Origin: a virus
Taxonomy: Duplodnaviria; Caudoviricetes
Length of the DNA: 64,000 bases
Virus record (IMG/VR): IMGVR_UViG_3300002185_000031
Coordinates: 1-64,000 of that record
Direction: 5' to 3' (one strand)
Shown: positions 1-64,000 of the stretch, one piece after another
How positions within the stretch are numbered: the first letter of the stretch is position 1
Layout of the letters: every line of letters starts with the position of its first letter
Made by a program: the position numbers and the translations under genes
Notes under the pieces: generated by a model
Told to the model about the DNA's origin: nothing
Databases searched by the model: none
What the model saw: the letters and a program-made list of their open reading frames with translations, nothing else

Positions 1-95
1 TTAGCGGCGGCGTTCATAGCGACGACTCGGACATCACAGTCATCATAAGCCAGCCATTTTTCGATTATCTCCAAGGGGATATTGTTAATTTTCAT
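1..95 (-). CDS. 5' part of a hypothetical (HEAT-like repeat) phage protein, runs off the window
   Basis: ATG at 95 with GGGAGG RBS; MKINNIPLEIIEKWLAYDDCDVRVVAMNAAA; upstream TTGACA-17-TAAAAT promoter. Confidence 0.55.
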   Translation of the reverse strand, partial: MKINNIPLEIIEKWLAYDDCDVRVVAMNAAA

Positions 96-200
96 AGTTT
101 TCTGCCTCCCTTATATTTAACTGGTACTACTATACATTTTATATCGTAAATTCTATTTTGTCAATAGGTTTTGAAAATTTTTTTAAATTATTTTTTGATA

Positions 201-230
201 AAAAATATCCCCTACGTAGGGGAATATTTT
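201..230 (-). terminator. Inverted repeat downstream of integrase, probable intrinsic terminator
   Basis: AAAATATCCCCTA-CG-TAGGGGAATATTTT palindrome followed by a T run on the minus strand. Confidence 0.5.
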
Positions 231-241
231 TCTTTTGCGCC

Positions 242-1222
242 TCATAGTCCACTCAAACTAGCAACAATTTTATCATTGTCCTTATCTTCCAACTCTTTTA
301 TGATGTGCAAATACACATCCTGCGTAACCGACACGTTGCTATGCCCTAACCTTCGCGATATGCTATGAATAGAAATACCTTTATACAAGAGAATAGATGC
401 ATGGGAATGGCGCAAACCATGTATAGTAATAACGGGTATTTCAGCTTTCTTACAAAGTTGCGTAAGTCTATAATTGACAGTTGAATTAAAGACATTATTG
501 CCATCAGCTATAAATATAGCCTTTTCAGCAGGCATATCAGCCGTCAACTCATCAAATTGCTTTGACAAATCCTTATCTATCAAAATTTTGCGCATAGATG
601 ATTTCGTTTTCGTTTCATCGGTGATTTTGCCTGTAATCTTATAATCAAAAGTCTTGTTTACAGTTATCATACGCTTTTCAAAGTCAAAATCGCCTCTTGT
701 AAGTGCCAAAGCCTCCGAAAATCGCAAGCCTGTTTTCAAACAAAGCAAAATGAACCAATCCCAATTTGTACCATTGTAAAGTCTTACTCTTCCGAGCTTG
801 TCTAATTTTTTCAGTTTATCCCTCAATATTGGCTCATCAAGCTCCAACAGCGCAATCAGCTTTTGACATTCGGCATAGTTCAAATATTTTTCTGTTTTTC
901 TGCTTTTGCGGGGATTGCACATGTTTTTGGTAATAACAACCTTTCGGCATGGGTCAACCTTCACCAATCCTTCATCTACAGCGTCTAAAATAGCGGCTTT
1001 TAGGCAATTATTAAAATCCCTCGTAGTAGTAGCATGGTGATTTTCGGAGTATTTATTGATAATTCCTTGATAAATGCGCTTGTTCATATCCCCTATTGCG
1101 AGGTTGGAATAATGAAGCTCAATAAATCTGATTGCCGCCTTGTATTTCATAAGTGTAACAGGACGCACCGCATTAACTTTATAGATATTAACCCACTCTT
1201 TATAATATTCACAAAAGGTCAA
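242..1222 (-). CDS. int: Tyrosine recombinase / phage integrase
   Basis: TGLRFSE, HGLRHSH, RLGH and VYLH give the R-H-R-H-Y catalytic set; N-terminal core-binding domain. Confidence 0.95.
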   Translation of the reverse strand: MTFCEYYKEWVNIYKVNAVRPVTLMKYKAAIRFIELHYSNLAIGDMNKRIYQGIINKYSENHHATTTRDFNNCLKAAILDAVDEGLVKVDPCRKVVITKNMCNPRKSRKTEKYLNYAECQKLIALLELDEPILRDKLKKLDKLGRVRLYNGTNWDWFILLCLKTGLRFSEALALTRGDFDFEKRMITVNKTFDYKITGKITDETKTKSSMRKILIDKDLSKQFDELTADMPAEKAIFIADGNNVFNSTVNYRLTQLCKKAEIPVITIHGLRHSHASILLYKGISIHSISRRLGHSNVSVTQDVYLHIIKELEDKDNDKIVASLSGL

Positions 1223-1884
1223 GTCATCACCGCCGATTCAACATGATTTTGATACCGCCGCTCAATAAACTGTACATTGAAATATTTAGCGCATCTTTCA
1301 CTATATGGCATTACGCTAATACTTGAAAATTCCTGCGCTAAATCTTTCTCGTTCTGAACCAAAAACGCCCCATAACATTCCCTTATAAGGCTATTGCAGT
1401 GCAAAATGGCGGCGTTCATGCCTCTAATAGCAACATTAAAAAGCAAAAATGGGATAGCCCTGTCACTCATTTCTTCCAATATATGCAAGTATTCTGATGG
1501 CTTATAGCGCAATGGGTGTGATTTTAGCCTAGTATTGTGCCAATGAGAGATACACATGCCGCCTGTACCGGCACACGATTCAAAATACATGCCGTTATCG
1601 TCTACAATGCTATTTATCAAATTAGATACCGACATGGGTGTAAAATCTTGCTTTTTGTCTTTGCGGTCGGCGTGTTCGAGTTCAAAATACTGATGGAACC
1701 AGTCATAATCCATTTTCCATTTAAAAAGCTCAAGAAATTGATGGAATATTTCCTCTCTTTCGATTTTGTCACCTAAGAGAATGTCTAATAGTCGCTGTGG
1801 GGCTTTATAAGATTCCGTTATTCCTAAAATATCGTTGATTTCTTGCATGTTACACCGCCTTTTCTTGTCTTGCCGCCATAGCAA
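1219..1884 (-). CDS. N-6 adenine DNA methyltransferase-like protein (SAM-binding part)
   Basis: QDFTPMSVS and FESCAGTGGM motifs; no NPPY-type motif visible. Confidence 0.75.
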   Translation of the reverse strand: MLWRQDKKRRCNMQEINDILGITESYKAPQRLLDILLGDKIEREEIFHQFLELFKWKMDYDWFHQYFELEHADRKDKKQDFTPMSVSNLINSIVDDNGMYFESCAGTGGMCISHWHNTRLKSHPLRYKPSEYLHILEEMSDRAIPFLLFNVAIRGMNAAILHCNSLIRECYGAFLVQNEKDLAQEFSSISVMPYSERCAKYFNVQFIERRYQNHVESAVMT

Positions 1885-3244
1885 ACTCTACATGACGATA
1901 ATATTTGTCTGGTATTTCAATACCCTTATCCAAACATCTATGAATTGCCCAAGCGAATTTATAACCCTTGGTTTGTTGAAATTGCCGCATTTCTTCCCAA
2001 GTTGTCAAAGTGTTAGAATAGCTAACGTGCTTATTCCACAATATGCTTTCTTCATCCACATGCATTAAATCGCTCACATCTGCAATGATACCCTCCTTTT
2101 GCGGAAACTGATACCCGCATGAGCAAATTCTAGCAGAGGCATGTAAAACCTCATCACATTTCGGGCATACTTTTACAGGCGCATCACCTTTTTGTTTGGA
2201 TTTTGGGGCGGGGGATAGGCTATATTCGTGTTCCTCACTTGGTAAGCCATGTTCTAAAATATTCGCTGCACAATCAAGGATTATGCCCTGTTTATCGGGA
2301 TTATTTGGGTCATATCTCATGCAACGCATGGACATTTGGATATATAAGACGTGGGATTTTGTTTTTCTTAGTAGCATTACACATTCGCAATCTTTCACGT
2401 CCACCCCTTCGCCAAACAGCTCGCAATTACATAATATTTCAATATCACTATTTCGGAATCGTTCCATCAACTCCGCTCGTTCTTTTTTGGGAGTATCAGC
2501 CGAAATGCAAGCCGCACGATACCCATTTTCGCAAAAGGTTCTAGCCGTTTCTTGTGCCGCCTTAACCGATACATTGTACACGATTGCTTTTTTGCCTTGT
2601 GCGTATTTGGCATATGCTTTGACGGTATCGGTGTAAACTTGCTCGTTTTCAAATGATATCGCCATTTTTTTAATGTCATATTCGCCATATTTGACTTTTA
2701 GCTCTGATAAATCAGTCATATTAAGGCTATAGCACTTTTCGGGAGCTAAAAATTTGTTATCTATTAGCCAGCGGACAGTCGAGCCTTTAATTATCACCTC
2801 GAAAATGTCGGCAAGTGATTCTTTTTTTGACAATCTAACAGGTGTGGCGGTAAAACCAATTAGGGAGCAGTCTGCCCATTCGATAACACGCCTATAGGAT
2901 GTACTGGAAGCGTGATGGCATTCATCCGCTATCAACAAATCTGGCTTTGGTATTTTATTAATGCGCCGTGATATCGTTTGTACCATGCCTATATGACATA
3001 ATGACATATCAACGCCGCATTTTATAAAAGTTTCTGTTAATTGCTGGCAAAGCTCCTGTCTATGAACTATCAACAGCACCTTCTTACCTTTTGCCGTTGC
3101 CATTTTTGCGATATGGGCGGCAATAACGCTCTTGCCGCCCCCACAGCTTAATTGCAGCAGTATGTTTTTATAGCCTTTTTTTAATGCATTTCGGGTATCT
3201 AACAGCATTTTTTGTTGATGGTCGTATAGTTGAAATATGGTCAC
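1850..3244 (-). CDS. Superfamily 2 (DEAD/DEAH-like) helicase with C-terminal Zn ribbon
   Basis: LSCGGGKS Walker A, ADECHH, FTATP, QMSMRCMR, CPKC..CSCG. Confidence 0.9.
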   Translation of the reverse strand: MTIFQLYDHQQKMLLDTRNALKKGYKNILLQLSCGGGKSVIAAHIAKMATAKGKKVLLIVHRQELCQQLTETFIKCGVDMSLCHIGMVQTISRRINKIPKPDLLIADECHHASSTSYRRVIEWADCSLIGFTATPVRLSKKESLADIFEVIIKGSTVRWLIDNKFLAPEKCYSLNMTDLSELKVKYGEYDIKKMAISFENEQVYTDTVKAYAKYAQGKKAIVYNVSVKAAQETARTFCENGYRAACISADTPKKERAELMERFRNSDIEILCNCELFGEGVDVKDCECVMLLRKTKSHVLYIQMSMRCMRYDPNNPDKQGIILDCAANILEHGLPSEEHEYSLSPAPKSKQKGDAPVKVCPKCDEVLHASARICSCGYQFPQKEGIIADVSDLMHVDEESILWNKHVSYSNTLTTWEEMRQFQQTKGYKFAWAIHRCLDKGIEIPDKYYRHVEFAMAARQEKAV

Positions 3245-3264
3245 ACCGCCTTTCTGTGCAATAA

Positions 3265-3624
3265 CTATTTCTTGTATTTTTTAACTGATTCTTTATATTC
3301 GCTTACTGTCAAAAATCTTTGCCTTTGCTCATCCCATAAATACCTATTGCGATTATGGGCATTTTCTAGGTCTTGCTTTAGTTTTTGGTTTTCTTGCTGC
3401 AACCTATTAAGTTTGCTTAAAAGCATAGCGTATTTATAATCTGCCATTTCTTGATTATTCTTAGTCATTGAATCTAGGCATTGCTTATACGAGCAATTTT
3501 CACTATTGCATTTTTGTGGTTTTCTTCTTTTGGTAAGATGTGGATTCCAAAAAACAATAATAAGAGCAACTAAAATAATAATGATATTCCAGCCTAATAT
3601 AAATATTAGCATATTATGTATCAT
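3265..3624 (-). CDS. Hypothetical protein, N-terminal TM helix and coiled coil
   Basis: ORF in operon with a hydrophobic N-terminus. Confidence 0.55.
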   Translation of the reverse strand: MIHNMLIFILGWNIIIILVALIIVFWNPHLTKRRKPQKCNSENCSYKQCLDSMTKNNQEMADYKYAMLLSKLNRLQQENQKLKQDLENAHNRNRYLWDEQRQRFLTVSEYKESVKKYKK

Positions 3625-3988
3625 TCCTTTCTGTAATCTTTTCTAAAATACTAACACATTCCGCAACCCAATCCCGCACAGATGGAAGATTTTGGCGTAC
3701 ACTTTCATCAATCTGCCAAACATTCAACGAAAACAAAATATTCTCTTGAAATTTCAAAAATGCTTGTTTTCGTGCTAATTCTTCCATTTTCACAGCGGTA
3801 TTACTAACCATTATTTTCCCTTCAAATTCTTCACACCTCGATTGCTTTCCTGTGTTATATTTATAATTTGGGCTGTTGGAATTAAAGCATTGCATTATCT
3901 TCAAAATATTGTCTGTATAAACGCTCTTATATTCATGAGGCTGATAATGTTTGCAAAGCGCACAACTTCTTATAGTTATTTTTGGCAT
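3614..3988 (-). CDS. Hypothetical Cys-containing phage protein
   Basis: RBS GGAGGTGA; CxxC...C...C pattern. Confidence 0.6.
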   Translation of the reverse strand: MPKITIRSCALCKHYQPHEYKSVYTDNILKIMQCFNSNSPNYKYNTGKQSRCEEFEGKIMVSNTAVKMEELARKQAFLKFQENILFSLNVWQIDESVRQNLPSVRDWVAECVSILEKITERNDT

Positions 3989-3992
3989 AATA

Positions 3993-4199
3993 TCACCTCC
4001 GATTAGTCACATACCAACCCCCGCAAAAGGCGCATTTATAACAGTTCCATCTTTGCCATCTTACGCCATATTTTGATTTTATAAAGGCATACGCATCTTC
4101 GCATGATGGGTAATACTTTTTACGTAAGCATGATTTGTAGGGGTTGGTTAGCGTTTTTGTGCTTAATGGTTTCTTTTTGGGTTCGTTGTTATGTTTCAT
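3993..4199 (-). CDS. Small Zn-finger-like phage protein
   Basis: CLRKKYY...YKCAFCGGWYVT; coupled to nadE stop. Confidence 0.6.
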   Translation of the reverse strand: MKHNNEPKKKPLSTKTLTNPYKSCLRKKYYPSCEDAYAFIKSKYGVRWQRWNCYKCAFCGGWYVTNRR

Positions 4200-4933
4200 T
4201 GTTCAAATGTAGGTATGGGGTTTCTTTTGTGATAACTATTTTCGTGCAAAACCATAATCCTCTTGTCTATATCACAATCTCCAGATGTGCCAGATATTAT
4301 AAAATCGTCAAGCTGCTCATAAGAGAATCCAAAAGCCTCCTCATCTGTTTTATCTTGCAATCCGTCAATTGGCGTTTTTTCAATTAGATGTTCAGGCAAC
4401 CCCAGCTCGTATCCTATTGCCTTAACTTGACGGAATAGCAGATTACCTAAAGGCGAAAAATCGCCTCTGTCATCACCATTTTTCGTACTCCAACCGATAT
4501 ATTTTTCGCTTGCATTGCAAGTGTTGGCTACTCTGCCGCCTAAAGAACCCGCAACGGCGTACAGTATTGTCATTCTTATTCTGGCAGGGGTATTTATGGT
4601 TGTTATATCCGATAGCTTAATTTCACTAAGTGATATCTCCTGTAAAAGGTTTTTAGTTATTTGACCGATATTGATTACATGCGCATCGATGCCTAATAGT
4701 TTACACACTTCCCAAGATGTAGCGATATCATACTGTTCTCCATCAGGCATTAAAACTCCTATAACCCTATCTTTACCCAAAGCCTCCACGCATAGAGCAG
4801 CGGTTATTGTGGAATCCTTGCCGCCGCTTATGCCGATCATTGCTTTTGTTTCGGGTGTTCCATTTTTGACGAAATAATCTTGAATCCATTTTATTAGTTG
4901 GCTTTTTGTTTCTTTTGCGCTAAAAGTATTCAT
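4196..4933 (-). CDS. nadE: NH3-dependent NAD+ synthetase
   Basis: GISGGKDS PP-loop, NTPARIRM, NASEKYIGWSTKNGD; no glutaminase domain. Confidence 0.92.
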   Translation of the reverse strand: MNTFSAKETKSQLIKWIQDYFVKNGTPETKAMIGISGGKDSTITAALCVEALGKDRVIGVLMPDGEQYDIATSWEVCKLLGIDAHVINIGQITKNLLQEISLSEIKLSDITTINTPARIRMTILYAVAGSLGGRVANTCNASEKYIGWSTKNGDDRGDFSPLGNLLFRQVKAIGYELGLPEHLIEKTPIDGLQDKTDEEAFGFSYEQLDDFIISGTSGDCDIDKRIMVLHENSYHKRNPIPTFEQ

Positions 4934-6429
4934 CAGAATCCTCCTTTATGCAATCTTTGTCGTATATTGAATAATGACTGTTCATTCATTATCATGCCAT
5001 CATAAAAAACAGTTTGCAACAAATTTGCACTATTAACACTCACAAGCCATTGGTTTAAAGTCTGAGGCGTGAATCCGTCTTGACAAACTAATTCGCCATT
5101 ATTATTCTGGTACACCACGCATAATCCTTTTTGTGACTTTTTAAAGCTACCCGTATCGGTTTTCGGGTCTTTGAAAATCATTATTGGCTTGCCGTCAACC
5201 TCGCAATAGGTGCTTTTGATTGCTATGCCAAATGTATCTCGTGAGAATGGCTTTAATTCGCCGTTTTCTTCTTCAAAACATTGCATAGCAAAGCTCCCAG
5301 AGGCTAAAGCCGCATTGTTGCAAGCAAATCCGTTATTTGCCAACTCGCTGTAGATTTCCTCCAACCTTTGCGGGGTTACGCTATCGCCATATACTGCTTT
5401 TATAGCGGGGTTAAGGACTTTATAGCCCTTGCTGTTGACTGTACCGCCAAAAATATCCCATAACTTATAGACAGTTTTCGTGATAATTTCAACTATATTG
5501 CCACTATCACCTCTTATCCCCAAAAAGCCTTTATGAGCTAAAATCTCATTTTTACATTGTGGGATTATATTATCTACAAAATTCCAGTAATCATAAGAAT
5601 CAGCGACAATGTTAAAGCTGTCATTGGGATAAATTTCAGTTAGCAGCCGTTTTAGCATGGTTATTTCATCACCATCAATGGCGAAACTGCTATTCATCAC
5701 AGAATGTTCAGTCGAAGTCAACCCATACGCCACAGCATCATTTTCTAAATCTGCACCATAGTAATCTCGCATATACAAGAGCATTGGAACTGTTGCAGTA
5801 TTGAGAAACGACAGGGCAAACCCAGCACTTGATTTAATCGCACTTTCAATGCTTTCCTGCCCTCTCATTGAAAAATCGCCGATTGCTCTTGCTTTTGAGA
5901 AATTATCAACTGTCAAATCGTAATACTTATCAACAATCTGCCGATACCAAAAACCTACTGTTGCGGATAATTGCGTATGCCATAGCGTACAGGACAATGA
6001 TGTTTCAAGCGTATTCACCAGCCATGCAAAATCAGGGTGAGTATTGGATATTTCAAACATTGGTACGCCAACAGGTACAAGCGTACCCTCGGCTAAAGAT
6101 TTTATTTGGATTGGCAAATAGCCTAAATCGTGCAGTTTTTCGATTTTATCATAATTGACAATGCCTTTTCCTAGTGCGCTATCCATCACGAGCTGATATT
6201 CTGACATTACTTTTTCTTTTGGTTGGTTGAAGAAGTGGTTGTTAAAACCGTCTATTAAATATTGCTTGATGTAGCCCTGCAAGCCGAAGTGTACAAGATG
6301 ATTTTTGTCTTTTAATCGGCTCATTCGTGGTGTGTAGTATGATACTATTTTTGTTGTAGTTTTGGGGTATTGGTCGTGATGCGTGGCTTTGTAGAAGTCA
6401 ATCAAAAGCAAGGGGTTATAAATATTCAT
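4933..6429 (-). CDS. Nampt/Namat-family phosphoribosyltransferase (NadV-like fold)
   Basis: DFYKATHH, DFSMRG, STEHSVM, VADSYD, IRGDSG, YGDSVT, KKSQKG motifs. Confidence 0.9.
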   Translation of the reverse strand: MNIYNPLLLIDFYKATHHDQYPKTTTKIVSYYTPRMSRLKDKNHLVHFGLQGYIKQYLIDGFNNHFFNQPKEKVMSEYQLVMDSALGKGIVNYDKIEKLHDLGYLPIQIKSLAEGTLVPVGVPMFEISNTHPDFAWLVNTLETSLSCTLWHTQLSATVGFWYRQIVDKYYDLTVDNFSKARAIGDFSMRGQESIESAIKSSAGFALSFLNTATVPMLLYMRDYYGADLENDAVAYGLTSTEHSVMNSSFAIDGDEITMLKRLLTEIYPNDSFNIVADSYDYWNFVDNIIPQCKNEILAHKGFLGIRGDSGNIVEIITKTVYKLWDIFGGTVNSKGYKVLNPAIKAVYGDSVTPQRLEEIYSELANNGFACNNAALASGSFAMQCFEEENGELKPFSRDTFGIAIKSTYCEVDGKPIMIFKDPKTDTGSFKKSQKGLCVVYQNNNGELVCQDGFTPQTLNQWLVSVNSANLLQTVFYDGMIMNEQSLFNIRQRLHKGGF

Positions 6430-7208
6430 CCAATCACCTCAATCAACGGATGCTCACCAGTAAATATACTATTAGTCGTATATATCCGTTCTAACAATCC
6501 GCTATTAATAAGTTTGCCCTGCAAGATACTATTTTCGCAATGAGTAACATACAAATAAATTTTATCTGCGCCCATTTCTTTTAGCTTTTCTGCTGATTTT
6601 AAAAAAGTTGTGCCATAAGAGCAAATATCGTCTACGATTAGCACATTAAACGGCTCTTTTGGAATATCGCCTATGATATCAAGCCGCAAAATATCTCCAT
6701 TTTGCCAGTTGCGCTGCTTAATCCCAAACGCATAAGGGAAGTTTAGCTTGTCGGCATATCGTTTGACTGCGCCCTCATCGGGATAGAAAACTATATCTTT
6801 TTCTCTTTGCAGCCCTAAATTTCTTTCTATTACTTTATTCACCATATTTGGAATCTGATAAGATTTATTGAGCAATGCCAATGCGACAGGCGAATGTACA
6901 TCGTGCAATTCAACAAACTCAAACCCGATTGAATTTATCAACTCGCAAAAGTATTTCAGCGTAAATACTCTGGAGCGGTCTTTTATAAAATCCTCTCTTG
7001 CATATGGGAGATACGGCATTATAAGCCCTAAAGAGCCGTATTTTTCTTTAAAATGCCTTGCTATGAAATAAAAAGGCATTTCTTCATTTGGTTCATATTT
7101 CCATTCTATAAATGAATTTTCACGAGAATCAAGATTTTCTGCTTTGATTCTTGGCGTTCCATCAGGATAATGCTCAATGGGTATTTGTGTACCATTTATA
7201 AAAATCAT
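6426..7208 (-). CDS. Ribose-phosphate pyrophosphokinase-like protein (Prs/Adps-like)
   Basis: YPDG, MPYLPYARED, DVHS, PDEGAVKR, IVDDICSYGTTF PRPP-binding motif. Confidence 0.88.
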   Translation of the reverse strand: MIFINGTQIPIEHYPDGTPRIKAENLDSRENSFIEWKYEPNEEMPFYFIARHFKEKYGSLGLIMPYLPYAREDFIKDRSRVFTLKYFCELINSIGFEFVELHDVHSPVALALLNKSYQIPNMVNKVIERNLGLQREKDIVFYPDEGAVKRYADKLNFPYAFGIKQRNWQNGDILRLDIIGDIPKEPFNVLIVDDICSYGTTFLKSAEKLKEMGADKIYLYVTHCENSILQGKLINSGLLERIYTTNSIFTGEHPLIEVIG

Positions 7209-7801
7209 ACGTCATTACCTCCATTCGTTAATCTATGTTCGTAATACTCCAAACTGCCCCAATTAATTCTATCATGTTGCCAATTCAAAACATCAATCTG
7301 ACACATCTGCATTGATTTCAAGGCAGCATTATGGCTAATTGCAGTTACGCAACCGCAACAGTCAGCATCAACTATTATTCGTGTTTCGGGGAGCTGCGCT
7401 TTTAGGATTATGGCATTGCTTAAAACACAGATACCCGTACAAACGCCGATTAATTCAATTTCATCATATCGTTGTAAATTCCATAATTCATTTAGCCCTG
7501 TAGTTCCAAAATGCGCTTTGCGGTGTATAGAGTATGGACTTGCATAAGGTCGTAATTCTGGTATGATTTTCCATCCCTCCGTATCTTCAATACAATGCTC
7601 AACAGGCAGATATCGCCCTTCTTGGGTTTGTAGATAGTCTGTTTGATGGGTGTCCTTTGTGAAAATCACATGATGTCCATTGCTTTGATATTCATTGATT
7701 TTATCTTGGACTTTTGGGATTATCTCCTTGGCTCTGTTTGTACCTAGTACACCTGTTACGAAGTCATTTTGCATATCCACCACTATCAAAATTTTGCTCA
7801 T
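7205..7801 (-). CDS. pncA: Nicotinamidase / isochorismatase-family cysteine hydrolase
   Basis: VVDMQNDF, DTH, EHC, RK, GVCTGICV (D-K-C triad and metal ligands). Confidence 0.85.
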   Translation of the reverse strand: MSKILIVVDMQNDFVTGVLGTNRAKEIIPKVQDKINEYQSNGHHVIFTKDTHQTDYLQTQEGRYLPVEHCIEDTEGWKIIPELRPYASPYSIHRKAHFGTTGLNELWNLQRYDEIELIGVCTGICVLSNAIILKAQLPETRIIVDADCCGCVTAISHNAALKSMQMCQIDVLNWQHDRINWGSLEYYEHRLTNGGNDV

Positions 7802-7802
7802 T

Positions 7803-8044
7803 TTAATTCCTCCTTTTTCGTTTATCTTGCTGCTCTTCGAGTTTTCTTTCCATCATTTTGAATATCCAGTGTCCAAATTTCAACAATAGAATAAATGGCA
7901 ATACCATAAGCATTATAGGCCAAAAATGCCGATTAGGGCAGTGAAAACTTCATTGTTATCCACATAAACGCTAACAATCGCTGCGCTGACTGCACCAACA
8001 AGAATATACCCTAAAATACATAGAATTACTACAACCCAAATCAT
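7803..8044 (-). pseudogene. Small membrane protein with a 1-nt frameshift in a T-run
   Basis: MIWVVVILCILGYILVG...IGIF stops early; adding one T at ~7922-7927 continues WPIMLMVLPFILLLKFGHW...RRN. Confidence 0.45.
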
Positions 8045-8170
8045 TTTATCGCCTTCCAGACTTCATTCATAGAAATTTCCTTAATAATTGCGCCATCTCT
8101 AACAAACAACGCTTGATTTTCTTCTATCACATATTCAACAGGCTCGACTTCGTACAACATAAAGTCTTTA

Positions 8171-8803
8171 TCATTTGACACTCCCCACGCCTAAAGGCGG
8201 GGGCTTTACGGCACAAGTGGTAAAGTCAAATATTTTGCTAAAGTATACGACATCATAAGTTTGCAACGGCATCCACCATGATACTGTATCGCCTTGCTTT
8301 TTATGATATGCCGATATCTTCATAAGGGAAAGATTGGGGAATGTTTTATTAGGCATGTGGTCTTTTTCTGCATCATGTAAACCTATCAGCACATTTTCAC
8401 CCCCCAAATACCTCAAAATCAAATCTCTAGCCTCCTCCCATCCATAACAAAAACAAACTTTATACCCCTGCCCCTGCAATTTCATAGCCCATTTAATTTG
8501 ATTATCGGTTTCCCCGCCAATTCTCAAATAACCATCATCTGCTATTTTGGGCTTTTTTAGTTTGGCTTCGGGCTTTTTTAGTTCTATGAATAGCCCATGA
8601 TAGCCATTTTTCGCAATAGGCAAAAACAAATCTGGCACTCCTGCCCTTACGCCTGTTGCCCTTAGCTTCATTGCGATGATTTTATTGCGCAAGCCGCCAT
8701 TTGGGATTGCGAATAATAGGGAAAGTTCAGGGTAGATGTTTAAATTTTGATTCACCCATGAAAATAATGCCATTTGATGTTGCTCTTCTGATTTTGGGTT
8801 CAT
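8171..8803 (-). CDS. VRR-NUC nuclease read through into a truncated second gene and the IS scar
   Basis: LFAIPNGG, GVPDLFL, FIELK (VRR-NUC); then a PNLSLMKISAYHKKQGD fragment; last 15 codons are IS hairpin DNA. Confidence 0.8.
   Translation of the reverse strand: MNPKSEEQHQMALFSWVNQNLNIYPELSLLFAIPNGGLRNKIIAMKLRATGVRAGVPDLFLPIAKNGYHGLFIELKKPEAKLKKPKIADDGYLRIGGETDNQIKWAMKLQGQGYKVCFCYGWEEARDLILRYLGGENVLIGLHDAEKDHMPNKTFPNLSLMKISAYHKKQGDTVSWWMPLQTYDVVYFSKIFDFTTCAVKPPPLGVGSVK
8175..8219 (-). mobile_element. 45-bp IS200/IS605-like end remnant (single hairpin)
   Basis: TTAC|CACTTGTGCCGTAAAG-CCCCCGCCTTTAGGCGTGGGG-AGTGTCAA; hairpin resembles the ends of the tnpB element at 51.75-52.99 kb. Confidence 0.65.
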
Positions 8804-8830
8804 TTTCCCTCCTTTTTGGCAATCAAATAA

Positions 8831-10375
8831 TCACCTCCATTCCACAGGCAAGTCATCCCCTGCCGATATTCCATACCCATACACTGTAGTTGTATTTGCA
8901 TAACCTGGAGCTACTCTTATCCCCCTTTCTTTCAGCTCCTTACTAAAATTGTTTTTACCCTTTGCAGGGATATTACTCTCATCACACCATTTTTTATATT
9001 CTTCAAATACATCTTGAAGTGGTGAACCATCTTCACTCTTGATTTTCACAAGAGATTCATTAACAAACTGCATTATAATGTCACTTTCAGCTTGGTATCC
9101 GTCCACAGCATCAATTACAGCCTTGACATCTTGCAAGCCCTCTGCAACAAACATCTTATAACCTTCAAGCAGCCAATTCAATATGCCGCTTTTTGCCTCT
9201 TCGGTAAGAAAATAATCTTTCAATCCCGCATCTTCCGATTTGGCATCAAAATGACGCTCAAAAGGGATTATTTTCACTCTGCGGCTCTTGAAAAGCGTGT
9301 TTTCCTTTACACTTGGCAAGAAATTTGAATGGAAAAATAGCTTAAACTGCGGCATAAATGTAAAAGTTTCTTGATACATGCGTCTTGCATCCATTGTATC
9401 TCTGCCTGTCATCTGCTTGACTTTACGCTCGGAGAGTTTCATGCCTTTTTCTGGTTCAGGTACAAGGACAATTCTTGCACCTGCTAATCTTGCCATAGTG
9501 GGGCTGGCTGCCTCAGCATTGAGATTTTTGGACACAGCTAAATGTTCAGGGTCAAGAGTTACGCAATAGTCACCCATGATATTCTGTATCGTGCCAAAAA
9601 GTGTACCTTTGCCGTTTCTTGTCAATCGTCCAAATGCGATAAAAAAGCACTCTAAATGCGTTTGTCCTGATATACCATAGCCTAAAGCCTTTTGCAAATA
9701 TCGGGCAAGTTCTTTATCCCCACACATGATTTCATCAATGAATTTTTCCCATCTTTCGCATTTTGCACCTCTGACAAAGGTAACATTCGCCATTTTGGTT
9801 AATTTATCGGTATGCTTTTGCTTTTGCGCTCGTTGTCTTTGCAGATTCATTGTCTTATTACGCACATTCAAAATCATCTTATCAGCATCAACATCATCTG
9901 GTAAAATGCGGCACTCTGACGAAGCCATTTTTATCATACGATTTTGTGTGGGTTCATCTTGTGCAGTAGTTGATTTTTTATCCCATTTTTGCATTGCTTT
10001 TTCAAAGAGCCGCTGTAAATTTTCAAGCTCTATTTTCTTGTTCATATCACCTGTTGACGTTATCGCACCTGTAAAATCCGTCACAACTAAACCCTGCAAT
10101 TGCGCCATAACATCATTGAGTTTAGCACTATAAGGGTTATTCGCTTTTAAATGTCTGACTATTAACTTCGTCTGTTGCGCTACTTCGTCACCCATATCAG
10201 GTTTCCAGCGGCTGCCGTCATATTTATACCATTCGCCTTTTTTGGGGGATATGGCAAAATATGCAAATTTCCCGACAAAACAGTCTGCCAAATAATACCC
10301 AAAGCCGATATCGTCAGCGGTATGTCTTGCCGTGTCGATTATGGGATATTTGTTTTTTTCGTGGGGGTTTGCCAC
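8831..10375 (-). CDS. P4-family phage/plasmid primase-helicase (D5-like)
   Basis: D5_N region, GRLTRNGKGTL Walker A, ARLAGARIV, C-terminal winged-helix EYKKWC..GKNNFSKEL. Confidence 0.9.
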   Translation of the reverse strand: MANPHEKNKYPIIDTARHTADDIGFGYYLADCFVGKFAYFAISPKKGEWYKYDGSRWKPDMGDEVAQQTKLIVRHLKANNPYSAKLNDVMAQLQGLVVTDFTGAITSTGDMNKKIELENLQRLFEKAMQKWDKKSTTAQDEPTQNRMIKMASSECRILPDDVDADKMILNVRNKTMNLQRQRAQKQKHTDKLTKMANVTFVRGAKCERWEKFIDEIMCGDKELARYLQKALGYGISGQTHLECFFIAFGRLTRNGKGTLFGTIQNIMGDYCVTLDPEHLAVSKNLNAEAASPTMARLAGARIVLVPEPEKGMKLSERKVKQMTGRDTMDARRMYQETFTFMPQFKLFFHSNFLPSVKENTLFKSRRVKIIPFERHFDAKSEDAGLKDYFLTEEAKSGILNWLLEGYKMFVAEGLQDVKAVIDAVDGYQAESDIIMQFVNESLVKIKSEDGSPLQDVFEEYKKWCDESNIPAKGKNNFSKELKERGIRVAPGYANTTTVYGYGISAGDDLPVEWR

Positions 10376-10388
10376 TTCTACCCCCCCT

Positions 10389-10637
10389 TTATTCTACAGA
10401 TTCAAATTGTGCTTCAAGTTGTGGGAGGTAAAAATCAAGCATGTTGTTGACTATCATTGAAATAGGGATAATTTCGCCTGTTTTTTCGCTTTGTTTTCTT
10501 GCTATTTCCTGCAATCGAGCCTTATTGTTAAGTGTAACATAGAGGTTTAACACAGTTTTTTTCTCTTTAGATAGTATTTGCTCTGATATGGCTAAATTCA
10601 TTTTATCACTCCCTTCAAGTATTAAATACTCTAACAT
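10389..10637 (-). CDS. Small putative ribbon-helix-helix DNA-binding protein
   Basis: TVLNLYV strand followed by two helices; first gene before the primase. Confidence 0.5.
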   Translation of the reverse strand: MLEYLILEGSDKMNLAISEQILSKEKKTVLNLYVTLNNKARLQEIARKQSEKTGEIIPISMIVNNMLDFYLPQLEAQFESVE

Positions 10638-10774
10638 AATATTAGCAACAAGTCAATAGATTTTCAATAAATATTTTCAAAATTTTTTTCCATCAAAAAA
10701 GAAACATTTTCTTTTTGCGAACAAAACAAAAACACTTTTTGGAACAGCCTATCATTTTTACACGCAAAAGGGAA

Positions 10775-11206
10775 TTTACAAGAAAAAAAGCCCCATTTCT
10801 CTAGAAAAAACAACCCTTTTTAAATCGCCTAATATATGGAAACTTTTTTGATAAATGGCGTAAATTAGCCATTCTTCTATCTGGGTACTTTTAATTTTTG
10901 AATTTTCTTAAAAATGGTAGAATGTTGATTTTTCGGGTTTTGTTGGCATTTTCGTAATTTTAAAATGTTTCAGTAAACAGTTGAAGTTATTTATCTCCTT
11001 AAGAACCCCTATATAAAATATAATATATTTTATATTAATCTTTATATAAATATTTTTATATATTAAAAATAGGGTTTATAAGGCTTAAATAAAGGGTTTT
11101 AGGGGGTTTTAAAAAGATTTAAAGTTTAAGTTTACAAGGAAGTGAATATTTCGAGAAATGGCTTATTTATAAGGTTTATAGGTATTTTACAATAAATGTA
11201 AGTGTC
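10775..11206. repeat. AT-rich origin-like element, copy 1 (inverted homologue of 54407-54850)
   Basis: Shared blocks such as AAATATTTATATAAAGATTA (reverse complement) and ATAAATGGC(G/T)TAAA. Confidence 0.7.
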
Positions 11207-11299
11207 TGAAAAAGGGGCAAAAACGCACGAAAATTTTTGATGGATGGGGGTAAGGGCAATAAAAATAGCCCCCTACGCTAAAAAATGCGCAGGGGGTGA

Positions 11300-11459
11300 A
11301 AATGCCTTTTGCGGGGGTAAGCAAATGTCAGCGTTTTGCAGATTAAAAGGCATTGAAATTAGGAAATGCGCTGATGATGGCGGCCAATACGGCGAAGTCA
11401 ACAGCTATCCTATGGCAGTTTGGGATGAATTTATGGGCAATTCTGCTCGCAAAAGGTAA
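11300..11459 (+). pseudogene. Antirepressor-like C-terminal fragment
   Basis: GKQMSAFCRLKGIEIRKCAD...YGEVNSYP resembles phage antirepressor C-termini; no plausible N-terminus. Confidence 0.45.
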
Positions 11460-11476
11460 AAAGACCTTTTGCTTAA

Positions 11477-11509
11477 ATAAAAAAACTCCCACCAACTAAG
11501 GCGGGAGCA
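11477..11509 (-). terminator. Intrinsic terminator ending the late operon
   Basis: GCTCCCGCC..GGTGGGGAG followed by a T7 run on the minus strand. Confidence 0.6.
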
Positions 11510-11511
11510 AA

Positions 11512-12318
11512 TCATCTCTCATAATTATCAATCCCCTCAATATCATTAACACGAGAATCCCACAAATACCCCATTTCATATTGTTTCATACGGTCAAATC
11601 CGTTTTCTCTATGTCTATTGACAACACGGTGAATCAGATATTTTTGCCCATGATTATGACTTGTCATCATGACAATATCGTCAATTTTAAGCCCTCCATG
11701 CAGCACTCCTTCTATAGCGGTTGTTTGAGGCTGTTTTGGACTGTTTAAGAGTGGTTCTTTACCTACTCCCTCCATAATGTCTAACCGAAAAACAACGTCA
11801 CCAGAGGCGTGTAGAGCGGTATTTAGGGCACCCATAACTTTACCGCCTGATATATTAGGAATGGTAAGCGAAAAACTGCCATTTTGCATAGTGAGCCAGC
11901 GGCTGAAATCAATGCCTGCTATGCCATAGTTCTGTGTATTTGGAGGCGGATTAACAACGCCGCCGCTTGTACCTACTGGAGCAGAAAAGCTCAAATTGAA
12001 AGCAGTCGAATCCCCCATCAAGTTAAAAAGCATAGCATTAAAATGATTGCTGACTTCATTCGCCGAACCTGTAAATTGCATTTCTCTAGGCTGTCCATAA
12101 ACACGATGCACCAAAAATCTAACCTTTTTTACAATCACGTTATCAGTCAAATAGAAATGCTCGGAGGGCAACTCTATTTTTGAACTGTCAATCCTAATCA
12201 ACAGCGGGTCAACTCTTACAACCGTACCAAAATCTATTTTTGAATCTACTTTGTTGGAATCGCCAGCAATACATTCGTGCAAATCATTCACAAACTGTCC
12301 AAAATGTTCAATCATCAA
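11512..12318 (-). CDS. DUF2577-like baseplate/spike-region protein
   Basis: FGTVVRVDPLLIRID...LKIDDIVMM...GQKYLI. Confidence 0.7.
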   Translation of the reverse strand: MMIEHFGQFVNDLHECIAGDSNKVDSKIDFGTVVRVDPLLIRIDSSKIELPSEHFYLTDNVIVKKVRFLVHRVYGQPREMQFTGSANEVSNHFNAMLFNLMGDSTAFNLSFSAPVGTSGGVVNPPPNTQNYGIAGIDFSRWLTMQNGSFSLTIPNISGGKVMGALNTALHASGDVVFRLDIMEGVGKEPLLNSPKQPQTTAIEGVLHGGLKIDDIVMMTSHNHGQKYLIHRVVNRHRENGFDRMKQYEMGYLWDSRVNDIEGIDNYER

Positions 12319-12319
12319 A

Positions 12320-13375
12320 TCACCTCACAAAAAACAGCTCCAAATCCATCTTATGCGTATTAGCATGGTAAACATGTGTAACACTAGACAGGCTCATATA
12401 ATGGTCGATTTTGCCCCTAGAAAGGCGTATCTGCACCCCATCTCCCGCTTGTAATCCATTTATACCTAATGCAGTCAAGCGAAGCCGCCTCTGCGGTCTA
12501 TTAAATCCCTGCAAGTGCAGATTAAGCATATCACTAATTTCTGCCTCCGTCATATGCTCCTGCGCCTCAACTGTCAACTGCCTAGGCCACCATCGGCGCA
12601 CATTATTACTGTCATGCCGCTGCCAGACTTCACGGAATCCTATCTCGTCATTATCACGTATAACTTTGATAATATTGTAGCTGCTCTCGTTGATATTGAC
12701 GTTATAAGTAAAACTCTCTCCAAAACTCTCATCACCTAACACGTAAGGTGTACGCAAGGCTTGCAATTCTCTCCACGCAATAGTCCCCAGCTCATCCCGA
12801 ATCATATACTGTCTAGGCTCTGCTATATGCGCCAATGACATACTATCCATTATCATACTGTAAACAGTTTCGCCCAAAAATAAATGACTTTCCAGTGATG
12901 CAAAACTAGGCTCTTGCACAGCAAAATTAAAGCCTTCACTTCCTAAGCTGCGCACACGGGCATTATGCTCTGTCATAACGTGAGTAAAAAACCCGCTGGC
13001 AGTCATCCCCACCGCCCTGTATGCTGTTTCGTTTGATTGCAAAAAGTGAAGATGGTCAACGGCTCGCAAAACGTAAACGGCACTATGCCCGCCATGTTGG
13101 GATAATTCTATCACCTCAATAATTCCAAAAAAATAATCCGTTCCATTCACTCCGAAACGGATACGGCTGCCCTCAGTGATAACAATGCCCTCGGCGGTGA
13201 TATTTTCTTTCAGCATTACCTCCAGCGTACCGGGCTGACTAGCATTTCTTGAAGTTTGCCATGTGATTGATTCCACAAGTCGCATATCAGCTAAATCAAG
13301 CAAAATTCCGCTGTCTATGTCTTGTACAAATAGGGTGATTTTATATTGTGATTGGCTTAGTGTATTGATGATCAT
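12320..13375 (-). CDS. XkdQ-like baseplate hub protein
   Basis: ITWQTSRNASQPGTLEV, FFGII, YMIRDELG, LTALGINGLQAGD, SSVTHVY. Confidence 0.8.
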   Translation of the reverse strand: MIINTLSQSQYKITLFVQDIDSGILLDLADMRLVESITWQTSRNASQPGTLEVMLKENITAEGIVITEGSRIRFGVNGTDYFFGIIEVIELSQHGGHSAVYVLRAVDHLHFLQSNETAYRAVGMTASGFFTHVMTEHNARVRSLGSEGFNFAVQEPSFASLESHLFLGETVYSMIMDSMSLAHIAEPRQYMIRDELGTIAWRELQALRTPYVLGDESFGESFTYNVNINESSYNIIKVIRDNDEIGFREVWQRHDSNNVRRWWPRQLTVEAQEHMTEAEISDMLNLHLQGFNRPQRRLRLTALGINGLQAGDGVQIRLSRGKIDHYMSLSSVTHVYHANTHKMDLELFFVR

Positions 13376-13416
13376 TTTATCACCTCAATAAAAAACCGCC
13401 TTTTGGGCGGTTGTGG
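13373..13416 (-). terminator. Terminator plus RBS unit, 44-bp exact repeat copy 1
   Basis: CCACAACCGCCCAAAAGGCGGTTTTTTATTGAGGTGATAAAATG, identical to 14780-14823. Confidence 0.75.
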
Positions 13417-13484
13417 CTATCACGCATACCAACATTCTGGATATTCACGCCTCCAAACGTTATTGCGCAATAGGACTATTTTTA

Positions 13485-14189
13485 TTACCATGAATCTGGT
13501 AATCGGAATACTTGACCAGGAAATATCAAATTTCCCTGTCGGTGCGCCCCTGCTCTAGCATGTATTACATCTTGATTCAGCTCATACAACTCCCGCCAAT
13601 TTGCCCCATTCCCGCTAAATCTCTGCGCTATACCCCACAAAGTATCACCACGAACAACCGTATAAGTTTCAGGCGAAGACGGCGGCACATTAACAACAGG
13701 CGGCGGTGGTGCTTCAACAGCTATCCCTTGCGGCGTATCTATCATCTGCAAAGTCTGAACCTCATGCGGCACATACTCAATCAAATCAAGCCTATAATGG
13801 ATATCATCAGGGAAAAGGCTATCAATTTCCCTATTACGATACTCACATAACACCATTACATTAGTTGCATAAGTGGGAATATCGCTGACAATAACCAGCC
13901 TTGCAGGCTCTCGGCTGCGTTGCCATATATGCAGATAATCATTATACTGCCGTGCTGTAAATCCGCCCTCAATGTACCTATCTATCCAGCGTTGACTAAA
14001 CTGACTGTCTATAGATACCGTGGCAAGTCCTTGAAATGATGGAGCGGACACATCGCCCACGCTTAATATATTATGTATTTGGGCTTGTGAGGCTCTGGGG
14101 AAGTCCAAACGGTCTACCAGCTCTGGGATAATCAAACTCCCGCCGGGGAATCCGTGCCATTCTAAGTGTATGAAACATCTTCTTGTCAT
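13485..14189 (-). CDS. XkdP-like tail tube initiator with LysM domain
   Basis: YTVVRGDTLWGIAQRF...NLIFPGQVFRLP LysM. Confidence 0.85.
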   Translation of the reverse strand: MTRRCFIHLEWHGFPGGSLIIPELVDRLDFPRASQAQIHNILSVGDVSAPSFQGLATVSIDSQFSQRWIDRYIEGGFTARQYNDYLHIWQRSREPARLVIVSDIPTYATNVMVLCEYRNREIDSLFPDDIHYRLDLIEYVPHEVQTLQMIDTPQGIAVEAPPPPVVNVPPSSPETYTVVRGDTLWGIAQRFSGNGANWRELYELNQDVIHARAGAHRQGNLIFPGQVFRLPDSW

Positions 14190-14782
14190 GACAACTCATC
14201 CCCAATCAACTTAACACCCAAATCCCAACTCTTAACCTTATCATACTCATCAGGCATCTGCAACTCGCTAACCTCAACATTAAAATAAAACCGCAAAATC
14301 CCGTCCGAAGTATCTCCCGCATGTCGATTTTGAGTAGCCACAATATCCCCCCAAGGCATGGCAATAGATGACAAAACCCGTTCCAAAGTCAGCTCCATCC
14401 ACTCAAGAGCCTCATTAAGACGTGCCACGACTTCCCGATTTTGCGGGTCTATGTTAATATGATAAAATAATCCAATCAAATACTGATAAAAATATCGGAC
14501 ATAATCCCCCTCACGCTGCCGCTGTATCGTGTGCCTGTCAATCTGATAAACGTAAATAAAAGGAAAATGCCGATTGTCTTTTGTGCCGTGCGCAATGCCA
14601 GTTACAGCATCAATCTCACCTGTTTCCGTGTAGACGTTCAACCTGTGCACATTAGGAGGCTGTGGTCGCCATGTTCCGTCTGGCTGTTGTATCGGCGGAC
14701 GAGCTATAGCAACCGTAGGAATCCACCGCCGAATTTCGGCGACTGTTGCGTTTTTTACGTCTGATGGGGATAGGATATGCAT
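14186..14782 (-). CDS. Putative tail terminator/completion protein
   Basis: FPFIYVYQID, DGILRFYFN resemble Firmicute myophage terminator proteins. Confidence 0.55.
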   Translation of the reverse strand: MHILSPSDVKNATVAEIRRWIPTVAIARPPIQQPDGTWRPQPPNVHRLNVYTETGEIDAVTGIAHGTKDNRHFPFIYVYQIDRHTIQRQREGDYVRYFYQYLIGLFYHINIDPQNREVVARLNEALEWMELTLERVLSSIAMPWGDIVATQNRHAGDTSDGILRFYFNVEVSELQMPDEYDKVKSWDLGVKLIGDELS

Positions 14783-14823
14783 TTTATCACCTCAATAAAA
14801 AACCGCCTTTTGGGCGGTTGTGG
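14780..14823 (-). terminator. Terminator plus RBS unit, 44-bp exact repeat copy 2
   Basis: Identical to 13373-13416. Confidence 0.75.
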
Positions 14824-14825
14824 TT

Positions 14826-15024
14826 TTAGTTGTTGTTTTTAGATTGCCATTGGGCTTTATATTCTTTGAGTGATAACCCACCATTGGGACCAAATTTATC
14901 ATCGTGGTCTTCATATTGTAACGGGTCATCTTGCCACTTGCAATTTTCGCAAATATCAAAACCACCTCTATCTTCAAAAGCCAATTCACCGCATATTGGA
15001 CAATCATATTTTTTATCTCCTCAT
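14826..15024 (-). pseudogene. CPCC-like Cys-rich protein lacking an in-frame start
   Basis: KYDCPICGELAFEDRGGFDICENCKWQDD...GPNGGLSLKEYKAQW; nearby ATG AGG AGA TAA is out of frame. Confidence 0.55.
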
Positions 15025-15035
15025 TTCCTATTGGG

Positions 15036-15236
15036 TTATTCTTCAACGATATCAAATATATCAACTTCATAAGGCTCTTGTTCGTCATGGTCATCTTCGT
15101 AGAGCATATAATGGAGGCCTTTTTCATTGCTGTCATCGTATGTCATTTCAATTATTTCTTCTACTTCATATATTTTACCATGTGTTAAACTAGGATATTC
15201 TCCTGTAGCCTTGTTTGCATTAAATCTCACCTTCAT
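15036..15236 (-). CDS. Small acidic protein, candidate immunity protein
   Basis: MKVRF...SLTHGKIYEVEE...YEVDIFDIVEE; directly downstream of the toxin-like ORF. Confidence 0.55.
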   Translation of the reverse strand: MKVRFNANKATGEYPSLTHGKIYEVEEIIEMTYDDSNEKGLHYMLYEDDHDEQEPYEVDIFDIVEE

Positions 15237-15249
15237 ATATTGCCCTCCC

Positions 15250-15873
15250 CTAAAACATTCTTTTTACTTTCTGTTCAACGTAACCAATATTGGGATTATA
15301 AAAAGAGTGTACTCTTGCCCTCTTCCGCTGACCATCCACATCCAAGGTAACATTGCAAGCCTTTTTCTGCCAATCTGTTGCGTTACCGCCATATTGTTTC
15401 GCTAATCTGTCGGCTTGCTGAACAGTCTTTTTGCTCTGTCCTCCTGCAATATCATCTTTTTCTACAACAGATGCATTTGCTACAACATTAAACCTCTTCC
15501 CACTAATCTCATCATACACCTCTGCAATTGTCGCTGATGGCGTTGTTATTTTACCTTTTGGCTTTTCATCTTTGACTTCATCTTCTTTGTCAGGTTCTTT
15601 AGTTTCACTTCCTACATCGTCCTTTGTGCAATTAGGATTATTACAATTACCAGTTTCCTTTTCAAGAAATCCACCGCAATCAGGGCATTTCTCCGATTTA
15701 TTCCCAACCACCCCATCAAAACAAGCCCCACACCCATTACACAACTTTGCCTTATTAATCACAAATAGAGTGTTGTTCTTGAAACAGCAGTATGGGGTGA
15801 TTTGGAGGGTGGTTTTGTGCCTTTTAAGTCTGTTTGGTATCAGTAGTTTCTTTAATTTTTGCAATAATATCAC
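15250..15873 (-). CDS. Moron with Zn-ribbon N-terminus and MuF-toxin-like C-terminal domain
   Basis: CPDCGG..CNNPNC, charged linker, then IAGG..DRLAKQYGG..DWQKK..RVH..NIGYVEQKVK; has its own promoter. Confidence 0.55.
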   Translation of the reverse strand: MILLQKLKKLLIPNRLKRHKTTLQITPYCCFKNNTLFVINKAKLCNGCGACFDGVVGNKSEKCPDCGGFLEKETGNCNNPNCTKDDVGSETKEPDKEDEVKDEKPKGKITTPSATIAEVYDEISGKRFNVVANASVVEKDDIAGGQSKKTVQQADRLAKQYGGNATDWQKKACNVTLDVDGQRKRARVHSFYNPNIGYVEQKVKRMF

Positions 15874-15887
15874 TCCTGCTAAACATC

Positions 15888-15916
15888 ATCATATCATACC
15901 CATTACACAATGTCAA
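15888..15916 (-). promoter_or_regulatory. SigA promoter with CATTACACAATG operator
   Basis: TTGACA-17-TATGAT. Confidence 0.75.
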
Positions 15917-15917
15917 A

Positions 15918-16316
15918 TCATTTTTCAAACTTTTTAGCAAACTTTTCTTGATATCTCTCTTCCCGCCCAATCGCCGCCTTATTCATACCCCGCAGCCAAA
16001 AAAATAAGGGCTTTTCTCGTGGGGTTACAAATTCGCCGCTGATGTAGTGGGTGAATCCTTCGTTGACGAACGAAGCATAAGGCGCATAATTCATCCATTC
16101 AGCAGAAGTAATATCTCCCTCTGTAACAGGTTCTGTAGTATCAAAAGAATCCGCAAGCTGTCCTGTGTCAACAGGGGTATAAATAGCTACTTCTGCCGCA
16201 AAATGAGCAAACTCATCTTTCAAAAATTGTTTGTTCATATCGGGGATTTCCTGTTGCGCTTGTATGATAGTGTTTAGCAGCTCATCTAATCCGCTTGTGT
16301 CTGTGTTAATTTTCAT
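15918..16316 (-). CDS. HK97 gp10-family tail component
   Basis: TPVDTGQLADSF, NYAPYASFVNEG. Confidence 0.85.
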   Translation of the reverse strand: MKINTDTSGLDELLNTIIQAQQEIPDMNKQFLKDEFAHFAAEVAIYTPVDTGQLADSFDTTEPVTEGDITSAEWMNYAPYASFVNEGFTHYISGEFVTPREKPLFFWLRGMNKAAIGREERYQEKFAKKFEK

Positions 16317-16327
16317 TTTTTAACCCC

Positions 16328-17398
16328 CTAATTAAACCAATCATACCAAAACGTAACATAAGCCCCCAACTCAGCAGCAGTAGGCGTAACAGCCCTCAAA
16401 TCAAACCGCCATTCATTCCCAACCCGCTCCGCTCTCCGTATCTCCATAACATCCCCATCAGGATATAGACGAACCCGCCGCCCTATCTGTGTCATAGGGA
16501 TAGTCGCAAAATTAGTAGGGTGGACAACCGCCCCCACCTCAGTCATAGGCGGTATGCGAATAGCAATATGTATTAAATCCCCAGTCTGCCCTAAATAATG
16601 TAAATTTAACCGCCCCCACCAATGCGCCCCTGTTTCTCTCATGCCCATATTATTAGTATATGCACCTGTAGAGAAGTTTCGCAAGTAAATGGGTACAGTA
16701 ACCTTTTCATAAACAAATTCAATCGTATATTTTTCGTTTTTCGGTGTTAATGTCAATTTATCATCATGTATTATCTCATTATCAAAATTCATATGTAAAA
16801 AGTCAAAGCCGTGTATTTCTAACGCCTCAATATCTATTTCCTCATATCGTGGCACACTCTTAATGATTGAAGTTCTTATCTCATTCCCTGTGGCATCTAC
16901 AAAACGAATCGTCAACTCGCTCACAGTTTCAGGCGCAACAGGCTTTTCCTCTTCGGGCGGCAGCGGTGTAACATCATTGATGATATCATCCCGCCCCAGT
17001 GCATTCATAGCCAAAGATATCCTTTTGCGACTGTGCCATGTTGTAGGACTGCCTGCTATGCCTCTAAAAGCATCTTTAATATTTCCCTCTGAATCGGGTA
17101 TTTTAATAATAATCGTGTCATTATTTCGCACGTCTGTATCAGTAGGCATGTGTATAGTATAAGATGTAATAACAGGAAACGTGCTTGTTGCGTTAGGGTC
17201 TGGATTATCCACCGCCCCCGCTGTCATATGTACAGGTATATTGCTGTATATTTCAGTTATAGCGGGTTGCATAGGTAACTGTCGTCGCACATCCATATAA
17301 TGAGTGTCAAATATTTCAGCTAATGCCTTGCCCATCTGCTCAAGTTGATATCGTTCCCGCCTGTGTATTCGTGTTTGCGCCTCACTTCGCCATGACAT
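16328..17398 (-). CDS. Head-closure-like protein with appended MucBP-like and extra C-terminal domain
   Basis: DTDVRNNDTIII..AGSPT (head closure); LTIRFVDATGNEI..EIHGFDF..IEFVYEK (MucBP-like). Confidence 0.55.
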   Translation of the reverse strand: MSWRSEAQTRIHRRERYQLEQMGKALAEIFDTHYMDVRRQLPMQPAITEIYSNIPVHMTAGAVDNPDPNATSTFPVITSYTIHMPTDTDVRNNDTIIIKIPDSEGNIKDAFRGIAGSPTTWHSRKRISLAMNALGRDDIINDVTPLPPEEEKPVAPETVSELTIRFVDATGNEIRTSIIKSVPRYEEIDIEALEIHGFDFLHMNFDNEIIHDDKLTLTPKNEKYTIEFVYEKVTVPIYLRNFSTGAYTNNMGMRETGAHWWGRLNLHYLGQTGDLIHIAIRIPPMTEVGAVVHPTNFATIPMTQIGRRVRLYPDGDVMEIRRAERVGNEWRFDLRAVTPTAAELGAYVTFWYDWFN

Positions 17399-17399
17399 G

Positions 17400-17906
17400 T
17401 TATCCTCTCCTCTGCCGCCATTCTAAAAATCCAATCTTTTCCAGTTTCTTAAAAAGTTTATTCATTTCGCTGGTAATCACATTTTCACTAACATTCAACG
17501 CTTGCCCGACTTGATTTCGAGATAGCAGCGTACCTTTTCTAAACATCCTCAAATAGTCATTATGAGGAAAGTCGGCGGGGTCATAACCAAAATATCTCAA
17601 CTTGATAATGTCAATCTGCATACTATTAGGGGCAGCCTCTTCGATTATTCTTTGCAAGTCGCTTTTGACTGCTGTTTTTAGCTCTTTTCGCATTTCTTTT
17701 TTGATATCTATGGTTATCGCCCTCCTGCAATTAAAAAACTGCCTTTTCGGCAGTTTGGGATTATGTTCTAGGTTCGTAAAATTCGCAAGCCTCATCATCA
17801 TATACAGTCCAGTCGGAATGTCTTTCCGATTCATGATTTTCGCATACAAAATCAAAATCAGCTTGCGTGTTGGGCTTGGCGTGTATGCATTTTCCGCAAA
17901 TTTCAT
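17400..17906 (-). CDS. Hypothetical protein with connector-like N-terminus and C-terminal HTH
   Basis: NRKDIPTGL motif; LSRNQVGQALNVSENVI sigma4-like HTH. Confidence 0.45.
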   Translation of the reverse strand: MKFAENAYTPSPTRKLILILYAKIMNRKDIPTGLYMMMRLANFTNLEHNPKLPKRQFFNCRRAITIDIKKEMRKELKTAVKSDLQRIIEEAAPNSMQIDIIKLRYFGYDPADFPHNDYLRMFRKGTLLSRNQVGQALNVSENVITSEMNKLFKKLEKIGFLEWRQRRG

Positions 17907-18195
17907 TTTTATTTTTCAATATTATCATCTCCAGTCTTTAATTGCAATCCAATAAGAAAAGCATTTATGCAAGCCGTAATCACACTCGCTCCTATAGTTG
18001 CCAATGCTAAGCCAATCCGAAAATTACCGTTTGCTATTCCGTGAAGGTTAATTGCTATTATTATAAGTGCGATAATTAGTAATATGAGGTTTTGGTATAT
18101 TTGCTTTAGGTTTATTTTATCACATCCTTTACTTGCCTGTAAGCCCCTATTATACTATAAAAAATCGTCCAATTAAAGACAATTTTTTATTAGCA

Positions 18196-18828
18196 CTATT
18201 TCATTTCGATAGCATTTTGCGCCGTCAATTTAACATAATATAATTTCAAAGCACTTTTGCGCTTATAAAAATCAGGCTCTATAAGCAACATGCCCACATC
18301 TGCACGTTGTAGCTTTTCAATCAAATCAATCTGCTGTGCGTTAAGAAATGGTCTTATGCTTGGCTCTTTGGGGTCAATATTATTAACTTCTTTAAACTCT
18401 TTTGCAGTCATCCCCAAAACAATGCGATTAATCATATCACATTCATTGCTATAGTGATAATACTTAGGTTCATCATGCAAAGCCTTTATATTGTCGGTCA
18501 GTTCTGGAAACTGCATCCTTGCAAGTCGTTTTGACGTTATAAATTGTTCCATCTCGTTAAACTTGCGGATGTATAACTCTTTGAACTGTGCCGCCTTTGC
18601 GCCAGTAAAACCCATAGCAAGAAACATAAATCCATCTCTTGTCATAAGATACATAGGATATTCTTTCCCACGTGTCTTGTAATTTGATAGCCGATAATTC
18701 GTCCGTGAAAATTCATCGCTACATTCCAAACTTCTAATTGATTCAAGTACATGTTTATGTTCCTTTCCAAACACTTCCGCAACTCTCATGCTTGTACATA
18801 CTGCTGTTTCTTTTTCAACAATTACCAT
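18196..18828 (-). CDS. Rha-family regulatory protein
   Basis: TSMRVAEVFGKEHKHVLESI, YLMTRDGFMFLAMGFTGAKAAQFKELYIRKFNEME; start position uncertain. Confidence 0.88.
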   Translation of the reverse strand: MVIVEKETAVCTSMRVAEVFGKEHKHVLESIRSLECSDEFSRTNYRLSNYKTRGKEYPMYLMTRDGFMFLAMGFTGAKAAQFKELYIRKFNEMEQFITSKRLARMQFPELTDNIKALHDEPKYYHYSNECDMINRIVLGMTAKEFKEVNNIDPKEPSIRPFLNAQQIDLIEKLQRADVGMLLIEPDFYKRKSALKLYYVKLTAQNAIEMK

Positions 18829-18838
18829 TTCATCATTC

Positions 18839-19050
18839 TTAATTTTTCCATGTGGCAGTTGGATTGATAATCTGCTGATTGATATTCTGTAAATCAAACT
18901 CACCATCTTCTGTGTCGCCCCATTCAAAGACAAACTCCACATTATCCCGATTTTGGCTAGACAACCCCCGCCCAACAGCCAACCCCAAATTAATCATCAA
19001 CAATACGACAATAAAAATGCTCTTATAACTACCGATTACGCAAAACAACT
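18839..19050 (-). CDS. Small membrane protein or remnant, paralogous to the C-terminus of 19437-19781
   Basis: EFVFEWGDTED..QNINQQIINP versus EFIVEWGDMED..QDVQQINP. Confidence 0.4.
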
Positions 19051-19250
19051 CGACCGCTAGACGGCGCATTTGAATTAAGTCTAACCGTAACAGAATTTCC
19101 AAGTCCTAAACGTCTGCCTATGGGGTTGCTGTTTCTTCTTATTGTTGCTCTGCCATCTCGCACATCGGGCAATGCAGTATTATTGAGATTGTATATTGTA
19201 TCTCTATTATTAGTCAATTTTTGCGTAACCCTAAATCTACGCCGTTCAGC
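19029..19250 (-). CDS. Small basic hypothetical protein
   Basis: MAERRRFRVTQKL..., Arg/Asn-rich; upstream GGGG RBS and hairpin 19346-19373. Confidence 0.35.
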   Translation of the reverse strand, partial: AERRRFRVTQKLTNNRDTIYNLNNTALPDVRDGRATIRRNSNPIGRRLGLGNSVTVRLNSNAPSSGRVVLRNR

Positions 19251-19436
19251 CATAACACACCCCCAAACAAAAACCGCCCTAAAAGGACGGTTGAAAAGTC
19301 GTTTAAGCAAATTTGCTGTAAAACCTACCTTCGTTTTAATTAGCAGGCAGGGGCGTTAGGTATTACGCCCCTGCCCACTTGCGCAAGCCGTTCCGCTTGA
19401 TTTATTGTATCATAAAAGAACCTTTTGCGTAATAGG

Positions 19437-19781
19437 TTATTCATTGCTCGGAGGAGGATTTATCTGCTGCACATCCTGCATCTGTACCTCGCTATCCTCC
19501 ATATCTCCCCATTCAACAATAAATTCATTTCCACTGCCAAAAGCTAACATCATAGCCAGAATAAAGATAGCTATTAATTGAGTGACGATAAAAATAAATT
19601 GATACTTGATTATTTTCTTAGAACTCTCAACCGCAACCTTCCACCCATCCATAGCAAAATTAACTTGAGCATCTTTGCTTTTTTCAAGAGCCAGAGCCAA
19701 TTCCTGCACTTCTTTCATTTGTTTAGCCGCCTCGTTCAAAATGGCGTTATCTAATTTTTCACCTAGTCCGCTTTTATCCAT
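19437..19781 (-). CDS. Single-TM membrane protein moron
   Basis: AGGAG RBS, own promoter, TM segment FIFIVTQLIAIFILAMMLAF. Confidence 0.6.
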   Translation of the reverse strand: MDKSGLGEKLDNAILNEAAKQMKEVQELALALEKSKDAQVNFAMDGWKVAVESSKKIIKYQFIFIVTQLIAIFILAMMLAFGSGNEFIVEWGDMEDSEVQMQDVQQINPPPSNE

Positions 19782-19805
19782 GCTACCACTCCTTTCTTTT
19801 ATAAC

Positions 19806-19834
19806 ATTATATCATACGCATTGTGTAATGTCAA
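19806..19834 (-). promoter_or_regulatory. Consensus SigA promoter with the operator in flipped orientation
   Basis: TTGACA-17-TATAAT; CATTGTGTAATG at 19819-19830. Confidence 0.8.
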
Positions 19835-19850
19835 ACATAGTTATATTACA

Positions 19851-20192
19851 TTAAAGTTTCTTAGCCTCATCAAATTCTTTTTTAGCACTTCTTTTTGATT
19901 CCTCATCATCCGCAAGTATGGCATAAACACCACGAAAAATTAAATTTATTTTATCAATAGTTTCCCGGCGGTAATCTATTATAGCATCCTTATGATTTTC
20001 CAATTGGTGTATTCGTTCTTCATGTTTTTGCTGTTTCATAGTTTCGATATCGCTAGTATTTTTAGCCAAATTGTCTTTCATTCGAGTAATTTTAACTGCA
20101 AGCGTGACTATAGCTCCCGTTATTACAGCCACAATAGCCCCTCCTACATAAATTAAATTGACAAAATAATAAAGCTCGTCCATTGACTTCAC
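19851..20192 (-). CDS. Holin/XhlA-like membrane protein
   Basis: N-terminal TM followed by coiled coil, in the lysis region. Confidence 0.5.
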   Translation of the reverse strand: MKSMDELYYFVNLIYVGGAIVAVITGAIVTLAVKITRMKDNLAKNTSDIETMKQQKHEERIHQLENHKDAIIDYRRETIDKINLIFRGVYAILADDEESKRSAKKEFDEAKKL

Positions 20193-20253
20193 CCTCTCTA
20201 CGAAACAAAGGAGTATAGAGCCTTGTGCGCCCTATACTCCTTTGCCCATAACA

Positions 20254-20487
20254 CTAATCTACATCATGATAACCCCTCACAAAATAATGCTCATCCATAC
20301 AATCCTGTATAGCTATCATCTCCGATATTGCCTCGCCTACGCTATCAAACGTACCCAGAAAGTCATCTTTCCCCTCGGCATACAGATTAATACCGATTAT
20401 GGCGTTTTTGTAAAATACAGGCATACAAAAGAGCCTTTCTCCATCATACACTATGCCGCCATCTCTGTCTTGATTCCAAATAAACAT
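20254..20487 (-). CDS. Hypothetical phage protein
   Basis: GGAGG RBS; followed by a 13-bp stem hairpin (about 20206-20244). Confidence 0.55.
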   Translation of the reverse strand: MFIWNQDRDGGIVYDGERLFCMPVFYKNAIIGINLYAEGKDDFLGTFDSVGEAISEMIAIQDCMDEHYFVRGYHDVD

Positions 20488-20538
20488 ATAATCGCCTCCA
20501 AAATGGTATATGGAGATTATATGCAGTTTTTATCAGTT

Positions 20539-20736
20539 TTATTCTTTCGATTTGCTATTCTTTATTTTTTCAGCGTTTTCATAGCCTGATTTAAGTTGAT
20601 AAGAACCGACTACAAGCCCCACAAGCCATATGCTTGTTTCTACAAGCTGCTCATCAACTAATCCGATTGTTGATAACACTACAGTTAAGGCAAATATGCC
20701 CAATATCGCCAAGACTACACACTTTGAAAATGCCAT
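20539..20736 (-). CDS. Holin-like two-TM protein
   Basis: Two hydrophobic helices, KSGYEN tail, adjacent to the amidase. Confidence 0.55.
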   Translation of the reverse strand: MAFSKCVVLAILGIFALTVVLSTIGLVDEQLVETSIWLVGLVVGSYQLKSGYENAEKIKNSKSKE

Positions 20737-21494
20737 TGCAATCCTTCCTTTCTCTCATCATAAAGCCCTGCCCTAAAATGAATTACGAATATCCTAACCA
20801 TATCCTCCGACAAATTAAGAGTTGCTCCATCGCCCAGCAGCAGCCCACGCTCTATCAATCTCTCAATAGCAGGTTTCGCCCATTCTGGCAGTTCGCCAAC
20901 AGAATTATAACGAGTTTCACCAACATCATGTTCAATATCATCATTAATCAAACTCATCATCGCCCTATCTAAATTCGCCCAAAATGTAGGCATATTTGCG
21001 GGTGTCACAGGGTCATTTATCCGACTTCTGGGATGCACTATGCTGTGGGTTGTTAGGTGTCGGATAGTATAAGTCTGCTTGATGTGTTCTAAGAGCTGCG
21101 CTGCTGATAAAAATTGAACCGCATTAGGCATCATGCCGAACGTATCACCAAAGGCTATGCCTATGCTGTAGTCATTGTGATTGACCCTACGCTGTCTGAA
21201 AATCTCACTTGTACTATGCCCCAAATAGTTGTTAAGTGCAGGATTTGTCGTTTGCGTTCCCGCATGAAAGGCAATATGCGCCATATTGACATGCTGTGTT
21301 ACATTGCCCTGATTGTCAATTATGAAGTGATAGCTGACTTGATTAGCGGGGTTTATTATGGTGTTAATTGCGCTTTGAGTTGTGTTGCCTGTTGTATGAA
21401 ATGTTACAGTATCAACCCCAAAAGCATTTCGTCTTGATGCACTTGTGTTGAAGTTCCCCGCCGGAGTTCTGGCTATCATGTTTATTATTTGCAT
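20715..21494 (-). CDS. N-acetylmuramoyl-L-alanine amidase (Amidase_2) endolysin
   Basis: TFHTTG, SYHFIID, AFHAG, NDYSIGI, TTHS..NDP; C-terminal WAKPAIERLIERGLL cell-wall-binding domain. Confidence 0.85.
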   Translation of the reverse strand: MQIINMIARTPAGNFNTSASRRNAFGVDTVTFHTTGNTTQSAINTIINPANQVSYHFIIDNQGNVTQHVNMAHIAFHAGTQTTNPALNNYLGHSTSEIFRQRRVNHNDYSIGIAFGDTFGMMPNAVQFLSAAQLLEHIKQTYTIRHLTTHSIVHPRSRINDPVTPANMPTFWANLDRAMMSLINDDIEHDVGETRYNSVGELPEWAKPAIERLIERGLLLGDGATLNLSEDMVRIFVIHFRAGLYDERKEGLQWHFQSV

Positions 21495-21498
21495 TTTA

Positions 21499-21729
21499 TC
21501 ACTCCCCCTTTTCATCCTCATAATGTCCATTTTTCATCCTATGGACATTTTCATAACCACTTTTAGCCATATACATAGCAGCACAAGCTGTGAAAAATGT
21601 CAGCCCGTCCCTAACCATCCCAGACAGCTCACGCCATAAAAACCATGATACCGTGTCCACTATCATAATGACAAGCAGGCAAAGGCAAGCAAATACCATT
21701 AATTTTTCTAAAAAAGGTATGTTTTTCAT
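21499..21729 (-). CDS. Holin-like two-TM protein, paralog of 20539-20736
   Basis: Two TM helices, KSGYEN tail. Confidence 0.55.
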   Translation of the reverse strand: MKNIPFLEKLMVFACLCLLVIMIVDTVSWFLWRELSGMVRDGLTFFTACAAMYMAKSGYENVHRMKNGHYEDEKGE

Positions 21730-22328
21730 CGTCTTGTTCTGACGATTTTTTCAGAACCCTTTTTCTTTTGAAGTTTTTTAGTGATTTCGATGTATCTTTT
21801 AATTAAGTCAGAAGTGTTGGTTTGCAATAGCTCTGATTCTGTGTTGTATTGCTCATATTCTTCTTGATAATTTGACATAAACGCCATTTCTATATCTTTG
21901 ATTGAAGATTGGCTTGCAAGCCAATCTTGGAAATGCCGCTCACGTAAAATACTTTCTATTTCTATTAATTCTTTTTTCAAAAGTTCTTCTTCGGTTGGTT
22001 TAGGCGGCTCACCTGCTTCTATCCACTCCCCTTCAATAACCGTTTGGCCTGTATGTTTATCAAATGTGCGGCTATGTTCTATGTACTTAGCTAGGTGTAG
22101 GCCATGGGGTGGGGGTATTGTGGTTATGTCGTTTGGCAGGGGTAGCATTTCAAATTTAGTTGCTAGTTTAGAGCCACCGTTGTTATCGTTACCGATGGCA
22201 GAGCCATCTTCCTTGTTATCGATTATTTTAAATCTTTCTATCTGGCTTGATAGTACAGCCTCTATAAGTATGCCTGTTTTAATATTAAATCTGTATAAGA
22301 ACTCTTGAAACTCTTGAAACTCATTCAT
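21726..22328 (-). CDS. Hypothetical protein (fibre-assembly-like)
   Basis: Follows the fibre gene; EWIEAGEPPKPTEEELLKKE. Confidence 0.5.
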   Translation of the reverse strand: MNEFQEFQEFLYRFNIKTGILIEAVLSSQIERFKIIDNKEDGSAIGNDNNGGSKLATKFEMLPLPNDITTIPPPHGLHLAKYIEHSRTFDKHTGQTVIEGEWIEAGEPPKPTEEELLKKELIEIESILRERHFQDWLASQSSIKDIEMAFMSNYQEEYEQYNTESELLQTNTSDLIKRYIEITKKLQKKKGSEKIVRTRR

Positions 22329-22415
22329 AATAAATCCTCCCTTACCGATGGCAGAGCCATCTTCCTTACCGAAACCGAAAGCACAATTTTCTTCTTTGGC
22401 AGAGCCATCTTCCTT
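22191..22415. repeat. Three direct copies of a 19-24 bp sequence encoding KEDGSA
   Basis: ACCGATGGCAGAGCCATCTTCCTT at 22191 and 22344; 19-bp core at 22397. Confidence 0.85.
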
Positions 22416-22456
22416 AAAATGTCCGCGTTCTTTGTGGACTTTTATTATCTCCCATA

Positions 22457-24478
22457 CTATCTCGCAATAGGAAACACCACATTAAACCAATAACGATTAT
22501 GTGCCACATCAGGAGCAGCACCCGCTCTAAACTGCAAAGTACCATCCTCTCTGATAGTTGCTGCTCTTGTTACATTAATAACATCATTTGATGCCATGCT
22601 AAATGTTGTAATAACAGCAGGTCTAAGCCCATCAGGAATCCATGCTGATGATGTGTTTATTTCATTTAGTGTATTTAACACTATTAAGCCTTGAATAACT
22701 GCTTGGCCTGATGTACCTATTTGTGCTATTCTTAGGGGGTGCAGTGTGGTTGTTATGCCATTGGTGGGGGTTAGGTTGTGCCATTGCAAGGCTCCTGCTC
22801 TGGGGTATACAGTCAAATCATCTGTGTAAACATCAGAAATAGCAACATCCCTAAGCCTAACCGCAGCGTTCACATGCCATGTACGAGAAAACATCTTTAA
22901 ACCCAGCAGATATGTTTGATTCACACGGGCTGCAGCCTCATTGCGGGCTGCAATTGTTATAACCAGCATATTGTTTCTAACCCGCATATCGGATATACCT
23001 ATAGCACCGTCCAAATGACGAGAAACAAAAGGGAATGATGATTCTTGAAAGTTTATTATCGGTGCTGCTGCTCCTTGATGCACAAATAAGTTAAATTTTT
23101 TGGTTATTGCGCCGCTGGCTTGTATCTGCTCGAAATAGCTTGCTATTTCGAGCTCTACATACCCCGCTATAATCCCGCCGGAAGGCAAAGGGATTATTAT
23201 ATCTCTTTTGGCATTTGCTCCTTGACCTCCGAAGTTAATAGCTCCTAATGAGATTTGCTGATAGCCGCCTTGGGGGGTGGTTGCAATTATGCCTGTGCCG
23301 CCTATTAGACGCTCATGGGCTAAGGGTGATGCTCCTGTGGTTTTTAGGAAGTTTGTGTTGGGGTTTGGGGGTGGGTCGTTTTTTAGGGTGGAGATTTGGC
23401 CTAGTTCTAGTTTGGCTCTGGTTATCACAACCTCGCCTCCAAGTGCCGGGCTAATTCCAAAAAACATAAACGAACCGCCAAAACCTAACTCCAAAGCTCC
23501 AAACGGGGTATTTACAACACCCCAAGTTCGATTACCTGATGTAAATGTATCTGGTACCGTAACGCATCCGCAGTATATATTCCCATCCCCATCTTCGACT
23601 GATAGAGTTAATGTTTTACCAAACAGCAGCTCTTGGGGCATTGTCACATGTCCCCATGATTGGAACATATGGCGAAGATTGGCGTGTGGTGTTAAAGAGC
23701 GTTTAATTAACATACCGCGCTTAGTTCTTGCACTACCTTCATCTACAATTTCGGCAGATATTTCCGGGTCGTGTTCCCAGTTGTTTATTGTGAATATTGT
23801 GTCCGTGGTTGTGTTTATGGGGTGGCGGAAGTCTGGGTTTGTTAATATATTGGGATTAGTCAAGCCCGGTGCAACCTCCAAAATCAACCTCCGCGCCTGC
23901 TCATCCGTAACAAAAGCATTAGCAGGAAAGCTCAAAGTAATATTAGCATCACCGCTAACCCCAATAGACACAGGGTATCGGCGCACAGCAAGCCCACCAG
24001 TTAAAGGCGGCACCCATTCAGGATGCTCCAAAAGTCCTATAGCTAAAAGTATACGTCCAGCATCAGGGTCAATAGCAAAAATACCATATTCATTAAGCCA
24101 AAAACCATCTTGTGCGGGATGTAGGTCATTGCGATATTCTACAATAAACTGTATTTGGTTATTTTCTGTGATTGGAGTATTTGTTGTGGCAGTTGCTACA
24201 AGGTTCACCAATCCTGTTAATGTTCGCGGGTCTGTTCCACCAGGCAAAACACCACTACCAACCCATACACTATCAATAATCCTTGGCGCACCAGCTCCCC
24301 ATTTTGCTATAAGTGCAAATCCAGCATTGGTTATCCAAAATCCATGCTGCGCATTTACGCCTCCAGCCCTAGAGCTGGACAATAGATTGTCTACTCTAGT
24401 TACAGGGTACATTATATCATCATCCCCATTTTGATTTTTTCTTTGCAATAAAACGTCATTTTCATTAATTCGTGACAT
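22457..24478 (-). CDS. Tail fibre protein (gpH-like N-terminal baseplate-attachment domain)
   Basis: ITNAGFALIAK..VWVGSG..NEYGIFAIDPD; NILTNPDFR; variable C-terminus. Confidence 0.8.
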   Translation of the reverse strand: MSRINENDVLLQRKNQNGDDDIMYPVTRVDNLLSSSRAGGVNAQHGFWITNAGFALIAKWGAGAPRIIDSVWVGSGVLPGGTDPRTLTGLVNLVATATTNTPITENNQIQFIVEYRNDLHPAQDGFWLNEYGIFAIDPDAGRILLAIGLLEHPEWVPPLTGGLAVRRYPVSIGVSGDANITLSFPANAFVTDEQARRLILEVAPGLTNPNILTNPDFRHPINTTTDTIFTINNWEHDPEISAEIVDEGSARTKRGMLIKRSLTPHANLRHMFQSWGHVTMPQELLFGKTLTLSVEDGDGNIYCGCVTVPDTFTSGNRTWGVVNTPFGALELGFGGSFMFFGISPALGGEVVITRAKLELGQISTLKNDPPPNPNTNFLKTTGASPLAHERLIGGTGIIATTPQGGYQQISLGAINFGGQGANAKRDIIIPLPSGGIIAGYVELEIASYFEQIQASGAITKKFNLFVHQGAAAPIINFQESSFPFVSRHLDGAIGISDMRVRNNMLVITIAARNEAAARVNQTYLLGLKMFSRTWHVNAAVRLRDVAISDVYTDDLTVYPRAGALQWHNLTPTNGITTTLHPLRIAQIGTSGQAVIQGLIVLNTLNEINTSSAWIPDGLRPAVITTFSMASNDVINVTRAATIREDGTLQFRAGAAPDVAHNRYWFNVVFPIAR

Positions 24479-24490
24479 AATTCACCATCC

Positions 24491-25033
24491 TTAATTTAAT
24501 ATCTGAATAAATAAATCTTGCGTTCGCAAATCAGCAGGTGCAGCAGCTCCAACAACAATTCGGGATAGTCCGGCAAGTACGGCAGTATCTCCAATAGCAT
24601 CAAGCTCATTTTCGACATCCGATAAACGATTATTGATATTGGTAAAATTAGTTTCTAATGTCTGAACTCTGCCAGTCAACGCCGTTAAAGCCGTTTGCAG
24701 CCCTGATACCGTTGCTTGCAATGCCGTTAAATCCGCTTGGCTTGCTTTTGACCCTAATTCCGTCATTATAGCAGTAAACTCATCTTCATGTTTTTCGAGC
24801 CAATCATGTAAATTTTGAATCGTGGTTAGTATACCTGGATTTACATCTAAAATATAGTCAATGCGCTCATCAACATACTTAGTTATATCTGCTTGTGTTA
24901 AAAGTGCTGCTAAATGCTGCGCTAAAGTCGTGCCATTAGCCAATATTACATTTTCAGCATTAGTCCGCACCATTAAATCATTCAGTACGCCTTCAACTCT
25001 TTTTTGCAGTATAACATTTCTGATATTTGCCAT
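24491..25033 (-). CDS. Coiled-coil tail-fibre-associated protein
   Basis: RTNAENVILANGTTL, TIQNLHDWL, heptad repeats. Confidence 0.6.
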   Translation of the reverse strand: MANIRNVILQKRVEGVLNDLMVRTNAENVILANGTTLAQHLAALLTQADITKYVDERIDYILDVNPGILTTIQNLHDWLEKHEDEFTAIMTELGSKASQADLTALQATVSGLQTALTALTGRVQTLETNFTNINNRLSDVENELDAIGDTAVLAGLSRIVVGAAAPADLRTQDLFIQILN

Positions 25034-25034
25034 T

Positions 25035-25931
25035 TTAAACCTCCTTAACTTCTATATTGCCATTAGTGATATTTGAAAACGCTGTTGTTTCATTTGATGG
25101 CATAAAAGTTATAAAATAATCTTCCATTGGGTCGTTAGTCGGAATTAGTTCAATATATATCGTTTCTGGGGGCGGTATGGTATCGGGATCGCCATGCAAT
25201 AAAGTGGTTTCTGAAAACAAGAAATTTATACCCCCAAATAGTATAAGCTCTTTATGGCGTGCAAGGGGCAAGTTAGTTTCTGAATATATAAAGTGTGCGC
25301 TACCAATTTTAACAACGTCTGCCTTGACAATTTCTTGATGCGGTGGATGCAGTAAAGTGGTTTCTGAAAACAAAAAATGATGTCCAGCAAAATATACAGT
25401 ATCTTCAACTTTAGGCGCATGATAAATAGCTGTTGTCATCAATAAGACATTGCTAGGAATCCAACCTCTTACCCATTGCAAAAACTCTCGAAAATCCCGT
25501 CTGGTAAATCCCTTTTCGTTTAATCCCGCCGCCTCGATATCCATAAGAACATCCATTCGCAAGCCTCGCAAATCAACAATGACTTCGCCATCAGGGAATC
25601 GCTCATTTATCTGCCCTTGAATATCGCCGTCCCTATGCAAATCCCCCTGTAACCATGTTTCAGTAAACGGTGACATCGTGCGCATTGCCTCTAAAATCCT
25701 CTCACGCCTATCTTCCAAGGTGTCCATGATTAGATTAGGTGAAATTCCGTAAATCCGCTCCCACATCTCAATACCCTTAATATCAGCAAGAGAAACACGA
25801 GTATTGTCAAATATCTGCACAATTTTTTCAAGGCTTATGTCGAGTTCAGGCTGCGCAGCCCTAAACATTTCTTGAGCCTCATGGTTTCGTCTGTACAGTT
25901 TTTGGTTAGCGTAATCTCGGATTTGATTCAT
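25035..25931 (-). CDS. DUF2313/XkdU-like baseplate wedge protein with three C-terminal repeats
   Basis: GIEMWERIYGI..TLEDRRERI..PFTETWL; repeats FLFSETTLLH / FIYSETNLP / FLFSETTLLH. Confidence 0.75.
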   Translation of the reverse strand: MNQIRDYANQKLYRRNHEAQEMFRAAQPELDISLEKIVQIFDNTRVSLADIKGIEMWERIYGISPNLIMDTLEDRRERILEAMRTMSPFTETWLQGDLHRDGDIQGQINERFPDGEVIVDLRGLRMDVLMDIEAAGLNEKGFTRRDFREFLQWVRGWIPSNVLLMTTAIYHAPKVEDTVYFAGHHFLFSETTLLHPPHQEIVKADVVKIGSAHFIYSETNLPLARHKELILFGGINFLFSETTLLHGDPDTIPPPETIYIELIPTNDPMEDYFITFMPSNETTAFSNITNGNIEVKEV

Positions 25932-25975
25932 GGGTTATCCCTCATTTCGGTAGTTCCTTTTGCGCAAAAGGCATT

Positions 25976-26245
25976 TTATCTGCCCCTTTTCGGCTTTACA
26001 TTCGGCATATTCATTTCTACCCCTTTAGTTGCCCACACTGCAACAGCTACATCTTTCATTTCGGGGATAAACTTCTCTACCACAGCAACATCGCCAGGGC
26101 TTGCTCCTCTCGTTTCGGGTGTACCGATATAATGTCGTTCGCCTTCATGCTCACCATCGATATATTCTTGCCGTTGCATAGTTATTGACAGGCTTTCGTC
26201 TATGATAATTGAATGCTCATATTTTACATCTACAGTTCTTGGCAT
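25976..26245 (-). CDS. Hypothetical tail-associated protein
   Basis: RBS GGAGG; lies in the fibre cluster. Confidence 0.55.
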   Translation of the reverse strand: MPRTVDVKYEHSIIIDESLSITMQRQEYIDGEHEGERHYIGTPETRGASPGDVAVVEKFIPEMKDVAVAVWATKGVEMNMPNVKPKRGR

Positions 26246-26256
26246 AATCTAGCCTC

Positions 26257-26766
26257 CTAAGTTTCAATCTGTTCTTGCAAATCTTTAATTTTAGCTCTTA
26301 GTTCCTTGCGCCGTTTCCGTATCGGCGCATATTCTTTTTCGTCCATTTCGCCATCGAGAAAAGCTATCGCATCATCAACTGTGCTGTTCAGCTCGGCTTG
26401 CATTTCTTCAATGTCACGCATTATAATCATGGCTTTCACATCTATACGTTTTGCGCTGCCAACATGCTCTCGCGGTTTCACGTTGATTTTGCCTCTTTTG
26501 TACTCATATTCGTTATACTTAAAGTCAAAATCAATATCGCCTGTGTACTCAACATCATATGGCTCATATCGAAATGCAGACCAGCCTATAATATACCCAT
26601 CTTTTACTTCAAGATATTTCACTTCTGGCGTTGGTTCTTCAAGTGGTATTCCTTGTTCAAGTAAAATATTCCGCAAGTCCATACCTTTTGACGGTTGTGG
26701 CTTTGCGCCTATATAAAAATCATTCATCAAGTGCCACCTCCAAGAGAAGTTATTCTGGTCGTCCAA
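26257..26766 (-). CDS. Putative fibre assembly chaperone
   Basis: YLEVKDGYIIGW; EYAPIRKRRKELRAKI. Confidence 0.5.
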   Translation of the reverse strand: MDDQNNFSWRWHLMNDFYIGAKPQPSKGMDLRNILLEQGIPLEEPTPEVKYLEVKDGYIIGWSAFRYEPYDVEYTGDIDFDFKYNEYEYKRGKINVKPREHVGSAKRIDVKAMIIMRDIEEMQAELNSTVDDAIAFLDGEMDEKEYAPIRKRRKELRAKIKDLQEQIET

Positions 26767-28841
26767 TGGTCGTTATTCTCATAACTAATATTTCCTCTCC
26801 AACCATTAAATTGATGTCCACCATGAAAACCAACAGACTGACTACCTGTAATGACGTTGGCATTGCCGCCCCACCAATTCATATGACCCTGCGAAAAAAC
26901 AGTAGAATGTCCACCAAGAACCATGCCTTCTAACCAAAAATTATTTACAGTGGTAACGACCCGAGTAACCATTCTAAAGCTAACATCACCGAACCCGCCT
27001 TCAACAAATAAAATTTCGTTGTTTAGAGGTCGTCTTATTAACGTTATGGGATTATTTCCCCATACATGCCCGTTAAAAAGTAATTCCGTACCAGCCCCAC
27101 TACCACCAGCCGCCAAAATCCACGGTGTCCAACTTGTGGCAAGATTGGTGCGCCTTGCTCTTTTCCATGTGAAAAACGGCGCAGATAAATTGTCAGAGAA
27201 TACTTCTAATTCCTGTATTATTCCTTGATTTGGCGTTTGTGTTACATTTAATATACGGCGCATATTTCCTGCTATTGGCAACGGCGGTCCATTAGCAACA
27301 ACTGACGCTTGCGCTATAGAATTCGTGCCGGCTTGAATTATAGCATTATAATCCGTTTGCGCAACATTTCCAGTCATTGAAAGTCGGCGTGTACCTCGTG
27401 CTATAGCATCATTATTGATTAATCCTCTAGTATTCCAGTTTTCCGCCCATGTAGTAGGCGGTGAACCAGCGGTATTTGCATTTGAGTTCAGCCAAAAACC
27501 CATATTATCAATCACTGTCGGCATGAAATCTCCATCAATGACTAATTGATGCTCTATTGGATTCCATTCGCTATCCCAATCGCTCTCTTCCCAGTTAATA
27601 GGAAAACGCCACTCAGGAAAGTTCCAACCACCAATGATTTCAAGTTTTAGTAAGACACCCCACGGCATACCAGCAGCCCAAAACGGACTTGAAGGGTCAG
27701 CAGTGTCACGGTCTACAGTAATAACCGCAAACATGTTGCGTAAGCTGGGCAGCCATCTTTCACTGCCAGCAGTTACAAGCGGATAAGTCGCAGAACCACG
27801 TATCAAATATCGCCCTGCTCTCACAGTTTGCCAACCATCCCGCATTGTGATTAATACTTGTGGAATAGACCAAGAGTTATCAACTATTATAGGGTTATTG
27901 AAATCAAGCCCTGCAACATCAATTTCTGCTATTCTGTCACGCACCCACGAAGTAGGCGCAACCCTTGTATCGTTGGCATTAGCGGGAACTTCACGATTCA
28001 CATATAAATTTTCTTGAATATGTACATTGTCATAAAATTCTGACACTTCATTTGTACGAAGTCCGCCATGTAAATTCAACATACCTGTAACAGTGCCGCC
28101 CGCAAGTGGCAGTCGTGTATTTATAGCTGTGTTTAAATCAGCCGTTGTTACAGCCCCGATATCGGCAGGAGATAAAACTCTTGAGGTCAAGTCGATAACA
28201 TGGCCTTGGTTATTGACAGTGACATTGCTATACACATTTGCGCCTGTCAAAGCTGTATTTCTTACCGTATGCACAGGGTGAACGTAATTATTTGCCCCAT
28301 CTTCCACGTTTAAAATAGTACGAGCCTGTCCTGCTGTTAAGTCTTGTGGATTACCACCTACCCCTGCATTACCTTTAATAGTATTAGCGGGCATATTGGC
28401 TAATTCTGCATTTGTAACGCTATCAGCTATCAAGTTAGCGGATATAGTGTTGCCATTAACAATAACCTGAATATGCGCCCCTGTTTGCCCCTGTAATACA
28501 GGTACAATACTTGACAGCGGCACTCTAAAAGAGGTGCCGCCAAAAGGTGTCATTACAAGGTCATTGCCGTCTAAATAAACATCTTCAAAAGCATTATAAA
28601 GAGGTACGTTTAAGGTAGTATTATCCCGCCTTGTAAATGATAGCATAGAGGTTGCTCCATCAAAAGTCGCTGACCGCAAATACTCCATAGCATCAAAATC
28701 ATCCGTTAAGTTGTCAAGGTCTTTTTGGATAGCGTCAACAATAGTATTTATTTGTCCTATTGCAGCTGTTGTCGCCGTGTCCTTGCGGTCAACATAGGCT
28801 TGAGTTGCCAATATTCCTGTAAAATTCTCTAAATTAGTCAT
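26727..28841 (-). CDS. Tail fibre / receptor-binding protein
   Basis: ANMPANTIKGN, NNYVHP, LPLAGGTVTG, RVAPTSWV fibre motifs. Confidence 0.75.
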   Translation of the reverse strand: MTNLENFTGILATQAYVDRKDTATTAAIGQINTIVDAIQKDLDNLTDDFDAMEYLRSATFDGATSMLSFTRRDNTTLNVPLYNAFEDVYLDGNDLVMTPFGGTSFRVPLSSIVPVLQGQTGAHIQVIVNGNTISANLIADSVTNAELANMPANTIKGNAGVGGNPQDLTAGQARTILNVEDGANNYVHPVHTVRNTALTGANVYSNVTVNNQGHVIDLTSRVLSPADIGAVTTADLNTAINTRLPLAGGTVTGMLNLHGGLRTNEVSEFYDNVHIQENLYVNREVPANANDTRVAPTSWVRDRIAEIDVAGLDFNNPIIVDNSWSIPQVLITMRDGWQTVRAGRYLIRGSATYPLVTAGSERWLPSLRNMFAVITVDRDTADPSSPFWAAGMPWGVLLKLEIIGGWNFPEWRFPINWEESDWDSEWNPIEHQLVIDGDFMPTVIDNMGFWLNSNANTAGSPPTTWAENWNTRGLINNDAIARGTRRLSMTGNVAQTDYNAIIQAGTNSIAQASVVANGPPLPIAGNMRRILNVTQTPNQGIIQELEVFSDNLSAPFFTWKRARRTNLATSWTPWILAAGGSGAGTELLFNGHVWGNNPITLIRRPLNNEILFVEGGFGDVSFRMVTRVVTTVNNFWLEGMVLGGHSTVFSQGHMNWWGGNANVITGSQSVGFHGGHQFNGWRGNISYENNDHWTTRITSLGGGT

Positions 28842-28853
28842 CTAATCACCGCC

Positions 28854-29126
28854 TCATTCTGCCACCGCAATAGCTTTTAGTTTGTCGATTGCCGTTTTCA
28901 TATCGTCAAGTTTATTAAGCAGTTCAGCATCAAGCACATCATAGACAAATTTTGTGTTTGCGGCGTTACTACTCTTATCATCATATGGCATTGTGGGAAC
29001 TACTGCGGATATTGCAACAGTTAGATTATCAATATTTAACGGGTCTGATATTTCTGTTAAACCAGTACCACCTTCTGGGAGTGCTTTACCATTTACAACT
29101 GTGTATCTTTGAAGCATATCAGCCAT
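28854..29126 (-). CDS. Small fibre-repeat protein
   Basis: VPTMPYDDKSSNAANTKFV fibre-repeat motif. Confidence 0.55.
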   Translation of the reverse strand: MADMLQRYTVVNGKALPEGGTGLTEISDPLNIDNLTVAISAVVPTMPYDDKSSNAANTKFVYDVLDAELLNKLDDMKTAIDKLKAIAVAE

Positions 29127-32002
29127 TACGGTGTCCCCCCTGTTCTGTACATGCCATCGTTGTCAACACGCCAATTTTGCGCCCAACTATGCTCACTATC
29201 ATTGAATGTAAAGTTATAAATCCCCTCTGGTTCAAGATATGACGCTTCATAGCCGCCAAGTTTTGAAAACACATCTGTAAACACATCAAAAAACATATCG
29301 GATAGCGGCTCGTTAATATCAATATTAAGTCCTAATTTATTTTGCCAATCTGGGTTAATAGTTCCGGGAAGCTGCATTGATATTTTTATCCCTGCATATC
29401 TAGGCCGTCCAGCCGCTTCATTTGCGGCTATTATCGGCAAAGCCCAAGGTGCATCAACCGTAATAAGATTAAACCAATGGTCATCACTTTCAGGATGTAT
29501 TTTTACTTCGTCCATTCTGTAAACATAGGTATATTGCTGTACACCGCCTGTAGGTAGTGGCAAACCGCCGCCTGTGCCTGTTGTAAGCACTGCAAAACTC
29601 ATGCCCTCATAAATGCCGAATGTTGGCAAATCTGCATCATCGGGTTTAGAAGTAAACACAGGGGTTATTGCTCTTATCGGATTAGTTTGTGTGCCTGCTC
29701 CTGTTGTACTCACGTCATCAGTATATACCGCAGATACTCCACCGTTGCCATTACTGCCAATGCTCTGCCATTCGCTCCAAACACCTTTCATTTTCCCACG
29801 ATATTCAAAAGTAATAGCATCATCAGGATAAGGCGAAATTAATTCGTCTGTATTATCATATATCAATACATTATTTGACAAAGCAAAGCAATAAGGCACA
29901 TAAGCGGAATTGCCTAATTGACTGTGCAAAATCATTGCCCAACCTGTCGGTTGAATAATATAAAAATGGTTTGGAGACCCACCAGCTATTTCATCGTTAA
30001 ATGGCGAACGTGTCCAATATGTTGAAGCTACATTGCTTTCATTACGCATGATGCGGCTTGCTTGGTCGGTGAACAAATCAAATGCCGCACCCTCTAACGG
30101 AGGTGTTCCACCAGACACATCTTCCGGCACATTTAATTCTGCCAAAGATGGGATAAATAGTCTTGTTAAAAGCCCGTCATCACCTTTACCAACTGTACCA
30201 TAAACAGGGTCTCGGCTTTCCAATACAGGTATACGTATTTCCTCAATTAGCGAACGCAACCCACGGGGAATAGTCATAATTGTACTTGTGTTTAATTCTT
30301 TGTGTAATTGGCTATTAGGCCATGTCCACCACGGTTCATTAAATGAGTTTACTGGACTTCTTAAAGGCGGCAATGGGTCACAAATAAAAAATGTAATGTC
30401 AGGATTGCCCCTATAATCAGCGTTTGGAAAGCCTTGATTTGCTATAGTATAAGTTCTGCCTTTATAGTATACCTTTGTGCCGATCGCTTTATCTTTCAAC
30501 TTTGTATATCCAGCAGGGGCAGGGTCATCGCTTAATTCATAATGATTAGGCTTTTGTACTACTGCCATTTGCCAGCCATTTTCTTTTTTATCGTCATAAT
30601 ACGCCGTATTAAATGTCGCCTTTGATTCAGGTGTGTAAGACGGCGGCGGATTTATTAGCATCTGCCCTTGTGTTACAATATCTGTACCCACTTCAAAATC
30701 ATGTGTATCTGCGCCGTATTTTTTTTCGGTTATACGATATAAGTCTGTACGCATTACATCTCTGTTTATATCATCCCATACAGACCATTTATCTGTGCGT
30801 ATCCAACCAGTCCATTGCTCCCAATCGTACATAATGTTAATGTATGTAAATGGGGTGAAAAATGAAAATGGATTGAATATTACAAGCGTCTGTATAACCA
30901 TAGGCTCAAAGCCATTAAAAACATGGTCAAAATGTTCTATTTTTAAAGAACGGCGTAAACTGTGTGGGTCGGCGGCAGCCGGAAATCCCACAGGCTCATC
31001 TGCGGGGGTAGAATCAAAGCGAACCAGTATTTTACCCGGCGTTTTGAAATCCGAATACCTATCTACCTTTGTATACCCATCATAATCAACACTAATCCCA
31101 CCATGCTCGTCAACCGTATGTGGGTATAAAGCCAAATCCTCATAATGTCTTGACATATGGGAAAAACTTGGGGCTTTATTATCAAGGTCAGGCTCATCAC
31201 CTTCATAAATTGGTGGGAAGCCGAATATATCTGTGCCGACTTTTGGAATGTCATCAATAGACTTTCCACTATCCACAACTTGCCCGTCTTCATCAAATAT
31301 TGCAATATTATCTTTATCAGCGGTTAGCACAAGTCTCATCGTATCATCTTGCAAATTCGCAACAGCCGTTTTTAAAGCTGCTATATCAGCCAAAATAGGC
31401 GCAAGATTGACATCGCCGCCTCCACCTAATTCTAAAGCCTCCACACGCAAAACAAGAGCATCTAATGCGGCTGGAAGAGCTTGCAAGAGCGTTATATCTG
31501 CCTCCATATCATTAATTAAGGCTTTTATATCAGATATATCATTTTCGATTGCCGTTAAATCAGGCGGCGTACCTCCCAAATCGAGATTGTTAATCGCATC
31601 CTCCAAATCTTCAATGGCATTTTTCAAAATCATAATGTTTTTCCTAGTTCTATCTTGAAAATAAGACGAAAAACCATTGATTATATTTGTACCCGCTGCC
31701 CAAGATTGCGCTGAGGTTCTGTTTTCAAAATTACGTATCACGCCTGTCAATGTAGTTGCTGTTTTACCACCATAATAGATAGTCTCTGAATGTTCGCCAT
31801 CATCGCTATATAGTGTCGCTACATTAGGGGCAGGCCACATGATATTAGCATTGACAACAGTTATAGTTGTGGTTGTGGCGGTTAAGTTCATAGTTATTTC
31901 TGTAATTATACTCTCTCTTGGAGCATCGTAAATATCGTAAATATTAGGCATTTCAATCCTCCTCAATCGTAACCAACTGCTTAATTGGTCTATCATAGCC
32001 AA
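29126..32002 (-). CDS. Large tail fibre/adhesin with internal DUF6273-like domain
   Basis: KLKDKAIGTKV..WPNSQLHKELN..RLFIPSLAEL..YWTRSP; coiled-coil N-terminal region. Confidence 0.7.
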   Translation of the reverse strand: MAMIDQLSSWLRLRRIEMPNIYDIYDAPRESIITEITMNLTATTTTITVVNANIMWPAPNVATLYSDDGEHSETIYYGGKTATTLTGVIRNFENRTSAQSWAAGTNIINGFSSYFQDRTRKNIMILKNAIEDLEDAINNLDLGGTPPDLTAIENDISDIKALINDMEADITLLQALPAALDALVLRVEALELGGGGDVNLAPILADIAALKTAVANLQDDTMRLVLTADKDNIAIFDEDGQVVDSGKSIDDIPKVGTDIFGFPPIYEGDEPDLDNKAPSFSHMSRHYEDLALYPHTVDEHGGISVDYDGYTKVDRYSDFKTPGKILVRFDSTPADEPVGFPAAADPHSLRRSLKIEHFDHVFNGFEPMVIQTLVIFNPFSFFTPFTYINIMYDWEQWTGWIRTDKWSVWDDINRDVMRTDLYRITEKKYGADTHDFEVGTDIVTQGQMLINPPPSYTPESKATFNTAYYDDKKENGWQMAVVQKPNHYELSDDPAPAGYTKLKDKAIGTKVYYKGRTYTIANQGFPNADYRGNPDITFFICDPLPPLRSPVNSFNEPWWTWPNSQLHKELNTSTIMTIPRGLRSLIEEIRIPVLESRDPVYGTVGKGDDGLLTRLFIPSLAELNVPEDVSGGTPPLEGAAFDLFTDQASRIMRNESNVASTYWTRSPFNDEIAGGSPNHFYIIQPTGWAMILHSQLGNSAYVPYCFALSNNVLIYDNTDELISPYPDDAITFEYRGKMKGVWSEWQSIGSNGNGGVSAVYTDDVSTTGAGTQTNPIRAITPVFTSKPDDADLPTFGIYEGMSFAVLTTGTGGGLPLPTGGVQQYTYVYRMDEVKIHPESDDHWFNLITVDAPWALPIIAANEAAGRPRYAGIKISMQLPGTINPDWQNKLGLNIDINEPLSDMFFDVFTDVFSKLGGYEASYLEPEGIYNFTFNDSEHSWAQNWRVDNDGMYRTGGTP

Positions 32003-32044
32003 TTGTAAAAGTCTTTTGAATAATCCCTGTCGGCGGCATGGGGG

Positions 32045-33556
32045 CTATTGTAGGTATATATATGGCACAACCTCAAAATGTAAATCACCCAAAACAGGCA
32101 GATAAAGCATTTCTTGATTTTGCTCTATTCTTATACGCCCACGCTCATTATTCACAAGGATATTTTCAAAATCTAAATCAACCAATAAGCGGGCATCTTG
32201 AAATCTTGCTCCTATAGTTGTACCGCTTACCAAAGTCCAGAAAGTATGTGTTTGAATTACCGCCTCAGCAGGGAAATAGCGAGATAAATCCATAATTCTA
32301 CTATCATTATGCTCTGCTGCCAATTGTTCAAATTTTTCAAGAATGTCCACATATGTATTAGAAATGCCCTCATTTACATAATAAGTGCGTTCCCATTCAT
32401 CAAAAACACTTTGGCGTGTTTCTCTAAAATATTCCTCTACTATTTCCTGCAAGCGTGTTTCGATTTGCCCTAGCTGCAAGTCAGATGTTAGAACTATGCG
32501 GAAAAATAAGTCTATTGGTAATTCTGTAGGCGTATCTACAGTAACTCTATGCCCTATAGGCGCAATACCTATCCCTGTATTCCCATTTGCCATACCGTTA
32601 GCTTTACCGCTTGCCCCTGCCCCGCTTTGATTTGCGGGGTCTAAAGATTCTTGCACATGAGCCGCAAAAGAAGCTGATACAGGGAGATTGCTTGTATCGG
32701 CAATGAATATTTTAACAGTTCCTTCACCCCGCCAAACAGGAAATACCGCAACTTCACCAACTCCATCAATAGCTTGCGTTTCAGCTATATATTGTGCCAC
32801 ATTACCGCCAAAAGCCCTACGGCGCAAAAAGCGCAAAAAACGGCGGCGGTATGCCTCGTCTGTTTCTCGATTTTGCCCCGGTTTGTACGCAATAGTATCA
32901 GTTATAACAGCCCTGCCGATACCACCGATAGGACTGGCAGGGGATAAGTCGCCGAAATAGGTATTACCTATATCTCCATAGCTCTCACATTGAAATAATA
33001 CATGTCCGTCTTTAGTTTGGTTTATGAAAAATACAATAGGCTCTGTTGTGTCACGTGTGATAAAGCGGCTGCCAAGTGGAAAGTCTGCCATTTGCCCCAT
33101 ATTGTCTAAAGTAAAGCCTTGTCTTATGGCTTGCGTTTCGCCAAATCTATGAAAATCATAATCTCGCCCCAAGTCATCAAGATTATTCCCCGTTGCAGTA
33201 TAAACAAATACCTGTTGCCGCATAATCCGAATCAATATAGTTAAATCATTAATAGCAATGCTGATAGGCATATATCGCTGAAAATCTGGCGAAGTCCAGC
33301 GACTGTCAAAAGGATTTTCAAGCGGCGTACCGTCCTCGTTGGTGTTTAGACGCTCAAACATTCTATAAACAATCTGACGGGCATCTGTGCGGGTGTCGCT
33401 TAAATCGCTTAAATCGGATAATAGAGTTGTTAAAAGGTCGTTAAATTGTCTATCGCCGTCATGTATTTTTATCTGTTCGAGAATATCATTTTTGAATAGC
33501 TCTAGCTCATGCCGCATTTGTTCACCGCTTTCTTTGCAATAAAAAGCCGCCTTCAC
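32045..33556 (-). CDS. Baseplate J-like protein (XkdT)
   Basis: ATGNNLDDLG, ETDEAYRRR, AFGGNVAQY..DGVGEVAVFPVWRGEGTVK, APIGHRVTV. Confidence 0.92.
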   Translation of the reverse strand: MKAAFYCKESGEQMRHELELFKNDILEQIKIHDGDRQFNDLLTTLLSDLSDLSDTRTDARQIVYRMFERLNTNEDGTPLENPFDSRWTSPDFQRYMPISIAINDLTILIRIMRQQVFVYTATGNNLDDLGRDYDFHRFGETQAIRQGFTLDNMGQMADFPLGSRFITRDTTEPIVFFINQTKDGHVLFQCESYGDIGNTYFGDLSPASPIGGIGRAVITDTIAYKPGQNRETDEAYRRRFLRFLRRRAFGGNVAQYIAETQAIDGVGEVAVFPVWRGEGTVKIFIADTSNLPVSASFAAHVQESLDPANQSGAGASGKANGMANGNTGIGIAPIGHRVTVDTPTELPIDLFFRIVLTSDLQLGQIETRLQEIVEEYFRETRQSVFDEWERTYYVNEGISNTYVDILEKFEQLAAEHNDSRIMDLSRYFPAEAVIQTHTFWTLVSGTTIGARFQDARLLVDLDFENILVNNERGRIRIEQNQEMLYLPVLGDLHFEVVPYIYLQ

Positions 33557-33566
33557 AGGCGGCTAG
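33541..33566 (-). terminator. Intrinsic terminator after the lipoprotein moron
   Basis: AGCCGCC-TGTGAA-GGCGGCT followed by a T run on the minus strand. Confidence 0.65.
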
Positions 33567-33616
33567 TAGAAGGATTGCAATGTGTCTTTTAATTAGTTGG
33601 GGTTAGGGTGTTGGTA

Positions 33617-34423
33617 TTATTGATTAATCATTTCAACGCCATCTAGCACAAGAGAAATCATAGTCATTGCACGTCCAAGCAATGCATCATCATCATCTTG
33701 GAAAATAAAACGTGCATGAAAATCAATGTTATCAGTAAATTCTCTGTTTTCTAGCATTGTTCTAACTCTTGCTATGGCCGCTGAAGTTGTAGCAAGCTCC
33801 AACATACGCTCAAATTCTGCCCTATCAAATGCTCGAATAGTTCCAACTATGCCGTATTCATCAGCATCTCGATAGCCAAAAATAGTATCGAGCATCATAT
33901 TATAATCAGGACTAAGCTCAACTCCTGTCAAAATAGGCAGCTGTTCATCGAGCACATCAAGCATCATGTTCACATATATGAAAAAAGTGCTGTAATCTCT
34001 CACATTACCCACTATTTCTCCGCGTGAAACAAGATCTCTCGTGAACATTTCAATAGTATAACGATTTTGATTATCCCAACTTACCGCATGAACCTCCATC
34101 GTAACTATATCAAGTGAGCCATTTTTAGTAAAAACAGTAAATTCTCTACTTGACAGAGTTGATACGGTATAAACCCTAAACGTATCTGCTAATATATGAT
34201 GCTCAACCACAAATCGCACATTGGTTATGAATCCAATGCCAACCTCATCAAGAGCATTTGATATTTCATTAGCAGCTACAACAGAGTATCCGAAACGCTC
34301 GTGGAAAGTACGAGCTACTTCTGATACTGGCTCAAGGTTTCTTGCGCATCCGGTCGCTATCACAGATAGAGCAAATATCGCAATGACAACAAACATACGA
34401 GCTACATTTGTAAAAATCTTCAT
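33617..34423 (-). CDS. Putative lipoprotein moron
   Basis: MKIFTNVARMFVVIAIFALSVIATG-C signal peptide and lipobox; GGAGA RBS. Confidence 0.7.
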   Translation of the reverse strand: MKIFTNVARMFVVIAIFALSVIATGCARNLEPVSEVARTFHERFGYSVVAANEISNALDEVGIGFITNVRFVVEHHILADTFRVYTVSTLSSREFTVFTKNGSLDIVTMEVHAVSWDNQNRYTIEMFTRDLVSRGEIVGNVRDYSTFFIYVNMMLDVLDEQLPILTGVELSPDYNMMLDTIFGYRDADEYGIVGTIRAFDRAEFERMLELATTSAAIARVRTMLENREFTDNIDFHARFIFQDDDDALLGRAMTMISLVLDGVEMINQ

Positions 34424-34453
34424 GAAAATCATCTCCAAAGTTTATTTTTTGTG

Positions 34454-34482
34454 TTGACAAATCAAACTTATGATGATATAAT
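34454..34482 (+). promoter_or_regulatory. Perfect SigA promoter, antisense to the RHH gene
   Basis: TTGACA-17-TATAAT with extended -10 TG. Confidence 0.8.
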
Positions 34483-34486
34483 GTAA

Positions 34487-34678
34487 TCAATCTCCTAAGT
34501 TTGATTCTTGGAAATGCTCATGAACTCCCATTACATGAGCATTTCTTTTTTTTTCGAGGTCTTTTAATATAATCTCAAGTAAATAGTCCTTTAGCGACTT
34601 ACCCTCAAGAACTGTTTGCATTTTGATTTGTTTAAAAGTTTCCTCGCTCACCCTAATACTCAAATAACGTTTAGACAC
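34487..34678 (-). CDS. CopG/Arc-like ribbon-helix-helix protein
   Basis: GTG start with GGGAGG RBS; KRYLSIRVSEETFKQIK..GKSLKDYLLEII. Confidence 0.75.
   Translation of the reverse strand: MSKRYLSIRVSEETFKQIKMQTVLEGKSLKDYLLEIILKDLEKKRNAHVMGVHEHFQESNLGD
34488..34554 (+). ncRNA. Predicted ~65-nt antisense sRNA
   Basis: Bounded by the perfect promoter and terminator GAAATGCTCATG-11nt-CATGAGCATTTC-T9. Confidence 0.6.
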
Positions 34679-34698
34679 GCTGCTCACCTCCCAAAAAC

Positions 34699-34727
34699 AG
34701 TATAGCGCACATGCGCACATTTGTCAA
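34699..34727 (-). promoter_or_regulatory. SigA promoter of the RHH moron with GCGCAC direct repeats in the spacer
   Basis: TTGACA-17-TATACT; GCGCAC at 34705 and 34713. Confidence 0.75.
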
Positions 34728-34746
34728 GAGGTTTTTTAAAATATTT

Positions 34747-35202
34747 TTAAAAATTTATTTGCGCTCTATTTTGCGCCAATGGTATCTCAAATTCCTCCGC
34801 AAAAGTGCCATAAATACTCTGCACTTCAAATTCAACCGCTGCCATGCCGAATTGAGGCTGCCATGTTCGCACTAGGATAACTCGCAATATGCGGTTATCT
34901 TGTAGTAAAGCATCTTGAAATACGCTCTCAACCTTAGTCTGAAAATATCCAAAAGACTTACCGATAAACTGTTCAAGCTCAATGCCCTCATTAGACAAGC
35001 ACCCAATCCATGAATAACGCTCTGTATTTACAATATGCCAAATAGCATTACGAACGGCAGATACTCCGTCAACTTCGCCATTTATGCGGCTTTCATCATC
35101 AAAAGATATAGCATCGACAACACGAATATAAGCAGGCGCACGTGATGGGCGGCGCACTGTTTGGATTGGCAAAGCTAAATCGTCTCTTAATCCTCTAATC
35201 AA
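34747..35202 (-). CDS. DUF2634/XkdS-like baseplate protein
   Basis: DGVSAVRNAIW..TERY..GIELEQFIG..LLQDNRI..VQSIYG. Confidence 0.85.
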   Translation of the reverse strand: MIRGLRDDLALPIQTVRRPSRAPAYIRVVDAISFDDESRINGEVDGVSAVRNAIWHIVNTERYSWIGCLSNEGIELEQFIGKSFGYFQTKVESVFQDALLQDNRILRVILVRTWQPQFGMAAVEFEVQSIYGTFAEEFEIPLAQNRAQINF

Positions 35203-37334
35203 CCCATCGCCCCCCTGTAATTCCGATTACCTCCATTGCGTAAATCATGATTCAATGCGCGCTGTAATCCCTCGGCAACATATGGGGCGGCATATTCTCC
35301 CGCTCTCTGTGCTATCCGCTCCCGCTCTACGTCTGATAGTTGATTTGCATATACCTGTTCATTTATGCCTCCCACATTTACAACAATCGGGGTGCTTGTA
35401 TAACTGCCCCCTGCTCCAAAATAGACATAACCTGCAACATCTTCTTTGAGGCGCATTATTTCCCCTCGTATTTCTTGGTTTGCAGGGTCTGATACAAGTA
35501 AAGCGTTACCTTGTGCGGTTCTGACAGTTCCGTATGGGCTTGCTGCTCTTTCTGCGGCTGAAAATGTTAGATTTCTTAGCTGGTCAATCTGCCGCCTTAT
35601 CCCCGCATATGCCTCTTCCGATACATCTTCGTGCATTTTCAATGCCGCCATGCGTGCCTCTACCAAATCCCATACGCTTTCTGTAGCTAAATCTGTTGTG
35701 CCAATAAAATGTTTTAAAGCACCTGTTTCAGCATCCCATACAGCAACCATATCTAACAAGGCATTTGCTTGCCTAACCCCCATAAGGTTTATTTGTGCCT
35801 GTGTCACGTCAAAAACTGCATCCTCAACATTGCGTAGTTCGCCATATTCATCGAAAAGAAATTGCAAATATTGAGGTGACATGTTCATTATAGAAGTGAA
35901 CTGGTCAAGAGTAACGCCATATTCGGTGTTCATTGCCTCAATGGCATTGCTTAGGTTGTAGTGTGCATCTCTTAGGCTTTCGGCGGCTGAATATATGTCT
36001 CGGTATGAGCGTAAGATATTACGGTTCATTTGCTCCTGCGCTCTTTCGATAGCATTTTGTCGGGCATCTCTTGCGTTCATTCTTTCCGTTTCTTCATCGT
36101 GATAATCATTGTTAATGGCGGCTAATCTTTCTCTTTGTATAGCTGTGAACAAAATGGCCTCATCAAGTTCACCAAATCTTTCTATCATTTCATCTAAAGT
36201 CGCAACTGTTTCCATGTGACTAGGAATAGTTGAATCACGCAACTCATTTGCATGTATTCTCATAGCCTCAATATTATCAAAAAATAAACTTCTTTCATCA
36301 AATGATGAAAAATGAATGCCTTCCTCAAGCGATGACAACATTCTTTCGGTTGCATCAATCATGTTTTCGGTTGATTGGAATACTACTTCACTAAGATTGC
36401 CGCTAAGAGAGGCTCTAAGTCGTTCCATAAATGTTGTTTGTGCTCTTTCAGTCTGAGTTAAAGCTCTAAAAGCCTCATGTTGTAGCTGCTCAATCCCCCT
36501 AGTTTCCTTCTCGAAGGATAATCTATCCAATGCTTGTATTTGACTTCCAAGCAGTTGATTTTCTCTTTCAAAACGACTAATGAGCGATTCACTCGCCCCA
36601 AGCTCATTCATACGCTCCATAAGGCGTATATTCTCAATCAAACTGCGCTCTAATCGTTCGCTTTCATTTGATAATCTTTCAGAACGGCTTAATAAATCAT
36701 CAGCACTAGGCACAACTACGCTATCAGTTTCACGAGAAAACACCTGCAAAGCTGAAACAACACCCATTATAGCGGTTGCGATTAAGGCAATCGGTCCCAA
36801 CGCCATTGTTAATTTTGTTGCAACAGGTACAGAAGCGTTCATAGCGTTTCGTAATTGCGTTACCGCTTGCACTGATTGACGTGCATGGTTTGGAATTTTC
36901 CCTAATTCGGCAACAGAGCCACCGAACACTTTAGTCAATTGCTGAACACCGCGGGCGGCATTTTGGGCTGTCCTGTCTATCTTTTTAACTTCTTTGTTGA
37001 ACTCTTCAACTTTTTCAGTCTTTTCTTCAATAGCCTCCGCCATCTCGGCTATGAGTTCAGTCGTTTCTCCCATTGCCTCTTGCATTATTTCAATCACTTC
37101 ATTGTGTTCTTGCGTTGCCTCGTTGGTTTCCTCTATTGTTTCGCTGATATTTTCAAAAGCCGATTGCATATCTCCAGCATATAAACCTAAAATTTCAATA
37201 GATTCAGCCGCATCCTCGGCGGCGGTGGATATACCCTCAAATATATTTATTGTATCCTTAATATTCTGTTGAATAGCCAAAAGGGCGGCAGACATTTCAT
37301 CTTCTAAGATTATTTTATTACGGATTTCAGCCAT
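35199..37334 (-). CDS. Tape measure protein
   Basis: Helical, Ala/Glu-rich with a hydrophobic segment; follows the tail chaperones. Confidence 0.8.
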   Translation of the reverse strand: MAEIRNKIILEDEMSAALLAIQQNIKDTINIFEGISTAAEDAAESIEILGLYAGDMQSAFENISETIEETNEATQEHNEVIEIMQEAMGETTELIAEMAEAIEEKTEKVEEFNKEVKKIDRTAQNAARGVQQLTKVFGGSVAELGKIPNHARQSVQAVTQLRNAMNASVPVATKLTMALGPIALIATAIMGVVSALQVFSRETDSVVVPSADDLLSRSERLSNESERLERSLIENIRLMERMNELGASESLISRFERENQLLGSQIQALDRLSFEKETRGIEQLQHEAFRALTQTERAQTTFMERLRASLSGNLSEVVFQSTENMIDATERMLSSLEEGIHFSSFDERSLFFDNIEAMRIHANELRDSTIPSHMETVATLDEMIERFGELDEAILFTAIQRERLAAINNDYHDEETERMNARDARQNAIERAQEQMNRNILRSYRDIYSAAESLRDAHYNLSNAIEAMNTEYGVTLDQFTSIMNMSPQYLQFLFDEYGELRNVEDAVFDVTQAQINLMGVRQANALLDMVAVWDAETGALKHFIGTTDLATESVWDLVEARMAALKMHEDVSEEAYAGIRRQIDQLRNLTFSAAERAASPYGTVRTAQGNALLVSDPANQEIRGEIMRLKEDVAGYVYFGAGGSYTSTPIVVNVGGINEQVYANQLSDVERERIAQRAGEYAAPYVAEGLQRALNHDLRNGGNRNYRGAMG

Positions 37335-37532
37335 CTAACCGCCCTCTTTCTCATGTTTTTCTTTCCAATATCGCTCTAAATCATACTGCACGGATGGCAA
37401 AACCCATCCAACTAAAACGCCTTGCTTATATGGCGTGAGCTTTACGAAGTCCCAAGGCAGAACCCCGTACTTTTCGGCGATTTTTTCCATACACATCATC
37501 ATTGCATTAACAGGCTCGCCATCATCTCTCAC
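37335..37532 (-). CDS. Tail assembly chaperone GT extension (-1 frameshift product)
   Basis: In the -1 frame of the upstream chaperone; VLPWDFVKL..GVLVG. Confidence 0.65.
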   Translation of the reverse strand: MRDDGEPVNAMMMCMEKIAEKYGVLPWDFVKLTPYKQGVLVGWVLPSVQYDLERYWKEKHEKEGG

Positions 37533-37540
37533 GCCATATG

Positions 37541-37550
37541 TTAGTTTTTT
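37541..37550 (-). other. Programmed -1 frameshift site A AAA AAC
   Basis: ATA AAA AAC TAA; the -1 frame continues AAA CTA ACA TAT GGC GTG into 37335-37532. Confidence 0.7.
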
Positions 37551-37984
37551 ATCTCTTCGCCGATTTCAAATACTTCATCTTCTTGTTTTTCTGTTGCGGA
37601 ATCAGTAAACTGCTGGATATGGTTATACAGTTGGGTTACTCCATACGCCCCTAAAGCGGTTTTAACAAAATCAACCTTTGATTCTGCACCCGATTCTTGT
37701 ATTTCATCGTCAAGCAAATCAGAAAATTCCAAGGTGCATCTTATCACCATATCAAGCATGATTTCGCCATGCAAGCCCTCGGCATCCAGCCCATCATTAT
37801 CTCTCATAGCATTGCTTATTCTGGCTCTGGCAACGGCAAGCCTTGACATGTCATCATAATTTTGCGGTCGGATGGTAAATGATATTTGCTTGCTTCGGAT
37901 TTCAATTTCAACTTGTTTTGTGGTTTGCTCAAATTGCTTGCCTTCGTTGTAAAGGTCAAGCAATGGGTTTTGTTTTAGTGTCAT
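37541..37984 (-). CDS. Tail assembly chaperone (XkdN-like)
   Basis: Between tube and TMP; FTIRPQ, slippery end. Confidence 0.7.
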   Translation of the reverse strand: MTLKQNPLLDLYNEGKQFEQTTKQVEIEIRSKQISFTIRPQNYDDMSRLAVARARISNAMRDNDGLDAEGLHGEIMLDMVIRCTLEFSDLLDDEIQESGAESKVDFVKTALGAYGVTQLYNHIQQFTDSATEKQEDEVFEIGEEIKN

Positions 37985-38499
37985 TATTGGCTCACTCCTT
38001 GCACGGTTCTAAATTGTTCGAGTAGCACTTTAGCACCAGGCGGGGCAGTCATTACAACGCTCCCTGTTCTTGGCGAAGTGGAATCAGAACTGGAGTTTTC
38101 ATATCCAGTATGCTCCAGCATTTCCCAGCCGTTGTATCTAACCATACGCTGACCATTGAGCCGTGTTGTCTGCTCGTCTCTGGTTGTTATAGTCATAGCG
38201 ATTTCGTTATATATGCCGTTATGCATATCCTCCTCTATCTGCTCCCAGCTGCCGCCGTCTGTGCCTAAAAGATAGGTAAATTCTAAACGATAATGCGTAA
38301 GAGTAGAACGTTCTAAAACCCCCGCTCCTGCAACAGTTACAGATACATTTTGATATTGCGGTGTTATGGTTATATTAGTCATTTCACCGACAATGCGTGC
38401 TGGTCTGCCCTCACGAGTATACTCTGCGATAAATTCAGACTGCCTCACAAAAGTATTGCGTATAGTGCGGTGGAACGGATTTAATTTTTTGATTGCCAT
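37984..38499 (-). CDS. Tail tube protein (XkdM-like)
   Basis: Directly follows the sheath; RIVGEMTNITITP, RYNGW. Confidence 0.65.
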   Translation of the reverse strand: MAIKKLNPFHRTIRNTFVRQSEFIAEYTREGRPARIVGEMTNITITPQYQNVSVTVAGAGVLERSTLTHYRLEFTYLLGTDGGSWEQIEEDMHNGIYNEIAMTITTRDEQTTRLNGQRMVRYNGWEMLEHTGYENSSSDSTSPRTGSVVMTAPPGAKVLLEQFRTVQGVSQ

Positions 38500-38511
38500 T
38501 TTTATCCCCCC

Positions 38512-39951
38512 TTATGCCCAATTTATGCGAATTTTCGCAAATATTGTATCAATGGCATTAACCACATTGAGCGGAATAATCTCCATATCAACCGCTGTAG
38601 GGCTGTTTGCGTTTGGCTCTACGCTGATATGAGATACATCATGCCCGCTAAATTTTTCCTCTGATTCCATAATCGTAATCAGATTATCCATATCACCCTT
38701 GATAAGATTTCGCCCGCGGTCATTATTTGGTGTGCGCCCTTTATGCTGCGTATCAAAAATAATATGCCAGCGTGTCATAAGGTCATGCAAGGTGCGCTTT
38801 GTGCGATTATCCCGCCATTGGATATTTTTTTCCGGTACAAAACTCACGAATGAATTAACATCACGAAGAACTTTGTAACGCCCATCCCAATTTTCTATGA
38901 TAGTAAACAGGCTGCGGTCATCTGCATCTTGTCTCTGTCTCATGTTCAAATCAGGGCGCACACCTGTAACTTGATTAATTACGTCATTGGTTTGACTATG
39001 ATTTGCCGCTGCCCCCGCTGAACGCCCCGCAAAGAGCCTTACAACGTCATCCATTTCAAGCCAATAGTCATTATTTATTTCCAACTCTTGAAAAACAACG
39101 TCTAACTGGTCACTATCCATGCCTGTATCAGGGTTTTCAAACTCACCCGCCACAATTCCATGACGTTCTTCTTGCAAATCTTCATTGAGCTGACGCAACC
39201 ATGAACGAAAAGCCACTCTTGCGGCTGAAAAGCCGTTGTCTTGAGGTGTCATAGCAAGCCCTATAGCGTGCCAGCGTTTTGTGCTTGCCTTGTCTAAAAA
39301 GGCTTGCAAGCGGGTATTATAGGCTGGTATAGTGCCATTATCGCCGCCTTGTAAATTAACTTCGCCTGTTGTAAATTCAACATCTGGGTTGGTTTCGTCA
39401 TATACAGCATCAATCAGCATATTTTCACGCATTAGGGTAGGTAAATGCGCTATGTCATTAATGCGCTGCACATACATCCTCTGCCCCTTGAAAAATGTGG
39501 TTATTGTGTGTGATTCGTCTTGTTTAACTACATTCACATGAATATAATTTCCTGCCGTGCCGCTTTTCTTGGCTCTCCATGTGATATCTCCCTGCACAGC
39601 TTCAGCTTTATCGCCGCCTGTATTTTGAGGAAATATCAAACCCATGCTTGCACCATATGATTGTCCTGCCAAGTTCCCGCTTGCCATGATCATTAAAAGA
39701 CTGCGCTGTGTTGCTTTGGCTCGTTCATCATCTGGGGCTGTCATTGCTGCCGATACTCCTAATTTGGTTATAGCAAAAGCACTTTGCCATTCTCGGCTGT
39801 GGATATCCACAATTTCACCCTCGTTGAACCATGTTAGAGGCATCATGTCTATAACTATGCCTCTATCACTCGGAGGCGCAAAAGGGCGTATTTCGGAGCG
39901 GATATCAAATATTGTGCCGGGTAAGGTTTGGCTTATTGGTATTCTTGCCAT
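38512..39951 (-). CDS. Tail sheath protein (XkdK-like)
   Basis: AKKSGTAGNYI, LQGGDNG, VLRDVNSF, RTLHDL, PNNDRGRNLIKGD; start MARIP at 39951. Confidence 0.9.
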   Translation of the reverse strand: MARIPISQTLPGTIFDIRSEIRPFAPPSDRGIVIDMMPLTWFNEGEIVDIHSREWQSAFAITKLGVSAAMTAPDDERAKATQRSLLMIMASGNLAGQSYGASMGLIFPQNTGGDKAEAVQGDITWRAKKSGTAGNYIHVNVVKQDESHTITTFFKGQRMYVQRINDIAHLPTLMRENMLIDAVYDETNPDVEFTTGEVNLQGGDNGTIPAYNTRLQAFLDKASTKRWHAIGLAMTPQDNGFSAARVAFRSWLRQLNEDLQEERHGIVAGEFENPDTGMDSDQLDVVFQELEINNDYWLEMDDVVRLFAGRSAGAAANHSQTNDVINQVTGVRPDLNMRQRQDADDRSLFTIIENWDGRYKVLRDVNSFVSFVPEKNIQWRDNRTKRTLHDLMTRWHIIFDTQHKGRTPNNDRGRNLIKGDMDNLITIMESEEKFSGHDVSHISVEPNANSPTAVDMEIIPLNVVNAIDTIFAKIRINWA

Positions 39952-39955
39952 TTTA

Positions 39956-40207
39956 TCACTCCTTTTTAAATGTTTTGAAACTATGCCCTGTAAGAGCTTT
40001 GAAAAATTCGTTAATGGTATCAGCATCAAGTAAATCAGCAGGCAAATTCTCACCAACAGCACAGGAACACTTCTCACATGCAGCATCTTCAACTCCCGCC
40101 ATCTCATAAATGAGATTTTGCGCATCAGATAAAAGTTCATTAAGCCGTTCAGCTTTCTCAATCGCAATATCAAGCTCTTTTGTGTCAATCTTAACTTTCA
40201 TTTCCAT
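39956..40207 (-). CDS. Small hypothetical phage protein
   Basis: MEMKVKIDTKELDIAIEKAERLNELL. Confidence 0.5.
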   Translation of the reverse strand: MEMKVKIDTKELDIAIEKAERLNELLSDAQNLIYEMAGVEDAACEKCSCAVGENLPADLLDADTINEFFKALTGHSFKTFKKE

Positions 40208-40220
40208 AATTATCCTCCAA

Positions 40221-40586
40221 TTATCTAACCCACGCTTGGCGCATGGATAAAAAATGCTGTCCATATTTGGTTAATTTCAAACTTGCATAATCCGTAGCGG
40301 GGTTTACTGTATCGCTTACAAAGCTGCGGCTTGCCCCGCCCTCGCTGATACTTGATACTTGCTGACTACCCGCCGCCTCTTCTTCTGCCATCTGTATTAA
40401 TTTCAGCCTATGAGCGGTTAAATACACTACGGCTTGGTCATATAGCTGCCGAAAAGTTGAACGACTGACATAAAGGTGTGTTTCTGTAATCCATTCGCAT
40501 ATTTCGGTATCAGCAATATCCTCAAATTCCCTTGCTATACGCCTAAATGTCGGTAATAGGGGGCATAATGGGTCTGGTATTGGCAT
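40221..40586 (-). CDS. DUF4054-like head-tail connector
   Basis: FRRIAREF, YDQAVVYLTAH, SISEGGASRSF, LTKYGQHF. Confidence 0.85.
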   Translation of the reverse strand: MPIPDPLCPLLPTFRRIAREFEDIADTEICEWITETHLYVSRSTFRQLYDQAVVYLTAHRLKLIQMAEEEAAGSQQVSSISEGGASRSFVSDTVNPATDYASLKLTKYGQHFLSMRQAWVR

Positions 40587-40596
40587 AATATCCCTC

Positions 40597-41541
40597 CTAA
40601 TCTTCGATATAGGGCATATTTATACATCTGCATCCCCAATCGCCCTCATCAGGCGCATGTCCACCAGGCCATATATCCTGCCCATCTTTACCTGCTCCTT
40701 TTGCGCCTTCTGCCCAGCTGAAAACTCTACCATGCAATCGTGCGTGGCTTGGACGGACGGCGTTATCTTCCATGGTTAGCCAGACAAACGAATCAATCCC
40801 TAAATTGGTCTGTCGAACCTCACACAAAACCTGATACATCTCATAAGTTTGGTCAACAGCAATGTTTTCAGCTCGTCTTTGTGCTATTTGATAGCACTCA
40901 TTAACCAAAGCCCCTATTGCGATAAGACCAGCCCCAACCCTCACAGCATCCATAATTCTATCTCTCACACGACTGCCATATTCAGGTGCAATAGTTTCAG
41001 GCAGAAAATCAAGATTATTTTTCTCATACTCATAAACAATCTGCTCTACACCCTCATTGAGATTATACAAATCAGGCAAAACTCCTGTTTGCTCCAAAAT
41101 TTCAGTCAGTAAAATGCGCCGCTGAATCTCGCTCATTGTCTCGGTAAACTGCCTAACCACATCAGCTATGACTATTGGCTGCCATAGTTCTTCAATAGCC
41201 AGCATTGCAGTTTCAATTTCAACTTCAATCATGCTAGTATAGCGTTCGAGTAGGCGGCGCATTTCACGACTGGAATTTATTGCTAATTTCTTTTTGCGGG
41301 TATCATACTCACGAATAAGCGGTACAATCTTATCATGATATGCCGCCATCATAATCTGATGCATCTGGCGGCATATACGCCTTAAAGATTTACCGTATTC
41401 ATTCTGTATCTTCTCCAATGGGCTGTACAACCTCTGTAGATAGGCTCGTTCTACCTCCACGCTTTTTCTGTGCAGGCTCATTTTCTTGTGTCTCTTGCTC
41501 TGTATGAGAGGTAACATGCTCATCCCCTCCATCATCTTCAA
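40597..41541 (-). CDS. MuF/SPP1 gp7-like head morphogenesis protein (true start probably later)
   Basis: RAENIAVDQT, WLTMEDNAVRPSHARLHGRVF, WGCRCINMP. Confidence 0.88.
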   Translation of the reverse strand: MKMMEGMSMLPLIQSKRHKKMSLHRKSVEVERAYLQRLYSPLEKIQNEYGKSLRRICRQMHQIMMAAYHDKIVPLIREYDTRKKKLAINSSREMRRLLERYTSMIEVEIETAMLAIEELWQPIVIADVVRQFTETMSEIQRRILLTEILEQTGVLPDLYNLNEGVEQIVYEYEKNNLDFLPETIAPEYGSRVRDRIMDAVRVGAGLIAIGALVNECYQIAQRRAENIAVDQTYEMYQVLCEVRQTNLGIDSFVWLTMEDNAVRPSHARLHGRVFSWAEGAKGAGKDGQDIWPGGHAPDEGDWGCRCINMPYIED

Positions 41542-41788
41542 AATCTAAATCAGGGCGTGGAATAAATTTACCGGGGAAGAGTTGCAATTCCCTATTTGTC
41601 ACGGTTAAAATATCGCCGCTTTTATATTTCACAGTACGCCCTTTTTCAAGTCTTGAATGACTTCCAACTACTGAATATTGCATTAAACCACCTGCCTTAA
41701 TAAACTCTGTAACCCGCCTTGGAGTATCATAAGCAGCGAAAACCGCTTTATCTGCAAAACGCATTACAGGATTGTCAAATTTTTGCAA
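41399..41788 (-). CDS. Hypothetical protein after the MCP
   Basis: KYKSGDILTV..FPGKF, acidic tail. Confidence 0.5.
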   Translation of the reverse strand: MQKFDNPVMRFADKAVFAAYDTPRRVTEFIKAGGLMQYSVVGSHSRLEKGRTVKYKSGDILTVTNRELQLFPGKFIPRPDLDFEDDGGDEHVTSHTEQETQENEPAQKKRGGRTSLSTEVVQPIGEDTE

Positions 41789-41810
41789 TGAATAATTAAA
41801 TGGGCTTTGA

Positions 41811-42866
41811 CTACTGCCCCTGAAAGGATAAGTGGACTACGCCCATCTCACCATCCTGTCTGCGCTTTAATCTCGGTGCGCCCGCTGTAATTATTCTTGC
41901 AATTTCCACCATGCCGCCGCTTGCCTCCCATTCAATAGGAGCAAGAGGGAATCCTTCCGCCCAATCCACGGTGTTTGATTGCATTTGGACTAATATCATA
42001 TTGCCATCATCAAGCAAATCATTTTCTTTAATGGCGTTTATTCTGGTCACGGATTGCATCCAGTCGTTGAGAGTGGCGATAGTGCCGTCTTGGAATCTGC
42101 GGAATAGCTCCACGTCATAACCAGCGGGGATATAGAGATTAAAAGGCCCTCTAAAATGACTTTCTCTTGCACGCCTTAGTGTTTCCAATATCAAAAATTC
42201 GGCATTAGTGCCGCCGCTTAGGTGGGGGGCAAGATTAAAAGGTATGGTTGTATGGTCAACAGTCATTCTGTTGGGGTGGTTGGTGTAGCCATGAACTGCT
42301 TTACCCAAAAACTTACCGTCATAGCCATGCAAAAGCATTTTTTCGCAAGCAATAGCCACTTGGCGGGCTGCCTCGTCCCAGTTTGCAAGGTCTATGTCTG
42401 TACCTTCATTGCGTGTTGCATCCAACATTCTCATGGACATTTCGACATCTTTAAAAATAACAGGGATTGGCACTTCGTCCAGTTCAAAATTTACCAAATC
42501 TCTGTTGCCCTGTCCTGTTACGTCCATAGATACGTTGGCGGGTGACATATCTCCTGCTGTAGACCAACGGCTGATTGTCGAGCCTATACCCGCCAATCTA
42601 TGTACAAGCCCAGCATCTACTAAGTCCATTACAGCAGGCATTTCATATTGAGCAAGCGGGATTATACGTCTATCAACGTCAATCCATTCCTCGGCTGATA
42701 GAAGGGCATTATTGACAATTTGCCCATTTATAACTTGCGCTGGGGTTCTCAAAGAGCGCAAATCCATAATTTTAGTGCGCGGGTCACGTCTGGCATTGCG
42801 GAGCTTACGTCCGCTGCTGCCTCTTAATGTGGTGGGGTTGACTATATTTACTGCAAAATTACTCAT
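41811..42866 (-). CDS. Major capsid protein, linocin M18/encapsulin-like HK97 fold
   Basis: LSAEEWIDVDRRI, VPIPVIFKDVEMSMRMLDATR..IDL, AARQVAIACEKMLLHG, GYTNHP. Confidence 0.85.
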   Translation of the reverse strand: MSNFAVNIVNPTTLRGSSGRKLRNARRDPRTKIMDLRSLRTPAQVINGQIVNNALLSAEEWIDVDRRIIPLAQYEMPAVMDLVDAGLVHRLAGIGSTISRWSTAGDMSPANVSMDVTGQGNRDLVNFELDEVPIPVIFKDVEMSMRMLDATRNEGTDIDLANWDEAARQVAIACEKMLLHGYDGKFLGKAVHGYTNHPNRMTVDHTTIPFNLAPHLSGGTNAEFLILETLRRARESHFRGPFNLYIPAGYDVELFRRFQDGTIATLNDWMQSVTRINAIKENDLLDDGNMILVQMQSNTVDWAEGFPLAPIEWEASGGMVEIARIITAGAPRLKRRQDGEMGVVHLSFQGQ

Positions 42867-43375
42867 TAAAGCACCTCCATAAGAATAAATGTCGGCTTGC
42901 TAGGGTCTGCGGTTGTTGCATCTTCCCTCGCTATGCCGACTGCGTTTGTGTCGTTTCCGACAATGACAAAACCACTGCCATTAGTTGCAGTGGTCAAAAG
43001 CTGTCCTTCACTGATTGCGGCATTGCTTACCACTCTTACATTCACGCTTGCCCCTCTTGCGGGGTAAATAGCAGGAACTTGGTCGCCATCTTTATAGGTT
43101 TCATTTAGTTTATAACCGTTGATTGGTGAGATATTCAGCACCGCAATAGGTAATCTTGTTGCTCCTGTGGGGGCTTCTACTCGGCTTGTTGCGCCTTGAA
43201 AACTACTTGTTGATGGGCTTGAGCCTGTAAATGGCACTACTACGCTGCCGGGGGTTAGTCCATCAGCAGGTGCGCCGTGTAATATAACGTCACGCTCAAT
43301 AGTGCGCTCATGTCCGGGCAGTACATTAATAACATTATATGACGTATTTGCGGTATTGTTTGATATTCTTGGCAT
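42866..43375 (-). CDS. Head decoration/cement protein
   Basis: Between protease and MCP; GQLLTTATNGSG, AVGIARE. Confidence 0.7.
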   Translation of the reverse strand: MPRISNNTANTSYNVINVLPGHERTIERDVILHGAPADGLTPGSVVVPFTGSSPSTSSFQGATSRVEAPTGATRLPIAVLNISPINGYKLNETYKDGDQVPAIYPARGASVNVRVVSNAAISEGQLLTTATNGSGFVIVGNDTNAVGIAREDATTADPSKPTFILMEVL

Positions 43376-45528
43376 TATTTAACCTCCTTAACACGTTTTG
43401 CAAAAGCATCTACTTGAAGCTCCACGCCGTCATCGCTATTATTTTTCAGAGCCGTTTGCATACCTCTGATACCATAATCAGGCGGAGTTTCCGCACCGAT
43501 GCTTGCGACAATGTTTTCTAATTGGTCAAGGTTCATGTTGACAAGATGCTCCTCTTTCCAATTAGCTTTTGATACACTGTTAGTTACGATTGTTGCGATA
43601 AGACTTTTCTTATAGGCCGCCTCTTTTTTGTTGTAAGTACGGATTTTTTCCCGCAATTCGGGGTCGGGGATAGCGTTCACATACTGTTCTGTGGACATTT
43701 TTTTTTGTAAAGGCTGACGGCTGTTTCTTTTAGGCTTGCGGCGTGAAGATTTGCGCTTGTTTGTGCCTAATTTCTTGACAAGCTCATCCTCATCTTCAAA
43801 CTCATAAGACGGGTCTGTCAAGTCCTCTGTGTCCATGTTTTGCGCATATTCTTCTTCGTCATATGCGCTGGTGTCATAACCCATTTCAACAGCTTTTTGC
43901 TTGCAGTATTCGGCAATTTCTTGTAAGGTTTCGATTTGCTCATAGCATTTTTCGATAACCTCGGCAAGATACGCCACCGCTTCTTCTTCTGTTGTAGAAG
44001 TTTCAACATCGTAATCTACTTTTTCAGCGATTTCAATTGTGTCAAGCTCTAAGGCATCATAAGCATGTAGATATTCTACTATGCTATCGGGGTCGTACTG
44101 CTCCAGATACTCATACAATTCAGCGTAATCTTCGTTGTATTCGCCCTCTTCGTTTGAAACAACACGCTTATTTTTTGCAGCTCTGCGCATATCAAGCGTT
44201 TTGTTTGCTGCTGGTGGTGCTTTTTTCTTAAATAGTGGCATTTGTTTGCCCTCCTTTTTTGGTTTTGATGGTGCTGGTTTTTCTTGCTGCGGGGGCTGCT
44301 TATCAATATACTGCCGCCCCATTTCTACTTGCGTTGCAGTGTTGCCTAATTTCACAGTTCCTCTTTTGCGATCAATGATGTATGGCACTTTATACAGCAT
44401 TTTGTCCTTTTCAAAAACCGCAAAATCTTCTGACGTTTCGCTATCAGTATAAATTTCGTTGATAGCTTTGACATCGGGGTGAGTTTGTTTGATTTGGGAC
44501 AGTAATAAGTCAAACGTCATTATTTGGGTCTGCCGTGCATTTTGGCGCGATTTACGTTTTGCCGCAACAAAAGAAGTCTCCCTCTTAACCCGTTTTTCTT
44601 GTCCCATTAGCCTAATTTTGCCTGTTTCTTCGTCAATAACGTAGTCATGGCGGTATAGTTTGGGCGTTACAGGGTAAATTTCTTTACCCTCTGAATCAAA
44701 TTCTCTTTTGCGGTAGACAACAAAAGTAACTCCCGACTCTTCATCGTGCATTTGAGCATCTATCCAGTTAAAATCAGGGTATTTCTCTTTCAAGAGTGAG
44801 TTTAGCACCTCTTGAATGTCGGTTTGAGCGTTGTTTTTTGGTTTTGACTTGCGGGCTTTGCCCAAACTTGGGAATAACTTTACTATTCTTGTCCACATAT
44901 ACTTTGATATGGGAACAGTGCTGCCATCTTCGGTTTGGAGTTTTGGGGGTTTTTGGCGGGAGTTGTTGCGCACGCCGCCGCCATCCTCCCATGAAAATGC
45001 TCCTATGTCGCCCGGTAGAAGTGCAAAATGATTTGGCAAAATGTAGGATTGTATACCTTGATATTCTTCGCCTTGATAACTTCCATGAATCGGAACACCG
45101 TCAATGTTGAAATATCCTGTGCTTACTTCAAGAGGCGGTTCGCCCTTGACGATTGCATTATACGCCGCCTTGTGGTCGGGGCTTTTATCCTTTTTGGATA
45201 TATCAAAGTAGATATGACAGCGCAATCGTTTCTTATCCTCTTCGTACCGAACATTAAAAATGCGCCCTGCCCCATATTTTTCAATCATTTCAGGGCTGTT
45301 GGCGCATACTGGATTACCTTGTTCGTCTACAGGATGATGGACAGTTAGCAGTATACCGTTCCAGCCGTCCGTACTTTTTTTGATTTCGTCAGACGGCAAC
45401 ATTTCTCCATTCAAAACCGCCTCACCAACCATAATAGCGTTAGCGCAAATGTAGTCGATACCGTCTACTGTGGCTTTCCATGTTTTTAGCTTTTCGTTGT
45501 TGACTACTCCTTTAAAATTTAGTTGCAA
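43375..45528 (-). CDS. DUF2213 prohead protease/scaffold protein
   Basis: WNGILLTVHHP, LEVSTGY, PNHFALLP..GAFSWEDGGG; acidic scaffold C-terminus. Confidence 0.85.
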   Translation of the reverse strand: MQLNFKGVVNNEKLKTWKATVDGIDYICANAIMVGEAVLNGEMLPSDEIKKSTDGWNGILLTVHHPVDEQGNPVCANSPEMIEKYGAGRIFNVRYEEDKKRLRCHIYFDISKKDKSPDHKAAYNAIVKGEPPLEVSTGYFNIDGVPIHGSYQGEEYQGIQSYILPNHFALLPGDIGAFSWEDGGGVRNNSRQKPPKLQTEDGSTVPISKYMWTRIVKLFPSLGKARKSKPKNNAQTDIQEVLNSLLKEKYPDFNWIDAQMHDEESGVTFVVYRKREFDSEGKEIYPVTPKLYRHDYVIDEETGKIRLMGQEKRVKRETSFVAAKRKSRQNARQTQIMTFDLLLSQIKQTHPDVKAINEIYTDSETSEDFAVFEKDKMLYKVPYIIDRKRGTVKLGNTATQVEMGRQYIDKQPPQQEKPAPSKPKKEGKQMPLFKKKAPPAANKTLDMRRAAKNKRVVSNEEGEYNEDYAELYEYLEQYDPDSIVEYLHAYDALELDTIEIAEKVDYDVETSTTEEEAVAYLAEVIEKCYEQIETLQEIAEYCKQKAVEMGYDTSAYDEEEYAQNMDTEDLTDPSYEFEDEDELVKKLGTNKRKSSRRKPKRNSRQPLQKKMSTEQYVNAIPDPELREKIRTYNKKEAAYKKSLIATIVTNSVSKANWKEEHLVNMNLDQLENIVASIGAETPPDYGIRGMQTALKNNSDDGVELQVDAFAKRVKEVK

Positions 45529-45547
45529 TTTATCACCACCTTTTTTG

Positions 45548-45580
45548 ATATAAAAAAACCGCCTTTTATGGCGGTTTTAG
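45548..45580 (-). terminator. Intrinsic terminator after the antirepressor moron
   Basis: AACCGCC-ATAAAA-GGCGGTT followed by a T run; near-copy at 47828-47853. Confidence 0.65.
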
Positions 45581-45593
45581 TTTTATGGCTTTT

Positions 45594-46319
45594 TTATATT
45601 ACTAATGCAATTTGCGATAGCAGCAATCGGAATGTTTCCCGTCCTCTGGGAGTTATCAATGTTTGGACACCCGATTTCTCATCTCTCGTCCATTCTTTTA
45701 ACTTGAATACGCCTTTGTTGACATGGGGCATATAGGGCTTTATACTGCCTTTTTCATCTCGATAGATGTATTTGTTTTGGGTCAGCCAATCAATAAAATA
45801 TTTCTGCCCGATTTGGAGTTCTTTGGCAGTATCTCTGAAATTGGTTAAGAGGTTAGTATCTACGAGTTGGTCAAAGTATTCTGCTTTTGGTTTCATTTCT
45901 TGATTTTGCATAGCAAGGCGTTCTTTTTCTTTTTCGGAGGCAACTAGAGCTTCGAGAGCTTCTATGTAGGTTTGGGGGAGTTGGATTTTAGCTTTTAGCT
46001 CCTCTTCCAGTTTATTAATATAAGCAAGTACAGCCTTTCTAACCAACTTACTTTCTCTAACCAGCACTTGTCTTGATTGTGGTAAAGTTAGCTCAAACAT
46101 TGGATACATTTGCCCATTTTGTGGGTGTTTGTAATAGGTCTCCAATAATTCTCGGATACCTATTTCTTCCTCAAACTCGTCACGGATGATATTCAAAAGA
46201 GTATCATGTCGAAGTTCCGATTTACCCTCAATCTCTGCCCGAAACATGTTTATCACTTTGACCAGTTCCAGACTGCTAATCATGCCGCTGCCGTTTGACA
46301 TTTTGATTAATTCGTTCAT
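45594..46319 (-). CDS. Antirepressor (Rha-like N-terminus, KilAC/ANT C-terminus)
   Basis: ISSLELV..RHDTLLNIIRDE; LPQTYIEAL; MKPKAEYFD..NFRDTAKEL..LITPRG. Confidence 0.88.
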   Translation of the reverse strand: MNELIKMSNGSGMISSLELVKVINMFRAEIEGKSELRHDTLLNIIRDEFEEEIGIRELLETYYKHPQNGQMYPMFELTLPQSRQVLVRESKLVRKAVLAYINKLEEELKAKIQLPQTYIEALEALVASEKEKERLAMQNQEMKPKAEYFDQLVDTNLLTNFRDTAKELQIGQKYFIDWLTQNKYIYRDEKGSIKPYMPHVNKGVFKLKEWTRDEKSGVQTLITPRGRETFRLLLSQIALVI

Positions 46320-46329
46320 TTTATTTCCT

Positions 46330-46429
46330 CCAGCATAATGTACTCAAAATCACAAAAACCGCTCTAAAATGCGCCTGCTCGCCAAAGCATGTAGAGACTT
46401 CCTATACCGCAAGAGGTGAAAAATGTCAA
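46330..46429 (-). promoter_or_regulatory. Truncated antirepressor leader with promoter
   Basis: TTGACA-17-TATAGG; retains the GGCGAGCAGG..AGAGCGGTTTT..GAGTA 3' half of the 48.7 kb leader. Confidence 0.55.
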
Positions 46430-47802
46430 ACCCGATTCCTCCACCGCCGCCAAATTCCCCGAATTTTTTTCTTCTCACTATTCATCCTTATCTCCTGTGG
46501 ATAATTTGGCAATCCCGCATAAGCTCCCGCATAATCACCAACACCGCTGTAATTTGTCTCAGGCACTTCCTCGTTCATACCCATATCCTTACGGAACTCC
46601 TCCAGTGGGTACACCTCTGTAATATCACCGCCTTGTCCGACATATTGCCTAAATGCTTGAATCTTGCGCAAGGCATTTTGTACTTTATCATCTTCCTGCG
46701 GCTCTATGAGCGGAGACCATTGCAAATCGTACTTGGCTTTGGGGATATATCCATACTGCATCAGCCTGTCAATTAATGGGCAGATAATTAGCTTTTCGGC
46801 ATCCTCTATCTGTCGCCCCCTAATAGAGCTTAACCACATATCTTTATCAACGGTACTAGCCAATTGCCCCTGTTCGCTGCCTAACAATATTCTGGTTGGT
46901 ATAGCGGGTTTTACGCTTGCCCCGATAAGCTGTAATAGCATATCGGCGGTTTGAGTGGGGTTTGGGGTATGCGTTGGCAGAGCTTGGAACTGTGTACCGC
47001 TGGCAACAAGGAAATTCTGGTCACTTCGTGAAAAAGCCTCTAAGTCATCTTTTATTTCCTGCTTGCCCTGTTCACCCAGATAGAGAGATAGCTGCTCATC
47101 AAGCAGGGCGGCGATTTTGGTTTTTGTCCCCATTGCGTACATTTCGGCTGTACTGCCCATCATCTTGTAAAAATCATGGATATAGTTATATGCTGCTTGG
47201 AGCTTAGGTCTGCCGAAAACTGTATTATCCACGCAATCTAGGGCAATGTGGATAACTTTTGAATGGTGAACGGTGTAATGCTCTGATGTGTTGCCTGTAT
47301 TGGCGTTTATTCTGTATGTTTCAGGCAATCCATAGCGTTTACTTTTGCGGTTGGTATCGGAGGTTAGTATCTGCGCCTGTTCCTCGCTGTATGCGTGAAT
47401 TAATCGTATATTTTTGATGCTTGCGCCACTCTCTAGGGGTTTATCATATGGCGAGTTTGTGCCTATCACAATGACGGCGTAATGCCCTATACAGGCTAGG
47501 GTGTCCACACGCTCGAACAAAGAAAAAAGATTGTGCTGTTTATCCAAGGCTTTAAAGGCTTGATTTATTTTGGATTCCTCTTGCGGGATATCAGGCTCGA
47601 AGATTTCGGGCATACTTCGCCATGTGTAATCTACTATTGCATCAATTACACGCTTTGCAATGCCTGTGAGCTTATAAGCATACATGTAATCGGCAAAAGT
47701 GCGGTTTTCTACATGCCCAAACTCGGCGGCTAGGGAGCGTATGTCTTTTCGGTTGTATAGTGCGTCATGGATTGCTCTGCGTAGATTTTTGGGGTTTTGC
47801 AT
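46426..47802 (-). CDS. Portal protein (DUF1073/anti-CBASS Acb1-annotated portal family)
   Basis: YKLTGIAKRVID, FERVDTL..GHYAVIV, VHHSKVIH, FGRPKL, AIPTRILLG, WSPL. Confidence 0.85.
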   Translation of the reverse strand: MQNPKNLRRAIHDALYNRKDIRSLAAEFGHVENRTFADYMYAYKLTGIAKRVIDAIVDYTWRSMPEIFEPDIPQEESKINQAFKALDKQHNLFSLFERVDTLACIGHYAVIVIGTNSPYDKPLESGASIKNIRLIHAYSEEQAQILTSDTNRKSKRYGLPETYRINANTGNTSEHYTVHHSKVIHIALDCVDNTVFGRPKLQAAYNYIHDFYKMMGSTAEMYAMGTKTKIAALLDEQLSLYLGEQGKQEIKDDLEAFSRSDQNFLVASGTQFQALPTHTPNPTQTADMLLQLIGASVKPAIPTRILLGSEQGQLASTVDKDMWLSSIRGRQIEDAEKLIICPLIDRLMQYGYIPKAKYDLQWSPLIEPQEDDKVQNALRKIQAFRQYVGQGGDITEVYPLEEFRKDMGMNEEVPETNYSGVGDYAGAYAGLPNYPQEIRMNSEKKKIRGIWRRWRNRV

Positions 47803-47851
47803 TTGCCGCCTCCTTTAAAATTTAAAATTAAAAAACCGCTTTTTATGGCGG

Positions 47852-48652
47852 TTAAGTTCGTTTAATTTTGTGGTTTAGTATGGTTGTTGCATTCGCATAT
47901 CCCGGTTTAACTTTGATACCTTGCCGCATAAGCTCTCTCGAAAAGCTATTTTTGCCTAGTGGTTGGGTTTTGTTAGCTCTACACCAGATAAGGTAGTATT
48001 CAAATGCCAATTTTAAAGGCGTATGAGTATTGGAGAGTTCTAAGGCATCAGCAACAAACTTGGCTACTGCTACGCCTTGCTGCTCTTTATCGGGGCATAT
48101 TGGTTTGGCAGAGGTTGGTTTTGTGGTTTCTATAGGCTCAATCCCCAGCTCTTGCAAAGCATAGGGAAGAGTGGCAGATGTATGACCTTTTAGCATTTTC
48201 AATCGCCATTCTTTGCTTGCTTTTAGCTCTTGCGCCATGTTGTTGAAAGCGTTGATGTAAGCAATTTTGAACTTCAACGCTTTTGCTCCAGAAAAGCCCA
48301 TCACAAGTAAGGTAAAGCCATCAAATGTCATTTCATATTCACGTTGTTGTCGATTCATAGAATCTAAATATTCATTTGGGATAAACCATTGGGACAAAGT
48401 AATATGTTCTCCAATTTCTTTTGCTTGTCGCAAAATTCCTTGGTTTTTAGTTATTTTTTTGCTTTCTGTAGATAGGAGGGGATTTCCTCCTATCTTTTCT
48501 TTATTTTCGGTATTGCTATCATACCCCTCAATAGCCCGAATTACTTCTCTATGCTTTTTCTCAAAAACCTCTGCTACTCTACGGCTGTTCGCCACTATCT
48601 TATTATTCTTTACTGATAACCCAAACTCTTCCCTTGCCGCTAATTCGTTCAT
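47852..48652 (-). CDS. Rha-family protein fused to a primase-type C-terminal winged helix
   Basis: NSRRVAEVFEKKH, YEMTFDGFTLLVMGFSG; C-terminus YYLIWC..GKNSFSRELMRQGIKVKPGYANAT. Confidence 0.85.
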   Translation of the reverse strand: MNELAAREEFGLSVKNNKIVANSRRVAEVFEKKHREVIRAIEGYDSNTENKEKIGGNPLLSTESKKITKNQGILRQAKEIGEHITLSQWFIPNEYLDSMNRQQREYEMTFDGFTLLVMGFSGAKALKFKIAYINAFNNMAQELKASKEWRLKMLKGHTSATLPYALQELGIEPIETTKPTSAKPICPDKEQQGVAVAKFVADALELSNTHTPLKLAFEYYLIWCRANKTQPLGKNSFSRELMRQGIKVKPGYANATTILNHKIKRT

Positions 48653-48681
48653 AGTATCACCTCACAATATTACTCGAAAAC

Positions 48682-48816
48682 AGAAAACCGCTCTATTATC
48701 TACCCTGCCGCCGCATGAGAATACGGTCGGGGATTGAGTACCCCGAAGGTAGATAATAAAACGGTTTTCTCATTTATCGGCAATACCATTATACCGCAAA
48801 AGGTGAGGAAAGTCAA
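48682..48816 (-). promoter_or_regulatory. Promoter plus structured leader RNA of the Rha gene
   Basis: TTGACT-17-TATAAT; long stem 48682-48704/48748-48770 enclosing two hairpins. Confidence 0.7.
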
Positions 48817-48831
48817 GGGGATTTTAGAAAG

Positions 48832-48948
48832 TTAGGATTTACCACCGTTGCCACAAATGGCAATGAAGTTGTGCGGTGGAAACGTGTCAGAGGCTATTTG
48901 GAAGAGCTTAATATCATCCCCACTTGTGGGGATGATGAATTTAAAATT
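48832..48948 (+). pseudogene. ORF6N-type antirepressor fragment abutting IS1595
   Basis: LGFTTVATNGNEVVRWKRVRGYLEELNIIPTCGDDE with no start codon. Confidence 0.55.
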
Positions 48949-49037
48949 CGGAATTATCCCTTGACATAGCTTTTTAACTATGCTATACTGTTGTTTGGTA
49001 TGGTCTGTACATACACAAAATAATAGGAGGTTAAACT

Positions 49038-49205
49038 ATGTCAAACAAAGAAATGGCTGTACAACTTTACATTGCATATTTGCAAGCTCATGTAACGGTT
49101 GGTACACATCCTAAATCGCAAGGCATTAACTTACCATCTCAAGATGAAATGGTAAGTTACATTAAAAACCTTGCCGAAAAACTATCAACTATCAAAGACG
49201 ATTGA
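49038..49205 (+). CDS. 55-aa IS passenger protein
   Basis: AGGAGG RBS; TTGACA-17-TATACT promoter with -35 in the left TIR. Confidence 0.6.
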   Translation: MSNKEMAVQLYIAYLQAHVTVGTHPKSQGINLPSQDEMVSYIKNLAEKLSTIKDD

Positions 49206-49343
49206 TGTTCCGTTCTCTGATATCTGGATGGCACTAAATGAGGCTGATATTGCAATACTGATTTTTTCAGCAATTTTTTGTGGCAGCTCTTGAACTTGCT
49301 CTTCAAGAGCTGCTATTCTTTGCTCTAGTGTCAAATTTTCCAC
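49185..49343 (-). CDS. 52-aa IS passenger protein
   Basis: AGGAGG RBS, GTG start, MENLTLEQRIAALEEQVQEL; converges on the plus-strand passenger ORF. Confidence 0.5.
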   Translation of the reverse strand: MENLTLEQRIAALEEQVQELPQKIAEKISIAISASFSAIQISENGTSIVFDS

Positions 49344-49355
49344 ATTATCACCTCC

Positions 49356-50276
49356 TTATCCCAAAATACTCTGCTTCAACACCAAACTAAACATATCAAA
49401 CTTCTTGTTGTTATATCTAAAACAAAACTCATCAACATACCTCTGCATATACTTAACAGAAATATGATGGTAAATGCCATACACGCCACGTTTTAGAGTA
49501 GCCCAAAAACTTTCAATCGTGTTGGTGTGAATATCCCCATCAGAAAATGCTTTTGTGTGGTCTATTCTCAGATGAATAAAACTGCTCCTTGCTAACGGGT
49601 CATAACCTCTAAACTCATCCGTCATAACGGTGTTGTTGTTCTCTTGCTTAGATACCGTTTTCAGTATCTCGATCAACTGTTTTGCCGTAAGGCGTTGCCC
49701 CTTATTATTGGGCGAAGTAACTTTGGCGTAAACTTGCTTGTTGTTCCTATCGACAACACCAACCACAGGTGTTTTGTTTGTTCCTCTGCCTCGCTTGCTT
49801 GGAGTGGGCGGTTCGTTGTCGTCATCTTTGCGGTTTTTCTTGCGTGGCTTGCCACCAACATAAGTTTCGTCAATCTCGACAATAGTGTCGAAAAATTCTT
49901 TTTGCTCGGAGTTGCCCATAGCTATGCGTATTTGTTGTAACATACGCCATGCTGTTTTATAGGTAACACCTATTTCTCTTTGTAGCTGCATTGCTGATAT
50001 TCCCTTCTTACCATTCAGAAAAAGATGTATGGCATACATCCATTTGCGCAGGTCTGTTGAGGATTTCTCGAAGATTGTGTTTTTGAAAGGGGAGAAACAA
50101 TTAACACAACTATTGCACCCAAATACTTTAGGGCGTTTTGTCTCTTGATATACTTTGGCAGAGCCACAATGATTACAGCATACCCCATCGGGATAACGGA
50201 CAGTTAAAAAATGGTCAACAACTTTCTTTTCGGTTGGGAATTTTTTCATAAGCTCTAAAAATGTCATAATAATCAC
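49356..50276 (-). CDS. tnp: IS1595 transposase (Zn ribbon plus ISXO2-like DDE)
   Basis: CNHC..CNSC; VEIDETY, MTDE, NTIESFW, DEFCFRYN. Confidence 0.95.
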   Translation of the reverse strand: MIIMTFLELMKKFPTEKKVVDHFLTVRYPDGVCCNHCGSAKVYQETKRPKVFGCNSCVNCFSPFKNTIFEKSSTDLRKWMYAIHLFLNGKKGISAMQLQREIGVTYKTAWRMLQQIRIAMGNSEQKEFFDTIVEIDETYVGGKPRKKNRKDDDNEPPTPSKRGRGTNKTPVVGVVDRNNKQVYAKVTSPNNKGQRLTAKQLIEILKTVSKQENNNTVMTDEFRGYDPLARSSFIHLRIDHTKAFSDGDIHTNTIESFWATLKRGVYGIYHHISVKYMQRYVDEFCFRYNNKKFDMFSLVLKQSILG

Positions 50277-50334
50277 CTCTGTAGTGATTATATCATGATT
50301 TTCAAGCTATGTCAAGGGATAATTCAGTTAAAAT

Positions 50335-51624
50335 TTAACCATACGGAGCTTTTCGCCTATGCTGCGCTGTTGCGTTCATCGTAAAAATGAAATATCTCAA
50401 TCCGTCCACCTCGTCGTCAGCCTCTTTTAAGGGCTGCTCTTTGCCATTAATATCAAGCCTATCATTCCAAACATACCGCTCTATTCCTGCAATTAATTCC
50501 TTGCAGCAGTCATTGATTTTTACCAATCCCAAATAAAAGGCATCTGCTACAGCTCTAATACCCTCACTTACAGCGTTATCCGCTAGGCTCGTGGCATATT
50601 TCCCGCCGTTGCTCATTGCTATTCTAAAATCGGCGGCTGAGGGGTCTATTATGATTCTTTCAACGTTATAGCCATCGAGAAAGGTATTGACCTCACGCCG
50701 ATACATTTCAGAGTTCATTTGTATTTGCGTTTTTCTGCCGCTGTGGACGTATTCTTTTATGCAATACCATGTTTTATCTGTTGCGTAGCCCCATAAGAGC
50801 ATTACAAAACTGTTTTGAGTGCCATAATCGCATGAGGCTATATATCGGGTGTAGGTTCTTGGAACGGTTGGCACTATGTTTTTGTTGCCGTTTAGGTCGG
50901 TGTCCCAATCGGGATATACACGACCTTGTGCGCGGCGGCGTAATCCCAGAATGTAACGGTCATACCAGACTGTACCGGGGCGCACCTTGTCAAGCTCTCT
51001 CGACAACTCCTCATCGGACACACTGAAATTATCGTGAATGGTAAAATGCCCATAATTAAAACCATAATCGGGATTTTGGGCTTGTTTTTCAGCATGGATA
51101 TTCAAGATTTCTTCATAATACCAGTGACTTTCAGCTTCGGGGTTTAAGTCGTGGAAATGCTTAGGGTTTTTGGCTGACATTGTGCGATTGAAGGTCTCTT
51201 TTAGGGTTTCTCGTTCTATTTGGTTCGCCTCGGAACAATAAACACAGCCAAATGTTGCGCCTTGCAATTGTCTTTTGGCTCTGATGTTATTGCCACCGTA
51301 TATTAATATGATTTTTTCCTCGCCATAGGCTGTTGTTACATAGAGGGCAGACCGCCCTTTCCATTGCCCCTCTCGGCACCTGCCCGCAAAGTGATATATA
51401 ATGCCATAACCGTCACAGTCTACTATTAGCTGCCTTGCGTTTGCTACGCTTGTAGCCATTACCATGTGAAGACGAGCGGGGTTTTTTTCTATTGCGTGGC
51501 AAAATGCCATTATGTTTAGTACGTTTTTACCTGCTCTAACGCCGCCCTCCGCTACGTTTAACCAGTGGGTTTGTGTTTTTTTGTAGTATTCACGGGCTTT
51601 TTTGTTGAATGGAGCTAGGGACAT
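50335..51624 (-). CDS. terL: Terminase large subunit (PBSX-like)
   Basis: AEGGVRAGK Walker A, YCSEAN, DLNP, DYGTQN, IIDPSA, DDEVDGLRY. Confidence 0.93.
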   Translation of the reverse strand: MSLAPFNKKAREYYKKTQTHWLNVAEGGVRAGKNVLNIMAFCHAIEKNPARLHMVMATSVANARQLIVDCDGYGIIYHFAGRCREGQWKGRSALYVTTAYGEEKIILIYGGNNIRAKRQLQGATFGCVYCSEANQIERETLKETFNRTMSAKNPKHFHDLNPEAESHWYYEEILNIHAEKQAQNPDYGFNYGHFTIHDNFSVSDEELSRELDKVRPGTVWYDRYILGLRRRAQGRVYPDWDTDLNGNKNIVPTVPRTYTRYIASCDYGTQNSFVMLLWGYATDKTWYCIKEYVHSGRKTQIQMNSEMYRREVNTFLDGYNVERIIIDPSAADFRIAMSNGGKYATSLADNAVSEGIRAVADAFYLGLVKINDCCKELIAGIERYVWNDRLDINGKEQPLKEADDEVDGLRYFIFTMNATAQHRRKAPYG

Positions 51625-51749
51625 GGAATCACCTCAAATCCCAGCAAAAAACAAAATCCCTTAATTCAAGCTCCCTCGTGGGTTTGCCCCTAACGAATAA
51701 GGAGCGAGAGAACCTAAAATAAAGGATATTGTCTTACTTTTGCGGAAAA

Positions 51750-51900
51750 GTCAATCACCCCACGGCTAAAGCCAGGGGCTTGTAAGTAGCCGAAACTAAA
51801 GCTCCTACGTTAAGCCAATTGACACATGGCTTTACGGCTGATATTTACAGCCGCCACATTGTCCGCTGGGGCAGCGTACCCACAGGAAAGACAACAGAAA
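51750..51900 (-). ncRNA. Predicted omegaRNA/reRNA of TnpB (boundaries approximate)
   Basis: Established location over the tnpB 3' end and right-end hairpin; 5' end not determinable from sequence. Confidence 0.5.
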
Positions 51901-52883
51901 TTATCCCTTGTTTTACGGTTATTTTTTTCAACATGACCGCATACAACACAAGTGCGAGAAGTGTTGCGCGGGTCAATTAAGGCAATCGGAACACCTGCTA
52001 TTTTAGCTTTATAGCTAATGAATTGCCTTAACTGATAGAACGCCCACGATGATTGTCTGCTACGCTGTGACTTTCTAACCGTTTTCTCGGTACGTAGGCG
52101 AATGCCCGATAAATCTTCAAGGGCAATACCTACGCCGAGTGCCTTAGCCTTTTTGACAATCTGTTTGCTTATTACATGATTAGTGTTGCGTACAAAACGC
52201 TGCTCTTTCTTAGAACGTTTCTTCAACAAACGCTTTGCGGATTTTGTGCCTTTGGATTGCAATTTTGCCCTAAGTTTGGCGTTACGGTTGCGTACAGCAT
52301 TAACAGCAGAGCCAGAAAAGTTTTCGCCTGTGCTGTCAGTAGCAAGGTTAGCAATCCCAACGTCAATGCCAAGAAAATCATTACTATCTACTGGCGGTGC
52401 TTCTGGCACTTCCACAGCAAGCATGAGATAAAAAACACCGTCTTGCAGAATTAAATCTGCTTGCCCACGAACACGGTTGCCATAAAGCAAGCCATGATGA
52501 TACTTGCCAAGAACTATAGGCACTTTGATTCTACCATCAAGCGTAAGAAGTGAGGCGTATTCCATGCCATTAAAAGAAAGTATGCGTTCGTCATACACCA
52601 TAGCCCCAGTATCTTTGAAAGTATGCAGAGTTTTCTTATCTGCCTTATAACTTTCAGATACCTTGCCTATAGCACGAACAACCATTTGAGCGGATAGACC
52701 AAATTGTTCACGCACATCATAATAGCAAGCCTTTTGAAGTTTAAATTTAGAGAACGTTCCTAAGTTAAAGGCAACTTTGCTGATATGATTACAGGCTTGG
52801 TTAAATCGTTTCATAGTTGCAAGCAAAGAATTAAACTGTTTTTCATCTGGCACTAATTTAATTTTGAGTGTGCAAATCATCAA
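51810..52883 (-). CDS. tnpB: TnpB RNA-guided nuclease
   Basis: RuvC LGIDVG / IALEDL / ADNVAAVNI; Zn finger CVVC..CLSC; own TTGACA-17-TATAAT promoter at about 52898-52926. Confidence 0.93.
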   Translation of the reverse strand: MMICTLKIKLVPDEKQFNSLLATMKRFNQACNHISKVAFNLGTFSKFKLQKACYYDVREQFGLSAQMVVRAIGKVSESYKADKKTLHTFKDTGAMVYDERILSFNGMEYASLLTLDGRIKVPIVLGKYHHGLLYGNRVRGQADLILQDGVFYLMLAVEVPEAPPVDSNDFLGIDVGIANLATDSTGENFSGSAVNAVRNRNAKLRAKLQSKGTKSAKRLLKKRSKKEQRFVRNTNHVISKQIVKKAKALGVGIALEDLSGIRLRTEKTVRKSQRSRQSSWAFYQLRQFISYKAKIAGVPIALIDPRNTSRTCVVCGHVEKNNRKTRDNFCCLSCGYAAPADNVAAVNISRKAMCQLA

Positions 52884-53010
52884 ATCACCTCAAAATTATT
52901 ATATCATTATTGAATAATAATGTCAATACATTTGAGAGAGGAAGCCGCTTTCCTCCCCATATCTAAAGATAGGGGCTTCTTGCGGCTATTGGTGATATTA
53001 CAAAACGTCA

Positions 53011-53727
53011 CTAATCAAATGTCATCTTTCGCTCTGGCACTTCCCCCGTCAAAGCCTCCAAAACAGCTCTCTGGTTAGCCTTTGCGACTTCTACAGCCTC
53101 ATTTGCATCTATGCCGTATTTGATATTGGATATCTTAATGCGGTGCATTGTTGATATGGCGTTAGTTTTCTGGGCTTGCACTTTAGAAAGCTCCTTATAA
53201 AGCTCCAGCATCCGTTTATCACGGTGTACGCTGGTAACTTCTATTAAGTCGGTTGCTGCATCTCTATCTAAACCCTTTGCGCTGCGCACGGTTTCGGGTA
53301 TCATTGCTATATCTTCACCATTTGGGGTGATTGCGCCTGTTGGCATAGCCTCTAATTCGTCAATCTGTTTCTGGATTAGCTTTTCTCTGATTTCATAGGC
53401 TTTTATCTGCTCTTGCAGGGTTTTGACTTCGGAATAAATGACAGTTTGCGAATTATCACTGTCATTTATTGGCTCGTTTCCGATTTTGTCATTAATGACA
53501 TTAATTCTTTTTGTCACTTTTGGCTTGTTGTCACGATACCTTTTGTCATTTTTGCGCCTATCGCTCTGTAATCTTTTAGGAGAATCGCCTTCCCATTGGT
53601 CAGTAGACTTCCAGTTACGCAATAGGCTTTCGGACGTATCAAGTTCTATAGCTATTTCCTTGATGGTCATACCTGATTCCCATAATTTAAAGGCATCTTC
53701 CCTCCGTGAATCCTTTTTCCGTGGCAC
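53011..53727 (-). CDS. terS: Terminase small subunit
   Basis: N-terminal HTH AFKLWESG..EIAIEL..RNWKSTDQW; lies upstream of terL. Confidence 0.8.
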   Translation of the reverse strand: MPRKKDSRREDAFKLWESGMTIKEIAIELDTSESLLRNWKSTDQWEGDSPKRLQSDRRKNDKRYRDNKPKVTKRINVINDKIGNEPINDSDNSQTVIYSEVKTLQEQIKAYEIREKLIQKQIDELEAMPTGAITPNGEDIAMIPETVRSAKGLDRDAATDLIEVTSVHRDKRMLELYKELSKVQAQKTNAISTMHRIKISNIKYGIDANEAVEVAKANQRAVLEALTGEVPERKMTFD

Positions 53728-53782
53728 ATAACCACCTCAAATCTATCTAAAGCCATAAGCGGCATCATTTATACATATTAGC

Positions 53783-53812
53783 ATTATACAACGCAAAACT
53801 AGGCTTTGTCAA
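53783..53812 (-). promoter_or_regulatory. Putative late promoter upstream of terS
   Basis: TTGACA-18-TATAAT. Confidence 0.55.
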
Positions 53813-53820
53813 GCATTATA

Positions 53821-54267
53821 TCAATTTTTTTCAAAGTTTTTTTCAAGCAATATCAAAGCATTTTGATGGAGTTTCCTTACCCATCGGCGGCTAATCCCCA
53901 ATTTATCTTCAATTTGCGGGTGTTCTAAGCCTTTGACATAGTATAATATCATCATTTCACGAGTTTTATCATTTGGCAGATTATTGGTAAGATAAGATTT
54001 GACTTGAGTTTTTAACCTTGCCCATTCATTTAAAAGTTCATCAAATTTTTCAGAATAAAAGGCCGCCTTAGTTATGTTATCTGCCATCCTATCACTGTTG
54101 CGTGATTGTTGGACTTTATCATGTGAAAAACTTGAACTTCGTGGGTTAATAGCTGTTTCACGCCATTTTTCAGCATTTTCACGGGCATCGTTTGATTGAA
54201 TGAAGAGATACTTTATCTCAAACCTCATATCATCTAAATATTCCTTTGCAGTTGAGTATTTCGCCAT
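53821..54267 (-). CDS. RinA/ArpU-like late transcriptional regulator
   Basis: TAKEYL, REMMILYYVKG..IEDKLGISRRWVRKLHQNAL. Confidence 0.8.
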   Translation of the reverse strand: MAKYSTAKEYLDDMRFEIKYLFIQSNDARENAEKWRETAINPRSSSFSHDKVQQSRNSDRMADNITKAAFYSEKFDELLNEWARLKTQVKSYLTNNLPNDKTREMMILYYVKGLEHPQIEDKLGISRRWVRKLHQNALILLEKNFEKN

Positions 54268-54406
54268 TTCTTCGCCCTCCTTACATGGTTTCTTTTACTA
54301 TATCAGAATCAACCATTTTTTTCAAGTATCAAATCCACATCATTTTTAGGGGTTCAAGTGTCATTTGGTCAAAATTTTCATGTCATTTATACGTATTTTT
54401 ATTTCA

Positions 54407-54850
54407 CTACCATTTATTGGAAAATGCTTATAAACTTTGATTTTAAGCTATTTATCAGATTTTTGCTTGCCAAGTGAAATTAAATTTAAAAACTTCTTAA
54501 AACCATAAAACCCTTTAAATATAGCCTTTTAGCCCTATTTTAATAATATTAAAATATTTATATAAAGATTATTATAAATAATTTATTATTTATAATAAGA
54601 GAAATTAAGAGAATAAAGAAAATATAAGTCTTTTGAAATTCTCAACTTTTTATTAAAAATCCTTACAAATGGCGTAAAATAAGGGTTTTTAAGGGTTTTA
54701 AATTCTGTAATCTTTAAAAAGTTGTTTTGGAAGGTTCAATACAAGAATATTGATTTTAAGCCATTTATAAGCATTTTGGAAAATATTGCAAGTGATTTGA
54801 AAAGGGGTGTTTTTTTCGGAGAAATGGGCAAAAATTTCTCCGAAAAAGCG
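54407..54850. repeat. AT-rich origin-like element, copy 2 (inverted)
   Basis: Reverse complement aligns by eye with 10775-11206 over about 430 bp. Confidence 0.7.
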
Positions 54851-54905
54851 GGTTATGGACGAAAAAAACGCCCTTTCTCAAAAAAGGCGTTTTTTGGGGT
54901 GGTTT

Positions 54906-55586
54906 TTATCTGAATTTTCGGCGCATTATGGAGTGGATATTTGCGCCGATTGGCTTTATTTCAAGGCCGCAATGCTTTAGTTCTTGGGTGAAACGCTTTT
55001 TGCCTATGGGAGTGAGCTTGCTTGTTCTGCACCATGTGACATAGTATTCAAAGGCTGTTTTTAGGGGGATTGCGTTGTCTGCGGGTTCTAAGGTTTCTGT
55101 GATAAACCTTGCTATTGCGGGAGCGTATTCCTCGTTGGATGGAGCAGCAGCAGTCTTTGATAGGATAGACAGGGCGGGGTTTATGCCTAGTTCTTGAAGG
55201 ACGTAGGGGAGTTGATATTTGTTGGCTTTAGTGATGTATTTTAGGCGTGTTTCGGGGTCTAAGGTGTATGAGCCTGTTTTTCTTATGGAGGGGAGGACTT
55301 CGGACGTTACCCATTTGCGGAATTTTTTGGCTTGCGGCTTATTGGAGCGCAAAACGGCAGCATATAGACCTGATTCATTTACTAAAATCATTTCACGCTC
55401 TTGTCCACCTGACACTACTTTTTTTCGGGTCAGCTCATCATCATCTAATCTATCTGCAACACGTCCGACATCTGATAACTTCAAAACTTTGCAAATATCA
55501 GCCAACACAAACCACGGCTCACCATTTAGCCGAACTTCTCTTAAATCGTCAATCCCAAATTGGAATATTGTCACGTTATTCATCAA
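54906..55586 (-). CDS. BRO-N antirepressor fused to a primase-type C-terminal winged helix
   Basis: EPWFVLADIC, VNESGLY, AKKFRKWVTSEVLPSIRKTGSY; C-terminus YYVTWC..GKKRFTQEL. Confidence 0.88.
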   Translation of the reverse strand: MMNNVTIFQFGIDDLREVRLNGEPWFVLADICKVLKLSDVGRVADRLDDDELTRKKVVSGGQEREMILVNESGLYAAVLRSNKPQAKKFRKWVTSEVLPSIRKTGSYTLDPETRLKYITKANKYQLPYVLQELGINPALSILSKTAAAPSNEEYAPAIARFITETLEPADNAIPLKTAFEYYVTWCRTSKLTPIGKKRFTQELKHCGLEIKPIGANIHSIMRRKFR

Positions 55587-55616
55587 ATCAACTCCAAAAA
55601 TTTTTACTCGAAATAC

Positions 55617-55748
55617 AAAACCGTTTTTTCATACGCCTTGCCGCCACGATAACAGTGGACAGGGATTGATTACCCTGTAGGCGTATGAAAAAACGGTTTT
55701 GTTATCTTTCGGCAATACCATTATACCGCAAAAGACAAAGTTCGTCAA
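55617..55748 (-). promoter_or_regulatory. Promoter plus structured leader RNA of the BRO gene
   Basis: TTGACG-17-TATAAT; perfect 23-bp stem CAAAACCGTTTTTTCATACGCCT enclosing two hairpins. Confidence 0.7.
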
Positions 55749-55759
55749 CCTATTTCGCA

Positions 55760-56242
55760 CTAACGAAACAAAACAAGCGTTACCTCAATATCCGAACCAT
55801 TATCCAACTGCCACTGCAAACACGCCTCAACCGCAATCTGCAAAGCCTCCGCATACGGATATCCATATATCCCCGCCGACAACAGCGGAAAGGCTATGCT
55901 TTTTATGTCGGATTCCTTAGCCAACGTCAGCGCATTGATGTATGTGCCATATAAAAGCTCTTTCGCCTTTTGCGGCTCATACTGCGCATATATCGGGCCG
56001 ACTGCATGAATGATATACTTTGCGGGTGTTCCCCAGCTTGGCGTTATTAACGCCTTGCCTGTCTGGATTCCATGATATGGCACTTTATCGCAGATATAAT
56101 CTTCAAGCCTCTCACCGCCATCTCCTTGAGCGGCATATATCGCACCACATACGCCTGCGCCTCTTTGCAATTGTGCATTGGCGGCATTAACTATCGCATC
56201 AACTTGTACTTTGGTGATATCACCATAGATTATTTTTAACAT
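55760..56242 (-). CDS. Macro domain (ADP-ribose hydrolase-like, YmdB/MacroD type)
   Basis: GDIT, AIVNAAN..GAGVCGAI, IIHAVGP, SIAFPLLSAGIYGYP. Confidence 0.92.
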   Translation of the reverse strand: MLKIIYGDITKVQVDAIVNAANAQLQRGAGVCGAIYAAQGDGGERLEDYICDKVPYHGIQTGKALITPSWGTPAKYIIHAVGPIYAQYEPQKAKELLYGTYINALTLAKESDIKSIAFPLLSAGIYGYPYAEALQIAVEACLQWQLDNGSDIEVTLVLFR

Positions 56243-56292
56243 TTTTTACCTCCTATATTGTCAAAGTTGCACTCATATTCTCATTCCTTTTC

Positions 56293-56775
56293 TCAAAATG
56301 GAAATTCAATCACTTCAACCAAACTCAAATCAATCAAAATTTCATCACGAGTAGCCCCATATCTACGCAAAAAATCAATATCCTGATTTCTCATTCTGTT
56401 GATTTCCCAGTCTGCATAATTCCAAGTATCTTTCATCTCGTGGAAAAATTGCGCCTTTTGAAGTTCTTCAATTCGTTTTTGGGCGGTTGTTCTATCATGT
56501 GTCAATTCTCTTTTCGCAAGCTCTTGGCTAAAAATTTGAGTTTGCACAGTGTCAATAGCTCTTTGAGCGGAGATTTTGAGTTCGTTAGCCATAACCCAGA
56601 GACTTTGTTTAACTTCCCGCCATGCTCTTTTAAGGGCTGATGCAAAAGTCTTTTCGATTCTGGCAGTGCGCCCGAAAATATCGGTGTTGACTTTATAAAG
56701 GCTATGCGCTTTATTCATTACCATTTTCAATACTTCATTTTTTGCATATTGGGTGTTGTTGACTGTAATTGTCAT
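56293..56775 (-). CDS. Hypothetical phage protein
   Basis: GGGGG RBS; VMNKAHSLYK..FASALKRAWREVK. Confidence 0.6.
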   Translation of the reverse strand: MTITVNNTQYAKNEVLKMVMNKAHSLYKVNTDIFGRTARIEKTFASALKRAWREVKQSLWVMANELKISAQRAIDTVQTQIFSQELAKRELTHDRTTAQKRIEELQKAQFFHEMKDTWNYADWEINRMRNQDIDFLRRYGATRDEILIDLSLVEVIEFPF

Positions 56776-56805
56776 TTTGAATCCCCCCTCATCTTTTATA
56801 TACAC

Positions 56806-56834
56806 ATTATATCATACCTATTACACAATGTCAA
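56806..56834 (-). promoter_or_regulatory. Consensus SigA promoter with (T/C)ATTACACAATG operator
   Basis: TTGACA-17-TATAAT. Confidence 0.8.
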
Positions 56835-56851
56835 GGGGTTTTGAAAGTTTT

Positions 56852-57094
56852 TCAATAATTTTCGGGGTATAATTTTTTCAACTTTTCATACATGCCCATA
56901 ATAAAATCTGGCATAGACTGCCCATTTTTTTCTGCCGCCGCCGCCAGCGCAGTATCTTCATCATGAGTTAAGGCAATTTGTCGCCTGCGTATACGAGGCG
57001 GCGTGTTTCCTGCTACGGTAAGGGCGGCTCTTTGCGCTCCTTTTACTCGTCTTGGGTCTTTGGGATTTTTAGTTTCTTTGCTCATACCAATCAC
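56852..57094 (-). CDS. Small putative RHH DNA-binding protein
   Basis: RQIALTHDEDTALAAAAEKNGQSMPDFI. Confidence 0.5.
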   Translation of the reverse strand: MIGMSKETKNPKDPRRVKGAQRAALTVAGNTPPRIRRRQIALTHDEDTALAAAAEKNGQSMPDFIMGMYEKLKKLYPENY

Positions 57095-57900
57095 CTCCTT
57101 AATGCTATTTGTTCGTATTGTTTATCCTCAAACACTTTATAATCAAGACTATATGGCATATCATTCAGCATTTTTTCTTGTGCTGCTCTACAAAAACTTC
57201 GTGACACTTCAAAACCATAACTATTACGCCCTAATTCATAAGCCGCCCTCAATGTGCTGCCACTCCCAGCGCAAGGGTCAATCACCACATCACCGATATC
57301 TGTGAAAATCTCAATCAATCGCTTTAGCAGTCTAACACTCTTTTGTGTTGGGTGAATTTTCGGAATATCTTTGCCGTCTTTGTGATACTCAAACCAATTC
57401 AATATCATTTTCCCATTATTGCGAAATTTGGGCAGTTTGTCACGATACAGAACAAGCCCATATTCTGTTGCCCCAACAATTTTCATGTTAGATTTTAGCA
57501 CTTGTGCTGATGTTTTCTTGACGAATATAAGCGGGATATGGTGATTAAATCCATGCTTTTTAGCTGTTTCAATAACATGATATAACTGTTGAAAACTGCA
57601 AAACACAATCATACAAGGAGCAGAATCAACTTGTTTTGGCTCTTTTTTAAGCAGTTTGTGGCAAAAATGAAAATACTCGTTAATATTGAAATTTTCGTCT
57701 GTGAGAAAAAATGATTTGTTTGCCTTATCGCTCTCGCCGTTTTTGTTGTCGCCACCTACGTACCATTCGGGGCTTGATGCAAAAGCATTGTTTGATAAAT
57801 TGTATGGGATAACGGCGATCACGAGTTGAGCAGGGGGTATGTTGTATCTTTTATAGTTTTGGAAATTATCATTATATAATTCACATTGCAACTCTTTCAT
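57091..57900 (-). CDS. N4/N6 DNA methyltransferase (beta class) with altered motif IV
   Basis: IHPTQK, VIDPCAGSGST, SYGFEV; IAVIPY where DIPY is expected. Confidence 0.85.
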   Translation of the reverse strand: MKELQCELYNDNFQNYKRYNIPPAQLVIAVIPYNLSNNAFASSPEWYVGGDNKNGESDKANKSFFLTDENFNINEYFHFCHKLLKKEPKQVDSAPCMIVFCSFQQLYHVIETAKKHGFNHHIPLIFVKKTSAQVLKSNMKIVGATEYGLVLYRDKLPKFRNNGKMILNWFEYHKDGKDIPKIHPTQKSVRLLKRLIEIFTDIGDVVIDPCAGSGSTLRAAYELGRNSYGFEVSRSFCRAAQEKMLNDMPYSLDYKVFEDKQYEQIALRR

Positions 57901-58085
57901 ATCGCCACCTCCTTATCAGTCATATCCTCAACATAATAAGGCGCAAAAGGATTATGTGCCTTATATGCCATCAATGCAAACTTTCTGTCTTTCGTCTTAA
58001 TAAATTCCTTATCAGGTTTATTGCCGCCTGTCCATTTGATGATATAATAGTTGTCGTTTTTTATTAATATTGGTTTTCTATCCAT
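57897..58085 (-). CDS. Hypothetical protein
   Basis: AGGAGG RBS; MDRKPILIK. Confidence 0.5.
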   Translation of the reverse strand: MDRKPILIKNDNYYIIKWTGGNKPDKEFIKTKDRKFALMAYKAHNPFAPYYVEDMTDKEVAI

Positions 58086-58113
58086 ATCACCATCCTCCTT
58101 TCTCATTAGTATC

Positions 58114-58142
58114 ATCATACCATACCCATTACACAATGTAAA
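58114..58142 (-). promoter_or_regulatory. SigA promoter with CATTACACAATG operator
   Basis: TTTACA-17-TATGAT. Confidence 0.7.
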
Positions 58143-58250
58143 GAGATTTTTACAAAATATTTCATAAATTTTTTACCCAACTTTTCAAGCATTTTTAAAA
58201 ATCGTTACTTATGCGGTTATATGTTATTATTGTACTCAGAGGTGTTGCAA

Positions 58251-58421
58251 ATGCTAGATTTAAAAGAAAAAGCTATCCGCACATTATCCGCCATGTCGGA
58301 TGGCGATAAGGAAGAATTAAAAAAAATGATAGATTTTAGCTCGGCGTATTTACAAGATATTGTATCACCTATTTATCAGAAAGACTTCGAGAGAGAGCTG
58401 CGGGAGTTACTAATGGAATAG
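58251..58421 (+). CDS. Small hypothetical protein
   Basis: GAGGTG RBS; MLDLKEKAIRTL. Confidence 0.5.
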   Translation: MLDLKEKAIRTLSAMSDGDKEELKKMIDFSSAYLQDIVSPIYQKDFERELRELLME

Positions 58422-58434
58422 TGGAGGCTGCAAA

Positions 58435-59016
58435 ATGATTAAAGTTAAACAATTGCAAAATACAACTAAAATATTTTCAGATGAGGCATTTAATTCTCAT
58501 TATGAGCTATATAAAAATTATTGTGTTAAATACAACGAGATTCAAGAAGAGTTAAAAGAATATGCGGGCTGTCCTGATGCGGATAAGAATTATTCACGGT
58601 ATCGGGGCATAAAAAAAGAAGAGGCTCACAATCTTAACGCCATAACGCTCCATGAGCTATTTTTCAAGAATATATCAGACAATTCAACAAACCCACAAGA
58701 GCATTTTACAGAGCTTGTACAGCGTTTTTTTGGTAGTTTTGAAGATTGGCAAAAAGATTTCATTGCAACTGCAAAAGCAAGCCGTGGCTGGGTTGTAACT
58801 GTGTATGAGCAGCGTTCAGGTGAGATTAAAAATATGCTGATAGATAATCATGATATAGGTGTTTTTATAAGTTCGTATCCGCTCTTAGTGTTGGATTGCT
58901 GGGAACACAGCTATATAATGGACTGTCACAATAATATTGACAAATACATTGAAAAGTTTTTACATAACATTGACTGGCGTGTGGTTGAAACACGCTCAAA
59001 AGCCGTGGAGGTGTAA
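58435..59016 (+). CDS. sod: Fe/Mn superoxide dismutase-family protein
   Basis: SHYELY, LHELFF, GWVV, VLDCWEHSY metal ligands H/H/D/H. Confidence 0.85.
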   Translation: MIKVKQLQNTTKIFSDEAFNSHYELYKNYCVKYNEIQEELKEYAGCPDADKNYSRYRGIKKEEAHNLNAITLHELFFKNISDNSTNPQEHFTELVQRFFGSFEDWQKDFIATAKASRGWVVTVYEQRSGEIKNMLIDNHDIGVFISSYPLLVLDCWEHSYIMDCHNNIDKYIEKFLHNIDWRVVETRSKAVEV

Positions 59017-59019
59017 ATA

Positions 59020-59286
59020 ATGGATGATAAATTCGTAAAAAACGTAGCTCTTGGTGCAATTCTAGCGGGTACAGGCTTGATTTTGCATTCGTTGAGTAAT
59101 GCTCCAAAAGAGATTAAAGACGAGCTGCAAAAAGTATCTGGCGTTGATGGCATAGATGCTGTTAAACAATTGATAGATTCTAAACATGAAACTAAGAACC
59201 AAGAACATACGGAACATACGGACGAGCAGCAACCTAAACATGGGGAAGATGGGGAAGATGGGATTAAACTTATTCCGAGTATTTAA
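59020..59286 (+). CDS. Hypothetical protein with N-terminal hydrophobic segment
   Basis: GGAGGTG RBS; operonic. Confidence 0.55.
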   Translation: MDDKFVKNVALGAILAGTGLILHSLSNAPKEIKDELQKVSGVDGIDAVKQLIDSKHETKNQEHTEHTDEQQPKHGEDGEDGIKLIPSI

Positions 59287-59861
59287 TGGGGGTGCTTAAC
59301 ATGAATAGTGGATATGATATGTTGCGTCAATTTTTAGCGGGCGAAAACCCTGCTGCGAATAATCAGAATCAAAACCAGAATTATGCACAGCAACAGTCTG
59401 TCGATACGTTACAAAAACCACAAGCAAGCAAACGGATATTTGAAATTAGTTCTAAGGATGATTTGCCATATTTAGAGCCTGATGATTCTGGGCAAAAACA
59501 AATAGCCATATGCGAGGCTGAAAATCGCATATATGTAGGGCGGTATAACCACAGCCGTAAAGCTACAGATTGGAGAAAATCCTATATTGAGGAAAGCGAA
59601 ATGCCTATACCGCAGCCCGCCGATAATTCCGAAATTATGAATAAAATTGTTGATGTGCTGGTGGGATTGAGCAGCAAACTTGATGCTATTGATGAAAAAC
59701 AAGATAGCGTTGCGGCTGAAATAAAGCAGATTAAGAAAAAAGCGGCACAACCTACAGCTGCTGAATCAATACCAATAACAAAGTCTAAAGCTAAACCGAA
59801 AAAGAAAGCCCCGATTGTTGCAGATGAAGACGATGATGAGGATTATGAAGAGGAGGAATAG
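59286..59861 (+). CDS. Hypothetical Q/N-rich, acidic-tailed protein
   Basis: NNQNQNQNYAQQQ, coiled coil, EDDDEDYEEEE. Confidence 0.65.
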   Translation: MGVLNMNSGYDMLRQFLAGENPAANNQNQNQNYAQQQSVDTLQKPQASKRIFEISSKDDLPYLEPDDSGQKQIAICEAENRIYVGRYNHSRKATDWRKSYIEESEMPIPQPADNSEIMNKIVDVLVGLSSKLDAIDEKQDSVAAEIKQIKKKAAQPTAAESIPITKSKAKPKKKAPIVADEDDDEDYEEEE

Positions 59862-59864
59862 ATT

Positions 59865-60266
59865 ATGAAAACAAGTGATATTATCAGTTTTGCAATGGGT
59901 GTGCCTGCTCTTGCGGGATTGGCTATGAAAGCCAAGAATACAGGCAAAGTTGATAAATACGAAGCCTTAAAAGCGGTTTCTTCCCTTTCTCCTGATTTGA
60001 AAAAATGCACCAATATAGCACTTGATTCAGCAGATGCGGGGGAGAGTTTGCCACAAATAGCTGGCAAACTAATGAATGTTGGTGAAGTATCTCTGTTTGG
60101 CAAAACGATTAACACAAGAACTATGAAAGATGATCTAAGAGAATATGGCGGTAAGCCCGGCTCAATTTTGGCTAACATCCTTGATTGGATGCCCACAGCC
60201 CCGCCGGAGCAAGTCGTATCTTTCGGTGATAGCGCAAGCGATTTGAAAACTTGGATTAATAGCTAA
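59865..60266 (+). CDS. Hypothetical protein
   Basis: GAGGAGG RBS; operonic. Confidence 0.65.
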   Translation: MKTSDIISFAMGVPALAGLAMKAKNTGKVDKYEALKAVSSLSPDLKKCTNIALDSADAGESLPQIAGKLMNVGEVSLFGKTINTRTMKDDLREYGGKPGSILANILDWMPTAPPEQVVSFGDSASDLKTWINS

Positions 60267-60312
60267 TGCCATTGGCATTACTATAAATATCATATAAGAA
60301 GGAGGAACACAC

Positions 60313-60852
60313 ATGGATTTCACACATGATGGGGATTATGTCCGTACTGGTGGAGCGGGCGGCGGTATAAGCGCAGCTGCAATGATGATGATGGCTGTTG
60401 TGGTATTTGTAATTATATTTATCATAGCTGTTATTTTTTTAGCCGCTTTTGCCTTTAAAGACAAAGACAAAAGAGTTGTTGACGAATACCCACGCAAAGA
60501 AAACAACATCGCTGAAATGATGGCTATGATGATGGGCGCAAAGGCCATGGGAAACGATAATGGCAACTACAAAAACCACGCAGACCTTGACAGGAAAGAA
60601 ATTCTGGAAAAGTTAGAGCATAATGAGGATAGGGCTGTTGCAAGACAAACCCAGTCTGAAATTGGTGCGCTTGGTTTATTGATGCAAAAAGAAATGAGCG
60701 ACAATGAAAAATTGAACCTTACTAATTTTGCAAAACTTGAAAACCAGCTCGGAGCTTTGACCATGGGCATGACTACATTGTTGACCGAAAGAAACAACGA
60801 TGTTATTGTGGACAAATTGCTGAACCGTCTGGCTTGGGGTAAGGCTTGCTAA
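60313..60852 (+). CDS. Gly-rich single-TM Met-rich hypothetical protein
   Basis: GGAGG RBS; GGAGGG, TM helix, coiled coil. Confidence 0.7.
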   Translation: MDFTHDGDYVRTGGAGGGISAAAMMMMAVVVFVIIFIIAVIFLAAFAFKDKDKRVVDEYPRKENNIAEMMAMMMGAKAMGNDNGNYKNHADLDRKEILEKLEHNEDRAVARQTQSEIGALGLLMQKEMSDNEKLNLTNFAKLENQLGALTMGMTTLLTERNNDVIVDKLLNRLAWGKAC

Positions 60853-60977
60853 TTGCTTAACCCCTGTATTTATCTAATTCCGATATCTAACCCGATATTG
60901 CTTGGCTGGCGCGCCAAATGTATATACAAGTCGGGTGGTGGAGGGTTTGATAAATATATATGAAAGAGGGTTTTCCT

Positions 60978-62286
60978 ATGATTACTTGCAGAACTGGCGA
61001 AACTTTCTCAAGATTCGCTTGCCCTCCTAGACGACATCGTGACGTTAGAGCCACTGCCGTTAGGAATTTTCCTGTACAATGTCAAGCACCGAAGCCAATT
61101 AGCGGTGTTCGGGTAGTCCAAGAAGCGGGTGTTCAAAACGCTTTGATTCTTGTCGGAGGCGTAGATGCTTTTATGCCAAATATGGACTACAACCTTGTGC
61201 TGTCAGAAAACGTGATTAATCCCACATCATTTAATTTCCCGGCGTATCTTTTGGTAAAGGCTGGAGATTTACACACATTGGATGTGAAAATGTCCGTTCA
61301 CACTTTTTCTGCTAATCAGCAGGGTATTATGGTAGCTTAAAAAATAGCCATAATGCTAACGGGGAAACCTAAACCTATACGGTATGGCAATCCCGTGGGA
61401 AGTCCTAATAATAGGAAACCTGTATCGACTATCCGCTTGGTAGCGGAGTAGGGTTGCTATTGATACGCAACTCGAAATGGGTGTGGTGTTGCAACTGCAA
61501 CATTAAGAGATAGTCAGTACCTATGGAAACATAGGATAAAACGGTTACTACAGCCAATTTGCAAAATCACCCAGTAACACGCTTTTTGCGTCATACTTTT
61601 GATGGCGTTAATGCTGATGACTTGTTCGAGCTTGCGCCAGATGACTTGTTGGCAGAAACTCAAACAAATCATTGCATACCACCTCGCAAGCCAGTTGTAA
61701 ACATAATTCACCCTGCATCTTTGCAAGGTAGAAGTTATGTTACTATCCGTATTGATTATTATCAATGTGGTCAGTTCATTACAGAAGAATTTTGGTGGAA
61801 TACTGCCGTCCTCAATAGTAATATTGAGGATTATGAGTGGGCAAATACGGTAAATTCTAAACCGAGGATATCGGCATGAAAATACCGTGGTAAGCAATCA
61901 GATTGCGAAAGGCTGATTGCCACTGTAGAGCGTACAGGGTGAATAAATATAATCCCTGCAAGAGTGTCCGCAGCCCTACATTCGAGGGTTAAAATGTACG
62001 CCGAACTATCCGAAAGGAATAGAAGCAAAGGATAAAAAGCCTTTGCGATAACATAATTGATATTATTCCAATCATCCGTATGGACACACAAACCCTGCGT
62101 GGTGCTGATTTGGTTAATTGGGTAGACAATGCCAACAGAGCAGTATCTCGCGTGATTATCCCTTGCGAAAGCAACGACCGCGGCGAACTTCTTATCCCAG
62201 AACCTGTTCAAAACAGATGCGGACATAGAGGATTTGTCGGCGGCGGGCATAACGGATTTAATATGATTCGTAGTGCTTGGGCGTAA
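60978..62286 (+). CDS. Three-exon hypothetical gene (60978-61283, 61544-61757, 62060-62286), predicted 248 aa
   Basis: Removing the two predicted group I introns joins ..HTLD|VTTANLQ..IRID Y|IIPIIRMDTQ.. in one frame. Confidence 0.7.
61284..61543 (+). ncRNA. Group I intron 1 (IA2/Twort-like, no homing ORF)
   Basis: P1 UGGAU/GUCCG with U-G pair and GAAA loop; P4 ACGGG/CCCGU; P7 GACUAUC/GAUAGUC; P7.1, P7.2, P8; P9 CCUAUG-GAAA-CAUAGG; P9.0 GU/AC before terminal G. Confidence 0.85.
61758..62059 (+). ncRNA. Group I intron 2 (IA-type, no homing ORF)
   Basis: P1 AUUGAUU/GGUCAGU; P10 AUAUU/AAUGU; CCUCAAUA-GUAA-UAUUGAGG hairpin; P4 ACGGUA/UACCGU; P6a GCAAUCAG/CUGAUUGC; P7 GCGUAC/GUACGC; ends GAUAACAUAAUUG. 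Confidence 0.85.
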
Positions 62287-62349
62287 AATTAATTGGAATA
62301 AGGGGGCGAGGGCAACTTTGCCCCCTCTTTTCTAAAAGGAGAGAGTAAA

Positions 62350-62544
62350 ATGACAGAAACATTATCATATAACGTGCCATGTTGCGCTATCCTAAAAGCA
62401 TTAATCCTGTCCTATGCTGATAAGCAAGCCGTTACTCTTACTAATAACGATATTGACAAAATTATATTGACTATCAATCAAGAAGGACAAGAAAAGGCTT
62501 TAGCTATCGTTAATGGGTATTTGGCTGGTTTGAAGTCTAGTTGA
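62350..62544 (+). CDS. Small hypothetical protein
   Basis: AGGAG RBS; follows a GC hairpin at about 62301-62328. Confidence 0.55.
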   Translation: MTETLSYNVPCCAILKALILSYADKQAVTLTNNDIDKIILTINQEGQEKALAIVNGYLAGLKSS

Positions 62545-62545
62545 T

Positions 62546-63655
62546 ATGGAAGTCTATCTCGATAATGCAGCTACGACAAAAATTGATGATAGAGTTTGGG
62601 AATACATGATTAGCCTAAAAGAGCATTATGGTAACGCTTCATGTCCTCATGCTATGGGCAAGAAAGCACAAGAAATAATCGAAAATGCTCGTGAAATCAT
62701 CGCTAAAAAAATCAATGCCAGCCCAAACGAAATAATCTTCACTAGCAGCGGTACAGAATCAAATAATTTAGCAATACTCGGCTTTGTTAGTGCTAATATG
62801 CGCAAACGGCAGCATATCATAACCACTGCAATAGAACATATAAGTGTTATTGAGCCGTTAGAACATTTGAACTATTGCGGGTATGATGTGTCTTTCTTGT
62901 CTGTAAATAGCCAAGGGTTGATTGATATTTCCTTGTTAGAAAATGAAACATTTCATGATACTGCCCTAATATCAGTAAGTTTGGCAAATAATGAACTTGG
63001 CACAGTCAATGACATTGCAGCTATAGGTAAAATTGCTAAACGCCATGGGATTATTTTTCACTGTGATGCTGTTACGGCGTTCCCGCATATGCCTATTGAT
63101 GTTAAGGCTTTGGGCGTGGATATGATGAGCTTGTCAGCGCACAAGGTATACGCCCCTAAAGGTATCGGTGCATTATATATTAGCAAAGATATTGATATTG
63201 AGCCTATTGTATTTGGCGGCAAGGCTGAGTTTGGTATTCGTGCGGGTACGGAAAATGTGTTGGGGATTGCTGCTATGGGTAAAGCGATTGAAATCTTGGA
63301 TTATTCGGCCTACAACAAAAGCCTAATTTATCAGTTTCAACAAGACATTAAAATCAATGTACGGCCTGCATATTTTAATAATCTCAACCCCGAAATCCCC
63401 ATCCTCAATGTACGATTTGACGGTATAGATGGTGCTTGGTTAGTACAGGCGTTATCTAACAGGGGCGTTTATGTATCGCAAGGCTCATGTTCAAATCGTG
63501 GTTTATCACATGTGCTTTTTGAGATTGGTTTAACAAAAAAACAAATTAGAGAAAGTATTAGGATTAGTTTGTCAAAATATACCACACAAGAAGAAATCGA
63601 GTATGCATTAAAAGTTTTGATTGAGTTAATAAATAACCCGAAAGGGATTATATAA
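62546..63655 (+). CDS. iscS: Cysteine desulfurase (IscS/NifS class, PLP-dependent)
   Basis: YLDNAATT, YGNAS, FTSSGTESNN, SAHKVYAPKGIGALY, RAGTENV, SQGSCS. Confidence 0.9.
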   Translation: MEVYLDNAATTKIDDRVWEYMISLKEHYGNASCPHAMGKKAQEIIENAREIIAKKINASPNEIIFTSSGTESNNLAILGFVSANMRKRQHIITTAIEHISVIEPLEHLNYCGYDVSFLSVNSQGLIDISLLENETFHDTALISVSLANNELGTVNDIAAIGKIAKRHGIIFHCDAVTAFPHMPIDVKALGVDMMSLSAHKVYAPKGIGALYISKDIDIEPIVFGGKAEFGIRAGTENVLGIAAMGKAIEILDYSAYNKSLIYQFQQDIKINVRPAYFNNLNPEIPILNVRFDGIDGAWLVQALSNRGVYVSQGSCSNRGLSHVLFEIGLTKKQIRESIRISLSKYTTQEEIEYALKVLIELINNPKGII

Positions 63656-63705
63656 ATGCCGACTGGGTAAAGCCAGCGGGGTAAAAATGAAAAGGAGTAG
63701 ATAGT

Positions 63706-64000
63706 ATGGACAGGCACACAAACAGAGCAGCCCATGACGAGGCGAGGCACAATGCAGAAGAAACATTGCGCATGACAAATGCGGATTTGCGCAACCCAAG
63801 AATTGCTAATAATGCAAGACGTAGGCACATGCTTACCACTATGAAGCGTGAGGCTATGGCGACCATAGCTGAACATGACCGTATGTATGGCGACCGCAAT
63901 GACCGTCATAATGATGATTACAGAAATAATAATCGCAACGACCGCTACAACTACAGGCATAACGATTACCGCAGTGATAACGACCGCCGCATGGACATGA
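63706..64000 (+). CDS. R/D/N-rich low-complexity protein, truncated by the window end
   Basis: AAGGAG RBS; MDRHTNRAAH..YGDRNDRHNDDYRNNNRNDRYNYRHND. Confidence 0.65.
   Translation, partial: MDRHTNRAAHDEARHNAEETLRMTNADLRNPRIANNARRRHMLTTMKREAMATIAEHDRMYGDRNDRHNDDYRNNNRNDRYNYRHNDYRSDNDRRMDM

Follow-up and report, generated by a model that had tools for sequence, protein, structure and literature searches.

Bacteria commonly abort phage infection by depleting NAD+, and among phage countermeasures to this NARP1 is the most frequent. NADase defences cleave NAD+ into ADP-ribose and nicotinamide. A termite-gut phage (IMG/VR record IMGVR_UViG_3300002185_000031; 74.6 kb, 74,627 bp in full) carries relatives of the two NARP1 genes between a nicotinamidase gene and an NAD synthetase gene, which raises the question of whether these four genes rebuild NAD+ as NARP1 does or by a different chemistry. 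The stretch analysed, hereafter the window, comprises the first 64,000 nt of the record.

The operon consists of four minus-strand genes whose neighbours overlap by 4, 4 and 1 bases: a pncA-like nicotinamidase gene (7205..7801; P0001, 198 aa; Pfam Isochorismatase, 2.1e-29), an Adps-like ADP-ribose pyrophosphokinase gene (6426..7208; P0002, 260 aa), a Namat-clade transferase gene (4933..6429; P0003, 498 aa; Pfam NAMPT_N and NAPRTase) and, last, nadE (4196..4933; P0004, 245 aa; Pfam NAD_synthase, TIGR00552), encoding a single-domain NH3-type NAD synthetase. A preliminary description of this DNA had read them as translationally coupled PncA, Prs-like, Nampt-like and NH3-dependent NadE genes and had seen no NMNAT or NadD in the window; the open reading frame coordinates and the Pfam and NCBIfam profiles bear out the former, and the latter extends to the whole 74,627-bp record, in which a profile search with PF01467 (NadD/NMNAT; positive in 14/14 control genomes) gave no match, as in the window itself. 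No transporter, NadR or adenylyltransferase was found in the phage record. Reading the upstream leader (7802..7890, minus strand) reveals an AGGAGG ribosome-binding site at 7814-7809, 7 nt ahead of the pncA ATG, and a promoter scan gave a weak sigma-70-like match (9/12) at 7883-7855; since shuffled sequence gives as much, the match does not establish a promoter. The interval 3200-8900 contains no terminator-like site, and neither the terminator nor the promoter scan returned anything above chance. A megablast search with the operon found no match among GenBank phages, and its closest records were unannotated human-gut contigs and phAss-1. The DNA occurs in termite-gut metagenome runs, two of which may represent the source sample, and no RNA data set is listed as containing it. 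Recurrence in 80+ viral loci and 60+ genome contigs shows that the four genes are not neighbours by chance.

The identity of the second gene product bears on which sugar phosphate enters the pathway. P0002 aligns over its full length with the assayed SPbetaL1 Adps (42% identity, E 2e-65), scores 53 bits against B. subtilis Prs, and falls below the cut-off of the Pribosyl_synth/ribP_PPkin profile and of every NCBIfam PRPP-synthetase model. It keeps R87, H121, D161, K185 and D212/D213, residues of ICP1 Adps (PMC13586617), and the 4-base overlap of its gene with the transferase gene meets the Adps adjacency criterion of NARP1. Judged by sequence alone, P0002 is an Adps orthologue, as had been supposed of the Prs-like protein; that it pyrophosphorylates ADP-ribose is an inference. 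Such likeness to an assayed ADPR-PP-forming enzyme, in a protein under all PRPP-synthetase cut-offs, counts against an alternative in which the operon boosts the Preiss-Handler pathway, with the Prs-like enzyme making PRPP, the transferase making NaMN, and the host's NadD, or else a NadM-like enzyme of the phage, making NaAD for NadE to complete. We regard that route as unlikely, while noting that Namat has residual PRPP-dependent activity in vitro and that crystal structures exist of human NAMPT with nicotinic acid plus PRPP and with NaMN (6ta0, 6ta2).

The transferase itself belongs to the Namat clade and not to the Nampt clade. P0003 scores 403 bits against the SPbetaL1 Namat crystal structures 9w5x/9w5w, compared with 160 bits against human NAMPT, and is 43.9% identical to SPbetaL1 Namat; its AlphaFold model (pLDDT 92) has its best fold matches in the same structures (TM 0.90-0.93), and the tree places its clade as sister to that of the Asp-type Namats. 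Of the Namat active-site residues, those for catalysis, ribose and phosphate are retained, as are most of the adenine clamp, with equivalents of D13, Y15, R40, F189, R192, the catalytic His, R306, D308, G360, D361, G390, S391 and F392. That NCBIfam names the family "nicotinate phosphoribosyltransferase" (NF006629, 439 bits) was rejected as evidence of nicotinate use, because the PRK09198 label also covers ordinary Nampt and Namat among the annotations examined; it lends the PRPP-based route a name only, and the PncB-type model TIGR01513 gives P0003 21 bits against a cut-off of 297.

It is in the pyridine pocket that P0003 departs from Namat. Its Ala212 corresponds to Namat Asp215 and human NAMPT Asp219, HMMER reproducing the ungapped alignment on which the preliminary description had placed Ala at the Asp219 position, and its Ser239 corresponds to Namat Ala242, a change which that description did not mention. 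Both Asp215 and Ala242 contact nicotinamide in the SPbetaL1 Namat crystal structure (PMC12774641), and the D215A mutant of that enzyme makes 8.1-fold less NAD+ from nicotinamide. For human NAMPT, a secondary listing (Khan 2006, via PMC4919578 table 2) records a switch of substrate affinity for D219S and loss of activity for D219A.

The flanking enzymes appear equipped for their assigned steps. Aligned to the Pyrococcus horikoshii nicotinamidase (1ilw), P0001 has both the Asp9/Lys95/Cys125 triad and the Asp50/His52/His69 metal site intact; with 31 bits on the NCBIfam nicotinamidase model, against a cut-off of 174, it is taken to be a divergent member. P0004 reaches 162 bits on TIGR00552 (cut-off 63.65), has the PP-loop SGGKDS at residue 36, and shows by Pfam a single domain with no glutaminase domain. 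Its best solved relatives are the NH3-dependent NAD synthetases 2e18 and, second, 3fiu, which we take to be the Francisella enzyme that prefers NaMN, a kinship that counts against a step from NaAD. A role as a Francisella-type NMN synthetase is judged unlikely, because an adenylyltransferase would still be needed on that route.

Combined, these activities would form a route from nicotinamide and ADP-ribose to NAD+. PncA would hydrolyse nicotinamide to nicotinate, the Adps orthologue would convert ADP-ribose and ATP to ADPR-PP, and P0003, with the nicotinamide-selecting Asp lost and a pocket Ser gained, would join nicotinate and ADPR-PP directly into NaAD, which NadE would turn into NAD+ with ATP and ammonia; a NaMN/NMN adenylyltransferase step would not be required. 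We consider it probable that the operon is a deamidated (nicotinate-type) NARP1, rebuilding NAD+ from ADP-ribose and nicotinamide via nicotinate and NaAD. From the observed gene identities, conservation, active-site differences and co-occurrence we infer the NaAD product and the counter-defence role; the choice of nicotinate as substrate rests, likewise by inference, on two pocket residues and the neighbouring genes, no Ala/Ser-type enzyme having been assayed. The route from nicotinamide through nicotinate and NaAD to NAD+, already put forward in the preliminary description, is in agreement with every check made here, with support of a comparative kind only.

Might the transferase instead still use nicotinamide and ADPR-PP, as in ordinary NARP1, with PncA and NadE as unrelated helpers that feed host salvage or clear excess nicotinamide? 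The conserved catalytic, ribose and phosphate residues would allow it, loss of nicotinamide use has no assay support, and Ala or Ser at position 215 may be tolerated by some natural enzymes. We nonetheless find this improbable: PncA would consume the very substrate on which the transferase depends, P0003 lacks the Asp that forms the hydrogen bond to nicotinamide, and the Ala mutant of a real Namat is 8-fold down. The distribution of the genes tells against it as well, as follows.

The Namat family falls into two clades, one with Asp (172 distinct sequences) and one with Ala/Ser (139 distinct sequences). Only four alignment columns separate them: position 215 changes from Asp to Ala/Ser (Ala, Ser or Val across the second clade), position 242 from Ala to Ser (99% against 99%) and position 239 from Ser to Gly, and one residue is inserted. 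Of these, Asp215 and Ala242 line the nicotinamide pocket, so that pocket residues are almost all that distinguishes the two clades. When partner genes were scored within 8 kb of the transferase in IMG/VR, Asp-type viral loci had Adps in 77/81 cases and PncA or NadE in 0/81; Ala/Ser-type loci had PncA in 81/88 and NadE in 83/88, always on the same strand, and in two of the NadE misses the gene lies just beyond the 8-kb flank. After dereplication at 70% identity, all partners were present in 9/10 Ala/Ser clusters versus 0/60 Asp clusters. All three partners also occur at 65/82 loci on bacterial genome contigs, several of the other 17 stopping at or near a contig end. Every complete locus has an adjacent Adps orthologue, and two gene orders are seen, PncA-Adps-Namat-NadE and Adps-Namat-NadE-PncA. 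An exception, which counts against the proposed route, is a complete phage genome of 355 kb in which an Ala-type Namat is accompanied by PncA and Adps but not by NadE. The association of Asp loss with pncA and nadE, for which a survey had been proposed, was thus found in both viral and bacterial loci.

The pocket changes and both extra genes are co-inherited across sequences only about 43% identical, with no Asp-type locus carrying either gene, which is difficult to reconcile with unrelated helpers. Since a Fitch count of 2 traces the co-occurrence to about two evolutionary changes, it represents long-term retention and not many independent origins. The Ala/Ser type is a large, old clade and not a peculiarity of the termite-gut phage; its breadth had not been noted in the preliminary description.

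The adenine end of the active site requires more caution. The Namat clamp signature is said to enforce ADPR-PP over PRPP, and in P0003 its GSF... and ...SRD parts are present, with Phe at position 3. About 10 residues are inserted into the clamp helix after GSFAMQC; position 7 (the Tyr396 position) has no clear equivalent owing to the insertion, and Phe directly precedes SRD. The insertion, also absent from the preliminary description, is modelled as a beta-hairpin after a short helix (pLDDT about 84-88). Because it removes the Tyr396 position, adenine recognition and the preference for ADPR-PP are less certain in P0003 than in early-branching members. These Ala/Ser members, phAss-1 included, keep an unmodified clamp motif (GSYTYQYVTRD type) and the same operon, and their exact ADPR-PP-enforcing signature is a further argument against the PRPP-based booster.

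Accessory genes point in the same direction. A Macro-domain gene lies inside the operon at 46/88 Ala/Ser loci, and such a protein is the ADPR-1''-phosphatase accessory (Adpp) of NARP1-AP (bioRxiv 10.64898/2026.01.28.702374). This accessory points to ADP-ribose as the pathway input, and against a PRPP-based route. The adenylyltransferase survey is less one-sided. PF01467 is absent from 40/48 related viral records and from 17/18 of those with completeness of at least 90%. Hosts have NadD and would supply it anyway, and for that reason a phage without NadD is weak evidence. NadM-like genes do occur in 8/48 related viral records and adjoin the genes in question directly upstream of the operon at L037 and beside an Ala-type enzyme on the bacterial contig L170, which would fit a NaMN intermediate; however, an adenylyltransferase lies within 8 kb of only 1/88 viral and 2/82 genome loci, compared with Nmnat in 94% of NARP2 phages. 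Bacillus phage G, on the NaMN route, has a PncB-type NAPRT with PncA and NadE, lacks a Prs-like gene, and does encode NadD.

Accepting the nicotinate and ADPR-PP chemistry, its purpose could still be general NAD homeostasis or ADP-ribose recycling, an auxiliary metabolic module taken from bacteria and not specifically counter-defence. A bacterial-looking 73-kb contig carries a Ser-type enzyme in an Isochorismatase-Adps-like-transferase-NadE operon 7 kb from an NrtR-type regulator, bacterial NARP1 homologues of unclear physiology are known, and the termite-gut phage is temperate (integrase at 242-1222). There seems little chance that this is the explanation, as viral contigs or prophage-like contexts make up most occurrences, the related two-gene NARP1 has been shown experimentally to act in counter-defence, and the frequent Macro/Adpp partner counters a specific defence, aRES (bioRxiv 10.64898/2026.01.28.702374).

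For the clade as a whole, we think it likely, if with slightly more reserve than for the operon, that the Ala/Ser enzymes are nicotinate ADP-ribosyltransferases (nicotinate + ADPR-PP to NaAD + PPi, an activity for which no description was found) and that PncA, Adps and NadE complete with them a fourth pathway by which phages rebuild NAD+. This pathway would need no mononucleotide adenylyltransferase; it would be common among phages of Clostridia from the gut, rumen and termite gut, and some bacterial chromosomes would carry it too. In full-text searches no paper linked phage NARP1 to NARP4 or to nicotinic acid adenine dinucleotide, and none of relevance treated phage, nicotinamidase, NAD synthetase and Namat together. 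Nicotinamidase, PncA, NadE, nicotinic acid and NaAD are unmentioned in the original NARP1 paper, the Aravind-lab survey (PMC9503650) and the aRES/Adpp and RyDEP preprints; the Namat-structure and NARP3 papers lay outside this search. If true, the proposal would add a new enzyme activity and a new way to NaAD that avoids NadD, whose step in making NAD is otherwise regarded as universal, and would mean that NARP1 has diversified at the pyridine site as well as through accessory genes. Tools naming every Adps and Namat pair "NARP1" would then merge two chemistries, which Asp or Ala/Ser at Namat 215 and Ala or Ser at 242 would serve to tell apart in annotation. It would also raise the question of why phages of gut anaerobes route through nicotinate; retention of charged nicotinate in the cell, host nicotinamidase competing for nicotinamide, or an irreversible ATP-driven final step are guesses.

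Among known systems, the closest is NARP1, i.e., Adps and Namat, described from phages SPbetaL1, Bas63 and ICP1 (Osterman et al., bioRxiv 10.1101/2024.02.11.579819), with structures available (PMC12774641, PMC13586617) and the two proteins reported to form no stable complex (PMC12774641). The operon shares with it an adjacent Adps orthologue (42%), a Namat-clade transferase (43.9%, TM 0.9) with the catalytic core, Arg40 and Phe392 clamp residues kept, and the expected input, ADP-ribose. It differs in the Asp215 to Ala and Ala242 to Ser changes, the ~10-residue clamp-helix insertion, the added PncA and NadE, and a predicted transferase product of NaAD rather than NAD+; the nicotinamide-binding Asp215 criterion is not met. 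NARP1-AP, which is NARP1 with the Macro-domain phosphatase Adpp, resembles the operons of those relatives with a Macro gene, but the 64,000-nt window holds none, and where NARP1-AP adds a phosphatase upstream of the pathway, the termite-gut operon has a flanking deamidase and amidase. The Preiss-Handler pathway (PncA, PncB, NadD, NadE; whole in phage G as gp275, gp277, gp281 and gp283) likewise starts with a nicotinamidase and ends with an NAD synthetase, with NaAD between; the operon, however, has the Adps/Namat pair in place of a PncB-type enzyme and NadD, so that ADP-ribose would supply the ribose-phosphate-AMP part already assembled. NARP2 (Nampt and Nmnat, Vibrio phage KVP40) and NARP3 (PnuC and NadR, PMC13464706) are also phage-encoded means of rebuilding NAD+, but both depend on an adenylyltransferase and begin with PRPP or nicotinamide riboside. 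The NARP2 combination of a PRPP-preferring Nampt with Nmnat is absent, the record having no PF01467 match and the transferase being paired with Adps. The earlier view that the operon differs from both NARP1 and NARP2 is supported by the absence of Nmnat, the presence of PncA and NadE, and the residues of the pyridine pocket.

The operon (4196–7801, minus strand) is part of a minus-strand block in the genome of a phage that is temperate and has a contractile tail; its record spans 74,627 bp at an estimated completeness of 84%, with an integrase at 242–1222, a D5-type primase at 8831–10375, a tail sheath at 38512–40188, a portal at 46426–47802 and a terminase at 50335–51624. DNA of this phage was detected in termite-gut metagenome runs. 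Three large minus-strand ORFs of the tail region (704, 958 and 711 aa; 26727–32002 and 35199–37334) matched no PHROG family at E 1e-5. The preliminary description had reported four translationally coupled genes for PncA, a Prs-like protein, a transferase and NadE, and all four ORFs were reproduced, at 7801..7205 (P0001), 7208..6426 (P0002), 6429..4933 (P0003) and 4933..4196 (P0004), with successive overlaps of 4, 4 and 1 bases and AGGAGG 7 nt upstream of the first start. A 68-aa ORF (3993–4199, minus strand), left uncalled by the metagenome's gene caller, shares 4 bases with the stop end of nadE and may be an unannotated fifth member of the operon.

The PncA-like P0001 has an isochorismatase fold, with Asp9/Lys95/Cys125 as the nicotinamidase triad and Asp50/His52/His69 as the metal site, and P0004, an NAD synthetase of the NH3 type, has one domain and an SGGKDS loop. 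P0002 has a PRPS fold, falls below all PRPP-synthetase cut-offs and aligns over its full length with SPbetaL1 Adps (42% identity, 2e-65), an enzyme with demonstrated ADPR-PP production; the ICP1 Adps residues R87, H121, D161, K185 and D212/D213 (PMC13586617) are retained. The NadD/NMNAT adenylyltransferase family PF01467, said earlier to be missing, was unmatched across the entire record, while the same search was positive in 14/14 control genomes. The gap-free alignment of the transferase to human NAMPT was also recovered and, given the ORFs, product identities, PF01467 absence and this alignment, the earlier sequence-based observation is therefore borne out in every detail.

P0003 scored 403 bits to the SPbetaL1 Namat crystal structures 9w5x and 9w5w and 160 bits to human NAMPT, and its predicted model (pLDDT 92.3, pTM 0.91) superposed on the 9w5x/9w5w chains with TM 0.90–0.93. 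The ribose, phosphate and catalysis residues named in the Namat structure paper are all present in P0003, the adenine-clamp residues Arg40 and Phe392 are likewise retained, and the position of Namat Asp215 is occupied by Ala212. According to that paper (PMC12774641), seven residues form the nicotinamide pocket, Asp215 and Ala242 among them, and Asp215 hydrogen-bonds nicotinamide. The published mutants point the same way as this pyridine-site difference: D215A lowers NAD+ output of SPbetaL1 Namat from nicotinamide 8.1-fold, and a table of human NAMPT mutants lists a switch of substrate affinity for D219S and a loss of activity for D219A (PMC4919578). In the clamp helix of P0003, about 10 extra residues also separate GSFAMQC from the motif-terminal SRD; they form a beta-hairpin in the predicted model.

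Both features extend to relatives, since in the nearest 120 homologues (60–74% identical), which come from gut, rumen and termite metagenomes, the Asp215 position is Ala in 120/120 cases and the clamp insertion is present in 114 (about 95%). In a set of 150 representatives (50% identity level), the ~10-residue insertion occurred only together with Ala, Ser or Val, Asp predominated where the insertion was absent, and a dozen sequences combine Ala or Ser with an unmodified Namat clamp motif. A tree computed with the typed column left out set about 140 sequences of an Ala/Ser clade apart from 172 of an Asp clade, and two state changes suffice under Fitch parsimony. When within-clade conservation of 80% or more was required, just four columns separated the clades: Asp215 is replaced by Ala/Ser, Ala242 by Ser (99% against 99%) and Ser239 by Gly, and a single residue is inserted. 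Because these four columns include the pocket positions Asp215 and Ala242, what sets the Ala/Ser clade apart from ordinary Namat lies almost entirely at the pyridine site.

Larger insertions also occur in this family. Three Asp-type representatives (P0162, P0190 and P0230) have a separate ~290-residue insert inside the clamp motif, beginning with Cys after GSF/GSY and finishing with HN before TYQ, which from its sequence looks like an intein in the adenine-clamp helix. A second frequent insertion point in Namat/Nampt genes, near P0003 residue 317–320, splits the match in two in many representatives of 530–900 aa and in Bacillus phage hits, and could represent an intein, intron or homing endonuclease.

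To compare gene neighbourhoods, two sets of 80 IMG/VR loci, one for each of the Ala/Ser-type and Asp-type profiles, were fetched with 8 kb on each side, and their six-frame ORFs were searched with profiles from the four window proteins. The preliminary description had raised the question of whether the Asp-to-Ala change accompanies pncA and nadE in phages, and it does: PncA was found in 81 and NadE in 83 of 88 Ala/Ser-type loci, against neither in any of the 81 Asp-type loci, 77 of which had Adps within 8 kb. Partners in Ala/Ser-type loci were always on the strand of the transferase. A contig end bounds the loci lacking Adps and most of those lacking PncA; where NadE was missed, it lay just beyond the flank in two loci, one contig was truncated and one was a 23%-complete fragment. 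A complete jumbo phage (L089/G045; IMG/VR, 354,809 bp, terminal repeats) encodes PncA and Adps alongside an Ala-type transferase but lacks an NAD synthetase throughout its record. After dereplication at 70% identity all partners were present in 9/10 Ala/Ser clusters versus 0/60 Asp clusters. In the GenBank phage set, Adps-like genes occurred in 1438 records, NadE-like in 54 and PncA-like in 12, and on bacterial or archaeal genome contigs, mostly from Lachnospiraceae, Oscillospiraceae and other Clostridia and often prophage-like, all three partners were found at 65/82 loci. There are two gene orders, PncA-Adps-Namat-(x)-NadE and Adps-(x)-Namat-(x)-NadE-PncA, which argues for selection on the gene set and against a frozen block. 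With the core residues of Namat conserved on one side and these counts on the other, we find it unlikely that NARP1 operates unchanged beside two unrelated helpers.

The same operon with Ala or Ser and a canonical clamp motif was found in phAss-1 and three IMG/VR loci. In phAss-1 (L002, OQ749652, 96.8–101.3 kb), a TAG-recoded human-gut phage, the cluster is surrounded by a tRNA array, and a protein of 139 aa without a known family separates the transferase from NadE (307 aa).

On comparative evidence only, we consider the most likely mechanism, and a reasonably probable one, to be a four-step nicotinate route: PncA would convert nicotinamide to nicotinate, Adps would form ADPR-PP, the Ala/Ser transferase would combine nicotinate with ADPR-PP to give nicotinic acid adenine dinucleotide (NaAD), and NadE would amidate NaAD to NAD+. 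NaAD is the standard substrate of NadE-type enzymes. Such a route explains why a nicotinamide-destroying enzyme stands ahead of a 'nicotinamide' transferase and NadE behind it, why the clade-defining substitutions are confined to the pyridine pocket, and why an adenylyltransferase is dispensable. PF01467 was not found in 40/48 related viral records, nor in 17/18 of those at least 90% complete; where present, the matches are a NadM-like protein under family cut-offs, and an adenylyltransferase lay within 8 kb of the transferase at only 1/88 viral and 2/82 genome loci. Nmnat is present in 94% of NARP2 phages. The one viral locus is that of the L037 operon, in whose upstream part (L173, 253–2010) a 259-aa NadM-like adenylyltransferase, a 153-aa Macro protein resembling DarG, and PncA directly precede Adps-Namat-NadE.

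These counts bear on a route through NaMN and host NadD, which we regard as unlikely. Weak points of the nicotinate/NaAD route are that hosts supply NadD in any case, that some relatives have NadM-like genes and that the use of NaAD rather than NaMN by P0004 is presumed, without activity data. The commonest extra gene in Ala/Ser operons encodes a Macro-domain protein (46/88 loci versus 12/81 Asp-type loci), and a Macro accessory turns ADPR-1''-phosphate into ADP-ribose for NARP1 (bioRxiv 10.64898/2026.01.28.702374), which supports ADP-ribose rather than ribose-5-phosphate as pathway input. The chemistry could also be identical and its role housekeeping, not counter-defence; an operon of bacterial appearance, whose Ser-type transferase gene lies near an NrtR regulator, suggests as much, and we give this little credence. 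That operon (L171, 6570–10492 of a 73-kb contig) encodes an isochorismatase, an Adps-like protein of 292 aa, the Ser-type transferase and NadE; the transferase is a basal branch of the Asp clade, and the regulator (Nudix plus winged helix; 16543–17217) lies 7 kb away. Further weak points of the nicotinate/NaAD route are its few independent evolutionary origins and the remodelled clamp, which makes the ADPR-PP preference of P0003 less certain in this phage.

PncA, NadE, nicotinic acid and NaAD are unmentioned in such a setting in the NARP1, Adpp, RyDEP and Aravind-lab survey papers, and a full-text literature search for a nicotinate-type route, with the Namat-structure and NARP3 papers outside the term search, returned nothing. 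Bacillus phage G offers a useful contrast, having PncA, a PncB-type NAPRT, NadE and also NadD, which the window operon lacks, without a Prs-like gene. Its locus (L003, 200–207 kb of NC_023719) is a complete Preiss-Handler set of isochorismatase gp275, NAPRT gp277, NadD-like gp281 and NadE gp283, interspersed with Nudix and KptA-like RNA 2'-phosphotransferase genes. With NARP1 the window module shares its inferred way of working and the two core families, Adps and Namat; however, the nicotinamide-binding Asp, a defining NARP1 feature, is missing and two more enzymes, PncA and NadE, accompany it, and for these reasons we regard the module as a variant and not as a member of NARP1.

Follow-up and report, generated by a model that had tools for sequence, protein, structure and literature searches.

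Positions 60978-62286 on the + strand of the window, as we call the whole stretch of 64,000 nucleotides of viral DNA analysed here, very probably constitute one gene for a 261-aa protein, interrupted by two group I introns that belong to different lineages and are both predicted to excise themselves from the transcript. The window belongs to a 74.6-kb IMG/VR record with an estimated completeness of 84%, which encodes a tail sheath, a baseplate wedge, a portal, a primase and NAMPT. The DNA runs containing the stretch carry the label termite gut metagenome, and no RNA run was found to contain it. The source is a contractile-tailed phage of a termite-gut metagenome.

The interrupted gene and its product

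Between 60960 and 62286 the + strand presents three ORF pieces of 126, 106 and 68 aa, which are divided by two spacers without a long ORF. The initial annotation had read this arrangement as one small gene with two different ORF-less group I introns, and this reading is supported by the Rfam model RF00028, by a covariance model of our own (R1), by the intron-less homologue P0003 and its locus L006, and by contigs from the same sample. The three pieces, the two structured inserts and the whole of intron 1 stand as they were first described, but the 5' site of intron 2 had to be moved.

P0003 (257 aa) was retrieved by using exon 1 as a query for longer proteins and is 98% identical at the amino acid level across exon 1, with the same start, MITCRTG, as the gene at 60978. 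A search for intron-less homologues of the spliced protein had been proposed from the outset, and P0003 is such a homologue, joining all three pieces by reading through both breaks (...GDLHTLD-VTTANLQ... and ...ITEEFW-YIIPIIRMD...). In DNA alignment its gene, L006:1704-2477, falls on the window in three blocks, namely 60978-61283(85), 61544-61796 and 62060-62286. For the first break a 2-nt GT ambiguity allows three placements, of which just 61284-61543 gives both an exon-final U and an intron-final G; the second break, 61796|62060, is without ambiguity in the alignment to L006. Additionally, contigs from the same sample contain a second allele with the junctions 61283|61544 (260 nt skipped) and 61796|62060 (263 nt skipped), at a depth of ~44 against ~41 for the intron-bearing allele, these junction contigs being DNA alleles and not spliced RNA. 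The boundaries of both introns are exact, because the intron-less allele P0003/L006 and the same-sample contigs skip exactly these 260 and 263 nt.

Exon 1 (60978-61283, 102 codons) corresponds to bases 1-306 of the L006 gene and ends ...HTLD in phase 0; its ATG at 60978 is preceded at 7 nt by a Shine-Dalgarno-like AAGAGGG (60964-60970, + strand, read from the sequence). Intron 1 (61284-61543, 260 nt, + strand) is a group I intron without an ORF and has G61543 as its terminal G, and both its limits and its phase, as initially annotated, agree to the base with the L006 alignment and the same-sample contigs. Exon 2 (61544-61796, 253 nt) is 90.5% identical in DNA alignment to bases 307-559 of the L006 gene, and its last base is the first of a TAT codon. 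The remaining AT of that codon opens exon 3 (62060-62286, ...IIPIIRMD...SAWA, bases 560-774 of the L006 gene), which carries the stop codon at 62284-62286. The intervening intron 2 (61797-62059, 263 nt, + strand) is likewise a group I intron without an ORF, inserted in phase 1 and ending in G62059. Once both introns are removed, the coding sequence has 786 nt and its sole stop at the end, and the product is 261 aa long, in place of the 248 aa first calculated. Downstream of the gene, an intrinsic-terminator-like hairpin with a T run occupies 62301-62332 of the + strand (11-bp stem with 7 G-C pairs, followed by CTTTTC), and no terminator-like site was found on the + strand inside 60978-62286.

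The protein has few relatives. A library of 1.84 billion proteins contains just eight clusters of them, and a profile search added a few more; of the ~15 known sequences of the family, the other full-length intron-less homologues are 28-44% identical; a query with P0003 against viral contigs returned no related loci. Family members share N-terminal cysteines, the motifs AGVDNALFLVG, NFPxYLLxKxG, HTLxFST and ExWYIIP, and a C-terminal tail rich in glycine and aromatic residues. Searches of Pfam and PHROG with the single exons or with 12 family members gave no match. AlphaFold reached a pLDDT of 31.6 from one sequence and 42.9 from 12 sequences, and when the low-pLDDT model was compared with the PDB by Foldseek, there was no match at E <=0.001 and the TM-score was at most 0.18. 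In the ESM Atlas all matches were < 0.9, and the Atlas's own model had a pTM of 0.20. The profile yielded one row against PDB sequences, 9rks_F at E 0.061; it belongs to the phage 7-7-1 neck/terminator/sheath/tube entry (PMC12796354), and as a possible hint to function we treat it as a lead only. On the + strand the gene shares a cassette with an Fe/Mn SOD gene and a class-V aminotransferase gene (both by Pfam), and this neighbourhood is kept in relatives. The gene is followed directly by a 64-aa ORF (62350-62544) that has no family match; in the syntenic relative it is kept at the equivalent place (L125:3903-4097), and the class-V aminotransferase lies downstream of it.

Two group I introns of different lineages

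The scan with Rfam covariance models that had been suggested with the initial annotation recognised intron 1 but gave no match for intron 2. On 61299-61536 RF00028 scores 60 bits (E 1e-12; gathering cut-off 50 bits) over model positions 1-253, and a scan of the whole record returned the same match in intron 1. P1 of this intron (61280-61295, + strand) was placed by inspection, not by covariation, and consists of 6 bp with a GAAA loop, GGAU|GU-GAAA-AUGUCC, in which the pairs are G61280-C61295, G61281-C61294, A61282-T61293, T61283.G61292, G61284.T61291 and T61285-A61290. The U-G pair that had been noticed in P1 is, thus, T61283.G61292 at the splice site, and the terminal G is G61543. P7 is canonical (GACUA/UAGUC), and in the Rfam alignment a 44-nt insertion after GACUA forms two hairpins, by which the intron is IA-like, as in IA-type phage introns. 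The fold has a z-score of -4.72, with 0/200 shuffles folding as well, and the reading frame of exon 1 meets a stop 57 nt inside the intron.

For intron 2, RF00028 was silent even at E up to 10, and a permissive Rfam search of 61650-62150 returned just chance-level snoRNA and lncRNA rows. This blank carries little weight, because the control, the annotated terminase intron of phage JCL1032 (with a joined CDS), is likewise missed by RF00028; overall, the model reported 0/4 members of the intron 2 family (L001, L002, L004 and intron 2 of the window). By blastn, 61878-62063 is 70-73% identical to sequences between the pieces of split terminase, helicase, polymerase/primase and DNA polymerase genes of unrelated phages, and the P7.1 loop motif UGAAUAAAUAUAAU is found at > 110 IMG/VR loci among the matches listed.

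The structure of this family was derived from an alignment (A3) of 34 non-redundant loci, from which the window was left out. RNAalifold on A3 gave P3, P4, P5, P6, P7.1, P8, P9 and P9.1, with compensatory changes in 42/50 pairs, and P7 (GCGUA/UACGC) was added to the structure by hand. With P7 included, 98.6% of cells pair, compared with 72.3% in shuffled alignments and 30-41% when the partners are slid; both sides change in 44/55 pairs, and the covariation score of 0.709 (vs 0.196) was reached by 0/500 shuffles. Covariation extends to 6/7 pairs of P3 and 2/5 pairs of P7, the latter being paired in 100% of cells. The intron 2 family, therefore, shows P3-P9 in canonical order and a P3/P7 pseudoknot with covariation.

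R1, the covariance model of A3 and as such built without the window, matches 61834-62060 of the window (207.2 bits, E 6.3e-54), at full length and with its end at the terminal G, and the alignment to intron 2 includes just two non-standard pairs. Elsewhere R1 gives 172 bits to the JCL1032 intron, 79 bits to an intron on contig L124 and 22.8 bits to intron 1, and RF00028 gives 50 bits to the L124 intron. Since the L124 intron is recognised by both R1 and RF00028, and the JCL1032 intron also by R1, the intron 2 family is tied to canonical group I introns. Both RNAs of the window are of group I type, with a common architecture and different lineages. The early remark that the two are different holds in that RF00028 matches intron 1 alone and R1 scores 207 bits on intron 2 vs 22.8 bits on intron 1, and their P7 sequences differ, as had also been observed, with GACUA/UAGUC in intron 1 vs GCGUA/UACGC in intron 2.

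After its P7, intron 2 has one P7.1 hairpin (A3 columns 138-142 with 157-161, covarying), situated ahead of the 3' strand of P3, and the extra hairpins P7.1/P7.2 after P7 that mark subgroup IA are, thus, present in both introns. Folding of the single sequence recovers P2-P9.1 with a z-score of -4.44, and 0/200 shuffles are as good. Presumably the 3' tail, ...GAUAACAUAAUUG, resembles that of the Twort ribozyme. The frame of exon 2 runs through P3-P5 to a stop 83 nt inside intron 2, and ribosomes translating this far could interfere with the folding of the intron; a similar read-through, of 108 nt, is described for term-IVS2 (PMC2504315).

P1 of intron 2 (61793-61808, + strand), again placed by inspection, has 6 bp, an AAUA loop and the guide GCCG at 61805-61808. 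Its sequence is UGGU|GG-AAUA-CUGCCG and its pairs are T61793.G61808, G61794-C61807, G61795-C61806, T61796.G61805, G61797.T61804 and G61798-C61803. The guide GCCG is at the same position before P2 in 21/38 family members, whose exons end ...NGGT. The corrected 5' site fits this family guide, which the site at 61758 does not. Of the intron initially delimited as 61758-62059, the 3' end at G62059 is right, but the 5' site was set 39 nt too early, the true start being 61797, and the 7-bp P1 and 5-bp P10 proposed at that time were built on the wrong 5' site.

The family of intron 2 is widespread: its members come from Lactobacillus, Staphylococcus, Clostridioides and Leptolyngbya phages as well as from crAss-like phages (IMG/VR loci L012-L123; phage records L001, L002, L004 and L007-L011). 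In public records the genes with these introns often appear as 'terminase', 'helicase' or 'polymerase' in pieces, or the introns are unannotated. On several phage contigs two or three R1-type introns are only a few kb apart (three matches in L031 and L103; two in L016, L078, L100 and L112); another such contig is that of Dulem virus 41 (L011:2224-2451), in which the polymerase/primase gene is annotated as three pieces. Further, other contigs from the same sample match the conserved core alone, within 61881-62059, and then continue into unrelated sequence; therefore, further family members reside in other genes of this community.

Splicing, alternative readings and intron spread

According to the proposed mechanism, a precursor transcript would contain the introns 61284-61543 and 61797-62059, each of which would form a group I core (P3-P9) with a P3/P7 pseudoknot and a short P1 with the splice-site U.G, and would excise via two guanosine-initiated transesterifications, ending at its terminal G. 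Joining of the exons would restore ...HTLD|VTT... and ...EEFW|YIIP..., the predicted RNA junctions being ...TTGGAT|GTTACT... and ...TTTTGGT|ATATTATT..., and both splicing events would be needed for the full-length protein. Self-splicing is predicted because the two families include characterised ribozymes and the splice-site rules are intact; catalytic activity in vivo, the route of spread and a regulatory role are what we infer from these features.

The gene itself is a true coding sequence under strong purifying selection. As the initial annotation had supposed in calling it conserved, dN/dS between the 261-aa gene and the intron-less allele is as low as 0.056 (dS 0.885), a value that mostly represents divergence that may predate the insertions and that is no proof that the interrupted copy is still functional. 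In this regard, one or both of the group I introns might be inactive and this copy of the gene a pseudogene, either soon after invasion or in decay. The lack of an endonuclease would fit the late stages of a homing cycle (PMC3984707), the exon 2 frame enters the core of intron 2 by 83 nt, and in the same sample the allele without introns has about the same abundance. However, both cores are intact (R1 with 207 bits end to end; RF00028 over positions 1-253), the P1 U.G pairs and the terminal Gs are in place, and the exons have, in addition to their low dN/dS, neither a stop nor a frameshift; we consider inactivation very improbable.

Still less credit can be given to three separate small genes (126, 106 and 68 aa) divided by structured non-coding RNAs. 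Gene callers do split the pieces, with P0004 (120 aa) and P0016 (106 aa) originating from this genome's own contigs, and each piece has a possible start codon, but homologues from other genomes all join the pieces in one frame, the breaks match the covariance-model ends and the U...G rule to the base, and the separate ORFs end in read-through of intron RNA. Finally, splicing of intron 2 from 61757|61758, either invariably or as a second option (junction ...ATTGATT|ATATTATT..., 248-aa protein), would keep the frame with an exon ending in T, and cryptic 5' sites of group I introns are known (PMC10136302), but we regard it as next to impossible, given that the 13 codons removed (YYQCGQFITEEFW, before YIIPIIRMD) are present and conserved in intron-less homologues, that the guide GCCG pairs with TGGT 61793-61796 and not with ATTGATT, and that the length skipped in the DNA polymorphism is 263 and not 302 nt.

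In agreement with the initial description of both introns as endonuclease-free, neither intron has an ORF of at least 30 aa apart from the read-through and one 32-aa frame, and the ORFs in the introns (sense, >=30 aa, and antisense) gave no match to Pfam. The models HNH, HNH_3, GIY-YIG and both LAGLIDADG models had no match in the 74.6-kb record; the AP2 model had no match in it either, but its control was silent as well. Because RF00028 and R1 find no further introns in the record, the sole two introns detected in this genome are both in 60978-62286. A trans-acting endonuclease is only a possibility, and the introns could have spread by recombination with co-infecting relatives, with the help of such an endonuclease in trans, or rarely by reverse splicing, a route described as being without direct evidence (PMC3984707). 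Against the intron-less allele, dS is 0.38 in exon 2, 1.25 in exon 1 and 1.51 in exon 3, the low value of exon 2 amounting to ~4 standard errors by our own arithmetic from site counts. Gene conversion around the insertion sites would fit this pattern, and recombination unrelated to the introns fits it equally well.

Other alleles of the gene contain introns at other sites. The contig L124 (a Logan contig of SRR5247064) includes a ~35% identical homologue in which the site of intron 1 (site B, HTLD|V) and that of intron 2 (site C, EFW|Y) are uninterrupted. It has instead an intron of 269 nt at L124:255-523 (site A, after ...HEYPI; RF00028 50 bits, R1 79 bits), the removal of which restores ...YPI-VCEPPK.... 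In L125 (JGI 3300009826), the syntenic homologue P0009 is interrupted after ...STDNG (site D) by 398 nt, L125:3245-3642, with an R1 score of 115 bits; once the downstream exon is joined, the protein regains the TICVLSVP... tail that P0012 has, and the 38-aa downstream gene call is really this last exon. Taken together, four intron sites are found in ~15 known sequences, within ~0.8 kb. Additionally, P0007 (40% identity), encoded on the 6183-nt ENA contig ERZ27257345 beside a 209-aa minus-strand gene, ends with ...EIWY-ESAVLNSNI and a stop, matching the read-through of the window into intron 2, NTAVLNSNI, and its allele probably has a related intron at site C. P0015 was considered as a further split allele and rejected, as it simply ends with its contig. 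On L124, an ORF just downstream of the homologue and on the opposite strand (L124:1245-1703) scores 27.5 bits with the AP2 model, below the cut-off of 33.3, and could encode a free-standing homing endonuclease.

Transposition of R1-type introns within the gene was rejected, since the cores at the different sites are not mutual nearest relatives: the core of intron 2 is nearest to L039 (80% identity), and those in L125 (61%) and L124 (53%) take ranks 71 and 74 of 74. Judged by their cores, R1-type introns at different sites appear to have invaded independently, out of a diverse pool. A more far-reaching idea, namely that group I introns insert preferentially into this ORFan family, with at least four independent invasions by four distinct introns at four sites, is tentative and in our view rather unlikely. 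If it were true, spread independent of endonucleases would be possible, with guides (GCCG with NGGU) acting via reverse splicing, or by recombination during co-infection; alternatively, the introns might be kept as an expression gate or as a shield against the endonuclease of a competitor phage.

Repeated invasion marks the protein as strongly conserved and probably important in these termite-gut phages, with which the dN/dS of 0.056 is in keeping, and the 261-aa protein is a reasonable candidate for functional study. The intron-plus and intron-minus alleles at similar depth, combined with the low dS of exon 2, represent a natural system for exploring gain and loss of introns without an endonuclease. 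Further, the sole group I model of Rfam misses the intron 2 family, so that phage genes split by this family will routinely be mis-annotated; for the gene at 60978-62286, gene callers give separate 'hypothetical proteins' (P0004 and P0016).

Comparison with known systems

Phage group I introns are usually reported from DNA-metabolism, terminase or structural genes. The intron in the terminase large-subunit gene of Lactobacillus delbrueckii phage JCL1032 belongs to the family of intron 2 (R1 172 bits; blastn 73.5% over 183 nt) and resembles intron 2 in having a guide GCCG(U) with the exon end ...ACGGT and in lacking an ORF, but it interrupts a gene essential for packaging in a siphovirus of Lactobacillus. 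Riipinen and Alatossava are said to have described self-splicing of the JCL1032 intron in 2004. In a recent survey introns were found in core DNA-metabolism and terminase genes only, and the Rfam and GISSD models were noted to have limits (PMC11878797).

The arrangement in the window is less unusual than the initial annotation had implied, in view of Twort orf142, with three introns, and the tape-measure genes of Bacillus cereus prophages, with three sites (PMC10136302, PMC2504315). According to Landthaler and Shub 1999, as cited in PMC10136302 and PMC11878797, orf142 of Staphylococcus phage Twort is one small gene with three group I introns and is, like the gene in the window, a short phage gene without known function at discovery that harbours several group I introns; it was later found to encode the tail tube protein (PMC11878797). 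In orf142 two near-identical IA2 introns flank an exon of 23 nt and exon skipping occurs, whereas the introns of the window are of different lineages, the middle exon has 253 nt and its skipping breaks the frame.

A second likeness is to prophages of the Bacillus cereus group, in whose tape-measure and terminase genes different introns (IA1 and IA2) are inserted at several sites with strain-variable occupancy, most of them without an endonuclease gene and with related cores to which P1 and guides are adapted by site (PMC2504315). JCL1032 and Staphylococcus phage ROSA are listed as relatives of these prophage introns (PMC2504315), and introns of both either belong to the intron 2 family or are matched by it. 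Unlike in the prophages, the host gene in the window encodes a 261-aa ORFan and sits in an accessory cassette (SOD, IscS-like) instead of having a structural or packaging role.

Collaborative (trans) homing of ORF-less introns is documented for the cyanophage psbA intron with F-CphI and for T4-like phages (PMC3984707). The window has in common with these systems the ORF-less introns and a presence/absence polymorphism among co-occurring phages, but differs in that HNH, HNH_3, GIY-YIG and LAGLIDADG were not found in its 74.6-kb record. The kind of element is already known, as are multi-intron phage genes with variable occupancy (PMC10136302, PMC2504315); the novelty lies in the host gene, which is an ORFan of an accessory cassette, in how densely the intron sites are packed and in the coexistence of alleles.
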